Shown: piece by piece, positions 1 to 64,000 of the stretch | How the letters are laid out: each line of letters opens with the position of its first letter | How positions within the stretch are numbered: position 1 is the stretch's first letter | The notes under the pieces: generated by a model | What the model was told of the DNA's origin: nothing | Database searches by the model: none | The model's input: only the letters and a program-made list of their open reading frames with translations | NCBI RefSeq assembly: GCF_046119375.1 | Contig: NW_027362768.1 | Location: 157,914,001-157,978,000 of the forward strand | Length of the DNA stretch: 64,000 bases | Direction: 5' to 3' | Origin: Phyllobates terribilis | Taxonomy: Eukaryota | Position numbers and translations under genes: made by a program

Positions 1-584
1 CCCCGACAAGAGCCTGCAGCAGGGCTGGGGTCCCTGAATTCAGCTGCAGTGTGCTGGCTACTGGGAGCTGCAGAGTGCTGCCTGTACAGGCCCTACCTGA
101 GGCGTCTAAACCTAATGCCCCCAGAGGGGGATTAGGGAGGGTGCTGCTGTCACCATCAGGGGGCTTTATCCTCGCCTCGCCTTGACCTCAACCCAGAAAC
201 CAAAAGGAATTGGGGAAGGAGGGGGGTCTCGACTTCGAACCAGCACCCGAGGGGATGGGGAAGGAGCGACATGGGGAATAGCCATCTCGACTTCAACTGT
301 GCACCCCGTAATAGGGGGCAGAGGAAGGAGCCATGCCGGGAGTCTTGCAGGAGACCCATTTTTCTTCATCTGTAATCCTGTCTGGAGAAAACGAAGTAAA
401 AGTTTTAGGTGTGCCTCCTATGCGACACTAAGCAAAAACTGGAGAAGGCTGACGCCGTCCAGGGGTGTATACCGCAGAGGAGGAGCCACGGTTAATCTTT
501 TTCAGATTATGCATAGTGTCGCCTCCTAGTGGACAGCAGCATAACACCCATGGTCCTGTGTCCCCCAATGAGGCGACAGAGTAA
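1..584 (-). mobile_element. 5' end (ITR) of a DIRS1-like element; same insertion as 47979-60094, continuing beyond the left edge
   Basis: 1-584 is near-identical to 59511-60094, including the ITR (435-569) and the junction gacagagtaa|tgctat. Confidence 0.93.
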
Positions 585-873
585 TGCTATTTTTTTTTGC
601 ATCCAGCATAAGTGATAGCGACCAGACATGATGGAGAAAGGGCTGGAGCCGCTCTAATATGACAATAATCCTGGCCGGGGATTATCCGCAGATCCTTCTT
701 CTGGTCATTTCTGGATCGGCTTTTCTTCTTTCTTCATAATCTAATACAAGCACCAAAATGACAGCTGTAGCATCAGATATTGTTATTTAGAGAAGCATTG
801 GTACAAGCATGGGCTCTAAATGCACCCGCTAGGCCAACTGCAAACCTATCACTATGCAAAAGCCATAACTTAA

Positions 874-1087
874 GGCCACGGCCCCACTATCAGTTTTCGG
901 TCAGTATTCGGTCAGTATTTTTTCTCAGGAGTGGGAGTTAAAACCAGGAGAGGAACAATCAGAGAAAAGGTATAATAGAAACAAGTCACCAATTCTGCAT
1001 TTATTACCCACTCCTGGTTTTGGCTCCGACTCCTGAGAAAAAATACTGACCGAATACTGACCAAATACTGATAGAGGGGCCGTGGCC
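874..1087. mobile_element. MITE with long TIRs and TAA target duplication (PIF/Harbinger-type)
   Basis: taa|ggccacggcccc...ggggccgtggcc|taa; the arms (~70 bp, tcagtatt motifs) are reverse complements. Confidence 0.8.
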
Positions 1088-1777
1088 TAAGAGGAGTTTT
1101 CTGCTATCAGTAAACCTCTGGATGCAATTTGTTTTAAAATATCAAACTGATCTTTTCTCACCCTCCCCGGGTCCAGCGCTGATATCATCTAGCCACCACT
1201 GCAGGTAATCACCCTCTGAGAGGCTTATGCCATCAACTCAGGAAGAGCCGCTGAGCTCAGTGATTGGCTGCAGCGCTGGTAATATGCAAAGATTCAGTGC
1301 TGGACCTGGTGAGCTGGAAAAAAAACTTTAAAATTGTTCTTGTTTCTGCCCATTTATCCCGCTGTGCTTGGCATACGACTGATGATTTCTCATACAATCT
1401 TCTCTGGCTTACTGCTGTTTTGTTAAACAGTCTGTGTCGCACAGGGAGGCAGTGTATTGTATAGCACTTACAGAATAACCTGTAGTCACACTGAAATGGC
1501 GGTGGCCGGGACAGGAAGGCGAGCGTCTGCCAGCGAGAAGCAGAGAAATACTAAGGGATCAGGAAGGAGTTACTGTAGCCATAAAGGTGCCCAGGTATCT
1601 GCAGAGCAGCTGACAGCCATTTCTTCGAGAACCCATACACCTGTGCTTCGGGGGGGAGTCGGGGGTCTCCATACAGGTTCGGATGACTTTCTCTAATGAA
1701 TATGGAGGCCCATGGGCCCATAATGTGACCAAATAGCTGTTAGTTAAGTTGGATCTTGTATCCTGATGGATCTGCAC

Positions 1778-4700
1778 CTTGAGTAGTGGCCTCCAGATTA
1801 GATCGAGGTGTTTGAAGGTATCCGGCACCCCGAGAGGAGCCGAGTGCTGGTTCTCTTCTTGTTTTCTGCTTGTCGGCGTCTGTAGATGAGTCTTGTGTGA
1901 GCGAATGTCCCAGAACATCACAGAACTGTAGAGGAGAAATGAGATTGTGTCAAAGGAAATCCAACCAACTATTCATATGAGACAAGAAATCAATAGCAAT
2001 CTCCAGAATATGTGCGTCATGATGATTTGTCGCTAAGATTCTGCAATCTGCCCGGGAAATAACATCCGACAGAACGTGAGTGAATGAACGCTGGAGTGGA
2101 CTTGGCGTTTTATGTCTGTGGTGTCTGAGCTCCTACTTATGCAGAAGCTGGTGGTCACCTCTGCGTGCTGAGAGATTATTGGGGGTCTCAGGACATTTAA
2201 AAAAAAAAAAAAATGTAGGTAGACTTTAGGATGACCATATACATGAGATGAATCTTGGCCAAACCAATGTGTCTTTGAAAACTTTGGATCACAGCATGAT
2301 GTCTAGCTTTTGAGGATCTTTTGGTCTACTTCACTTTGTCAGGCAGGTCCTCGTTAAGTGATTTCTTGATTGAGAACAGGTGTGGCAGTGATCAGGCCTG
2401 TGTGTGGCTAGGGAAATTGAACTCAGCTTCCCAAAGATGTGATATACCACAATTAATTTATGTTTTAAGGGGGGGGGGCAATCACTTTTTCACACAGGAC
2501 CCTGTAGGTTTGGATTTATTTTTCCCTTAATAATAATGACCTTCATTCAAAAACTGCATTTTGTGTTTACTTGTGTTATCTTTGTCTAATATTTAAATTT
2601 GTTTTGTGATCTGAAACATTTAAGTGTGAGAAACATGCAAAATAATAAGAAATCAGGAAGGGGGCAAACACTTTTCACACCAATGTATATTATGCTTCCT
2701 ACAATCAGACGTCTCACTATAAGGCCAAATTCAGACGTCCATATATCATGTTCCAAGTAAGGACCACGATGCACGGAGCGCCTGCAGGGGTGGACTTTTA
2801 ATAAAGAATTTTATTCGGGCTGTTTGTTTATTTACAATATTGACTATGGGGTTAGTATTGGGGGCGTCTTATAGACACCCTCCATTACTAACCTGGACTT
2901 CATGTCAGCTGCCAATACAAGGCTGACATGAACCCCGACACTATTACCCCACTGCCACTGCACCAGGGCAAGTGGGAAGAGCGGAGGCTAAGCGCCAGAG
3001 TTGGCGCATCTTATTGATGCGCTATTCCTGGGGCCACTGAGGGCTGATCTCATTAGCCTCGGAAGGGGCCAGTATCCATGGCCCCTTACCTGGCTAGTAA
3101 CATCAGCCCCCCACGGTCAGCTTTCCCTCTGCTGGTTATGAAACTGATGCGGGAGCCCACACCATTATTTTTAATTTTATTCTTCATTTTACACTGGATG
3201 CTGAATACAACTCCCATCATTGTCTCTGAGATCAGCGCGAGCAGGGGACAATGATGAGAGCTGCCTCCAGCAGTCGGTGCAGGGGATCAGCGTGAACTGT
3301 ACTGCTGATTCCCAGACGCCGGTACGTGTCACGCTGATAACACACGTATGTCATCTGTGTGTCATCTGTGTGCACGTGTGCAGCATGCATTTTGTGAGTG
3401 CTGCACCAAAAAACCTGTCATGTCTGCGGGTTTCTCACATGGACACACAGCCCATGTGACAAACCTGATATCTGCGCACACCCACTGAATACAATGGTTG
3501 TGGGTATGTCCGTATTTGGGCCCTTTAAAAACGGACAGCATACGGACATACAAAACAGACCTGTGAATAGGGCCTTACAACGTGTAAAAGTAACCGCGTC
3601 GTCTGGAAATCATCAGGACAGGATTTTAGCCTTTGAGTTGGATTCCAGAAAAGTCTCAGTAAATCACAGGTTATGCGGCTTTTGCAGAAACTCATTGTTT
3701 TCCAATATGGAAAAAAGTTGTGAGAGTTTTTGCAACTTTCCGAAACTTCTGAATAGAGAATATGCCAAATTGTCCAGCCATGAAGCCCGCTCTCCTGTAT
3801 CAGCAGGCAGATTGTTGTTGGGGCGTATAGTAATTGGATGATGATTACTGTTATGGCAGCAAGATTTATCGTCACCCGGATTTCCAGAAATGATGGGTGT
3901 TATTGTTACATCATAAGAGAAAAGAACAACTCAATGACTTTTACTACAAGGAAGATCCAGAGCATCGTCTAATGGAAACCCGGAAAAGAAAAGTCACTCC
4001 ACATACCAGTCAGGAGAACACGTGGCGAGCTGGACGCAGTAACCGCTTTTATTCTCATAAGGATATCCAGTCCGAGTTATCTGAAAAGTAAAAATCACAT
4101 AAACAAATATGGATTTATTATAAAATATTGTTTGTATGAACGTGGGGTTACATGGCGTTAAATCTTGTAAAGGCCTAAAACCTGGAATGGATGGAGACAA
4201 TTTTCTAAATACATTACTCATACTGATCCTGAGTTACATCCTGTATTATACTCCAGAGCTGCACTCACTATTCTGCTGGTGCAGTCACTGTGTACATACA
4301 TTACATTACTGATCCTGTACTGATCCTGAGTTACATCCTGTATTATACTCCAGAGCTGCACTCACTATTCTGCTGATGCAGTCACTGTGTACATACATTA
4401 CATTACTTATCCTGTACTGATCCTGAGTTACATCCTGTATTATACTCCAGAGCTGCACTCACTATTCTGCTGGTGCAGTCACTGTGTACATACATTACAT
4501 TAGTGATCTTGAGTTACATCCTGTATTATACTCCAGAGCTGCACTCACTATTCTTCTGGTGCAGTCACTGTGTACATACATTACATTACTGATCCTGTAC
4601 TGATCCTGAGTTACATCCTGTATTATACTCCAGAGCTGCATTCAATATTCTGCTGGTGCAGTCATTGTATCTATATAAAATGCATCCGTAATTTACATGT

Positions 4701-7297
4701 CGCATTTTGTAGATTTTTGAAGATAAATGAATCTATGAGATGTAAATAGTGACATAAAATTGTAGAACAGTGATCTGAGTCGCTCCTCCTGTTGGACTCG
4801 CTGAGTGTCTCTTCCTTATGACACATCATGGCGGCGGTACATCTGCCAATATTCTGCATAGGAATCTGACACATCACAAGTCCTCTCATGCCGGACTTTT
4901 CCTCCCGATGTTCTGGACTTCGTCAGAGGAGTTTTTGAAAGAAAAAAAAAACATAAATAAAATAATTGGTGGCCAAAACTCGCCTCAAAGTAGTCCGGGA
5001 GCCAGTGTAAGTCAGTGATCACCTCCCGGTGGCCGTGCTCTATAGAGGACACTGCGCAGTATCTCACCAGCGGAGAATCATGGGATTGCTTCACTTCCAG
5101 AGGTGTCTGTAGAAAGAAAAACAGCAATGTACCGGGCGGTAATAATATTACCAGTAATACACCAGGCGGTAATAACATTACCAGAAATACATCAGGCGGT
5201 AATAATATTACCAGGAATACACCAGGCGATAATAACATTACCAGTAATACACCAGGCGGTAATAATATTACCAGTAATACACCAGGCGGTAATATCAACA
5301 TCAATATTAATATTCCAACCTTGGATGGAAAACACAACGTCAAGATCCTTGAACATCCGATCTGCCTTTTGTTAAGCGTTATTTCACACTTTTGAGCTCC
5401 AGGGACCTTCTGCTCCAAAAACGCCTCAAAATAAATCAGTGTGATCGTACCCTAAAGACCCCCATACATTTTAGACTCACGGCAGCCGAACCCTCAGATA
5501 TCAGCAGGGTCGTCCGACATTATTTTAATGTGAATAGGAGCCTCCCGACTCTCCCCGACACATCATGTTCGGAGACAGAAGGGTCGAACATGTTCGATTG
5601 TTGCCTCTGAGATAAGCCACATCCTTAGGACTGACAGTGGCTCCTTCATGGAGGAGAGTTCAGATGACAGCTATCTATCGTGTACACTGGCCACATATGT
5701 GGCACCCCAGAGGGTCTGGTTGCCACAGTGGTAGTAATACCATGTCTGGGAGCAAAACAGGAGTTTCCTGGTTAGGGAACACACTACCTGCAACACCTCC
5801 TGCTGCAGACCAGAAAAGGGGAGGATCCTGCCCTTTATTACTGGATCTGGAGGCGGGGTTAGCCAGTCTAGTGACAGGAGTCAAGCAGGACACACTAAGG
5901 AGCAAGGAACTGAGGACTGGAGCTGGCAGAGTTCATCCTAGCCGGAGTATATACAGAGTTGTGGACACCGGAGTCCGAGGCTGTGGGACCCTTCAGGCTC
6001 AGCAGCAGATACCGCAGGGCAGGGGATTTCAGGTCTCCTGGCCCAACAGAAGCCCGGAGGCTCAGCCACAGGAAAGGACCAGTACCATCACAGAGGAGCG
6101 AGGAATACACGGGATCCGAGTCGCCAGCCATACGGGTGAGCACCGCACGTCACACTCAGGGACGTGGGCTACAACACGACTATAAGCGAGATAGCCAAAG
6201 AGTAGAGTCAGAACGGCAGGCCTACAACTCCACCTGGCCAAGGGAATTCCAGGACTGCTCCCAGACTGACCAGGCCCTCATCCATAGCAAGTACTCCCGT
6301 TGGGGTCTATATAATTACCACCAGTAAAGACCCTAGGACTGCACTGCAAAGACTCCGTGTTATTATTACTGATCCAGGCACTATCACCACCATCATCCAT
6401 ACACGCTGCCCTGAAGCTCCACTCTTCCTGTGGGGAGTTACATCACCTTGCTGCCCATACCATCAGCTTCAGTGGACTGCTCCGCAGCGGCGGTTCCCAA
6501 TAACCGCATCCCACAGGTGGCGTAGTCGGACTATATATAGCCTATACACATAGACTAGCCTGGTTTGACCGCCCTGGGTCACAGACCGGGTCGCCGCCAC
6601 GGTGACTACAACCCCCAGCATCTACAAGGTCCGGCTCCGGGTACCCCCCATGGCCCAGGGGGCGCATAACATACAGAAAAAGTCAGCCGATATAGTGGAA
6701 TTTAGAAGTTTGGCCGATCAATTATAAAAAACGATTATTCACGGTTGTCGACAGGTAACTTCCATTTGCCAAAAGTGTGATCTGTCAGTTTGGGTGCTTT
6801 TTAGGCCGTTGTTGGTGACATTAATGATGTGTATTATGGCACGAGCGTTAATAATAATAATTTTTATTTATATAGTGCCAACATATTCCGCAGCACTTTA
6901 CAATTAAATTAGAACGTTGATCATTTGCTGCTATGATACAAGTGATCAGTTTGTTTCGCCTCATGTACAGCAGACCCTTCCCTTTAATAATCCACCTTCT
7001 GTAATGTTCCCAGTACCTGACCGTTCATACATCCTGCAGCGATAATATTGGGGTCACTTGGGCAGAACTGGAAGCAATAAATGTCATCTGGGCATTCGAG
7101 CATCAGCTGGAGAGAATAAGAGAAAAAGTCACCATGAGACGGGATCGCAGCAGAATTCAGGAGCCCCAGGACCTGCGGATGGATGGGGTCATTCAGGCTC
7201 CAAATGAGAATCAGCGATGGCGTCAAGATGAGTTTAAAAGAAGCGTTGACTCGATCCTCCAGCGACAGCCGTTCTGTGAGCGAGACTGCGACCAAAC
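1778..7297 (-). CDS. DNAI3: DNAI3/WDR63 partial duplicate, copy III (5 exons in the window, continues past the left edge)
   Basis: Exons 7173-7297 (LVAVSLTERL...DPIHPQ), 7017-7106 (LMLECPDDIYCFQFCPSDPNIIAAGCMNGQ), 4984-5106 (TPLEV...CAVSSIEHGHREVITDLHWLPDYFE, GC donor), 4007-4080 (ITRTG...CSPD), 1778-1925 (SVMFWDIR...DLIWRPLLK). AG acceptors and GT/GC donors, phases compatible. Peptides match WDR63 as recalled. No upstream exon found. Confidence 0.9.
2330..2685. mobile_element. Tc1/mariner-like terminal fragment (IR/DR type)
   Basis: Ends ggggcaaacacttttcacaccaatg|ta (reverse complement resembles the Tc1 TIR CAGTGGTGTGAAAA); inner repeat ggcaatcactttttcacac near 2478. Left boundary approximate. 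Confidence 0.6.
2723..3574. mobile_element. Non-autonomous Harbinger-like DNA transposon
   Basis: Imperfect TIRs GGCCAAATTCAGACGTC / GACCTGTGAATAGGGCC flanked by TAA and TTA; non-coding interior. Confidence 0.6.
4221..4668. repeat. ~97-bp minisatellite (actgatcctgagttacatcctgtattatactccagagctgcactcac...), ~4.5-5 units
   Basis: Direct tandem repetition with length variants. Confidence 0.95.
5130..5300. repeat. 27/30-bp minisatellite (ccaggcggtaat[aat]attaccagtaataca), ~5.5 units
   Basis: Direct tandem repetition, starting ~22 nt from the acceptor of exon 4984-5106. Confidence 0.95.
5698..6668. mobile_element. Solo LTR (971 bp), gypsy-like
   Basis: Starts TGTGGCACCCC, ends GGGGGCGCATA (imperfect terminal IR, CA>TA); 5-bp TSD ACATA at 5693-5697 and 6669-6673; no internal coding region. 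Confidence 0.75.
6849..6905 (-). mobile_element. Short relic of an L2-like LINE 3' tail
   Basis: (taa)n-tttttatttatatagtgccaacatattccgcagcactttacaatt matches the 3' end of the LINE at 40328-40393. Confidence 0.75.
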
Positions 7298-7428
7298 CTG
7301 GTGAAGGAATAAGTAGTACAGAACGTATAATGTATAGTGGATTGCAAAGTGGGCAGACATGTCAGGAGCTGAGCTGCTCCATAGCCAGGCGGTGCCGGCT
7401 GTGTAATACGACCGACACCTGCTGCTAT

Positions 7429-7597
7429 GGGCGCAGTCACATAAGTCGGACCAAGATCGGAACACAATGCCCGGACTGGCTGGCGAGTCTCCCGACCCGA
7501 GCATGAAGCCGACACGCTTGGGTCGGGAGAGCCGCCGGCCAGTCCGAGCATTGTGTTCTGATCTTGGTCCGATTTATACGGCCGTCTGACTGCGCCC
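7429..7597. repeat. Palindromic MITE-like core
   Basis: Arms ggcgcagtca...gtctcccgacccgagc / gcttgggtcgggagagc...tgactgcgcc are imperfect reverse complements around a short spacer. Confidence 0.75.
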
Positions 7598-7714
7598 CAA
7601 TAGTAATGATGGGAACTTGCTGGCGCTGGTTGCGCCTGTGTGATAAGGAAATCATTAAATGTGATGTCGCAACACAACACTGTTTACTGCCATAACATTA
7701 CAGTCATGTACATA

Positions 7715-7717
<3 letters not shown>

Positions 7718-7745
<28 letters not shown>
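7718..7745. repeat. (TA)n microsatellite (shorter copy near 31181-31203)
   Basis: Direct observation. Confidence 0.95.
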
Positions 7746-7750
<5 letters not shown>

Positions 7751-7754
7751 ATAC

Positions 7755-8375
7755 AGACATGTGGTATCCTCGTGTTCAAAAAAGTCCGATCTATCAAAAT
7801 ATAAAAACAATTAACCTTATCGGTAAACACCGTAAACGGAAAAAATTCAAGAACACCAAAATTACATCTTTTTGGTTGCCACAATTCCACATAAAGGGAT
7901 GTAACAAGCGATCAAAAAGTCACATGTATTCAAAATGATGTTAATCAAAACGTTGTCTCACCCCGCAAAAAAATAAGCCTCCACACAGCTCTATAGGCTG
8001 AAAAATAAAATTGTTACGGGACTCAAAAAATGGCGACTAACCCCAAATTTTTTTGTTTACAAACTTCTGATTTTACATAACAAAAAATGGACATATTGGG
8101 TATAGTCGTAATCATATTGATGAGGAGACTCATATTGTAAGGTTGTTTTTACCAAAAAAAAGTCAGAATTGGGTTTTCCTTTCACAATTTCACCACACTT
8201 GGAATTTTTTTCCCATTATCCAGTACACTATGTGCTAAAATGAATGGTGACATTCAAGAGTATAACCCGTCCTGCAAAAAACTAGTCCTGATATGTCCAT
8301 GTGGACAGAAAAATAACAGTTATGGCTCTGGAAGAAGGGGAGAAAAAAACAGAAATTGGCCGCAGCGTGAAGGGG
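7755..8375. mobile_element. One end of a TTAA-targeting non-autonomous DNA element (piggyBac/Kolobok-like)
   Basis: Ends ...gtgaagggg|ttaa (8376-8379). The AT-rich interior resembles common anuran repeats as recalled. No matching left end found. Confidence 0.4.
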
Positions 8376-11300
8376 TTAATGTATAACTATCGTTTCAGGA
8401 GAACTTGCAGCTTAATGTCAGTATCGGCCTCTCGCTCCTCCCCCTCCAGAGAATTTTATGAGCACCAACTGCCATCTCCTATCTCAGTAATGTGAAATTG
8501 GGAGTGAAAGATCAGTACAGGAGAAGAAAGGAAATCTATTAAAAGTTTTTCTTTTTCACTTTTAATAAATAAAATAATGTTTTATATCAAAAAGAAAAAA
8601 AAAGTCTTTGTTCCTCATACTGAACAATCACAGCCCAGCTTCCACGTTTTGGGTTCCATAGTAAAGACTATTATGATGCCAGGTTGTGACACTTATGCCA
8701 TTTCTATGACTATTTTGGTCAATTCCTCACCACCTGGTTTACTAAAAATGCCATCCCTCTATAGAGGGGAGTCCTGTATCAAACACCATACAACACCAAC
8801 GGAGATGAGATCAACCAGTTGTACCTGTTTATAATGGCCCCATTGCAGCCCATGGGCCACATCCATGGTGGATATAAAAGGGCATCACATTGGCTGCATC
8901 TATTGTAATGGTTAAAGGTCATTATTCAGACATAGAACTAACGACAGCAGATATAGTCATCATTTTTTATTATTTTCATTATTGGACCATTTCCTTTTAA
9001 TGATAATTCAACTTGTCAAATGGCTGTTTTGAAAATAACTAAAAGTACGCAGATTGTTTACATTTAAAAATTAATACTTGATTCCTATTGGCTGCTGGAA
9101 GTCCCTCCCATTTAGAATGCCCGAGTAGAACGCTCATAATCGTTGCTGCGGAAACAAATCGTTGATGCAGTGACGGCGGTTGGAGAGACAGCATCTCGTT
9201 TTGCGATTCCCCAAATTTTGCAAAATGTTTCGCATTTTATTTGAATTGTGTTCGAACGTCTTGAGATTTTCAGAAGGGCAGTACGTCATCACATCAGGTC
9301 AGATCTTTAGCAGCTTATGTACATTAAATGTAATATATTGGGAGAAGAAAAGCCACCCAAAACAGATTTTGTGTGGCCAGATGCCCTTCATGAACGGAGG
9401 CGGTTAGTGGATGTTGGAATCTCCTATCCAAAATTTGCACCATCATCTCCTAAAAAGTGTACAAAAACTACCCATGTTAATATATAGAGATGACCAGGCC
9501 TTCAAAAATCATAGGCATTGACTTTGTATGATCATCTCCATGGTCATGTAGGTTTCTTCCAGGTTCTTCAAATTCTACAACACAAAAATATCTTGGCCCA
9601 ATATGTCCGTGGAGACAGACATGCGGTGCGTCTTCTCAGACCGCAGCATGTCAATTTCTCTAGTCTCCACATGCGAAATTTTATCAGTGCAATGTATAGG
9701 ATGCGGTGAATCCGCATGTGTTCAATGAACAAATGCAGATTCACCTGCGTGCAGCGCTTTGGACGCAGCATAAAGTATACTGTGTTCAAAGAGCCGCCAG
9801 AAAGGACCGTGTGCACATACCCTTAGTATCATCCAAAATAGAAGAAGAAAACCGTTCTAGATATTCTAGTCTCGGATGGGAAGTTTGGTGGGATGATAAT
9901 GGAGTTTAGACGTCACCCTGAGCAGGACCCCCTGTACCCCTCTAACCTTCCAAATAAGCACAGTCTGTCTTCCTTAGAGCAGAGGATCTTCCTTCTTGCT
10001 TGGGTTGGTCTTAAACAGTCTTTAACTCCCACCATGTCTTCAGTTAGCCTTGGGCTCATGCACTCGGATGGTCACTCACTAGAGGCTTCTATGGGGTGAT
10101 CAGAGACTAGATACATATTCAGTTACCTACTCAAATTTATATATATATTTATTTTTTTTAAGGCACATGCTTTTTTTTTAAATTACTAATATATATAAAT
10201 ATATTAGTAATTTAATTTAAAAACAAAATTGGTGCCTTAAAAAATCCCAAATTTTGGTGCTCGTAATTTGTGCAATAAAATTAGAAACTTTGGAAAAGTT
10301 TGGAAAGCGTGTGCGGTGTTAACAGGGAGGGATGATGGCCACAATCAGATCAATATAGATCAAATATTCATTATGGTAGAAACTGGCACAAATAATACAG
10401 TGATTTCAATTTCTGTATTTAGAAGAAAATGTGAAATTTATTAAAGAGCGTGCGTCTTCTAATAAATTTGTGCATTTTCCTCCGCTGCACTTTGGTTTAA
10501 AATTGATGGATGAAACACAAGTCACAACAAGTCTCCCCAAAATACTTTCAGATACGTGATACCTGGTCACTTATAAACACAGTTTACATGGGAGGTGGAC
10601 TGGATGTGAAACAGTATCAGTCTTGTCAATAGCGCCATTCTTGTCAATAGGCTGGGTCTGGTATTGCAGCTCGGCCCCATTCCAGCTGGAAAAAATACAG
10701 GAACTATTCAGGATTTTCTTGCCCTCCAAACAACCACCACTGTCTGACAGTTCTGCTCTAGAACTTCCTAAAGTTCAGGAGGTTCATCCCTCTTCATTAT
10801 GGACTGAATGCACATAGGGCTACCCCTCTCCATAGGCCCCACAATAAGAGGGGAAGGTAAAGGCCCATGGGGCATTCTCTGTGGCCCACTTCTCTCTTCC
10901 CATTGGATGTAGCCAACAAATACCTGGTGTGAGCAGAGTGACTTATTCCTGGTGTATGTTCCTCCATAGATAATAACTGCAATATTAATTTCCGACAGGT
11001 TTGAATATAGACCTATCAGCTCTACTACCACCGATAAGACGTAGAAGACCAAGAATTAACGACCGGCAAAGAAGGATTTTCATCCAAAGAGTCCAGAGGG
11101 CCGGATACCGCGAGCTGGCAATGGGAGGATAAATGGTATGACACTGCCTTATAGGCACGTGCCCACCGACCCACACACGTGTATGTACATCCAAGCACCC
11201 AAAACATATCACAGAAAACTCCGGACCCTCTTACTAAGGAAAAAAAATCAGTCACGTAGATGATTATGTGACACTGCCACGTGGGCCACATCGATGCAAT

Positions 11301-11997
11301 CTTTGCATGCCCGGCTCATATTGCATCTCCCTAATGCACATTGAGCCATGCCAGCATTGTCTGAGCTAGGCCGCTCTTAAAGGGGTTGGCCATATACATC
11401 ACTGTATGATCAATGGGGATCAGAGTGCAGGGGTCCTCACCGATCACGAGAATAGGAGTCTCATAGTCCCCTGACGCCACTGCTTCACTCACTGTCCATG
11501 GGAGTGGTGGTCACATACGTGCAGTACTGCTCCCATAGAAGTGAATGGAGTGTACCATACATGTCTGATGGATCAGAATTCCACCTAAACGAGACGATCA
11601 AGAAAATCGAGCAGCCTTGCTGCTAGTTTTTGACTGCTGGACCAGAGCCCTGCAAATTTCTTCCTACCTTCCGATATTCTCGACACCTCTTCTGCTTTGT
11701 GCCACAACATCATAGCGTTGCAAGGCATACTAATCAGAAGAGGCACCGAGGATGTGAGCAGATAGGAGGAGGTTCTCCGGGCTCGGATCCAGTGACCATG
11801 GCTACTAATGTGGTCACTGGACCAGAGTCCTAATCTTTTAGCTCAATTATCACTTTAATAAATTAATTGAGACAAAAAATGTCCCTACTTGGATGACGGG
11901 AGACTCCACCAGCACATTGGGTGATAGAGACCTGGGGAGAAAGCGAGAGGTTCACCTTAAATAGTGTCAGAACGCTCCTAATTCTTTTCAACACAAC

Positions 11998-12003
11998 TTT
12001 ATT
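11998..12003 (-). terminator. Candidate AATAAA polyadenylation signal of DNAI3 copy II
   Basis: First AATAAA on the - strand, ~270 nt downstream of the TGA at 12275-12277. Confidence 0.5.
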
Positions 12004-12274
12004 TGTACAGTCCAGAAGAACACATTTTATATGATCCATCAGACTAGCGGTGGATGTAAATATATGTTACACACCGGTGATCCACAACCTGTGACTTTAC
12101 AACTGTTGCAAAAACTATGACTCCCTGCACGCTGGGATTTGTAGTCTTTGCAATATCTGCAGAGCCCCAGGTTGGGGGTGACCGCAGTACACCACAGTAC
12201 AATGTATGCGCTGGGTTTTTACTATTCTGTAGCTTTGAAGAATACAAACATCTGTCATTATGAGAATTAGGTTT

Positions 12275-15200
12275 TCACAGTTCTTTTTCATTCTCTTTCT
12301 TAATCCCCAGACCGATCAGCACAGAGCTCTCCAGGGCCAAGTATGTGCCATACTCTCGGCTTATCTCCTCCTCGAGCTGCTCCTTTGACTTCACCGGTGG
12401 AGAGATTTCCTAGACATAAATAGGACAGAGTTATACTCGACTTCCTTCTCTTATCCTATGTGATCACTCATGGATATAAAAACAAGTAGAAGTGACGGCA
12501 CAAAGTGCAAGAGCCGAGCAGTGTGGAGCGAGACACTTACGCTTTTCTTGCTGTGCTCCTTCAGCTCCAGCGTTCTCTTCTCTGCAGCCCGAAATGTCTT
12601 TCTCTGTTCATAATATTCCAAATGACTGACCTCCCTGTCCAAGTAATGCAGGACCGCGGTGCTCTGCAGAAGAGAAAGGAGAATATTGCTGCGGACATGT
12701 TCCCACAATTGCAGACGGGACAACCCATAGCGGATCTTACAATGCAAGCTGCCAATGCCACCGTTGCAAATTTCCTCATAGTGGTAGAAGAAGCCATTGG
12801 TCAGGAAAAACAAATTCACCAATTCAGCTGCAACCAGCAGCTTTAGCAGAGGACCTCAATTATGAAGTCCAGATATTAGACCCTTCCACTGTTCCCAGTT
12901 GTTGGGGTCAATACTACTTCTTCACTAACTCTACTAGTGCCCATGTTTCCCTGGCATGGTGCCATGGAGTCACAGCTGTCAACTGGACCTAAATGGTTTC
13001 AACCAAGGAGCCAGGGCCAAAGAGCCAGTTGTGAAACTGGGCACAGACACAAACATTTATGTCTATAGGATTTACCAATAGTATATGAGACTGTTGGTTT
13101 TCCTTGGGGCGGACAAGGACCCAACATGGTGGCCCTTTTCTTGTCCAAGCCTCTTATATTCCCTGGAAAGGCCCAGGAGGAATCAGGACTGATCAATATT
13201 TCTGACAGTCATTATATGTATATGGTAAAGCACCTAAAAGGCTTCAAAGGGGTTGTCAACCTTCAAGATTCCCTTTACCATAGAGGAACCTATGAAATTA
13301 CCCTGATTACATGGTGTCTTGCGATGCAAGCTGCCAATGCCACCACTGCAAATTTTCATGTAGGCCTGGTGGCGAATGGTAGAAGAAGCCATAGGTCAGG
13401 AAAAATGAATTCACCAATTCAGCTGCAACCAGTAGCTTTAGCAGAGGACCTCAATTATGGAGTCCAGACATTAGACCCCTCCACTGTTTCCAGTTCTTGG
13501 GCTCAATACTTCTTCACTTACTCTACTAGTGCCAATGTTTTCCTGGCATGGTGCCATCGAGTCACAGCAGCCAATTGGACCTAAATGGTTTCAACCAAAG
13601 AACCAGGGTAAAAGAGCCAGTTGTGAAGCTGGGCACAGACACAGACATTTATGTCTATAGGACTTACCAATAGTATATGAGACTCTTGGTTTTCCTTGGG
13701 GCAGATAAGGACCCAACATGGTGGCCCTTTTCTTGTCCAAGCCTCTTATATTCCCTGGAAAGGACCAGGAGGAATCAAGACTGATCAATATTTCTGACAG
13801 TCATTATATGTATATGGTAGAGTGCCTAAAAGGCTTCAAAGGGGTTGTCAACCTTCAAGAATCACTTTACCATAGAAGAACCTATGAAATGACCCTGATT
13901 ACATGGTGTCTTGCAATGCAAGCTGCCAATGCCACCGCTGCAAATTTTCATGTAGGCCTGGTGGCGAATGGTAGAAGAAGCCATTGGTCAGGAAAAACAA
14001 ATTCACCAAATCAGCTGCAACCAGCAGCTTTAGCAGAGGACCTCAATTATGGAGTCCAGACATTAGACCCTTCCACTGTTTCCAGTTGTTGGACTCAATA
14101 CTTCTTCACTTACTCTATTAGTGCCCATATTTTCCTGGCATGGTGCCATCGAGTCACAGCTGTCAACTGGACCTAAATGGTTTCAGCCAGAGTCAAAGAG
14201 CCAGTTGTGAAGCTGGGCACAGACACAGACATTTATGTCTATAGGATTTACCATTAGTATATGAGACTCTTGGTTTTCCTTGGGGCGGACAAGGACCCAA
14301 CATGGTGGCCCTTTTCTTGTCTAAGCCTTTTATAATCCCTGGAAAGGACCAGGAGGAATCACGACTGATCAATATTTCTGACAGTCATTATATGTATATG
14401 GTAAAGCACCTAAAAGGCTTCAAAGGGGTTGTCAACCTCAAGAATCCCTTTACCATAGAGGAACCTATGAAAATACCCTGATGACATGGTGTCCCATGCT
14501 CGGACCACTATTGATCAGTGGTAATTTGCAAAAACAATAAAACAAACCTTGCCGAATGTGTTAAACTCACTGCAGTGCCACCATAGGACAACATGAAGTA
14601 TCACTAGTAGTAGGTTCAGTCCTAACGCCAGCGTGTGTCAGTGCGCATGATACACGGGAACCATTTAAACTGGCACGTGAGGCTGGTATAGACACCGAAA
14701 AAGGGGTAAAAAATGGTTTGTCAAAGATTCTTGTTATTAAAGCATCTTCCCGAGTTACAGTAAATGTACGACCACAGAAAGATGCAAGAGTGAAATGTAA
14801 TAGAAGAAAAGCAAAGATTGTGCAAGTCTATAGGAGGCCGGAGCAAATCACATCGGCAGCAATAAAATAACACTTTCCTCGTTTATTAATGTGTTCAATA
14901 TATGAAGACTCTGTCCCCGAACCAACCTCATTAGCCGACGGGTGATGTAAGGTCCACGGGATCTGTAATACATGGAGGGTCCCGCTGTCATCGGCCACAG
15001 CCAGGAAATGCTGCTTTGCTGCAATAAATAAGATGTAATTCATTATTTTGAGTCTGTATCTGTTTTGGTCTCACAATATAATTCCTTATCCTTGGGCATG
15101 TGCGAGAAATCCTTGAAGAGGTTGTCTCACAAAAACAACCCCTGTTATGGCATATGGGCATTGTAGATGGGGGTCAACAAATGAGGGCAGCCCCCCCCCG

Positions 15201-18200
15201 TCTATGGGCCAAAATAGAGCTGATTTGTACAAGCAGCTTCCGCTCCGGCAGACCTGCGACTGCAAAGAAGTCACCGGTGTCGTCTGATCCGCTCATTTAT
15301 TACCCTCTGAAGTCTTCCCCCTTCTGTTTGTGAATGAGAAAGAAAAGGGGATAGATGAATAGATAGATGAGAGTGACACATGACTGCAGGATCAGACTAC
15401 ACATAGTTTACTTGTAGTCTGTAACCATGGAGACACATTGGTCTGCACTGCACCTGCATACACGAAAAGGCCATATCATCATCATTTTTGTATTATTTCA
15501 GCTGTTACCTGACATGATCCAGGGTTTAATGCAGGTGATGGCCGCTGCCGATATGTTCTGCGTCTGAGACGGCTCATGTGTCTTCTCCAGTAAGTCCCAG
15601 ATATCCACATTTCCATCTTCCTTGCCGATGAAGAAGACGCCGGGCCTGGACAGTGACCAGTGGGCTGTGGTGTACCTCTTCTGAGTGCAACACGACTGCA
15701 GGATCGGTCCGCTCTGCGAAAGAAAGATGCAATAAAAAAATGAAAATACAAAATAAAATGTTATATAAATATGAAAAAAGTTATTGCAGTGTCTATAACA
15801 AACATCCATTTTATTTTATGTTCATTAATATTCCAGAGCCCGTTCATCACGCCGTCCTACGTGTTTCCGAGAGATATGTCATTAGTCATGGCCTAAAATT
15901 ATCATACATGGTCAACACTGTTGAAAAAAAATGTCAGGGTTGCTGTTTTGTGTTCATTCCACCGTCCCAAAAAATTAAAAATGATCAAACACTTAAATGA
16001 AACCCAAGATGCTGCCGCAGGCTCTCGTTCACACGTCCGTTTACACTTTCCTTTTCTTTGCCCTGTTTTAAAGAACAGATAAATGGAATATATGTCCAAA
16101 ACGGATCCGCTGCATAACCGAGGCAAATGGAAGCACTGGGCCACGTTGGGTCGTATGGGGTCCATCTTGGTTTTTAAAATGTAAGAAAAAGAGCAGCGTG
16201 CAAAAAAAATTTTTTCTAAATACAGCACATAATAGAACTCAGACATACCCCCTAATAATCAATGCGGCCCCTCTGATTGCATTTCCATCAGTTATCCAGC
16301 AGATACATTTTGGACAAGAATTCTGCTATGGAGAGGAGCTCCGTCCACCATGATAATGTTGTGTTATTCCCTTCCTGCAGCAGGAGACCAAGGAGACATT
16401 TATTTCGGGGGTTTATAGGGCCCGAGAGTTATAGGGGCAGGACCTGCACTAGTTATGGATCCCGGGGTAGGTTCTGGGAGGAGCGCACTTCCCTGATCTC
16501 TTATATTATGTGATGGGGGTCCATCTGCCCAGAATAGTAATACTCACAGTGACTCCTTCCTTCCAGATAGCGAAGTTCCAGCCCCCGACGGTGAGTGCAA
16601 AGTCCTTCAGAAATGCAGATCTTTGCACAGTGTGGACCAGTCCATCATGGATGCCGTGTCTCTGCGAGGGTTTAGCACCTGCAAATACCAAAATTCAATC
16701 CACAGTCAGTGGATACACTGGAGATAATGCTATGGGAGACGCTACATGCCCTTCCAATAATTGTGCAGTTTATAAAATGTTGCTGCCATGTCCAGATGGT
16801 GAATTTACTTATAAAAAGACTATGATCCTGAAACTGCACTAAAAGTATATAACAAAGGTTCTAGACCCAAGAAAATGGAGGAGGGTCCAGGATGGGTCTA
16901 TGGACCACTGATGTATATAGTGTATATACAGACAACTCACTGATGTGTCTTCCAGTGTCTCCGTCCTTTTCCATCTTCCAGTCTGTGTACAGCAGCTCCC
17001 CGTCCTGTAGTAAGATGGACAGAGTGGACAATGGCGTGTTATATTGTCACTAATATATACACAAGACATATGGCCGCTCTCACCATTCCCAAAGTGCAGA
17101 TCCAGTGAATGTCAGATAAGATGACCATACAAGTTAGATGGCTGGCACCAATCAGCCATTCCTCTGACCCCTCAATACATAGCTGGGTTCAACAAAACAA
17201 TGGTATATCTCCAATGAGAACAAAGGTTCGGCCATGCTGGAGCCCATTGTACCTGATCCCTCTTCCCCCTACATCTGCCATTAGGAGAGAGTTCAAACCC
17301 CTCTCGATGGTCGGCCGGTGACTTCAGCCGACGTTCGTCTCATGTGTGTACTGCACCTTTATAAATGATCTGAGGGGATTAATCAGTATTATATTCCCTG
17401 AAATGCTGGTTATCACAGTTCCCCAACCAGTGGCTCAGGGGCCACGTGTGTCTCTTGGGTCCCTGGCATGTGGCTCTTTAAGAAACAATCGTATCAGTGT
17501 CAAAACCATATCACTTGTAGTATAGCTGAAAAGTGACAAAAAACGCACAATAGGACATCACCCGGGCAATAAATGCTGTAGATAGTCTGGTATTGCTCAC
17601 CAGGCTGGGTTGTATCAGGCACAACTCCTATGCAGGTATAGAAATCAGCTGCGCCGTATACCGGAATAAAACCAGCAGTAAATGCAATAGTAGAGAGGGA
17701 TATACGGATAATTCTGCTACTGGTCAAGAAGATATCCAATGGCGATGATGGTGTTGAACAAAGAGCAGTTTTATTAACCAACGCGTTTCAGTCATTGCAG
17801 TCATTGTGTTTTTCTCCTGATGAAGGAGTTTGTTCAACTCTGAAATGCGTTAATTAATAAAACGGCTCTTTGCTCAACACCATCATCTCCATTGGATATC
17901 TTCTTGATCAGCAGCAGAATTATCCGTATATCCCTTTCTACTATATAAATAATTGTCCACTTTTACGATTTACACTGTGTTCCAAATTATTATGCAAATA
18001 ATATTTTCTCAGATTTTCCCAAATTACCTGGGAATTGCAGTCATTGTAATTTTCCAGTCAAATAACTATTAGAGTACAATTGAAAGGTTTTTGTACAAAC
18101 TGCCTATGATAACAGTATATTTTTAAAAACATAAAAAACTCAAACTGCACTCAAAATGCATTATCATGCATGAAAATGATCTTGCTGCGGAATGCACGGT

Positions 18201-21200
18201 TCTTCTTCTTGAACCATGGAAGGAAGTGCTGTTTGAGAAACTTTAAAGCTGCATGGATCTCTCACTCATTGCTTGAGTATTGTGTCTAGCTGTTAGCCTA
18301 GTTTCCAGTCTCCAAGCTCCTGACCATTCTTACCTAGATTGTTCTCACCTATCTACGGATTGTTTCCTACAACTCCTTTTTGCTAACTACAAGAACTTTT
18401 ACTAACGCTTGCTGTTCCTGCTTGGGCTCCTTTGGCCACTGGTTTTCAGCAGTACAAGGCCAGTAGTATAACATTTGCTGACATTTACCAAGCGCTACCG
18501 TCTGTATCTCAAAGATGGAAGCACTCACTTCAGTTCCGGCAAAATAACTGGTGTTGACGTCCTCCAGAATTTTGCTGTTCTTGGCCGAGGCCGCTCTTAA
18601 ACTGCTGTAATGAATGGATCCCTCGGATTTCTCCTCTTTGATCGGAGTCTGTAGTTTATCTACACACGATAGAGAGAAAGGAGAGAATAAGTAATATTAC
18701 AGATGTGCTATGAATATATATGGCTGTGTAAGCCCAGAGCGATCTGTCAGACCCATACAGCCAGGAATCATTATGTCCAAGAGGCCACCTCACCGGCAGA
18801 GTATGGGGCGCTGGTGGTGGCAGCAATGGTCCTGGGAGATCACCATCGCTCACTATAGATCTTCCTCGCCTTAAGCCTTTCTTAAGAACATATCACACTG
18901 AATCCTCCAAGACAATGGATGTCCTGTCTTTAGGAGCGGCCGTCACTGTTTGATCAGTGGGGGTCGCCCTATCTTATGGAGATACCTGACATCAGGGATC
19001 CCGTGCAGAGCCCTGTCCAGAATACAGGGAGGTGCACATGCCAACCTCCGCTCCATTCATTGCCTATGGGACTAGTAGAGAAGGAAGAGTACATCGCTCG
19101 GCTATTTCCATCAGTCCCACTGACGTCCTGCTTAGGGATGTCCTCCATGCTTGATTATCTATGAAGGAATGTCGTTTTCTGACCAGGCCACTGCTTGCCC
19201 AGAATAGATCCTTTCCTCATCCTTTATCTTTTTCACCGAGGATGTATTATCACAAATCTAAGGAACGGTGGTTCCTGCGAGGACGGCCAGCATCCTGCTA
19301 TTAAAGGCGGCAGACTGGATCAGTGTCACATGAAGAAGCTGTGAGTTCCTGTATGTGATATCCTGAGGTTTCGGCGCTGAATGACCACGTGACGGCATTA
19401 GACTCAGGAGGAGAATGGCGTGTGCCAGGGAAACGTTGGCCGCGGCTCTGGAATGCCCGAGTCTGGCTGTAAAACAAGCCTGAGGCTTCCGCATTCCCCC
19501 CTGGGAAGTGTAGACCCCATTGTCCTCATAGGAGCGCGGTCCGGGGATACAACGCAGGACTGCAGGAACAGGAGCCGGCTGTGGGGGCAGAGGCCTCGCT
19601 GTCTGTGGGCCCCAATAATAGGGCCACAAAATGTAACCTCCCAGCATATATAAGCTAGGGTGATAAAACAGTGACCTATACTACAGTAAACTCAGGAATG
19701 GACGATACAATGGGCAGAAGGGGCAACTCCACTGGGGCACTGCAATTTAAAGGGGTATTATTACCACCCACTTTGCAATACAAAATGTAATGTCCCTGCT
19801 TGCTCATATGCCAACATGGCATCCAGAAAACACAGCAATCTTCTCCCTGTGCGGAGTCACATATCTGTAGCGTCATTCTAACATCTTAGATGTCTTATAG
19901 GGAAAGTAAAGGAGGAACTGCGGATGCTCATCCTACATAAAGATGGATAGGAGAGAACGTATCTACTGACAACAGTCCTTACACAATGGCTTGTACTGTT
20001 TAGCACAGTATGGCGGTATTATTACATTTGGAACAGTATGGCGGTATTATTACATTTGGCACTGTATGGCAGCATCATTATATTTGACACTGTATGGCAG
20101 TATTAATATATTTGGCATTGTATGGTGGTATTATATTTGGCACTGTTTGATGGAATTATTACACTTGACACTGGCGGAATTATTATATTTGGCATTGTAT
20201 GGTGGCATTATTATATTTGGCACTATGGTAGTATTATTATATTTGGCACTGTATGGTAGTATTATTATATTTGGCACTGTATAGTGGCATTATTATATTT
20301 GCCACTATGGTAGTACTATTATATCTGGCACTGTATGGTAGAATTATTATATTTTTAACTGTATGATGGCATTATTATATTTGGCATTATGGTAGTATTA
20401 TTATATTTGGCATTATGGTAGTATTATTATATTTGGCAGTGTATGGTAGTAGTATTATTATATTTGACACTATGGTAGTATTCTTATATTTGGCACTGTA
20501 TGGTGGCATTATTATATTTGGCATTGTATAGTGGTATTATATTTGGCACTGTTTGATGGCATTATTACATTTGACACTGACGGAATTATTATATTTGCCA
20601 CAGTATGGTGCCATTATTATATATGGCACTATGGTAGTATTATTATATTTGACACTGTATGGTGGATTATATTTAGAACTATATGGTAGTGTTATATTTG
20701 GCAGTGTATGGTGTCATTATTATATTTGGCATTGTATGGTGGTATCATATTTGGCACTGTATGGCGGTATTATTATATTTGGCACAGTGTGGCACTTATT
20801 TGGATTGTATTGTGACTATTAGTGGCTACTTCTCTCCTTACAAAACATGGCAGTAGTCTCCACAGATCCTGCCCTGGACTATATGATATTTCCCAAGTAT
20901 TCTGCTCAGAGACTGCGTCACTCGTAAATCATGGAGTACTCGAGTCACATCATGTGCCCGGCCATCCATCGAGGTGGGATCCACCTGAGAGAGCACAGAG
21001 CTGGTCTTACCTGCCGTCCTGCAGTGATGATGCTCATCTCTAAGGCTGATTTTGATGGGGCTGAACTCTCCTCCTGTCTCAATCTTTGGAATTGAAGTCT
21101 TAAAATAGAAAGAAATAACAGCAAATGATTGTTAGAAGTACAAAACTGCAAAATTCCTTATAAAAGATGAAGCTTCAAACCACGCACAGCTATTGTTATA

Positions 21201-24200
21201 AAATCTGTCTAACTAAAGCCACCACTAGAGGGAGCTCAAGAGATCAGATAATACTGTATATACATTGAACTGAACAAAAAGTCAGTATACAGTGAGCACA
21301 GAAGCCCCCCCCCCTAGTGGGAGTAGCAGATAATCACAATGCTGTCATATAATTGCAGGGCACTAGAAGCTATACACAAAAATAAGAGCACCGATTCATA
21401 TAAAGTTTTTGCAGAAATTAAAAATGTTAAACCATCAAATGAGATGGTGTTAAAAGGCAGATATTACCTTCAATGCACGAAAATAAAAAGTTTGGTCACT
21501 TTGTATGTACATTTTATTATTTATCTTACACTAATGTTAAGTTATAGTGCTGGATTCACAATTCTGTAGCTTTCAGAGCTGAAATCTCCCAGCATGCCCC
21601 AGGATAGTAATTTCCATTCACAGTAATGCCTATTTACACCAGGTGATGTATAACAATCTAATGTGGAAACAGCTATCACTGCATCACAGCAGCTCGGCTT
21701 GTTGACCGTTTACAGTATGAACCAACAGAATTATGAATGCAGCTCTGGAGAATAAGGCTGTGTGCACACATTGAATATTTACAGCAGATTCTTCTGCAGC
21801 AAAAACAGTAAAATACACGTCTGTGATGCCTGTCTGCAATTAAAAAAATGTTGCATTAAGTTTCCTGCCAGGGAAGTAAATGAGGGGGAAATGCTATATA
21901 TTTTTTTTTTGCATCCAGAATAAGTGACAGCGACCAGACATGACGGAGAAAGTGCCGGAGCCGCTCTAATAGGACAATAATCCCGGCCGGGGATTATCCG
22001 CAGATCCTTCTTCCAGTCATCTCTGGATCGGCTTTTCTTCTTTCTTCATAATCTAATACAAGCACCAAAATGACAGCTGTAGCATCAGATATTGTTATTT
22101 AGAGGATGCATGTATATACTGGTGTATGTGGGGGCAGAAATGTATATATGTGAAGGGGAACCACCGTTATAGGAACAGATATCCCAAATTCATGGAAGCA
22201 TTGGCCCCCTACTTGTCAGGCACCAGCAGCACTATACGGACAATGCCGGTACTTTCGGGTGGATATGCTCTGGCCTGAGCTTACAGGATAAATCTGAACA
22301 GGGCCCTGTAGGTACACGGCTTCTGGAGTATTAACAATAGGTAGAGAAGCATTGGTACAAGCATGGGCTCTAAATGCACCCGCTAGGCCAGCTGCAAACC
22401 TATCACTGTGCAAAAGCCATAACTTAAGGCCACGGCCCCGCTATCAGTATTTGGTCAGTATTTGGTCAGTATTTTTTCTCCGGAGTGGGAGCCAAAACCA
22501 GGTGAGGAACAATCAGAGAAAAGGTATAATAGAAACAAGTCACCAATTCTGCATTTATCACCCACTCCTGGTTTTGGCTCCCACTCCTGAGAAAAAAATA
22601 CTGACCGAATACTGATAGTGGGGCTGTGGACTAAGAGGAGTTTTCTGCTTTCAGTAAACCCCTGGATGCAATTTGTTTTAAAATATCAAACTGATCTTTT
22701 CTCACCCTCCTCGGGTCCAGCGCTGATATCATCTTGCCACCACTGCAGGTAATCACCCTCTGAGAGGCTTATGCTATCAACTCGGGAAGAGCCGCTGAGC
22801 TCAGTGATTGGCTGCAGCGCTGACGATGTTATGTTGGCGCTGGGAGCAGCGGCAAAGATTCAGTGCTGGACCTGATGAGCTGGATAAATACCCTTTAAAA
22901 TTGTTCTTGTTTCTGCCCATTTTTCCCGCTGTGCTCGGAATATGACTGATGATTTCTCATACAATCTTCTCTGGCTTACTGCTGTTCTGTAAAACAGTCT
23001 GTGTCGCACAGGGAGGCAGTGTACTGTATAGCACTTATAGAATAACCTGTAGTCACACTGAAATGGCGGTGGCCGGGACAGGAAGGCAAGTGTCTGCCAG
23101 CGAGAAGCAGAGAAATACTAAGGGATTAGGATGGAGTTACTGTAGCCATAAAGGTGCCCAGGTATCTGCAGAGCAGCTGACAGCCATTTCTTCCAGACCC
23201 CGTACACCTGTGCTTCAGGGGGGAGAGTCGGGGGTCTCCATACAGGTTTGGATGACTTTCTCTAATGAGCATGGAGGCCCATGGGCCCATAATGTGACCA
23301 ACAAGCAGTTAGTTAAGTTGGATCTTGTATCCTGATGGATCTGCACCTTGAGTAGTGGCCTCCAGATTAGATCGAGGTGTTTGAAGGTATCCGGCACCCC
23401 GAGAGGAGCCGAGTGCTGGTTCTCCTCTTGTTTTCTGCTTGTCGGCGTCTGTAGATGAGTCTTGTGTGAGCGAATGTCCCAGAACATCACAGAACTGTAG
23501 AGGAGAAATGAGATTGTGTCAAAGGAAATCCAACCAACTATTCATATGAGATGAGAAATCAATAGCAATCTCCAGAATATGTGCGTCATGATGATTTGTC
23601 ACTAAGATTCTGCAATCTGCCCAGGAAATAACATCCGACAGAACGTGAGAGAATGAACGCTGGAGTGGACTTGGCGTTTTATGTCTGTGGTGTCTGAGCT
23701 CGTACTTATGCAGAAGCTGGTGGTCACCTCTGCGTGCTGAGAGATTATTGAGGGTCTCAGGACATTTAAAAAAAAAATGTAGGTAGACTTTAGGATGACC
23801 ATACACATGAGATGAATCTTGGCCAAACCAATGTGTCTTTGAAAACTCTGGATCGCAGCATGATGTCTAGCTTTTGAGGATCTTTTGGTCTACTTCACTT
23901 TGTCAGGCAGGTCCTGGTTAAGTGATTTCTTGATTGAGAACAGGTGTGGCAGTGATCAGGCCTGTGTGTGGCTAGGGAAATTGAACTCAGCTTCCCAAAA
24001 ATGTGATATACCACTATTAATTTATGTTTTAAGGGAGGGGGGCAATCACTTTTTCACACAGGACCCTGTAAGTTTGGATTTCTTTTTCCCTTAATAATAA
24101 AGACCTTCATTCAAAAACTGCATTTTGTGTTTACTTTTGTTATCTTTGTCTAATATTTAAATTTGTTTTGTGCTCTGAAACATTTAAGTGCGAAAAACAT

Positions 24201-27200
24201 GCAAAAGAATAAGAAATCAGGAAGGGGGCAAACACTTTTCACACCAATGTATATCATGCTTCCTACAATCAGACGTCTCACTATAAGGCCAAATTCAGAC
24301 GTCCATATATCATGTTCCAAGTAAGGACCACGATGCACGGAGCGCCTGCAGGGGTGGACTTTTATTTGTAATAAAGGATTTTATTCAGGTTTATTACAAT
24401 ATGACTATGGGGTTAGTAATGGGGGCGTCTTATAGACACCCTCCATTACTAACCTGGGCTTCATGTCAGCTGCCAATACAAGGCTGACATGAACCCCAAC
24501 CCTATTACCCCACTGCCACTGCACCAGGGCAAGTGGGAAGAGCGGAGGCTAAGCGCCAGAGTTGGCGCATCTTATTGATGCGCTATTTCTGGGGCCACTG
24601 AGGGCTGATCTCATTAGCCTCGGAAGGGGCCAGTATCCAAGGCCCCTTCCCTGGCTAGTAACATCAGCCCCCCGCGGTCAGCTTTCCCTCTGCTGGTTAT
24701 GAAAATGATGAGGGAGCCCACACCATTATTTTTAATTTAATTCTTCATTTTACACTGGATGTGGACAGCGGGTGCTGAATACAACTCCCATCATTGTCTC
24801 CGAGATCAGCGCGAGCAGGGGACAATGATGAGAGCTGCCTCCAGCAGCCGATGCAGGGGATCAGCGTGAACTGTACTGCTGATTCCCAGACGCCGGTACG
24901 TGTCACGCTGATAACACACGTATGTCATCTGTGTGTCATCTGTGTGCACGTGTGCAGCATGCATTTTGTCAGTGCTGCACCAAAAAACCTGTCATGTCTG
25001 CGGGTTTCTCACATGGACACACAGCCCGTGTGACAAACCTGACATCTGCGCACACCCACTGAATACAATGGTTGTGGGTATGTCCGTATTTGGGCCCTTT
25101 AAAAACGGACAGCATACGGACATACAAAACAGACCTGTGAATAGGGCCTTACAACGTGTAAAAGTAACCGCGTCGTCTGGAAATCATCAGGACAGGATTT
25201 TAGCCTTTGAGTTTGATTCCAGAAAAGTCTCAGTAAATCACAGGTTATGCGGCTTTTACAGAAACTCATTGTTTTCCAATATGGAAAAAAGTTGTGAGAG
25301 TTTTTGCAACTTTCCGAAACTTCTGAATAGAGAATATGCCAAATTGTCCAGCCATGAAGCCCGCTCTCCTGTATCAGCAGGCAGATTGTTGTTGGGGCGT
25401 ATAGTAATTGGATGATGATTACTGTTATGGCAGCAAGATTTATTGTCACCCGGATTTCCAGAAATGATCGGTGCTATTGCTACATCATAAGTGAAAAGAA
25501 CAACTCAATGACTTTTACTACAAGGAAGATCCAGAGCATCGTCTAATGGAAACCCGGAAAAGAAAAGTCACTCCACATACCAGTCAGGAGAACACGTGGC
25601 GAGCTGGACGCAGTAACCGCTTTTATTCTCATAAGGATATCCAGTCCGAGTTATCTGAAAAGTAAAAATCACACAAACAAATATGGATTTATTATAAAAT
25701 ATTGTTTGTATGAACGTGGGGTTACATGGCATTAAATCTCATAAAGGCCTAAAACGTGGAATGGATGGAGACAATTTTCTAAATACATTACTCATGCTGA
25801 TCCTGAGTTACATCCTGTATTATACTCCAGAGCTGCACTCACTATTCTGCTGGTGCAGTCACTGTGTACATACATTACATTACTTATCCTGTACTGATCC
25901 TGAGTTACATCCTGTATTATACTCCAGAGCTGCACTCACTATTCTGCTGGTGGAGTCACTGTGTACATACATTACATTACTTATCCTGTACTGATCCTGA
26001 GTTACATCCTGTATTATACTGCAGAGCTGCACTCACTATTCTGCTGGTGCAGTCACTGTGTACATACATTACATTACTTATCCTGTACTGATCCTGAGTT
26101 ACATCCTGTATTATACTGCAGAGCTGCACTCACTATTCTGCTGGTGCAGTTACTGTGTACATACATTACATTACTGATCCTGTACTGATCCTGAGTTACA
26201 TCCTGTATTATACTCCAGAGCTGCACTCACTATTCTGCTGGTGCAGTCACTGTGTACATACATTACATTAGTGATCTTGAGTTACATCCTGTATTATACT
26301 CCAGAGTTGCACTCACTATTCTTCTGGTGCAGTCACTGTGTACATACATTACATTACTGATCCTGTACTGATCCTGAGTTACATCCTGTATTATACTCCA
26401 GAGCTGCATTCAATATTCTGCTGGTGCAGTCACTGTGTACATACATTACATTACTGATCCTGCGTTACATCCTGTATTATACTCCAGAGCTGCACTCACT
26501 ATTCTTCTGGTGCAGTCACTGTGTACATACATTACATTACTGATCCTGTACTGATCCTGAGTTACATCCTGTATTATACTCCAGAGCTGCATTCAATATT
26601 CTGCTGGTGCAGTCATTGTATCTATATAAAATGCATCCGTAATTTACATGTCACATTTTGTAGATTTTTGAAGATAAATGAATCTATGAGATGTAAATAG
26701 TGACATAAAATTGTAGAACAGTGATCTGAGTCGCTCCTCCTGTTGGACTCGCTGAGTGTCTCTTCCTTATGACACATCATGGCGGCGGTACATCTGCCAA
26801 TATTCTGCATAGGAATCTGACACATCACAAGTCCTCTCATGCCGGACTTTTCCTCCCGATGTTCTGGACTTCGTCAGAGGAGTTTTTGAAAGAAAAAAAA
26901 AACATAAATAAAATAATTGGTGGCCAAATCTCGCCTCAAAGTAGTCCGGGAGCCAGTGTAAGTCAGTGATCACCTCCCGGTGGCCGTGCTCTATAGAGGA
27001 CACTGCGCAGTATCTCACCAGCGGAGAATCATGGGATTGCTTCACTTCCAGAGGAGTCTGTAGAAAGAAAAACAGCAATGTACCAGGCGGTAATAATATT
27101 ACCAGTAATACACCAGGCGGTAATATCAACAGTAATACACCAGGCGGTAATAACATTACCAGTAATACACCAGGCGGTAATAATATTACCAGTAATACAT

Positions 27201-30200
27201 CAGGCGGTAATAATATTACCAGTAATACACCAGGCGGTAATAATATTACCAGTAATACACCAGGCGGTAATAATATTACCAGTAATACACCAGGCGGTAA
27301 TATTACCAGGAATACACCAGGCGGTAATAATATTACCAGTAATACACCAGGCGGTAATAATATTACCAGTAATACACCAGACGGTAATAATATTACCAGT
27401 AATACACCAGGCGGTAATAATATTACCAGTAATACACCAGGCGGTAATATTACCAGGAATACACCAGGCGGTAATAATATTACCAGTAATACACCAGGCG
27501 GTAATAATATTACCAGTAATACACCAGGCGGTAATAACATTACCAGTAATACACCAGGCGGCAATAATATTACCAGTAATACACCAGGCGGTAATATTAC
27601 CAGTAATACACCAGGCGGTAATATTACCAGTAATACACCAGGCGGTAATAATATTACCAGTAATACACCAGGCGGTAATATTACCAGTAATACACCAGGC
27701 GGTAATAATATTACCAGTAATACACCAGGCGGTAATAATATTACCAGTAATACACCAGGCGGTAATATTACCAGTAATACACCAGGCGGTAATAACATTA
27801 CCAGTAATACACCAGGCGGTAATAATATTACCAGTAATACACCAGGCGGTAATATCAACAGTAATACACCAGGCGGTAATAATATTACCAGTAATACACC
27901 AGACGGTAATAATATTACCAGTAATACACCAGGCGGTAATAATATTACCAGTAATACACCAGGCGGTAATATCAACAGTAATACACCAGGCGGTAATAAT
28001 ATTACCAGTAATACACCAGACGGTAATAATATTACCAGTAATACACCAGGCGGTAATAATATTACCAGTAATACACCAGGCGGTAATATTACCAGGAATA
28101 CACCAGGCGGTAATAATATTACCAGTAATACACCAGGCGGTAATATTACCAGTAATACACCAGACGGTAATAATATTACCAGTAATACACCAGGCGGTAA
28201 TAATATTACCAGTAATACACCAGGCGGTAATAACATTACCAGTAATACACCAGGCGGCAATAATATTACCAGTAATACACCAGGCGGTAATAATATTACC
28301 AGTAATACACCAGGCGGTAATATTACCAGTAATACACCAGGCGGTAAAAATATTACCAGTAATACACCAGGCGGTAATAATATTACCAGTAATACACCAG
28401 GCGGTAATATTACCAGTAATACACCAGGCGGTAATAATATTACCAGTAATACACCAGGCGGTAATAATATTACCAGTAATACACCAGGCGGTAATATTAC
28501 CAGTAATACACCAGGCGGTAATAATATTACCAGTAATACACCAGGCGGTAATATTACCAGTAATGCACCAGGCGGTAATAACATTACCAGTAATACACCA
28601 GGCGGTAATAATATTACCAGTAATACACCAGGTGGTAATAATATTACCAGTAATACACCAGGCGGTAATATTACCAGTAATACACCAGGCGGTAATAACA
28701 TTACCAGTAATACACCAGGCGGTAATAATATTACCAGTAATACACCAGGCGGTAATATCAACATCAATATCAATATTCCAACCTTGGATGGAAAACACAA
28801 CGTCAAGATCCTTGAACATCCGATCTGCCTTTTGTTAAGCGTTATTTCACACTTTTGAGCTCCAGGGACCTTCTGCTCCAAAAACGCCTCAAAATAAATC
28901 AGTGTCATCGTACCCTAAAGACCCCCATACATTTTAGACTCACGGCAGCCGAACCCTCAGATATCAGCAGGGTCGTCCGACATTAGTTTAATGTGAATAG
29001 GAGCCTCCCGACTCTCCCCGACACATCATGTTCGGAGACAGAAGGGTCCAACATGTTCGATTGTTGCCTCTGAGATAAGCCACATCCTTAGGACTGACAG
29101 TGGCTCCTTCATGGAGGAGAGTTCAGATGACAGCTATCTATCGTGTACACTGGCCACTTATGTGGCACCCCAGAGGGTCTGGTTGCCACAGTGATAGTAA
29201 TGCCATGTCTGGGAGCAAAACAGGAGTTTCCTGGTTAGGGAACACTCTACCTGCAACACCTCCTGCTGCAGACCAGAAAAGGGGAGGATCCTGCCCTTTA
29301 TTACTGGATCTGGAGGCGGGGTTAGCCAGTCTAGTGACAGGAGTCAAGCAGGACACACTAAGGAGCAAGGAGCTGAGGACTGGAGCTGGCAGAGCTCGTC
29401 CTAGCCGGAGTAGATACAGAGTTGTGGACACCGGAGTCCGAGGCTGTGGGACCCTTCAGGCCCAGCAGCAGATACCACAGGGCAGGGGATTTCAGGTCTC
29501 CTGGCCCAACAGAAGCCCGGAGGCTCAGCCACAAGAAAGGACCAGTACCATCACAGAGGAGCGAGGAATACACGGGATCCGAGTCGCCAGCCATACGGGT
29601 GAGCACCGCACGTCACACTCAGGGACGTGGGCTACAACACGACTATAAGCGAGATAGCCAAAGAGTAGAGTCAGAACGGCAGGCCTACAACTCCACCTGG
29701 CCAGGGGAATTCCAGGACTGCTCCCAGACTGACCAGGCCCTCATCCATAGCAAGTACTCCCGTTGGGGTCTATATAATTACCACCAGTAATGACCCTAGG
29801 ACCGCACTGCAAAGACTCTGTGTTATTATTACTGATCCAGGCACTATCACCATCATCATCCATACACGCTGCCCTGAAGCTCCACTCTTCCTGTGGGGAG
29901 TTACATCACCTTGCTGCCCATACCATCAGCTTCAGTGGACTGCTCCGCAGCGGCGGTTCCCAATAACCGCATCCCACAGGTGGCGTAGTCGGACTATATA
30001 TAGCCTATACACATAGACTAGCCTGGTTTGACCGCCCTGGGTCACAGACCGGGTCGCCGCCACGGTGACTACAACCCCCAGCATCTACAAGGTCCGGCTC
30101 CGGGTACCCCCCATGGCCCAGGGGGCGCATAACATACAGAAAAAGTCAGCCGATATAGTGGAATTTAGAAGTTTGGCCGATCAATTATAAAAAACGATTA

Positions 30201-30760
30201 TTCACGGTTGTCGACAGGTAACTTCCATTTGCCAAAAGTGTGATCTGTCAGTTTGGGTGCTTTTTAGGCCGTTGTTGGTGACATTAATGATGTGTATTAT
30301 GGCACGAGCGTTAATAATAATAATTTTTATTTATATAGTGCCAACATATTCCGCAGCACTTTACAATTAAATTAGAACGTTGATCATTTGCTGCTATGAT
30401 ACAAGTGATCAGTTTGTTTCGCCTCATGTACAGCAGACCCTTCCCTTTAATAATCCACCTTCTGTAATGTTCCCAGTACCTGACCGTTCATACATCCTGC
30501 AGCGATAATATTGGGGTCACTTGGGCAGAACTGGAAGCAATAAATGTCATCTGGGCATTCGAGCATCAGCTGGAGAGAATAAGAGAAAAAGTCACCATGA
30601 GACGGGATCGCAGCAGAATTCAGGAGCCCCAGGACCTGCGGATGGATGGGGTCATTCAGGCTCCAAATGAGAATCAGCGATGGCGTCAAGATGAGTTTAA
30701 AAGAAGCGTTGACTCGATCCTCCAGCGACAGCCGTTCTGTGAGCGAGACTGCGACCAAAC
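12275..30760 (-). CDS. DNAI3: DNAI3/WDR63 5'-truncated duplicate, copy II: 13 exons, 508 codons open to the natural stop
   Basis: Exons 30636-30760, 30480-30569, 26935-27057, 25581-25654, 23347-23494, 21011-21098 ([29 protein letters not shown]), 18529-18659 (DKLQTP...SYFAGTE), 16941-17004 ([21 protein letters not shown]), 16548-16678 ([20 protein letters not shown]...WKEGVT), 15509-15713 (SGPILQSCC...KPWIMS), 14927-15018 ([15 protein letters not shown]...ANE), 12541-12663 ([12 protein letters not shown]...), 12275-12409 ([11 protein letters not shown]...EKEL*). Total 1529 nt, all phases compatible. Functional status unknown. Confidence 0.92.
12740..14495. repeat. ~3 tandem copies of a ~592-bp unit inside a DNAI3 intron
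   Basis: atgcaagctgccaatgcc at ~12746, 13323, 13915; atggtggccc at 13126, 13718, 14301. Units are visibly diverged from one another. Confidence 0.93.
17520..17944. mobile_element. Penelope-like terminal-repeat relic in inverted arrangement with a degenerate hammerhead motif
   Basis: ~105-bp inverted arms (17687-17791 / 17840-17944); CTGATGA at 17817-17823, stem GGAGTT/AACTCT, GAAA-TGCGTT at 17842-17851. Left boundary approximate. Confidence 0.55.
17973..18242 (-). mobile_element. Deleted Tc1 fragment (TIR plus part of the DDE transposase), only in copy II
   Basis: ta|cactgtgttccaaattattatgca terminus; the - strand encodes FLKQHFLPWFKKKNRAFRSKIIFMHDNA, a Tc1-type second-Asp motif. Confidence 0.7.
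20010..20800. repeat. Degenerate ~27-28-bp minisatellite (tggcactgtatggtggcattattatatt)
   Basis: Direct tandem repetition; ~380 bp longer than the paralogous array near 46250. Confidence 0.9.
22428..22631. mobile_element. MITE, paralogue of 874-1087
   Basis: Same TIRs and TAA flanks, more diverged. Confidence 0.75.
23895..24249. mobile_element. Tc1-like terminal fragment, paralogue of 2330-2685
   Basis: Same terminus ...cacaccaatg|ta. Confidence 0.6.
24287..25148. mobile_element. Harbinger-like element, paralogue of 2723-3574
   Basis: Same TIRs and TAA/TTA flanks. Confidence 0.6.
25794..26619. repeat. ~97-bp minisatellite, ~8.5-9 units
   Basis: Same unit as 4221-4668, higher copy number. 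Confidence 0.95.
27079..28765. repeat. 27/30-bp minisatellite expanded to ~58 units
   Basis: Same unit as 5130-5300; it generates the artefactual 539-713 aa repetitive ORFs. Confidence 0.97.
29161..30131. mobile_element. Solo LTR, paralogue of 5698-6668
   Basis: Same termini; TSD ACTTA/ACATA (one substitution). Confidence 0.75.
30312..30368 (-). mobile_element. L2-like 3' tail relic, paralogue of 6849-6905
   Basis: Identical sequence at +23463. Confidence 0.7.
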
Positions 30761-30891
30761 CTGGTGAAGGAATAAGTAGTACAGAACGTATAATGTATAG
30801 TGGATTGCAAAGTGGGCAGACATGTCAGGAGCTGAGCTGCTCCATAGCCAGGCGGTGCCGGCTGTGTAATACGACCGACACCTGCTGCTAT

Positions 30892-31060
30892 GGGCGCAGT
30901 CACATAAGTCGGACCAAGATCGGAACACAATGCCCGGACTGGCTGGCGAGTCTCCCGACCCGAGCATGAAGCCGACACGCTTGGGTCGGGAGAGCCGCCG
31001 GCCAGTCCGAGCATTGTGTTCTGATCTTGGTCCGATTTATACAGCCGTCTGACTGCGCCC
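30892..31060. repeat. Palindromic MITE-like core, paralogue of 7429-7597
   Basis: Near-identical sequence at +23463. Confidence 0.7.
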
Positions 31061-31213
31061 CAATAGTAATGATGGGAACTTGCTGGCGCTGGTTGCGCCT
31101 GTGTGATAAGGAAATCATTAAATGTGATGTGGCAACACAACACTGTTTACTGCCATAACATTACAGTCATGTACATACTGTATATATATATATATATATA
31201 TATAAAAAAATAC

Positions 31214-31834
31214 AGACATGTGGTATCCTCGTGTTCAAAAAAGTCCGATCTATCAAAATATAAAAACAATTAACCTTATCGGTAAACACCGTAAACGGAA
31301 AAAATTCAAGAACACCAAAATTACATCTTTTTGGTTGCCACAATTCCACATAAAGGGATGTAACAAGCGATCAAAAAGTCACATGTATTCAAAATGATGT
31401 TAATCAAAACGTTGTCTCACCCCGCAAAAAAATAAACCTCCACACAGCTCTATAGGCTGAAAAATAAAATTGTTACGGGACTCAAAAAATGGCGACTAAC
31501 CCCAAATTTTTTTGTTTACAAACTTCTGATTTTACATAACAAAAAATGGACATATTGGGTATAGTCGTAATCATATTGATGAGGAGACTCATATTGTAAG
31601 GTTGTTTTTACCAAAAAAAAGTCAGAATTGGGTTTTCCTTTCACAATTTCACCACACTTGGAATTTTTTTCCCATTATCCAGTACACTATGTGCTAAAAT
31701 GAATGGTGACATTCAAGAGTATAACCCGTCCTGCAAAAAACTAGTCCTGATATGTCCATGTGGACAGAAAAATAACAGTTATGGCTCTGGAAGAAGGGGA
31801 GAAAAAAACAGAAATTGGCCGCAGCGTGAAGGGG
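31214..31834. mobile_element. TTAA-ended element fragment, paralogue of 7755-8375
   Basis: Ends gtgaagggg|ttaa (31835-31838). Confidence 0.4.
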
Positions 31835-34800
31835 TTAATGTATAACTATCGTTTCAGGAGAACTTGCAGCTTAATGTCAGTATCGGCCTCTCGCTCCTCC
31901 CCCTCCAGAGAATTTTATGAGCACCAACTGCCATCTCCTATCTCAGTAATGTGAAATTGGGAGTGAAAGATCAGTACAGGAGAAGAAAGGAAATCTATTA
32001 AAAGTTTTTCTTTTTCACTTTTAATAAATAAAATAATGTTTTATATCAAAAAGAAAAAAAAAGTCTTTGTTCCTCATACTGAACAATCACAGCCCAGCTT
32101 CCACGTTTTGGGTTCCATAGTAAAGACTATTATGATGCCAGGTTGTGACACTTATGCCATTTCTATGACTATTTTGGTCAATTCCTCACCACCTGGTTTA
32201 CTAAAAATGCCACCCCTCTATAGAGGGGAGTCCTGTATCAAACACCACACAACACCAACGGAGATGAGATCAACCAGTTGTACCTGTTTATAATGGCCCC
32301 ATTGCAGCCCATGGGCCACATCCATGGTGGATATAAAAGGGCATCACATTGGCTGCATCTATTGTAATGGTTAAAGGTCATTATTCAGACATAGAACTAA
32401 CGACAGCAGATATAGTCATCATTTTTTATTATTTTCATTATTGGACCATTTCCTTTTAATGATAATTCAACTTGTCAAATGGCTGTTTTGAAAATAACTA
32501 AAAGTACGCAGATTGTTTACATTTAAAAATTAATACTTGATTCCTATTGGCTGCTGGAAGTCCCTCCCATTTAGAATGCCCGAGTAGAACGCTCATAATC
32601 GTTGCTGCGGAAACAAATCGTTGATGCAGTGACGGCGGTTGGAGAGACAGCATCTCGTTTTGCGATTCCCCAAATTTTGCAAAATGTTTCGCATTTTATT
32701 TGAATTGTGTTCGAACGTCTTGAGATTTTCAGAAGGGCAGTACGTCATCACATCAGGTCAGATCTTTAGCAGCTTATGTACATTAAATGTAATATATTGG
32801 GAGAAGAAAAGCCACCCAAAACAGATTTTGTGTGGCCAGATGCCCTTCATGAACGGAGGCGGTTAGTGGATGTTGGAATCTCCTATCCAAAATTTGCACC
32901 ATCATCTCCTAAAAAGTGTACAAAAACTACCCATGTTAATATATAGAGATGACCAGGCCTTCAAAAATCATAGGCATTGACTTTGTATGATCATCTCCAT
33001 GGTCATGTAGGTTTCTTCCAGGTTCTTCAAATTCTACAACACAAAAATATCTTGGCCCAATATGTCCGTGGAGACAGACATGCGGTGCGTCTTCTCAGAC
33101 CGCAGCATGTCAATTTCTCTAGTCTCCACATGCGAAATTTTATCAGTGCAATGTATAGGATGCGGTGAATCCGCATGTGTTCAATGAACAAATGCAGATT
33201 CACCTGCGTGCAGCGCTTTGGACGCAGCATAAAGTATACTGTGTTCAAAGAGCCGCCAGAAAGGACCGTGTGCACATACCCTTAGTATCATCCAAAATAG
33301 AAGAAGAAAACCGTTCTAGATATTCTAGTCTCGGATGGGAAGTTTGGTGGGATGATAATGGAGTTTAGACGTCACCCTGAGCAGGACCCCCTGTACCCCT
33401 CTAACCTTCCAAATAAGCACAGTCTGTCTTCCTTAGAGCAGAGGATCTTCCTTCTTGCTTGGGTTGGTCTTAAACAGTCTTTAACTCCCACCATGTCTTC
33501 AGTTAGCCTTGGGCTCATGCACTCGGATGGTCACTCACTAGAGGCTTCTATGGGGTGATCAGAGACTAGATACATATTCAGTTACCTACTCAAATTTATA
33601 TATATATTTATTTTTTTTAAGGCACATGCATTTTTTTTAAATTACTAATATATATAAATATATTAGTAATTTAATTTAAAAACAAAATTGGTGCCTTAAA
33701 AAATCCCAAATTTTGGTGCTCGTAATTTGTGCAATAAAATTAGAAACTTTGGAAAAGTTTGGAAAGCGTGTGCGGTGTTAACAGGGAGGGATGATGGCCA
33801 CAATCAGATCAATATAGATCAAATATTCATTATGGTAGAAACTGGCACAAATAATACAGTGATTTCAATTTCTGTATTTAGAAGAAAATGTGAAATTTAT
33901 TAAAGAGCGTGCGTCTTCTAATAAATTAGTGCATTTTCCTCTGCTGCACTTTGGTTTAAAATTGATGGATGAAACACAAGTCACAACAAGTCTCCCCAAA
34001 ATACTTTCAGATACGTGATACCTGGTCACTTATAAACACAGTTTACATGGGAGGAGGACTGGATGTGAAACAGTATCAGTCTTGTCAATAGCGCCATTCT
34101 TGTCAATAGGCTGGGTCTGGTATTGCAGCTCGGCCCCATTCCAGCTGGAAAAAATACAGGAACTATTCAGGATTTTCTTGCCCTCCAAACAACCACCACT
34201 GTCTGACAGTTCTGCTCTAGAACTTCCTAAAGTTCAGGAGGTTCATCCCTCTTCATTATGGACTGAATGCACATAGGGCTACTCCTCTCCATAGGCCCCA
34301 CAATAAGAGGGGAAGGTAAAGGCCCATGGGGCATTCTCTGTGGCCCACTTCTCTCTTCCCATTGGATGTAGCCAACAAATACCTGGTGTGAGCAGAGTGA
34401 CTTATTCCTGGTGTATGTTCCTCCATAGATAATAACTGCAATATTAATTTCCGACAGGTTTGAATATAGATCTATCAGCTCTACTACCACCGATAAGACG
34501 TAGAAGACCAAGAATTAACGACCGGCAAAGAAGGATTTTCATCCAAAGAGTCCAGAGGGCCGGATACCGCGAGCTGGCAATGGGAGGATAAATGGTATGA
34601 CACTGCCTTATAGGCACGTGCCCACCAACCCACACACGTGTATGTACATCCAAGCACCCAAAACATATCACAGAAAACTCCGGACCCTCTTACTAAGGAA
34701 AAAAAATCAGTCACGTAGATGATTATGTGACACTGCCACGTGGGCCACATCGATGCAATCTTTGCATGCCCGGCTCATATTGCATCTCCCTAATGCACAT

Positions 34801-35457
34801 TGAGCCATGCCAGCATTGTCTGAGCTAGGCCGCTCTTAAAGGAGTTGTGCCATATACATCACTGTATGATCAATGGGGATCAGAGTGCAGGGGTCCTCAC
34901 CGATCACGAGAATAGGAGTCTCATAGTCCCCTGACGCCACTGCTTCACTCACTGTCCATGGGAGTGGTGGTCACATACGTGCAGTACTGCTCCCATAGAA
35001 GTGAATGGAGTGTACCATACATGTCTGATGGATCAGAATTCCACCTAAAAGAGACGATCAAGAAAATCGAGCAGCCTTGCTGCTAGTTTTTGACTGCTGG
35101 ACCAGAGCCCTGCAAATTTCTTCCTACCTTCCGATATTCTCGACACCTCTTCTGCTTTGTGCCACAACGTCATAGCGTTGCAAGGCCTACTAATCAGAAG
35201 AGGCACCAAAGATGTGAGCAGATAGGAGGAGGTTCTCCGGGCTCGGATCCAGTGACCATGGCTACTAATGTGGTCACTGGACCAGAGTCCTAATCTTTTA
35301 GCTCAATTATCACTTTAATAAATTAATTGAGACAAAAAATGTCCCTACTTGGATGACGGGAGACTCCACCAGCACATTGGGTGATAGAGACCTGGGGAGA
35401 AAGCGAGAGGTTCACCTTAAATAGTGTCAGAACGCTCCTAATTCTTTTCAACACAAC

Positions 35458-35463
35458 TTTATT
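35458..35463 (-). terminator. Candidate AATAAA polyadenylation signal of DNAI3 copy I
   Basis: Same position relative to the stop codon as 11998-12003. Confidence 0.5.
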
Positions 35464-35734
35464 TGTACAGTCCAGAAGAACACATTTTATATGATCCATC
35501 AGACTAGCGGTGGATGTAAATATATGTTACACACCGGTGATCCACAACCTGTGACTTTACAACTGTTGCAAAAACTATGACTCCCTGCACGCTGGGATTT
35601 GTAGTCTTTGCAATATCTGCAGAGCCCCAGGTTGGGGGTGACCGCAGTACACCACAGTACAATGTATGCGCTGGGTTTTTACTATTCTGTAGCTTTGAAG
35701 AATACAAACATCTGTCATTATGAGAATTAGGTTT

Positions 35735-38700
35735 TCACAGTTCTTTTTCATTCTCTTTCTTAATCCCCAGACCGATCAGCACAGAGCTCTCCAGGGCCAA
35801 GTATGTGCCGTACTCTCGGCTTATCTCCTCCTCGAGCTGCTCCTTTGACTTCACCGGTGGAGAGATTTCCTAGACATAAATAGGACAGAGTTATACTCGA
35901 CTTCCTTCTCTTATCCTATGTGATCACTCATGGATATAAAAACAAGTAGAAGTGACGGCACAAAGTGCAAGAGCCGAGCAGTGTGGAGCGAGATACTTAC
36001 GCTTTTCTTGCTGTGCTCCTTCAGCTCCAGCGTTCTCTTCTCTGCAGCCCGAAATGTCTTTCTCTGTTCATAATATTCCAAATGACTGACCTCCCTGTCC
36101 AAGTAATGCAGGACCGCGGTGCTCTGCAGAAGAGAAAGGAGAATATTGCTGCGGACATGTTCCCACAATTGCAGACGGGACAACCCATAGCGGATCTTAC
36201 AATGCAAGCTGCCAATGCCACCGTTGCAAATTTCCTCATAGTGGTAGAAGAAGCCATTGGTCAGGAAAAACAAATTCACCAATTCAGCTGCAACCAGCAG
36301 CTTTAGCAGAGGACCTCAATTATGAAGTCCAGATATTAGACCCTTCCACTGTTCCCAGTTGTTGGGGTCAATACTACTTCTTCACTAACTCTACTAGTGC
36401 CCATGTTTCCCTGGCATGGTGCCATGGAGTCACAGCTGTCAACTGGACCTAAATGGTTTCAACCAAGGAGCCAGGGCCAAAGAGCCAGTTGTGAAACTGG
36501 GCACAGACACAAACATTTATGTCTATAGGATTTACCAATAGTATATGAGACTGTTGGTTTTCCTTGGGGCGGACAAGGACCCAACATGGTGGCCCTTTTC
36601 TTGTCCAAGCCTCTTATATTCCCTGGAAAGGCCCAGGAGGAATCAGGACTGATCAATATTTCTGACAGTCATTATATGTATATGGTAAAGCACCTAAAAG
36701 GCTTCAAAGGGGTTGTCAACCTTCAAGATTCCCTTTACCATAGAGGAACCTATGAAATTACCCTGATTACATGGTGTCTTGCGATGCAAGCTGCCAATGC
36801 CACCACTGCAAATTTTCATGTAGGCCTGGTGGCGAATGGTAGAAGAAGCCATAGGTCAGGAAAAATGAATTCACCAATTCAGCTGCAACCAGTAGCTTTA
36901 GCAGAGGACCTCAATTATGGAGTCCAGACATTAGACCCCTCCACTGTTTCCAGTTCTTGGGCTCAATACTTCTTCACTTACTCTACTAGTGCCAATGTTT
37001 TCCTGGCATGGTGCCATCGAGTCACAGCAGCCAATTGGACCTAAATGGTTTCAACCAAAGAACCAGGGTAAAAGAGCCAGTTGTGAAGCTGGGCACAGAC
37101 ACAGACATTTATGTCTATAGGACTTACCAATAGTATATGAGACTCTTGGTTTTCCTTGGGGCAGATAAGGACCCAACATGGTGGCCCTTTTCTTGTCCAA
37201 GCCTCTTATATTCCCTGGAAAGGACCAGGAGGAATCAAGACTGATCAATATTTCTGACAGTCATTATATGTATATGGTAGAGTGCCTAAAAGGCTTCAAA
37301 GGGGTTGTCAACCTTCAAGAATCACTTTACCATAGAAGAACCTATGAAATGACCCTGATTACATGGTGTCTTGCAATGCAAGCTGCCAATGCCACCGCTG
37401 CAAATTTTCATGTAGGCCTGGTGGCGAATGGTAGAAGAAGCCATTGGTCAGGAAAAACAAATTCACCAAATCAGCTGCAACCAGCAGCTTTAGCAGAGGA
37501 CCTCAATTATGGAGTCCAGACATTAGACCCTTCCACTGTTTCCAGTTGTTGGACTCAATACTTCTTCACTTACTCTATTAGTGCCCATATTTTCCTGGCA
37601 TGGTGCCATCGAGTCACAGCTGTCAACTGGACCTAAATGGTTTCAGCCAGAGTCAAAGAGCCAGTTGTGAAGCTGGGCACAGACACAGACATTTATGTCT
37701 ATAGGATTTACCATTAGTATATGAGACTCTTGGTTTTCCTTGGGGCGGACAAGGACCCAACATGGTGGCCCTTTTCTTGTCTAAGCCTTTTATAATCCCT
37801 GGAAAGGACCAGGAGGAATCACGACTGATCAATATTTCTGACAGTCATTATATGTATATGGTAAAGCACCTAAAAGGCTTCAAAGGGGTTGTCAACCTTC
37901 AAGAATCCCTTTACCATAGAGGAACCTATGAAAATACCCTGATGACATGGTGTCCCATGCTCGGACCACTATTGATCAGTGGTAATTTGCAAAAACAATA
38001 AAACAAACCTTGCCGAATGTGTTAAACTCACTGCAGTGCCACCATAGGACAACATGAAGTATCACTAGTAGTACGTTCAGTCCTAACGCCAGCGTGTGTC
38101 AGTGCGCATGATACACGGGAACCATTTAAACTGGCACGTGAGGCTGGTATAGACACCGAAAAAGGGGTAAAAAATGGTTTGTCAAAGATTCTTGTTATTA
38201 AAGCATCTTCCCGAGTTACAGTAAATGTACGACCACAGAAAGATGCAAGAGTGAAATGTAATAGAAGAAAAGCAAAGATTGTGCAAGTCTATAGGAGGCC
38301 GGAGCAAATCACATCGGCAGCAATAAAATAACACTTTCCTCGTTTATTAATGTGTTCAATATATGAAGACTCTGTCCCCGAACCAACCTCATTAGCGGAC
38401 GGGTGATGTAAGGTCCACGGGATCTGTAATACATGGAGGGTCCCGCTGTCATCGGCCACGGCCAGGAAATGCTGCTTTGCTGCAATAAATAAGATGTAAT
38501 TCATTATTTTGAGTCTGTATCTGTTTTGGTCTCACAATATAATTCCTTATCCTTGGGCATGTGCGAGAAATCCTTGAAGAGGTTGTCTCACAAAAACAAC
38601 CCCTGTTATGGCATATGGGCATTGTAGATGGGGGTCAACAAATGAGGGCAGCCCCCCGTCTATGGGCCAAAATAGAGCTGATTTGTACAAGCAGCTTCCG

Positions 38701-41700
38701 CTCCGGCAGACCTGCGACTGCAAAGAAGTCACCGGTGTCGTCTGATCCGCTCATTTATTACCCTCTGAAGTCTTCCCCCTTCTGTTTGTGAATGAGAAAG
38801 AAAAGGGGATAGATGAATAGATAGATGAGAGTGACACATGACTGCAGGATCAGACTACACATAGTTTACTTGTAGTCTGTAACCATGGCGACACATTGGT
38901 CTGACTGCACCTGCATACACGAAAAGGCCATATCATCATCATTTTTGTATTATTTCAGCTGTTACCTGACATGATCCAGGGTTTAATGCAGGTGATGGCC
39001 GCTGCTGATATGTTCTGCGTCTGAGACGGCTCATGTGTCTTCTCCAGTAAGTCCCAGATATCCACATTTCCATCTTCCTTGCCGATGAAGAAGACGCCGG
39101 GCCTGGACAGTGACCAGTGGGCTGTGGTGTACCTCTTCTGAGTGCAACACGACTGCAAGATCGGTCCGCTCTGCGAGAGAAAGATGCAATAAAAAAATTA
39201 AAATACAAAATAAAATGTTATATAAATATGAAAAAAGTTATTGCAGTGTCTATAACAAACATCCATTTTATTTTATGTTCATTAATATTCCAGAGCCCGT
39301 TCATCACGCCGTCCTACGTGTTTCAGAGAGATATGTCATTAGTCATGGCCTAAAATTATCATACATGGTCAACACTGTTGAAAAAAAATGTCAGGGTTGC
39401 TGTTTTGTGTTCATTCCACCGTCCCAAAAAATTAAAAATGATCAAACACTTAAATGTAACCCAAGATGCTGCCGCAGGCTCTCGTTCACACGTCCGTTTA
39501 CACTTTCCTTTTCTTTGCCCTGTTTTTAAGAACAGATAAATGGAATATATGTCCAAAACGGATCCGCTGCATAACTGAGGCAAATGGAAGCACTGGGCCA
39601 CGTTGGGTCGTATGGGGTCCATCTTGGTTTTTAAAATGTAAGAAAAAGAGCAGCGTGCAAAAAAAATTTTTTCTAAATACAGCACATAATAGAACTCAGA
39701 CATACCCCCTAATAATCAATGCGGCCCCTCTGATTGCATTTCCATCAGTTATCCAGCAGATACATTTTGGACAAGAATTCTGCTATGGAGAGGAGCTCCG
39801 TCCACTATGATAATGTTGTGTTATTCCCTTCCTGCAGCAGGAGACCAAGGAGACATTTATTTCGGGGGTTTATAGGGCCCGAGAGTTATAGGGGCAGGAC
39901 CTGCACTAGTTATGGATCCTGGGGTAGGTTCTGGGAGGAGCGCACTTCCCTGATCTCTTATATTATGTGATGGGGGTCCATCTGCCCAGAATAGTAATAC
40001 TCACAGTGACTCCTTCCTTCCAGATAGCGAAGTTCCAGCCCCCGACGGTGAGTGCAAAGTCCTTCAGAAATGCAGATCTTTGCACAGTGTGGACCAGTCC
40101 ATCATGGATGCCGTGTCTCTGCGAGGGTTTAGCACCTGCAAATACCAAAATTCAATCCACAGTCAGTGGATACACTGGAGATAATGCTATGGGAGACGCT
40201 ACATGCCCTTCCAATAATTGTGCAGTTTATAAAATGTTGCTGCCATGTCCAGATGGTGAATTTACTTATAAAAAGACTATGATCCTGAAACTGCACTAAA
40301 AGTATATGACAAAGGTTCTAGACCCAATAATAATAATAATAATAATAATCTTTATTTATATAGCGCCAACATATTCCGCAGCGCTTAACAATTCACAGGT
40401 TCATGTACAACAGTCATAAGTAACATAGCTAAAGATAATACAATAATTACAGCAAAAATAATGACGACCCTGCTCCTAAGAGCTTACAATCTACAATGAG
40501 GTGGGGGTGACACAAAGTACAATGGCTTATTTACAAGGATAGTCCAGCCATCTTGAGGGGATGAGGGATAGATGAAGGCTGCATGAGCTCATCACCTGCC
40601 AGTATTTGTGGTGCTTTTTGGTTGGGTGGAGACTTATGTTTGGAGAAATAAGGAATGGGCTATGAGAATATAAAAGGACTTTGATTAGGGAACGTGATAG
40701 GCCACCCTAAACAGATGTGTTTTTAGGGAGCGCCTAAAACTGTGTAAGTTGTGGTTCATCCTAATTTCTTGGGGTAGAGCATTCCAAAGAATAGGTGCAG
40801 CTCGGGAGAAGTCTTGAAGCCGGGAGTGGGAGGTACGGATTAGTGCGGATGTTAGTCGAAGGTCGCTTGCAGAGCGTAGAAAACGGGTAGGCCGATAGAC
40901 AGAGATGAGGGAAGAGATGTAGGGGGGTGCCACACTGTGGAGAGCTTTGTGGGTGAGAACAAGCAATTTAAATTGGATCCTATAATTCATGGGCAGCCAG
41001 TGCAATGACTGGCACAGAGCGAAGGAGTCTGAGTAACGATTAGCCAGATAGATGACCCTGGCTGCAGCATTAAGGATGGACTGGAGGGGGGAAAGTCGAG
41101 TGAGGGGGAGGCCAATTAAGAGAGAGTTACAGTAGTCAAGGCGGGAGTGGATCAGGGCAACAGTGAGGGTTTTTGTTGTTTCCAAGGTGAGAAAGGGGCG
41201 GATTCTAGAAATGTTCTTCAGGTGCAAGCGACAAGAGCGGGCAAGAGATTGTATGTGGAGGGTGAAGGAGAGATTGGTGTCAAACACAACGCCCAGGCAA
41301 CGCGCCTACTTGCTCGGCATTATTGTGGTGCCACACATTGAGAGAGAGATGTCAGATTTAGAGAGGTGAGTAGACAGCGGGAACAGAAGAAATTCAGTTT
41401 TTGAGAGGTTGAGTTTCAGATAGAGAGCGGACATGATTTTAGAAACTGCGGCCAGACAGTCACTGGTGTTCTGTAGTACAGCGGGGGTAAGGTCAGGGGA
41501 TGAGGTGTATAGTTGTGTGTCATCAGCATAAAGATGATACTGCAAACCAAATTTGCTGATTGTCCGTCCAATTGGGGCTGTGTAGAGAGAGAAGAGAAGA
41601 GGGCCAAGGACTGAACCCTGAGGAACCCCAATAGTGAGAGGAAGAGGGGAAGAAGTGGAGCCAGCGAACGATACACTGAAAGAGCGGTCAGATAGGTAGG

Positions 41701-44700
41701 AGGAGAACCAGGAGAGAGCAGTGTCCTTTATGCCGATTGAGTGAAGCATAGAGAGTAGGAGGTTGTGGTCAACGGTGTCAAAGGCTGCAGAGAGGTCAAA
41801 AAGAATGAGCAAAGAGTGGTCACCATTACGTTTTGCTGTCAGAAGGTCATTGGTTACTTTGATGAGTGCAGTTTCTGTAGAATGTAGAGGGCGGAAGCCG
41901 GACTGTGATGGGTCTAGAAGAGAGTGAGTGGAGAGGTAGCTGGTAAGGCGGGAGTAGACCAGGCGCTCCAAGAGTTTAGAGATGAAGGGAAGATTGGAGA
42001 CTGGCCTGTAGTTGTTTGTGCAGGAAGGGTCAAGAGAGGGCTTTTTTAATAATGGAGTGATGATGGAGTGTTTGAAGGAGGAGGGGAAGATACCCGAAGA
42101 GAGGGAGAGGTTGAAGATTTTAGTTAGGTGAGTAGTGACGACTGAAGAAAGAGACTGGAGTAGATGTGAGGGGATGGGGTCAGTGGTGCATGTGGTGGGA
42201 TGAGAAGAAGAGAGGAGCCTGGAGACTTCGTCTTCTGTGACTGGGTCAAATGTGGAGAGGGATCCAGAGGGGATGTGCGGGGGGATGGGAGTCACGGCAC
42301 TTTGTGGCTGGGAGCCGATTTCCTGACGGATGGTGTCTATTTTCTCTGTGAAGTAGGAAGCCAGGTCCTCAGCACAAATGTCCGTGGTGGGGGCCTGCGC
42401 TTTAGGACTGAGGAGGGAGTGAAAGGTATCAAAGAGTTTTTTGGGGTTGTTGGATAGTGAGGAGATCAGGGTGGTGAAGTAGGTCTGTTTGGCGAAGTGA
42501 AGGGCAGAGTTATATGTTTTTAACATAAATTTGTAGTGGATAAAGTTTTCTGATGTCCGAGTTTTCCTCCATAGCCGTTCGGCACTTCTAGAGCATCGCT
42601 GGAGAAATCGGGTTTGCGGCGTGAGCCAGGGCTGTTTTACTCTGTGTTTAGAGGTTCTGAGGGTGAGGGGCGCTAATTGGTCCAGCATGCTTCTGAGAGT
42701 GTCATTGTAGTGGTTTACAACCAGATTAGGACAGGAAGAAGAGGAGATTGGGGACAGTGATGAGTGAAGGGAGTCTGTGAGTGTATGAGGGTTAATGGCT
42801 TGTAGATTTCTGAATGTGTGATAGGTAGGAGTGTGCTGGGGCGGGCGAGGATTTGTGAGCGTGAAGGAGAGAATGTTATGATCAGAGAGGGGAAGAGGGG
42901 AGTTATTTAGGTGGGGGATTGAACTAAGCCGGACAAAGACCAGATCAAGGGTGTTTCCATCTTTGTGTGTCTCAGAGGTTGAAAGCTGTGAGAGGCCGAG
43001 AGAAGTGGTTAAAGATAGAAGCTGGGATGCGGATGAGGAGGTGGGGCTGTTTATGGGGATGTTGAACGAAGAAGAAAACGGAGGAGGGTCCAGGATGGGT
43101 CTATGGACCACTGATGTACATAGTGTATATACAGACAACTCACTGATGAGTCTTCCAGTGTCTCCGTCCTTTTCCATCTTCCAGTCTGTGTACAGCAGCT
43201 CCCCGTCCTGTAGTAAGATGGACAGAGTGGACAATGGCGTGTTATATTGTCACTAATATATACACAAGACATATGGCCGCTCTTACCATTCCCAAAGTGC
43301 AGATCCAGTGAATGTCAGATAAGATGACCATACTTGTTAGATGGCTGGCACCAATCAGCCATTCCTCTGACCCCTCAATACACAGCTGGGTTCAACAAAA
43401 CAATGGTATATCTCCAATGAGAACAAAGGTTCGGCCATGCTGGAGCCCATTGTACCTGATCCCTCTTCCCCCTACATCTGCCATTAGGAGAGAGTTCAAA
43501 CCCCTCTCGATGGTCGGCCGGTGACTTCAGCCGACGTTCGTCTCTTGTGTGTACTGCACCTTTATAAATGATCTGAGGGGATTAATCAGTATTATATTCC
43601 CTGAAATGCTGGTTATCACAGTTCCCCAACCAGTGGCTCAGGGGCCACGTGTGTCTCTTGGGTCCCCGGCATGTGGCTCTTTTAGAAACAATCGTATCAG
43701 TGTAAAAACCATATCACTTGTAGTATAGCTGAAAAGTGACAAAAAACGCACAATAGGACATCACCCGGGCAATAAACGTTGTAGATAGTCTGGTATTACT
43801 CACCAGGCTGGGTTGTATCAGGCACAACTCCTATGCAGGTATAGATATCAGCTGCGCCGTATACCGGAATAAAACCAGCAGTAAATGCAATAGTAGAGAG
43901 GGATATACAGATAATTCTGCTGCAGGTCAAGAAGATATCCAATGGCGATGATGGTGTTGAAGAAAGAGCAGTTTTATTAAACAACGCGTTTCAGTCATTG
44001 CAGTCATTGTGTTTTGCTCCTGATGAAGGAGTTTGTTCAACTCTGAAATGCGTTAATTAATAAAACTGCTGTTTGTTCAACACCATCATCTCCATTAGAT
44101 ATCTTCTTGACCAGCAGCAGAATTATCCGTATATCCCTTTCTACTATATAAATAATTGTCCACTTTTATGATTTATTGATCTTACCTATGATGACTGTGC
44201 TGCTGACCACAAATATTTTCAGGATTTTGTCGTGTAGTCACTGGGCGATGTAAAGCCCCTGTACATTATCTCCTTCTGTGGATTCTTTATTTTGTGTGAT
44301 TTGCTGTCAGGATTCCAGTTGACCTTCTACAGTTTGACCACTAGTGGCTGCTATTGTTCACCTTAATAATTGTGCTGCAATCCCACTCCTTACCACTGGA
44401 GGCTGCTGTTGTGTTCTGCAATTACCCTTTACTAAGATGGCAGATTCTGAACCTGTGGGATCCATCTTGTTTCCTGTTCAGTTCTACTTAAAGCTGCATG
44501 GATCTCTCACTCATTGCTTGAGTATTGTGTCTAGCTGTTAGCCTAGTTTCCAGTCTCCAAGCTCCTGAACATTCTTACCTGGATTGTTCTCACCTATCTA
44601 TGGATTGTTTCCTACAACTCCTTTTTGCTAACTACAAGAACTTGTACTAATGCTTGCTTTTGCTGCTTGTGTGCCTTCGGCCACTGGTTTCCAGCAGTAC

Positions 44701-47700
44701 TAGGCCAGTATCATAACATTTGCTGACATTTACCAAGCGCTACCGTCTGTATCTCAGAGATGGAAGAACTCACTTCAGTTCCGGCAAAATAACTGGTGTT
44801 GACGTCCTCCAGAATTTTGTTGTTCTTGGCAGAGGTCGCTCTTAAACTGCTGTAATGAATGGATCCCTCGGATTTCTCCTCTTTGATCGGAGTCTGTAGT
44901 TTATCTACACACGATGGAGAGAAAGAAGAGAATAAGTAATATTACAGATGTGCTATGAATATATATGGCTGTGTAAGCCCAGAGCGATCTGTCAGACCCA
45001 TACAGCCAGGAATCATTATGTTCAAGAGACCACCTCACCGGCAGAGTATGGGGCGCTGGTGGTGGCAGCAATGGTCCTGGGTGATCACCATTGCTGACTA
45101 TAGATCTTCCTCACCTTAAGCCTTTCTTAAGAACATATCACACTGAATCCTCCAAGACAATGGATGTCCTGTCTTTAGGAGCGGCCGTCACTGTTTGATC
45201 AGTGGGGGTCGCCCTATCCTATGGAGATACCTGACATCAGGGATCCCGTGCAGAGCCCTGTCCAGAATACAGGGAGGTGCACATGCCAACCTCCGCTCCA
45301 TTCATTGCCTATGGGACTAGTGGAGAAGGAAGAGTACATCGCTCGGCTATTTCCATCAGTCCCACTGACGTCCTGCTTAGGGATGTCCTCCATGCTTGAT
45401 TATCTATGAAGGAATGTCGTTTTCTGACCAGGCCACTGCTTGCCCAGAATAGATCCTTTCCTCATCCTTTATCTTTTTCACCGTGGATGTATTATCACAA
45501 ATCTAAGGAACGGTGGTTCCTGCGAGAACGGCCAGCATCCTGCTATTAAAGGCGGCAGAATGGATCAGTGTCACATGAAGAAGCTGTGAGTTCCTGTATG
45601 TGATATCCTGAGGTTTTGGCGCTGAATGACAACGTGACGGAATTAGACTCAGGAGGAGAATGGCGTGTGCCGGGGAAACGTTGGCCGCGGCTCTGGAATG
45701 CCCGAGTCTGGCTGTAAAACAAGCCTGAGGCTTCCGCATCACCCCCGGGAAGTGTAGACCCCATTGTCCTCAAAGGAGCAGAGTCCGGGGATACAACGCA
45801 GGACTGCAGGAACAGGAGCCGGCTGTGGGGGCAGAGGCCTCGCTGTCTGTGGGCCCCAATAATAGGGCCACAAAATGTAACCTCCCAGCATATATAAGCT
45901 AGGGTGATAAAACAGTGACCTATACTACAGTAAACTCAGGAATGGACGATACAATGGGCAAAAGGGGCAACTGGACTGGGGCACTGCAATTTAAAGGGGT
46001 ATTATTACCACCCACTTTGCAATACAAAATGTAATGTCCCTGCTTGCTCATATGCCAACATGGCATCCAGAAAACACAGCAATCTTCTCCCTGTGCGGAG
46101 TCACATATCTGTAGCGTCATTCTAACATCTTAGATGTCTTATAGGGAAAGTAAAGGAGGAACTGCGGATGCTCATCCTACATAAAGATGGATAGGAGAGA
46201 ACGTATCTACTGACAACAGTCCTTACACAATGGCTTGTACTGTTTAGCACAGTATGGCGGTATTATTACATTTGGAACAGTATGGCGGTATTATTACATT
46301 TGGCACTGTATGGAAGCTTCATTATATTTGACACTGTATGGCAGTATTAATATATTTGGCATTGTATAGTGGTATTATACTTGGCACTGTTTGATGGAAT
46401 TATTACATTTGACACTGGCGGAATTATTATATTTCGCACTGTATGGTTGTATTATTATATTTGGCACACTATGGTAGTATTATTATATTTCGCACTGTAT
46501 GGTGGCATTGTTATATTTGGCATAGTATGGTGGTATCATATTTGGCACTGTATGGTGTCATATTATATTTGACACTGGTGGTATCATATTTGCACAGTAT
46601 GGCAGCATTATCATATTTTCCACTGTATGGCGGTATTATTATATTTGGCACAATGTGGCACTTATTTGGATTGTATTGTGACTATTAGTGGCATGTTCTC
46701 TCCTTACAAAACATGGCAGTAGTTTCCACAGATCCTGCCCTGGACTATATGATATTTCCCAAGTATTCTGCTCAGAGACTGCGTCACTCATAAATCATGG
46801 AGTACTCGAGTCACATCATGTGCCCGGCCATCCATCGAGGTGGGATCCACCTGAGAGAGCACAGAGCTGGTCTTACCTGCCGTCCTGCAGTGATGATGCT
46901 CATCTCTAAGGCTGATTTTGATGGGGCTGAACTCTCCTCCTGTCTCAATCTTTGGAATTGAAGACTTAAAATAGAAAGAAATAACAGCAAATGATTGTTA
47001 GAAGTACAAAACTGCAAAATTCAATTGATTTCCTTATATAAGATGAAGCTCCAAACCACGCACAGCTGTTGTTATACAATCTGTCTACCTAAAGCCACCA
47101 CTAGAGGGAGCTCAAGAGATCAGATAATACTGTATATACATTGAACTCAACAAAAAGTCAGTATACAGTGAGCACAGAAGCTCCCCCTAGTGGGGGTAGC
47201 AGACAATCACAATGCTGTCATATAATGCAGGGCACTAAAAGTTATACACAAAAATAAGAGCACCGATTCATATAAAGTTTTTGTAGAAATTAAAAATGTT
47301 AAACCTTCAAATGAGATGGTGTTAAAAGGCAGATATTACCTTCAATGCACGTAAATGAAAAGTCTGGTCACTTTGTATGTATAGTTTATTATTATTTCTC
47401 TTACACTAATGTAAAGTTATAGTGCTGGATTCACAATTCTGTAGCTTTCAGAGCTGAAATCTCCCGGCATGCCCCAGAATTGTAATTTCCATTAACAGTG
47501 ATGCCTATTTACACCAGGTGATGTATAACAATCTAATGTGGAAACAGCTATCACTGCATCACAGCAGCTCGGCTTGTTGACCGTTTACAGTATGAACCAA
47601 CAGAATTATGAATGCAGCTCTGGAGTATAAGGCTATGTGCACACATTGAATATTTGCAGCAGATTCTTCTGCAGCAAAAACCAGTAAAATACACATGTTT

Positions 47701-50700
47701 GTGAAGCCTTTTTTCTTGCATTTTTCTCACATTCACTTGAATAGATGAAAAACGCTGCAAAAAATTCTTAAAGAATTAACAAGATGCAGATATAAAAAAA
47801 GCATTAATGCTTCAAATCTGCAAGGAAAGCATAATCCACAAGTGCAGGAGATTTCACAAATCCCAGGAAAGCGCTGGTATGTCGTCAACACCTGTCCGTC
47901 CGAAAGTCTGCAATTAATTACATGGCTGGGGAAAAAATGTTGCATTAAGTTTCCAGCCAGGGAAGTAAATGAGGGGGAAAAGGAGATTTTTGTGTACTCA
48001 CCGTAAAATCTCTTTCTCTTAGCCTCTAATTGGGGGGACACAGGACCATGGGTGTTATGCTGCTGTCCACTAGGAGGCGACACTATGCATAATCTGAAAA
48101 AGATTAACAGTGGCTCCTCCTCTGCAGTATACACCCCTGGACGGCGTCAGCCTTCTCCAGTTTTGTGCCAAAGCATTAGGAGGAACGTAACATGGATAAC
48201 ATAACCATGCCTATAAGAAGGCAACTATGTATGAGCTCAAACAAAACAATATGAGAACTCAACATAACAACGGCCCGGAACGGGCAACAGGGTGGGAGCT
48301 GTGTCCCCAAAATAGAGGCTAAGAGAAAGAGATTATACGGTAAGTACACAAAAATCTCCTTTACTCTGTCGCCTCATTGGGGGACACAGGACCATGGGAC
48401 GTCCCAAAGCAGTCCCTGGGTGGTGTAACGGGTCTGGGAGGCGGAACCTCTGAGCTACTATACAAGGGGGCGGTCCTTGTAAGGGAGCGGGTGGCGACCA
48501 GGCAGGCAGTCACAGCAGGTGACCGGGACAGTCTCTGGAAGAACGGGCAGGAGGTCACGGCAAGTGACCGGGGCAGTCTCTGGGTAAAGGGTTGGTACGA
48601 CCTGTGGCGGCTGATGGTAGACGTGAGCTCCCAGGTGAGCAGGCGAGAATCTCTGGATAAACGGGTGGTCACAGCATGTGACGGCGGAGCCTCCAGGAAG
48701 ACCAACAGACAGGCGGCAGATGAGCGCTCCCAGGTGAGCGGGCAGAAGTCTCTGGATAGGCGGGTGGTCACAGCACGTGACGGCAGAGCCTCGAGGTAGG
48801 CTAGCAGACAGGCAGCAGATGAGCGCTCCCAGGTGAGCGGGCAGGAGTCACTGGACAGGCGGGTGGTCACAGCACGTGACGGCGGAGCCTCCAGGTAGGC
48901 TAGCAGGCAGGTAGCAGATGTGCGCTCCCAGGTGAGCGGGCAAGCTGGTCCATAGACAGACTGACAGGAGTTGGAAGGCAGACCGTCGGACCTCAGGCAA
49001 GCAGGCAGGTAGCTGATGTGCGCTCCCAGGTGAGCGGGCAAGCTGGTCCTTAGACAGACTGACAGGAGTTGTAAGGCAGACCGTCGGACCTCAGGCTAGC
49101 AGAATATCAGGCAGGAATAAGACAGCAAGCTGGCAGGAATCTGGCAGGTATCTGGCAGGTAACTGGCAACGGGACCTGAGGGCTGAAGCAGAGTAGTGAA
49201 CAGTGCAACAACATTGCTCGGGCACCTCCATTTTGGAGGAGGTGCCTTATATATGGTGAAGTCCTCCGGCCATTGGCCGGGGACTCCTTAGGACGGCGCG
49301 CGCGGCCCCTTTAAGAGGGAGGGAGAGCGCGCGCGCGCGCCCTAAGCACAGTGGCCGGGAAGGAGCGCGCGCTGCCAGCAGAGCGGGAGGAGGACGCCGG
49401 GCACGGAGCAGAGAGGTGAGGGGAACAGCGTCCCTGCCTAGCAGAGAGCAGGGACGCCGGCGCTACAGTACCCCCCCCCTTTAGGCCCCCCCTTTTTTAG
49501 GCCAGACAGAAATTTAGCAAGGATAAGAGGGGCATGGATGTTCTCCCGGGGCTCCCACGTTCTCTCCTCAGGACCAAACCCCTTCCAATCTACTAGAAAA
49601 AAGGTCTTTCCTCTTACCCTTTTGGTGGCAAGAATGTTCTCTACCTCAAACTCGTCCTCAGCAGAAACCGGAGCAGGAGGCGTACCTGTAGACTTGGAAA
49701 AAGAGTTAAGTAGCACAGGTTTGAGGAGAGATACATGGAAGGAGTTAGGGATCCGTAAGTTGGCCGGGAGTTTCAATTTATAGGCCACCGGGTTGATCTG
49801 ACTGATGACCTCCAGAGGGCCGATGAACCGAGGCCCTAACTTGTAAGAAGGTATCTTGAGTCGGACATATTTAGATGAGAGCCAGACTTTATCTCCAGGA
49901 CGAAATTGTGGAGGATCCAGGCGTTTTTTGTCAGCGTGTCTTTTCATCCGTTCGGACGACTGAAGGAGTGCGGATCGGGTACTCTCCCAAATGGAGGAAA
50001 ATTTGCTAACGAGAGATTCCGCAGCCGGGTTGTCCACAGAGGTGGAGACAGGAAAAGGAATCCGAGGATGCTGACCGAAGACTACAAAAAACGGGGATTT
50101 GGAGGAGGATTCGCTCTCGTGATTGTTATAAGAGAACTCGGCCCATGGTAGGAGATCCACCCAGTCTGAATGATGAGCATTAACGAAGTGCCGGAGGTAA
50201 CTGGTCAGGTTCTGATTGATCCGCTCCACTTGACCATTGGACTGTGGGTGGTAAGCGGAAGAGAAGTCCAGGGTGACGTCTAGCAGTTTACAAGTGGCTC
50301 TCCAGAAGTGTGAGGTGAACTGTACCCCACGATCCGACACGATGTGGAGGGGCAGGCCATGAAGACGAAAGATGTGACGAATAAAGTCTTTAGCTAGCTC
50401 GGGTGCAGACGGGAGGCCTGGCAGGGGAACGAAATGAGCCTTCTTGGAGAAGCGGTCAGCGACCACCCAAATGACCGTACAACCGGCAGAGACTGGGAGG
50501 TCAGTTATAAAGTCCATTGCTATATGCTGCCAGGGGGCAGCAGGTACAGAAAGCGGAAGGAGGCGACCGGCTGGCAGATGTCTCGGAACCTTGTTGCGGG
50601 CGCAGGACACACAGGCAGAAACAAAGTCTATTACGTCCTTGTGCAGGGTAGGCCACCAGTAGTGCCGGGTAATAAGCTGGAGGGTCTTTTTCTGACCGGC

Positions 50701-53700
50701 GTGGCCAGCCAGTTTAGACGAGTGACCCCAGTGAAGGATCTTCTCCCGATCAGGTACTGATACGAACGTCTTTCCGGGAGGGAGACGATTTAGACTCACG
50801 GGAGCCACCTGCATTACTCTGGCGGGATCGATGATGTGTTTCGGATCTTCCTCGAGATCAGACACCAGAAAGGATCGAGACAAGGCGTCCGCCTTGACGT
50901 TTTTGTCAGCCGGGCGAAAATGAAGAACAAAATCAAAGCGAGCAAAAAACAAGGACCACCGGGCTTGGCGCGGGTTAAGTCTCTGGGCATGCTGGAGGTA
51001 AGCCAAGTTCTTGTGGTCAGTGTAAATTATTACCGGGTGAAGAGCCCCCTCGAGCAGGTAACGCCACTCCTCCAATGCCAGTTTGATGGCCAATAACTCT
51101 CGGTCTCCTATGGAATAATTGCGCTCTGAGGAGGAGAAGAGTTTCGAGAAGAAGCCGCAAGTTACCATCCTCCCGGAAGATGATTTTTGAGTAAGTACCG
51201 CTCCGGCTCCAGAGGAGGAGGCGTCAACTTCCAGGAAGAACTGCTTGTTGCCGTCCGGGCGATACAGCACCGGGGCGGAAGAGAAGGCCTGTTTTAAGGA
51301 AAGAAAGGCCTCTTCTGCTTCGGGCGGCCACTCTTTGGGATTAGTACCCTTACGGGTGAGCGCGGAAATTGGGGCAGTCCGGGAAGAGAAGTGTGGTATG
51401 AAGAGGCGGTAGTAGTTGGCGAAGCCCAGGAACCGCTGAATGGCCTTCAACCCCTGCGGTCGAGGCCATTTCTCGATGGCAGACAGTTTCTCTGGATCCA
51501 TTCGTAGGCCGGTCTGAGAAATAATGTAGCCCAAAAACGGAAGCGAGGTCTGCTCAAAGAGGCACTTCTCGTATTTAGCGAAGAGGTGATTCTGCCTGAG
51601 CCTGAGCAGGACCTGACGAACGTCCCTCCGGTGAGTCTGGAGATCCGGAGAGAAGACCAAGATGTCGTCCAGGTACACCACTACGCAGGAGTAGAGAAGG
51701 TCCCGGAAGATGTCATTGACCAACTCTTGAAAGACGGCAGGAGCGTTACAGAGACCAAAGGGCATTACCAGATATTCATAGTGGCCGTCCCGGGTGTTGA
51801 ATGCCGTCTTCCATTCATCCCCCTGACGGATACGAACCAGGTTGTACGCCCCACGGAGGTCCAGTTTGGTGAAGATTCTAGCCCCCCTCAGACGATCAAA
51901 TAACTCCGGAATGAGCGGAAGGGGGTACTTATTCTTCACCGTGATCTGGTTAAGGCCTCTATAGTCTATACAGGGACGGAGAGAGCCGTCCTTCTTTTTG
52001 ACGAAAAAGAAGCCTGCTCCCGCCAGGGAGGTAGATTTCCGGATGAATCCCCTGGCCAGATTCTCCTCAATATATTCGGACATCGACCGGGTCTCAGCAG
52101 CGGATAATGGATAAATACGCCCACGGGGAGGAGTAGTACCGGGTAACAGGTCGATAGGGCAGTCGTATGGTCTATGAGGGGGTAGTGTCTCTGCCTCCTT
52201 TTTATTAAAGACATCAGCATAAGACCAATAAGGAATCGGAAGTCCAGGTAGATTAGCTGGGGTAGGAGAAGGACGGACGGGATGGACGGGAACCAGACAG
52301 GTCTTATGGCAGTCCTGTCCCCAGCGAAGGACTTCTCCGGTCTGCCAGTCAAGCACGGGTGCATGTCTCTGGAGCCAAGGTAGACCTAGCAAGAGGGCGT
52401 GAGAGAGTCCAGGCAGAACATGAAAGGAGATACTCTCAGAATGCAGCATTCCCACCTGCAGAGTAATGGATTCGGTGATGAGTTGGATGGGGCGTGGTAA
52501 GAGACCCCCATCCACGGCAGCAACAGACAAGGGTACAGCCAGAGGTTTGGTGGGGATGCGGTATTTCTCTACCAGGGACTGTGAAATAAGATTCCCGGCT
52601 GCTCCAGAGTCAAGTTGGGCTAGTTCGAAATAACGGTTCTCCCCGCAGACGATTGAGACTGACAGCAGCAGAGATGGAGAGGATTTATTCTTGTCTAGGT
52701 CGACCTCTCTGAGCGAACCTAGACACAGGTGTTTCCCGACCTCTCCGGGCAGGCACGGATCCGGTGCTCCTTACTGCCACAGTAGAAGCAGCTCCCCTCG
52801 GCACGGCGTAAGTCCTGACGGGTTTTGACCATCTTGGTCTGGTCGACCTGCATAGGCTCAGGAGAGTGTACCTGGGGAGAGACGGAGGGAGTGACGGGTT
52901 TCTGAAAAGTAGGAGTTAGACGTGGAAACCTCCTCTCACGGGTGACCTCTTTGGCACGCTCCTGGAACCGTAGGTCAATCCGGGTGGCAAGAGTTATTAG
53001 GTCATCGAGAGTGGTAGGAATGTCCCGACCGGCAAGTTCATCTTTAATACGGCCGGACAGACCCTCCCAGAAGACGGATACCAGAGCGTCGTTATCCCAG
53101 GCCAGCTCCGAGGCAAGGGTACGGAACCGTATGGCATATTGGCCCACGGTGAGACTTCCCTGACGGAGGCGTAGCAGTGATGATGCGGATGAGGTCTTCC
53201 GTCCGGGTTCGTCGAAGACTTTCCGGAAAGCCGTGAGAAAGGCAGGCAAGTCGGACACCAGGGGTCTCCTCTCTCCCATAGAGGATTTAGCCAGGCCAGG
53301 GCCTCCCCGGTGAGATGGGACATGATGTAGGCAATTTTGGCCCGGTCGGAGTTAAACTGGTGGGACAGGAGTTCAAAGTGCAGGGTGCACTGATTTATGA
53401 AGCCCCGAGCCTGGGCGGAGTCGCCTCCGAAGCGAGGAGGTGCAGAAAGCCGGGGTCCGGGGTAGGATACCATGGTATTAGTGGGCAGCGGAGCTGCCGG
53501 ATTGCGAGTCATGGCACTGGCGGAGGTTGCTGGCGGAGCAGTCAGAGTGTCCAGGCGAGAATTGACATTCCGCAGGTGACCCAGGATGGACTCCTGTTGG
53601 GACCTCTGACGGGACAGTTCATGACACAGGTCCGAGAGAGAGGGAGCTTGGGTGCCACCGGGTTCCATGGCCCGAGCAAACTGTAACGGGTCTGGGAGGC

Positions 53701-56700
53701 GGAACCTCTGAGCTACTATACAAGGGGGCGGTCCTTGTAAGGGAGCGGGTGGCGACCAGGCAGGCAGTCACAGCAGGTGACCGGGACAGTCTCTGGAAGA
53801 ACGGGCAGGAGATCACGGCAAGTGACCGGGGCAGTCTCTGGATGAACGGGCAGATGGTCACGGCAAATGACCGGGGCAGTCTCTGGGTAAAGGGTTGGTA
53901 CGACCTGTGGCGGCTGATGGTAGACGTGAGCTCCCAGGTGAGCAGGCGAGAGTCTCTGGATAAACGGGTGGTCACAGCATGTGACGGCGGAGCCTCCAGG
54001 AAGACCAACAGACAGGCGGCAGATGAGCGCTCCCAGGTGAGCGGGCAGAAGTCTCTGGACAGGCGGGTGGTCACAGCACGTGACGGCAGAGCCTCCAGGT
54101 AGGCTAGCAGACAGGCAGCAGATGAGCGCTCCCAGGTGAGCGGGCAGGAGTCACTGGACAGGCAGGTGGTCACAGCACGTGACGGCGGAGCCTCCAGGTA
54201 GGCTAGCAGGCAGGTAGCAGATGTGCGCTCCCAGGTGAGCGGGCAAGCTGGTCCATAGACAGACTGACAGGAGTTGGAAGGCAGACCGTCGGACCTCAGG
54301 CAAGCAGGCAGGTAGCTGATGTGCGCTCCCAGGTGAGCGGACAAGCTGGTCCTTAGACAGACTGACAGGAGTTGTAAGGCAGACCGTCGGACCTCAGGCT
54401 AGCAGAATATCAGGCAGGAATAAGACAGCAAGCTGGCAGGAATCTGGCAGGTATCTGGCAGGTAACTGGCAACGGGACCTGAGGGCTGAAGCAGAGTAGT
54501 GAACAGTGCAACAACATTGCTCGGGCACCTCCATTTTGGAGGAGGTGCCTTATATATGGTGAAGTCCTCCGGCCATTGGCCGGGGACTCCTTAGGACGGC
54601 GCGCGCGGCCCCTTTAAGAGGGAGGGAGAGCGCGCGCGCGCGCCCTAAGCACAGTGGCCGGGAAGGAGCGCGCGCTGCCAGCAGAGCGGGAGGAGGACGC
54701 CGGGCACGGAGCAGAGAGGTGAGGGGAACAGCGTCCCTGCCTAGCAGAGGGCAGGGACGCCGGCGCTACAGGTGGGAAGCAATGGACGAATATTGTGTAG
54801 AGAGGCCCCTAGAACTGGAGCACCGCCGCCTGCAGAACACGTCTACCCAGGCTAGCGTCTGCTGAGGACTGGGTATGAACCCTGTAGTGTTTGGTAAACG
54901 TGTGTAGACTTGTCCAGGTGGCTGCCTTACACACTTGTTGTGCCGAAGCCTGGTGCCGAATGGCCCAGGAGGCCCCTACCGCACGTGTAGAGTGTGCCGT
55001 AATACCTGCTGGAAGAGGAGAATTTTTGAGGCGGTAGTCCTCTTGTATGGTGGATTTGATCCACCTGGCAAGGGTAGCTTTGGAAGCTGGCAGACCCTTG
55101 CGGCCGCCTTCCAGTAGAAGGAAAAGAGAATTAGACTTCCGGAAGGGCGCAGTCCTAGACACATAGATACGTAATGCCCTGACAAGGTCAAGCGTATGCA
55201 GAGCCTTCTCCATTCTATGAACCGGGACCGGACAGAGGGATGGTAGTGAAATTTCCTCATTGAGGTGGAAGTTGGACACAACCTTCAGAAGAAAGGATGG
55301 GACTGTACGGAGAACTACCTTGTCCTGGTAAAAAAACAGGAAGGGCTGCCTGCAGGAGAGTGCTGTGAGTTCAGACAGCCTGCGTAGCGAGGTTATTGCC
55401 ACCAGGAAAACCACTTTCTGGGATAGAAGGTGGAGTGGGACTTCACTAAGGGGTTCAAAGATGTTTCCTGCAATGTTGTCAGTACCAGGTTGAGGTCCCA
55501 CGTTTTTAGCGGTCGTCTGTAGTGGGGAACCAATCGGGAAACCCCCTGAAGAAATGTCCTTACTTGCGGCTTGTTAGGAATGCACTTCTGAAAAAGCACT
55601 GAGACAGCTGACACCTGGCTCTTAAGGGAGGCCAGGGACAGTCTGGCCTCCAGACCCGATTGGAAAAACTCAAGTACCCTGGGGAGGCAATAAGGGAATG
55701 GGGTCTGGCCACGAGATTCGCACCAGGTAAAGAAGGCTTTCCAGGTACGGTAATAAATCTTAGCAGAGGTTGGCTTCCGTGCCCTGATCATGGTTGCAAT
55801 GACGTCCGGTGAGAACCCTGACTGGGTTAGAACCTAGGTCTCAATGGCCACACCGTCACAGAAGATCCGGGCGGTCGGGGAGACGTCAGGGGATGTCTGC
55901 TGTGAGCTGAACAATGTCAGCGTACCATGTATGTCTGGGCCAGTCCGGTGCGATTAGGTGGTTGGAACTCCCTCTTGCTTGATCTTCCTCACCACTCTGG
56001 ATATCAGGGGGAGAGGTGGAAAAAATGTACAGGAGCTGGAACTGGGTCCATTCCTGAACCAGGACGTCCGCTCCTAGCGCCCTCGGGTCGTGTGTTATGG
56101 CCATGAAGTTGGAGACCTTGGCATTGAAGTGGGATGCCATTAGGTCCACGTCCGGAGTCCCCTAGCGATGGCAGATCTGGCGAAAAACTTCGGGATGGAG
56201 AGACCGCTCTCCTGAGTCCATTGCTTGCTGGCTGAGGAAGTCAGCTTCCTAGTTGTCCACACCCGGAATGTGGACCGCAGAGAGAACCGAACCTGTGTCT
56301 TCTGCCCAGTTGAGAATGTGTGTCACTTCTCGCATCGCCTGGGCACTGCGGGTCCCCCCATGGTGATTCACATATGGTGGCATTGTCTGACTGTACTCTG
56401 ATGTGAGAGGCTGCCAGTAAGTGATGGAAGGCTCTCAACGCCAGGAGGATGGCACGAAATTCCAAGATGTTGATGGGCATGGTCGCTTCCTGGGGACCAC
56501 TTGCCCTGTGCTCCGTGGTGTAAGTGCACCGCACCCCAACCAGTCAGGCTCGCGTCGGTGGTCAGAACCTTCCATTGACCCGTGAGAAAGGATTTCCCCT
56601 TTGTTAGTGACGCTGGCTTGAGGCACCAGTGCAGGGTCCTCCTGGTTGACGACGTCAGCTGGAACTCCCTGTCGAGAGACAAAGGGGTTCCTGTCCCATG

Positions 56701-59700
56701 ACTTGAGGATGGCTAGTTGGAGAGGCCTGAGGTGAAGCTGGGCAAATGGGACCGCTTCTCTTGCCGCCATCATCCTGTCGAGGACTCTCATGGCAGACCG
56801 GAGAGATCGAGGGGATTTGTTGGTTGAATAGCATTCCCAGGAAGGTCAGAGACTGACTCGGGGTTGGTGATGACTTTTGTAGGTTGACTAACCAGCCCAG
56901 GCGACTCAGAGAGTCGGTTGTGATTGAGACGCTGAGGTCGCAGTCCTTGAAAGTAGGAGCCTTGATAAAGAGATCGTCCAGGTATGGAACGACTACTATG
57001 CTTCTGGAGTGCAGGACGTCCATGGTGGCTGCCATGGCTTTGGTAAACCCTCTGGGAGCTGTGGCGAGTCCGAACGGGAGAACCACTAACTGGTAGTGGT
57101 CCTGGTCAATTGCGAACCTGAGAAATCTCTGATGGGCGGGAGCAATTGGTATATGCAGGTATGCGTCTTGTATGTCTATGGAGGCGAGAAATTCTCCCTT
57201 CTCCATGGACGCAATGATGGGTTTTAGGTCCAGTATGGGCCGTACGCCGCCTCCTTTCTTAGGGACTACGAATAGATTGGAGCAGAACCCTTGGATTGGA
57301 AGTGAACTCCATCTTGTATCCCGAAGACACTAGTTCCCTGACCCACCTGTCTTCTGTAACAGGCAGCCAGACTTGATGAAAGAGAAAAAGTCGGCCGCCC
57401 TGAGATTTTTCTCCTTTGGACTTTGACTGGCATGCTTTTGACTGCCAGGTCTTGTCCGACTTTTGCGTCAACCGCGAGTTGTCCTTGCGTGGGGTGCGGT
57501 TGCTATTATGTGCTGGACGCGAGACGGACCACCCCGAAGAGTTCTGAAAGGATCGGAATCGAGTTTGGTTACGCTTCCTGTAAGTGCGTTTGGGTTTCAG
57601 TTGGGGGAGAGAGGTACTCATACCCCTGGTGGCGTTGAATATCATCATGTCCAACTGTTCGCCAAAAAGTCGACCACTGAGGTGCGTGAGGGACTTCCTT
57701 GAGGCTGCGTCTGCTTTCCATTCCCGCAGCCAGAGGATACGCCAAATCGTGATGGCGTTTGATGCTATCCCTGCTGCACCCCTTGCTGAATCCAGAGTTG
57801 CATGAAGCATATAATTTGCTACAACTGCTATTTGAACCGTTTGGTCCGACAGCTCAGGAGCAAATGCTTGGAGGCCAGCTTGTAAATTTTTGGGGCCAAG
57901 CCAGGAGACCTTGGCAGCCCCAAACTGAAGCGAACGCGGGAGCCAGGGAGGCCCCTGCGGCCTTGAAAATTGAACGAGCCTTGCGTTCCATCTGCCGGTC
58001 TGCTTCATCCCTGAGGGTTGAGCTATCTGGCAGTGAAAGGGGTGACTGTGGTGCTAGCCTAGAGACTGGGGGATCCACTTTGGGTGGATCTGTCCATTCC
58101 TTGGTGACCTCCTGTGGGAAGGGGTACCGCGCCTCCAGATATTTGCGATTTAATGATTGATTTAAACTGTGGGTGGTCAAAGAGATCTTAGGCGGCTTCA
58201 GAGCTCCTTCGAAGGAAATGTTGGATGGATGGGCGAGATTACGTCCTCAACTAGCGCTGTATTGCTAGGGGGGATTGAGATCAGCGACCCTTCAGTTTCC
58301 TTGTCAGAGTCGGAATCACAGATGTCTTCCGAATCCTGTGTATCGCTAAGGTGTCTCCTGCTGGATGAACCGGGGCGGAGGCTTTCTCTGGTCGGGGATC
58401 GCTGCAGAGATCTGCATTGTCTGTCCCTGGTAGGGGACGGTCTAAATGACCTGGAATTACGGTGTCTCTCTCTAGAAGGGGATGACCGTGTGTTATGGGA
58501 TGACGCAGATGAACATGACCTGTGGGTCCGCTAGCGTCCTGACCTAGACGTGGATGTGCCCGGGTCGCATGTCCCTGAGTCGAGCTCTCCCTTTGCTGGG
58601 TAGCCCCCTTTGCTAGGTAGCGTTCATAGCCGAGGCATGACACTCCAGAGCCTGAAGCAATGTGGGGGTTGGGCTATCTATAGACTGCGTCATAGATTGC
58701 GACATCTGAGTCACCCATTCCTGCGTGGCATTAGACCCGAAGCATTAGCAGGGGCTTCTTGGGGCTCTGGCACAGTAGTCTGGATGCAATCCTGGTAGTG
58801 CGGGTACGTGCTACCACTGGGGAGAGTATTACTGCAGGCTGTACAGAGTGCATAATAGCAGTCCTGCCTGGTTCTCTTGGACCTTGAGTCCGGCATAGTG
58901 CACAGGGGTAGGGCCCTACTATGTAGAGGAGCGTATAAGAAATAATGGATTCACAGCCGAGGAGGAACTCCAGCTGTGATCTTACCCCACCAGTGTGCCC
59001 CTAGGTCCAGCGCCGAAGATCCACAGTCCTGTGCCTCCCCGGAGACTGGCAGGCCTGGTCTGTATCTGCCGACCGGTAGCTGCAGGGTTAATTCTTTATC
59101 CTGCAGCAGATAATGGCCGCCGGAGTAAATTTTAAGGAAGAAGGGCAGCAGTTGCTGTGTGAAATCGTGCCCTTTCAGTCTGGATCCGCCCCCTCTATGA
59201 CACTGTAGAGTGTCATATTTGTCATCCGGGGGGCGGAGAGGAGGTGGCGGCTTCGGCCTAGTCGAAGCCGCGGTCTAAATTAGATGCCTGATGCCCAAAG
59301 GGGCTCCAGGCCGGCGCGGAAGTCGGGGAGGGGGCCGGATCTGAACCGGACCCCCCCCCGGATTTAAAGGCAGGATAGCGGTGGGGGTATAAGCGGAAGG
59401 GGGGCCCTGAGAAGAGTCCCCCTGAGGCACCATAGAGCTGGTGCTGCCGCAGAGACAGGGCAGGGAGGCCTGTGCCTGTGTTGTGCCATGCCTGCCTGCA
59501 CTCCCCCCGACCCCGACAAGAGCCTGCAGCAGGGCTGGGGTCCCTGAATTCAGCTGCAGTGTGCTGGCTACTGGGAGCTGCAGAGTGCTGCCTGTACAGG
59601 CCCTACCTGAGGCGTCTAAACCTAATGCCCCCAGAGGGGGATTAGGGAGGGTGCTGCTGTCACCATCAGGGGGCTTTATCCTCGCCTCGCCTTGACCTCA

Positions 59701-62700
59701 ACCCAGAAACCAAAAGGAATTGGGGAAGGAGGGGGGTCTCGACTTCGAACCAGCACCCGAGGGGATGGGGAAGGAGCGACATGGGGAATAGCCATCTCGA
59801 CTTCAACTGTGCACCCCGTAATAGGGGGCAGAGGAAGGAGCCATGTCGGGAGTCTTGCAGGAGACCCATTTTTCTTCATCTGTAATCCTGTCTGGAGAAA
59901 ACGAAGTAAAAGTTTTAGGTGTGCCTCCTATGCGACACTAAGCAAAAACTGGAGAAGGCTGACGCCGTCCAGGGGTGTATACTGCAGAGGAGGAGCCACG
60001 GTTAATCTTTTTCAGATTATGCATAGTGTCGCCTCCTAGTGGACAGCAGCATAACACCCATGGTCCTGTGTCCCCCAATGAGGCGACAGAGTAATGCTAT
60101 TTTTTTTTGCATCCAGCATAAGTGATAGCGACCAGACATGATGGAGAAAGTGCCGGAGCCGCTCTAATATGACAATAATCCTGGCCGGGGATTATCCGCA
60201 GATCCTTCTTCCGGTCATCTCTGGATCGGCTTTTCTTCTTTCTTCATAATCTAATACAAGCACCAAAATGACAGCTGTAGCATCAGATATTGTTATTTAG
60301 AGAAGCATTGGTACAAGCATTGGCTCTAAATGCACCCGCTAGGCCAACTGCAAACCTATCACTATGCAAAAGCCATAACTTAAGGCCACGGCCCCACTAT
60401 CAGTTTTCGGTCAGTATTCGTTCAGTATTTTTTCTCAGGAGAGGGAGTTAAAACCAGGAGAGGAACAATCAGAGAAAAGGTATAATAGAAACAAGTCATC
60501 AATTCTGCACTTATCACCCACTCCTGGTTTTGGCTCCGACTCCTGAGAAAAAATACTGACCGAATACTGACCAAATACTGATAGAGGGGCCGTGGCCTAA
60601 GAGGAGTTTTCTGCTATCAGTAAACCTCTGGATGCAATTTGTTTTAAAATATCAAACTGATCTTTTCTCACCCTCCCCGGGTCCAGCGCTGATATCATCT
60701 AGCCACCACTGCAGGTAATCACCCTCTGAGAGGCTTATGCCATCAACTCAGGAAGAGCCGCTGAGCTCAGTGATTGGCTGCAGCGCTGGTAATATGCAAA
60801 GATTCAGTGCTGGACCTGGTGAGCTGGAAAAAAAACTTTAAAATTGTTCTTGTTTCTGCCCATTTATCCCGCTGTGCTTGGCATACGACTGATGATTTCT
60901 CATACAATCTTCTCTGGCTTACTGCTGTTTTGTTAAACAGTCTGTGTCGCACAGGGAGGCAGTGTATTGTATAGCACTTACAGAATAACCTGTAGTCACA
61001 CTGAAATGGCGGTGGCCGGGACAGGAAGGCGAGCGTCTGCCAGCGAGAAGCAGAGAAATACTAAGGGATTAGGATGGAGTTACTGTAGCCATAAAGGTGC
61101 CCAGGTATCTGCAGAGCAGCTGACAGCCATTTCTTCGAGAACCCATACACCTGTGCTTCGGGGGGGAGTCGGGGGTCTCCATACAGGTTCGGATGACTTT
61201 CTCTAATGAATATGGAGGCCCATGGGCCCATAATGTGACCAAATAGCTGTTAGTTAAGTTGGATCTTGTATCCTGATGGATCTGCACCTTGAGTAGTGGC
61301 CTCCAGATTAGATCGAGGTGTTTGAAGATATCCGGCACCCCGAGAGGAGCCGAGTGCTGGTTCTCCTCTTGTTTTCTGCTTGTCGGCGTCTGTAGATGAG
61401 TCTTGTGTGAGCGAATGTCCCAGAACATCACAGAACTGTAGAGGAGAAATGAGATTGTGTCAAAGGAAATCCAACCAACTATTCATATGAGACAAGAAAT
61501 CAATAGCAATCTCCAGAATATGTGCGTCATGATGATTTGTCGCTAAGATTCTGCAATCTGCCCGGGAAATAACATCCGACAGAACGTGAGTGAATGAACG
61601 CTGGAGTGGACTTGGCGTTTTATGTCTGTGGTGTCTGAGCTCCTACTTATGCAGAAGCTGGTGGTCACCTCTGCGTGCTGAGAGATTATTGGGGGTCTCA
61701 GGACATTTAAAAAAAAAAAAAAATGTAGGTAGACTTTAGGATGACCATATACATGAGATGAATCTTGGCCAAACCAATGTGTCTTTGAAAACTTTGGATC
61801 ACATTATGATGTCTAGCTTTTGAGGATCTTTTGGTCTACTTCACTTTGTCAGGCAGGTCCTCGTTAAGTGATTTCTTGATTGAGAACAGGTGTGGCAGTG
61901 ATCAGGCCTGTGTGTGGCTAGGGAAATTGAACTCAGCTTCCCAAAGATGTGATATACCACAATTAATTTATGTTTTAAGGGGGGGGGGGCAATCACTTTT
62001 TCACACAGGACCCTGTAGGTTTGGATTTCTTTTTCCCTTAATAATAATGACCTTCATTCAAAAACTGCATTTTGTGTTTACTTGTGTTATCTTTGTCTAA
62101 TATTTAAATTTGTTTTGTGCTCTGAAACATTTAAGTGTGAGAAACATGCAAAATAATAAGAAATCAGGAAGGGGGCAAACACTTTCACACCAATGTATAT
62201 TATGCTTCCTACAATCAGACGTCTCACTATAAGGCAAAATTCAGACGTCCATATATCATGTTCCAAGTAAGGACCACGATGCACGGAGCGCCTGCAGGGG
62301 TGGACTTTTAATAAAGAATTTTATTCGGGCTGTTTGTTTATTTACAATATTGACTATGGGGTTAGTATTGGGGGCGTCTTATAGACACCCTCCATTACTA
62401 ACCTGGACTTCATGTCAGCTGCCAATACAAGGCTGACATGAACCCCGACACTATTACCCCACTGCCACTGCACCAGGGCAAGTGGGAAGAGCAGAGGCTA
62501 AGCGCCAGAGTTGGCGCATCTTATTGATGCGCTATTCCTGGGGCCACTGAGGGCTGATCTCATTAGCCTTGGAAGGGGCCAGTATCCATGGCCCCTTACC
62601 TGGCTAGTAACATCAGCCCCCCACGGTCAGCTTTCCCTCTGCTGGTTATGAAACTGATGCGGGAGCCCACACCATTATTTTTAATTTTATTCTTCATTTT

Positions 62701-63591
62701 ACACTGGATGCTGAATACAACTCCCATCATTGTCTCTGAGATCAGCGCGAGCAGGGGACAATGATGAGAGCTGCCTCCAGCAGTCGGTGCAGGGGATCAG
62801 CGTGAACTGTACTGCTGATTCCCAGACGCCGGTACGTGTCACGCTGATAACACACGTATGTCATCTGTGTGTCATCTGTGTGCACGTGTGCAGCATGCAT
62901 TTTGTGAGTGCTGCACCAAAAAACCTGTCATGTCTGCGGGTTTCTCACATGGACACACAGCCCGTGTGACAAACCTGACATCTGCGCACACCCACTGAAT
63001 ACAATGGTTGTGGGTATGTCAGTATTTGCGGCCCTTTAAAAACGGACAGCATACGGACATACAAAACAGACCTGTGAATAGGGCCTTACAACGTGTAAAA
63101 GTAACCGCGTCGTCTGGAAATCATCAGGACAGGATTTTAGCCTTTGAGTTTGATTCCAGAAAAGTCTCAGTAAATCACAGGTTATGCGGCTTTTGCAGAA
63201 ACTCATTGTTTTCCAATATGGAAAAAAGTTGTGAGAGTTTTTGCAACTTTCCGAAACTTCTGAATAGAGAATATGCCAAATTGTCCAGCCATGAAGCCCG
63301 CTCTCCAATATCAGCAGGCAGATTGTTGTTGGGGCGTATAGTAATTGGATGATGATTACTGTTATGGCAGCAAGATTTATCGTCACCCGGATTTCCAGAA
63401 ATGATGGGTGTTATTGTTACATCATAAGAGAAAAGAACAACTCAATGACTTTTACTACAAGGAAGATCCAGAGCATCGTCTAATGGAAACCCGGAAAAGA
63501 AAAGTCACTCCACATACCAGTCAGGAGAACACGTGGCGAGCTGGACGCAGTAACCGCTTTTATTCTCATAAGGATATCCAGTCCGAGTTAT
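35735..63591 (-). CDS. DNAI3: DNAI3/WDR63 copy I, last 10 exons (5' part lies beyond the right edge)
   Basis: Exons 63518-63591, 61288-61435, 46877-46964, 44774-44904, 43144-43207, 40005-40135, 38966-39170, 38388-38479, 36001-36123, 35735-35869 (stop). Same lengths and phases as copy II, no stops seen. Introns carry the DIRS, LTR and LINE insertions. Confidence 0.9.
36200..37955. repeat. ~3 x 592-bp tandem repeat, paralogue of 12740-14495
   Basis: Near-identical sequence at +23460. Confidence 0.93.
40328..43073 (-). mobile_element. 5'-truncated L2/CR1-superfamily LINE (L2-like), only in copy I
   Basis: 3' tail is (TAA)n on + at 40328-40349. Copy II has the empty site gacccaa|gaaaatggagg at ~16870. 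The 5' end is truncated inside the endonuclease domain. At most a 2-nt (aa) TSD. Confidence 0.93.
40685..43071 (-). pseudogene. LINE ORF2 (end of APE endonuclease plus reverse transcriptase), one in-frame stop
   Basis: FNIPIN, LSDHNIL (endonuclease end), [47 protein letters not shown] single TAG at 41306-41308 separates two ORFs in the same frame. Confidence 0.92.
43723..44147. mobile_element. Penelope-like inverted relic with hammerhead-like motif, paralogue of 17520-17944
   Basis: CTGATGA at 44020-44026, GAAATGCGTT at 44045-44054; inverted arms 43890-43994 / 44043-44147. Confidence 0.55.
46250..46680. repeat. Degenerate ~27-28-bp minisatellite, paralogue of 20010-20800
   Basis: Same unit, fewer copies. 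Confidence 0.9.
48299..48397. repeat. DIRS internal complementary region (ICR)
   Basis: 48299-48362 is the reverse complement of the left terminus (47979-48042, ~4 differences). 48362-48397 is the exact reverse complement of the right terminus. The two halves are joined at TTT. Confidence 0.93.
48424..49467 (-). repeat. 3' LTR (1044 bp)
   Basis: tgtaacggg...ggcgctaca, with internal tandem subrepeats. Confidence 0.96.
49438..52737 (-). CDS. Pol polyprotein: protease, RT, RNase H, integrase, chromodomain
   Basis: Open from the GGGAAAC slippery site. LDSGAAGN (PR), VYLDDILVF (RT), [14 protein letters not shown] (RNase H), H-H-C-C zinc finger, MDFITDL / SDRGVQF / GQVER (integrase), [41 protein letters not shown] (chromodomain). 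The stop lies inside the 3' LTR. Confidence 0.97.
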   Translation of the reverse strand, partial: GKHLCLGSLREVDLDKNKSSPSLLLSVSIVCGENRYFELAQLDSGAAGNLISQSLVEKYRIPTKPLAVPLSVAAVDGGLLPRPIQLITESITLQVGMLHSESISFHVLPGLSHALLLGLPWLQRHAPVLDWQTGEVLRWGQDCHKTCLVPVHPVRPSPTPANLPGLPIPYWSYADVFNKKEAETLPPHRPYDCPIDLLPGTTPPRGRIYPLSAAETRSMSEYIEENLARGFIRKSTSLAGAGFFFVKKKDGSLRPCIDYRGLNQITVKNKYPLPLIPELFDRLRGARIFTKLDLRGAYNLVRIRQGDEWKTAFNTRDGHYEYLVMPFGLCNAPAVFQELVNDIFRDLLYSCVVVYLDDILVFSPDLQTHRRDVRQVLLRLRQNHLFAKYEKCLFEQTSLPFLGYIISQTGLRMDPEKLSAIEKWPRPQGLKAIQRFLGFANYYRLFIPHFSSRTAPISALTRKGTNPKEWPPEAEEAFLSLKQAFSSAPVLYRPDGNKQFFLEVDASSSGAGAVLTQKSSSGRMVTCGFFSKLFSSSERNYSIGDRELLAIKLALEEWRYLLEGALHPVIIYTDHKNLAYLQHAQRLNPRQARWSLFFARFDFVLHFRPADKNVKADALSRSFLVSDLEEDPKHIIDPARVMQVAPVSLNRLPPGKTFVSVPDREKILHWGHSSKLAGHAGQKKTLQLITRHYWWPTLHKDVIDFVSACVSCARNKVPRHLPAGRLLPLSVPAAPWQHIAMDFITDLPVSAGCTVIWVVADRFSKKAHFVPLPGLPSAPELAKDFIRHIFRLHGLPLHIVSDRGVQFTSHFWRATCKLLDVTLDFSSAYHPQSNGQVERINQNLTSYLRHFVNAHHSDWVDLLPWAEFSYNNHESESSSKSPFFVVFGQHPRIPFPVSTSVDNPAAESLVSKFSSIWESTRSALLQSSERMKRHADKKRLDPPQFRPGDKVWLSSKYVRLKIPSYKLGPRFIGPLEVISQINPVAYKLKLPANLRIPNSFHVSLLKPVLLNSFSKSTGTPPAPVSAEDEFEVENILATKRVRGKTFFLVDWKGFGPEERTWEPRENIHAPLILAKFLSGLKKGGPKGGGYCSAGVPALC
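52719..53668 (-). pseudogene. Gag with CCHC zinc knuckle, broken by a 1-bp frameshift
   Basis: [10 protein letters not shown]...[11 protein letters not shown] continues in another frame as [12 protein letters not shown]...[14 protein letters not shown]; the break is in a C-run near 53262-53265. Confidence 0.9.
53682..54770 (-). repeat. 5' LTR (1089 bp) with TATA box at 54550-54556
   Basis: Matches the 3' LTR except for ~8-9 substitutions or small indels and one extra 45-bp subrepeat. Confidence 0.96.
54809..55791 (-). pseudogene. DIRS tyrosine recombinase (frameshifted)
   Basis: [40 protein letters not shown] (R...H-x-x-R...Y signature); split over ORFs 55393-55791 and 54809-55501. Confidence 0.92.
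55886..57300 (-). pseudogene. DIRS RT / RNase H / methyltransferase-like ORF (fragmented)
   Basis: [42 protein letters not shown] (RT); [31 protein letters not shown] (RNase H); [11 protein letters not shown] (MT-like). Several frameshifts and deletions. Confidence 0.9.
57400..58896 (-). pseudogene. DIRS gag-like ORF1 (fragmented)
   Basis: N-terminal Cys motif (CTAC...YQDC); [24 protein letters not shown]...DRQME segment of the type seen in amphibian DIRS ORF1; position upstream of RT. Confidence 0.7.
60384..60597. mobile_element. MITE, paralogue of 874-1087
   Basis: Near-identical sequence at +59510. Confidence 0.8.
61840..62195. mobile_element. Tc1-like terminal fragment, paralogue of 2330-2685
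   Basis: Near-identical sequence at +59510. Confidence 0.6.
62233..63085. mobile_element. Harbinger-like element, paralogue of 2723-3574
   Basis: Near-identical sequence at ~+59510. Confidence 0.6.
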
Positions 63592-63730
63592 CTGAAAAGT
63601 AAAAATCACACAAACAAATATGGATTTATTATAAAATATTGTTTGTATGAACGTAGGGTTACATGGCATTAAATCTCATAAAGGCCTAAAACCTGGAATG
63701 GATGGAGACAATTTTCTAAATACATTACTC

Positions 63731-64000
63731 ATACTGATCCTGAGTTACATCCTGTATTATACTCCAGAGCTGCACTCACTATTCTGCTGATGCAGTCACT
63801 GTGTACATACATTACATTACTTATCCTGTACTGATCCTGAGTTACCTCCTGTATTATACTCCAGAGCTGCACTCACTATTCTGCTGGTGGAGTCACGATG
63901 TACATACATTACATTACTTATCCTGTACTGATCCTGAGTTACATCCTGTATTATACTCCAGAGCTGCACTCACTATTCTGCTGGTGCAGTCACTGTGTAC
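63731..64000. repeat. ~97-bp minisatellite, runs off the right edge
   Basis: Same unit as 4221-4668. Confidence 0.95.

What the first reader, a model, noticed from the sequence alone, without database searches (positions are those of the whole stretch)
12275..30760. Tandem array of headless DNAI3 copies whose remaining reading frames are intact
Seen: at least three tandem copies; copy II keeps 13 exons with correct splice sites and phases and 508 open codons to the natural stop, although its central introns differ from the other copies by several percent. No exon upstream of LVAVS... could be found in copies II or III. Known: DNAI3/WDR63 is normally a single-copy intermediate chain of inner-arm dynein f (I1), and this part encodes the WD40 region. 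Inference: these are either young pseudogenes or a source of N-terminally truncated WD40-only products (first in-frame ATG is in the second exon, about 466 aa), possibly in sperm or cilia.
Basis: partly seen in the sequence, partly recalled or inferred. Interest (0 to 1): 0.72.

Follow-up and report, generated by a model that had tools for sequence, protein, structure and literature searches.

The report
Headless tandem DNAI3 gene fragments, frog
Downstream of its intact ciliary dynein gene DNAI3, the golden poison frog carries a tandem row of young partial copies that lack the first 397 codons and one conserved exon; they are most likely non-functional duplicates, and RefSeq already lists them as "DNAI3-like" genes.

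Summary
On the minus strand the window carries three tandem partial copies of DNAI3 in Phyllobates terribilis. Copy II (30760-12275) has 13 exons and 508 open codons plus the natural stop. Eleven introns are GT-AG and one is GC-AG. No DNAI3 head exon lies anywhere in the 64 kb.

Four points are new:
- RefSeq already models the array: a full-length parent upstream (966/931 aa) and four headless "DNAI3-like" genes of 369, 369, 523 and 491 aa. They match copies I, II and III exactly; IV lies outside the window.
- Copies II and III lack a conserved 26-codon exon that encodes the WD strand VVLWDIS. A 30-nt minisatellite sits in its place.
- The ~3.1-kb RNA contigs of three runs carry the parental variants, that exon and about 1.25 kb of head sequence. 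None supports RefSeq's extra first exon.
- The copies carry replacements at sites invariant across frogs, and copy IV is decaying. Derived states are shared between parent and copies in a mosaic, which suggests gene conversion.

pN/pS of about 0.2 is confounded by that exchange. The copies are most likely young unprocessed pseudogenes. A truncated WD40 product is not excluded.

The parts
12275..30760 (-). Copy II. Exons: E1 30760-30636, E2 30569-30480, E4 27057-26935, E5 25654-25581, E6 23494-23347, E7 21098-21011, E8 18659-18529, E9 17004-16941, E10 16678-16548, E11 15713-15509, E12 15018-14927, E13 12663-12541, E14 12409-12275 (stop at 12277-12275). Ancestral exon E3 is missing.
   Evidence: The joined model translates to 508 codons plus stop. 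RefSeq XP_073498740 (P0277, 369 aa) matches it exactly from the ATG at 23487.
35735..63591 (-). Copy I, the part inside the window. Exons: E5 63591-63518, E6 61435-61288, E7 46964-46877, E8 44904-44774, E9 43207-43144, E10 40135-40005, E11 39170-38966, E12 38479-38388, E13 36123-36001, E14 35869-35735.
   Evidence: RefSeq XP_073499670 (P0270, 369 aa) matches exactly from 61428 to 35738. All splice sites are GT-AG.
1778..11710 (-). Copy III, 5' part. RefSeq first coding exon 11710-11666, then E1 7297-7173, E2 7106-7017, E4 5106-4984, E5 4080-4007, E6 1925-1778. The rest lies before the window start.
   Evidence: RefSeq XP_073501351 (P0164, 523 aa) matches exactly at residues 1-201. Its CDS range is 40.5 kb and starts 565 nt after the end of copy II.
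28780..28890 (-). Remnant of ancestral exon E3 in copy II. It holds the homologue of the parent's isoform-X1 extension (EFLEQK...CFPSK) and the first codon(s) of E3, then runs into the minisatellite. The copy III equivalent is 5427-5317.
   Evidence: tblastn of parent residues 468-504, 94.6% identity. Sequence reading. The alignment shows VVLWDISAYYELLSAKTAVTKNTASK present in the parent and all outgroups and absent from II, III and IV.
27082..28757 (.). 30-nt minisatellite where E3 and its intron should be. Copy II has 57.5 units; copy III has 5.5 units at 5131-5294.
   Evidence: Tandem Repeats Finder. The open frame 28914-26770 runs through the array in phase with the E3 acceptor and E4.
35126..35170 (-). 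Copy II equivalent of RefSeq's copy III first exon. It reads ATG ACG TTG... where copy III reads ATG ATG TTG. The GT donor is conserved.
11998..12003 (-). AATAAA poly(A) signal after the copy II stop. The homologous site of copy I is about 35463-35458.
   Evidence: RNA contigs laid on this stretch end at 11982-11992.
48501..54771 (-). Ty3/gypsy chromovirus-type LTR retrotransposon in the E6-E7 intron of copy I. It belongs to the 11.8-kb stretch 47709-59511 that copy II lacks.
   Evidence: The LTR pair 48501-49468 / 53804-54771 is 98.45% identical. Pfam finds RT, RNase H, integrase and chromodomain in the 1030-aa ORF 52530-49438, plus gag.
40334..43072 (-). 2.7-kb insertion in the E9-E10 intron of copy I, holding a non-LTR reverse-transcriptase fragment.
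   Evidence: Gap in the self-comparison. RVT_1 at E 3e-36 in ORF 43234-41306.

Best explanation
This is a young, Phyllobates-lineage tandem array of 3'-partial segmental duplicates of DNAI3. The intact parent gene lies upstream on the minus strand, beyond the window's end, and four headless copies follow it. Copies I, II and III lie partly or wholly in the window. The array grew in at least two steps (inferred). An older duplication gave two unit types that now differ by about 3% outside exons. A roughly 59.5-kb two-unit block was then duplicated, leaving about 1% divergence. An 11.7-kb tract has been homogenised to 99.3%. Each copy starts inside the first WD blade. It lacks the promoter, the first 397 codons (the DNAI3_N region) and, in copies II, III and IV, the 26-codon exon that carries the WD strand VVLWDIS. 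The remaining frames stay open because the copies are young. They also exchange sequence with each other and with the selected parent through gene conversion or unequal crossing-over (inferred from the mosaic of derived states). The copies are most likely untranslated, unprocessed pseudogenes that the automatic annotation calls protein-coding.
For: The species and the RefSeq models come from exact peptide matches. The gene layout is parent, 369, 369, 523 and 491 aa on one 399-Mb chromosome. All five frog sequences form one clade (100/98), with parent+II against I+III+IV. Derived states form a mosaic: parent and II share A (E8) and H (E9); parent and I share I (E6); I, III and IV share S (E7) and N (E8); I, II and III share T (E11). 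Changes private to the copies hit sites invariant in nine other frogs: S>F in E1, G>A in AGGC, A>T in RYTAAHW. Copy IV adds P>A, I>N, E>K and G>R, a partial E4 and intron read-through. Exon E3 is lost. No head exon is present. In the RNA contigs of three runs, 7237 reads G (the parental Ser codon, where the copies have Phe). The 1255+2 nt between E2 and E14 equal the 1179 nt of E4-E13 plus the 78-nt E3. About 1.25 kb of further 5' sequence follows in the contigs. Depth over 11451-11850 is close to zero in all three runs (at most 0.96 per 200-nt bin). In the youngest tract, exons are no more conserved than non-exon sequence (5/686 against 13/3912).
Against: No stop codon or frameshift occurs in 1191 + 560 compared exon bases, although the non-exon indel rate predicts about 2.5 indel events between I and II (P = 0.08). 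pN/pS is 0.23 for I against II (Nd 5, Sd 6; Fisher p = 0.017), and II against III shows 0 replacement and 2 silent changes. Exons E4-E6 differ far less than the DNA around them (2/345 against about 3.4%). RefSeq models every copy as coding and gives copy III a new first exon with an ATG. The mouse WDR63 deltaN construct, which lacks residues 1-397 as these copies do, still binds WDR78, so a headless product could be active (PMC8593051). The RNA evidence consists of assembled contigs of unknown tissue, which drop rare variants.
Confidence: 0.7

Rival explanations
1. At least one copy is a working gene. The best candidate is copy III, the RefSeq 523-aa model. It would be transcribed from a new promoter and first exon and translated into a WD40-only protein that binds DNAI4/WDR78 and modulates, or competes in, assembly of inner-arm dynein I1 in sperm or cilia.
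For: The frames are open and the splice sites intact. pN/pS is about 0.2 and exons E4-E6 are more conserved than their introns. An in-frame ATG-bearing exon with a GT donor lies 4.4 kb upstream of E1 in both copies II and III. The parental poly(A) signal is retained. Mouse WDR63 lacking residues 1-397 still co-precipitates WDR78 (PMC8593051).
Against: No RNA contig covers the new exon in three runs, and the only DNAI3-type contigs are parental. The copies start after the strand TISCISWH of the first blade and lack the VVLWD strand of the next repeat, so the propeller would be incomplete (the model has low confidence). Replacements sit at invariant sites and copy IV is decaying. The apparent constraint is what exchange with the selected parent would also produce.
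Confidence: 0.12
2. The copies make no protein but still matter. They would act as donors and acceptors in gene conversion with the parent gene, having already passed replacements into it, or as substrates for copy-number change by unequal crossing-over.
For: The parent carries three derived replacements at positions conserved in the other frogs: T>I in PDTFKH, T>A in RATSAKN and L>H in GRLIS. Each is shared with only some copies. One 11.7-kb tract is 99.3% identical inside units that otherwise differ by about 3%.
Against: The states shared by parent and II are explained equally well by the later block duplication, without any transfer into the parent. The direction of transfer cannot be read without the parent's DNA, which the tools could not deliver.
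Confidence: 0.1
3. The array is an assembly artefact: haplotypes or reads of a single locus were laid out falsely in tandem.
For: Two long tracts are 99.0-99.3% identical. I could not measure read depth against a single-copy baseline.
Against: The window has no N. The units differ by 3% in substitutions. They also differ by an 11.8-kb stretch with an LTR element, a 2.7-kb LINE insertion and a ten-fold difference in minisatellite length. Five ordered copies cannot be two haplotypes. The expressed parent differs from every copy in the window at 7237. DNA contigs of another study's sample show further variants of the same stretch, in two paths of unequal depth (34.1 against 13.1 over E14); this last point is weak.
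Confidence: 0.05

Closest known systems
DNAI3 / WDR63 / Chlamydomonas IC140, the intermediate chain of inner-arm dynein I1/f
   Same: The exons are orthologous in sequence to residues 398-966 of the frog's own DNAI3 and to the WD40 and C-terminal coiled region of human DNAI3.
   Different: The copies have no N-terminal DNAI3_N region (397 residues), no strand TISCISWH of the first blade and no VVLWDIS exon. No transcript was seen.
Unprocessed (duplicated) pseudogenes and partial gene duplicates in tandem segmental duplications, for example CYP21A1P beside CYP21A2 (from general knowledge)
   Same: They retain introns, lie head to tail next to the parent, are truncated at the duplication breakpoint and show signs of gene conversion with the parent.
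   Different: No stop codon or frameshift has appeared yet in copies I-III. The automatic annotation calls them coding.
Mouse WDR63 deltaN construct, residues 398-923 (PMC8593051)
   Same: It has almost the same N-terminal boundary as the frog copies. That construct keeps binding to WDR78.
   Different: It is an engineered cDNA with a complete WD domain, not a natural locus that lacks one WD-strand exon.

Membership tests
DNAI3 / IC140 (functional intermediate chain) | Sequence homology of the WD40 and C-terminal region | tested here: met
   PDB 8j07_k1 at E 1.4e-32 for one exon. 95-100% identity to the frog's own DNAI3 exon by exon.
DNAI3 / IC140 (functional intermediate chain) | N-terminal DNAI3_N region (Pfam PF27785), about 397 residues | tested here: not met
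   No head exon in 64 kb (best E 0.13). PF27785 is listed for full-length proteins but not for the 523-aa and 491-aa models.
DNAI3 / IC140 (functional intermediate chain) | Complete WD40 propeller | tested here: inconclusive
   The strand TISCISWH (upstream exon) and the strand VVLWD (E3) are absent from copies II and III. Strand positions come from an AlphaFold model of the parent with a mean pLDDT of only 44, and 50-75 in this part.
DNAI3 / IC140 (functional intermediate chain) | Transcribed and spliced mRNA | tested here: inconclusive
   Only parental-type contigs appear in three RNA runs, and depth is near zero (at most 0.96) over the alternative first exon. Contigs cannot show absence.
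Unprocessed partial-duplicate pseudogene | Introns retained, in tandem and in the same orientation as the parent | tested here: met
   Exon-intron structure. Gene order from RefSeq CDS ranges.
Unprocessed partial-duplicate pseudogene | Truncated relative to the parent (promoter and 5' exons missing) | tested here: met
Unprocessed partial-duplicate pseudogene | Disabling lesions in the retained part | tested here: inconclusive
   Copies I-III have no stop or frameshift. II, III and IV have lost an exon in frame. Copy IV has a partial E4 and needs intron read-through to stay open.
Unprocessed partial-duplicate pseudogene | Neutral evolution (dN/dS near 1, exon divergence equal to intron divergence) | tested here: inconclusive
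   pN/pS is 0.23 from 11 changes. Exon divergence is below intron divergence in one segment and equal in two others. The test is confounded by exchange with the parent.
Assembly false duplication | Near-identical copies next to gaps, no structural differences | tested here: not met
   No N, 0.3-3.4% divergence, and unit-specific TE insertions and repeat lengths.

The most novel reading that the evidence does not exclude
Copy III-type loci have gained a promoter and a 15-codon first exon. In testis they would produce a deltaN-like WD40 protein that binds DNAI4 as the mouse deltaN construct does, and so tune or poison assembly of I1 dynein. That would make a lineage-specific, gene-fragment-derived regulator of sperm or ciliary motility.
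Probability: 0.08. Interest if true: 0.6.

Novelty: new member of a known kind. Interest (0 to 1): 0.27.

Why it matters
The practical value is for annotation. Four "DNAI3-like" protein-coding models in the RefSeq annotation of P. terribilis are probably gene fragments, and anyone counting dynein genes or paralogues in dendrobatids should know this. The locus is also a clean, datable example of how a tandem array grows in a giant frog genome. It shows an older duplication, TE insertion, duplication of a two-unit block, a conversion tract and a ten-fold change in minisatellite length. It would gain interest if the copies proved to be expressed, because a natural version of the mouse WDR63 deltaN construct could compete for DNAI4. 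It would also gain interest if the copies proved to feed replacements into the functional gene.

Tried and rejected
- Genomic DNA of the parent gene and of copies III and IV was requested through the look-up of encoding contigs. Only gene layouts came back, because the sample file is too large. Silent changes could therefore not be polarised and conversion tracts with the parent could not be mapped.
- The Dendrobates tinctorius locus was not on record. Absence of the array in sister genera rests only on the protein lists and the tree.
- All sequencing runs offered were Logan contigs, not raw reads. Expression level, transcript starts and rare copy-derived transcripts could not be assessed.
- I first read the X5 DNA table as three haplotypes over E14. 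On re-reading it shows two paths (34.1 and 13.1), so I dropped that claim.
- The AlphaFold model of the parent was poor (mean pLDDT 44). I used it only for strand positions and ran no fold search.
- I considered that the 30-nt minisatellite arose from exon E3 itself, because TGG.ATATT follows the E3 acceptor and the translated unit loosely resembles the exon. Without the parent's E3 DNA this stays a guess.
- The pooled exon-versus-intron test (expected 25, observed 11) was rejected as biased, because the exons sit disproportionately in the low-divergence tract. Summed segment by segment, the expectation is about 17.7 against 11 observed.
- A literature search found no paper on DNAI3/WDR63 duplication in frogs.
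- The joined 13-exon model was used only inside scripts, for translation and counting. Database searches used one exon by reference or database proteins.
Full report
**What is there.**
A self-comparison of the window shows a head-to-tail repeat with units of about 21.5-23.5 kb. One unit is stretched to 38 kb.
- 788-4668 matches 22342-26253 at 95.0%.
- 5122-16876 matches 28588-40334 at 99.3%.
- 16869-21831 matches 43072-47709 at 91-97.6%.
- 1-4489 matches 59511-64000 at 99.0%. This reveals a higher-order period of 59.5 kb.

The window contains no N. The coding exons lie on the minus strand. One of them, 15713-15510, matches residues 705-772 of human DNAI3 in the solved axoneme structure 8j07 at E 1.4e-32. 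The next hits are bovine WDR63 and Chlamydomonas IC140.

**Whose genome, and what is already annotated.**
An exhaustive search with that single exon returned a full-length bullfrog DNAI3. A word search with that protein, followed by cluster look-ups, returned five Phyllobates terribilis RefSeq proteins. All sit on one 399-Mb chromosome of assembly GCA_046119375.1.
- Full-length "DNAI3-like" X1 and X2: 966 and 931 aa.
- Truncated "DNAI3-like" proteins: 369, 369, 523 and 491 aa.

Exact peptide mapping places three of them in the window.
- XP_073499670 (369 aa) is copy I, 61428 to 35738.
- XP_073498740 (369 aa) is copy II from the ATG in the MFWDIR exon, 23487 to 12278.
- The first 201 residues of XP_073501351 (523 aa) are copy III. 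Its 15-codon first exon is at 11710-11666.

The CDS ranges give the order parent, I, II, III, IV, with nothing further within 10 kb downstream. Earlier scan notes place the parent's ATG exon about 38 kb beyond the window's end.

Copy II has 13 exons totalling 1529 nt, which gives 508 codons plus TGA and no internal stop. All acceptors are AG. Eleven donors are GT and the donor after E4 is GC, as it also is in copy III. All exons of copies I and III inside the window are equally intact.

tblastn with residues 1-397 of the frog's own full-length protein finds nothing in the 64 kb (best E 0.13, low-complexity). The tail gives 27 hits.

The parent and every other frog read ...CMNGQ | VVLWDISAYYELLSAKTAVTKNTASK | TPLEVKQ.... 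Copies II, III and IV go straight from CMNGQ to TPLEVKQ.

The DNA shows what happened. The sequence just upstream of that exon survives at 28890-28780 in copy II and 5427-5317 in copy III. After the first codon or two of the exon comes a 30-nt minisatellite. It has 57.5 units in copy II and 5.5 units in copy III, although the surrounding DNA of the two copies is 99.3% identical.

The lost exon is 78 nt, so the frame is kept. It encodes the strand that ends in the WD dipeptide of that repeat. This follows from the WD-repeat signature AGGCxNGQVVLWD. A low-confidence AlphaFold model of the parent places strands at 459-464 and 469-473.

The copies also begin after the strand TISCISWH (residues 384-391), which pairs with LVAVSLTE. 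Any product would therefore lack two strands of the propeller as well as the whole N-terminal region.

**Expression.**
Three runs guessed to be RNA and one DNA run of another study were laid on 6451-12450. All are assembled contigs. Each RNA run has one contig of 2.8-3.2 kb with these features.
- It covers E2 and E1 with the 66-nt intron removed.
- It runs on for about 1.25 kb beyond E1, as measured in the two longer contigs. That is head sequence absent from the window.
- It reappears on the last exon and a 290-nt 3' UTR, ending 10-20 nt after an AATAAA at 12003.
- Between E2 and the last exon it holds 1255 nt, plus 2 nt that fit either side.

Exons E4-E13 sum to 1179 nt, so the contigs contain exactly 78 nt more, the exon that the copies lack. 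At 7237 all three runs read G, the parent's Ser codon, where the copies have the Phe codon. These contigs are therefore the parent's mRNA, in the X2 form.

RNA depth over 11451-11850 is close to zero in all three runs (at most 0.96 per 200-nt bin). This region includes RefSeq's first exon of copy III. That gives no support for transcription of the copies. It does not prove absence, because contigs drop rare variants and the tissues are unknown.

**Sequence evolution.**
Non-exon substitution divergence between copies I and II is 3.4%, 2.8% and 0.33% in the three homologous segments. Poorly aligned and tandem-repeat stretches were skipped.

| Segment | Exons | Exon differences | Non-exon divergence |
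|---|---|---|---|
| 1 | E5-E6 | 1/222 | 3.4% |
| 2 | E7-E9 | 5/283 | 2.8% |
| 3 | E10-E14 | 5/686 | 0.33% |

Summed segment by segment, about 17.7 exon changes are expected and 11 are seen. The Nei-Gojobori counts are as follows.
- I against II: 5 replacement and 6 silent changes, pN/pS 0.23, Fisher p = 0.017.
- II against III: 0 replacement and 2 silent changes.

This mild signal of constraint cannot be credited to the copies. The tree groups parent with II, and I with III and IV, so one side of every comparison was the selected parent for most of the time.

The derived states are also shared in a mosaic.
- Parent and II share A in E8 and H in E9.
- Parent and I share I in E6.
- I, III and IV share S in E7 and N in E8.
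- I, II and III share T in E11, where the parent, IV and all outgroups have A.

That pattern points to repeated exchange among the units. In the youngest tract, exons are no better conserved than the DNA around them.

Changes private to the copies fall on sites invariant in the nine other frogs aligned: S>F, G>A in AGGC, T>S and A>T. Copy IV has four more replacements and a partial E4, and needs 68 intron-encoded residues to stay open.

**History (inferred).**
All five sequences share Phyllobates-specific residues and form one clade (100/98). The array therefore arose after the split from Dendrobates, Ranitomeya and Anomaloglossus.

The 3% divergence between unit types, the 1.55% divergence between the LTRs of the chromovirus in copy I's intron, the 1% divergence at the 59.5-kb period and the 0.3-0.7% divergence in the homogenised tract suggest this order:
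1. A first duplication.
2. TE insertions.
3. Duplication of a two-unit block.
4. Gene conversion.

**Comparison with what is known.**
These are partial, intron-bearing duplicates next to their parent. That is the classic unprocessed pseudogene situation. They fail the membership test for a functional DNAI3 on the N-terminal region.

Mouse WDR63 lacking residues 1-397, almost the same boundary, still co-precipitates WDR78 (PMC8593051). I found no paper on such duplicates in frogs. RefSeq's automatic models already list them.

**Verdict.**
The locus is best read as a young array of non-functional gene fragments (confidence 0.7). An expressed WD40-only product remains a minority possibility.

The joined exon model was used only inside scripts and was not sent to any search tool.

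Noticed in passing
window 48501-54771 (minus): A chromovirus-type Ty3/gypsy LTR retrotransposon. Its LTRs are 98.45% identical. An uninterrupted 1030-aa pol ORF holds RT, RNase H, integrase and chromodomain, and gag ORFs are present. It sits in the E6-E7 intron of copy I. An earlier scan note (s1-237650) concerns its primer-binding site.
   Followed up: partly
window 27082-28757 and 5131-5294: A 30-nt minisatellite has 57.5 units in one copy and 5.5 units in the other, although the flanks are 99.3% identical. In copy II a 715-codon open frame (28914-26770) runs through it in phase with the E3 acceptor and E4. If that acceptor were used, the exon would encode about 560 residues of LLPPGVLLVI repeats.
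   Followed up: partly
window 4221-4668, 25797-26619, 63635-64000: A 97-nt tandem repeat in the E4-E5 intron. It has 4.7 units in one copy and 8.7 in another.
   Followed up: no
window 26934-26933 and 4983-4982 (minus): The intron after E4 has a GC donor (GAG|GCGAG) in both copies II and III. It is presumably a natural GC-AG intron inherited from the parent.
   Followed up: no
parent gene, outside the window (proteins P0278, P0276): RefSeq isoforms X1 and X2 differ by a 35-residue, non-conserved 5' extension of exon E3 (EFLEQK...CFPSK). The RNA contigs fit X2. The extension looks like an alternative acceptor or an annotation choice.
   Followed up: partly
parent protein P0278 against other frogs: The functional parent carries three derived replacements at positions conserved in the other frogs: PDT>PDI, RAT>RAA and GRL>GRH. 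Each is shared with some headless copies. Transfer from the copies into the parent is possible.
   Followed up: partly
window 41306-43234 and 56655-57206 (minus): Reverse-transcriptase fragments of non-LTR type lie in introns of copy I. The first ORF runs on from exon E9.
   Followed up: no
window 19999-20792: A degenerate 28-nt tandem repeat of about 30 units lies in the E7-E8 intron of copy II. It aligns poorly with copy I.
   Followed up: no
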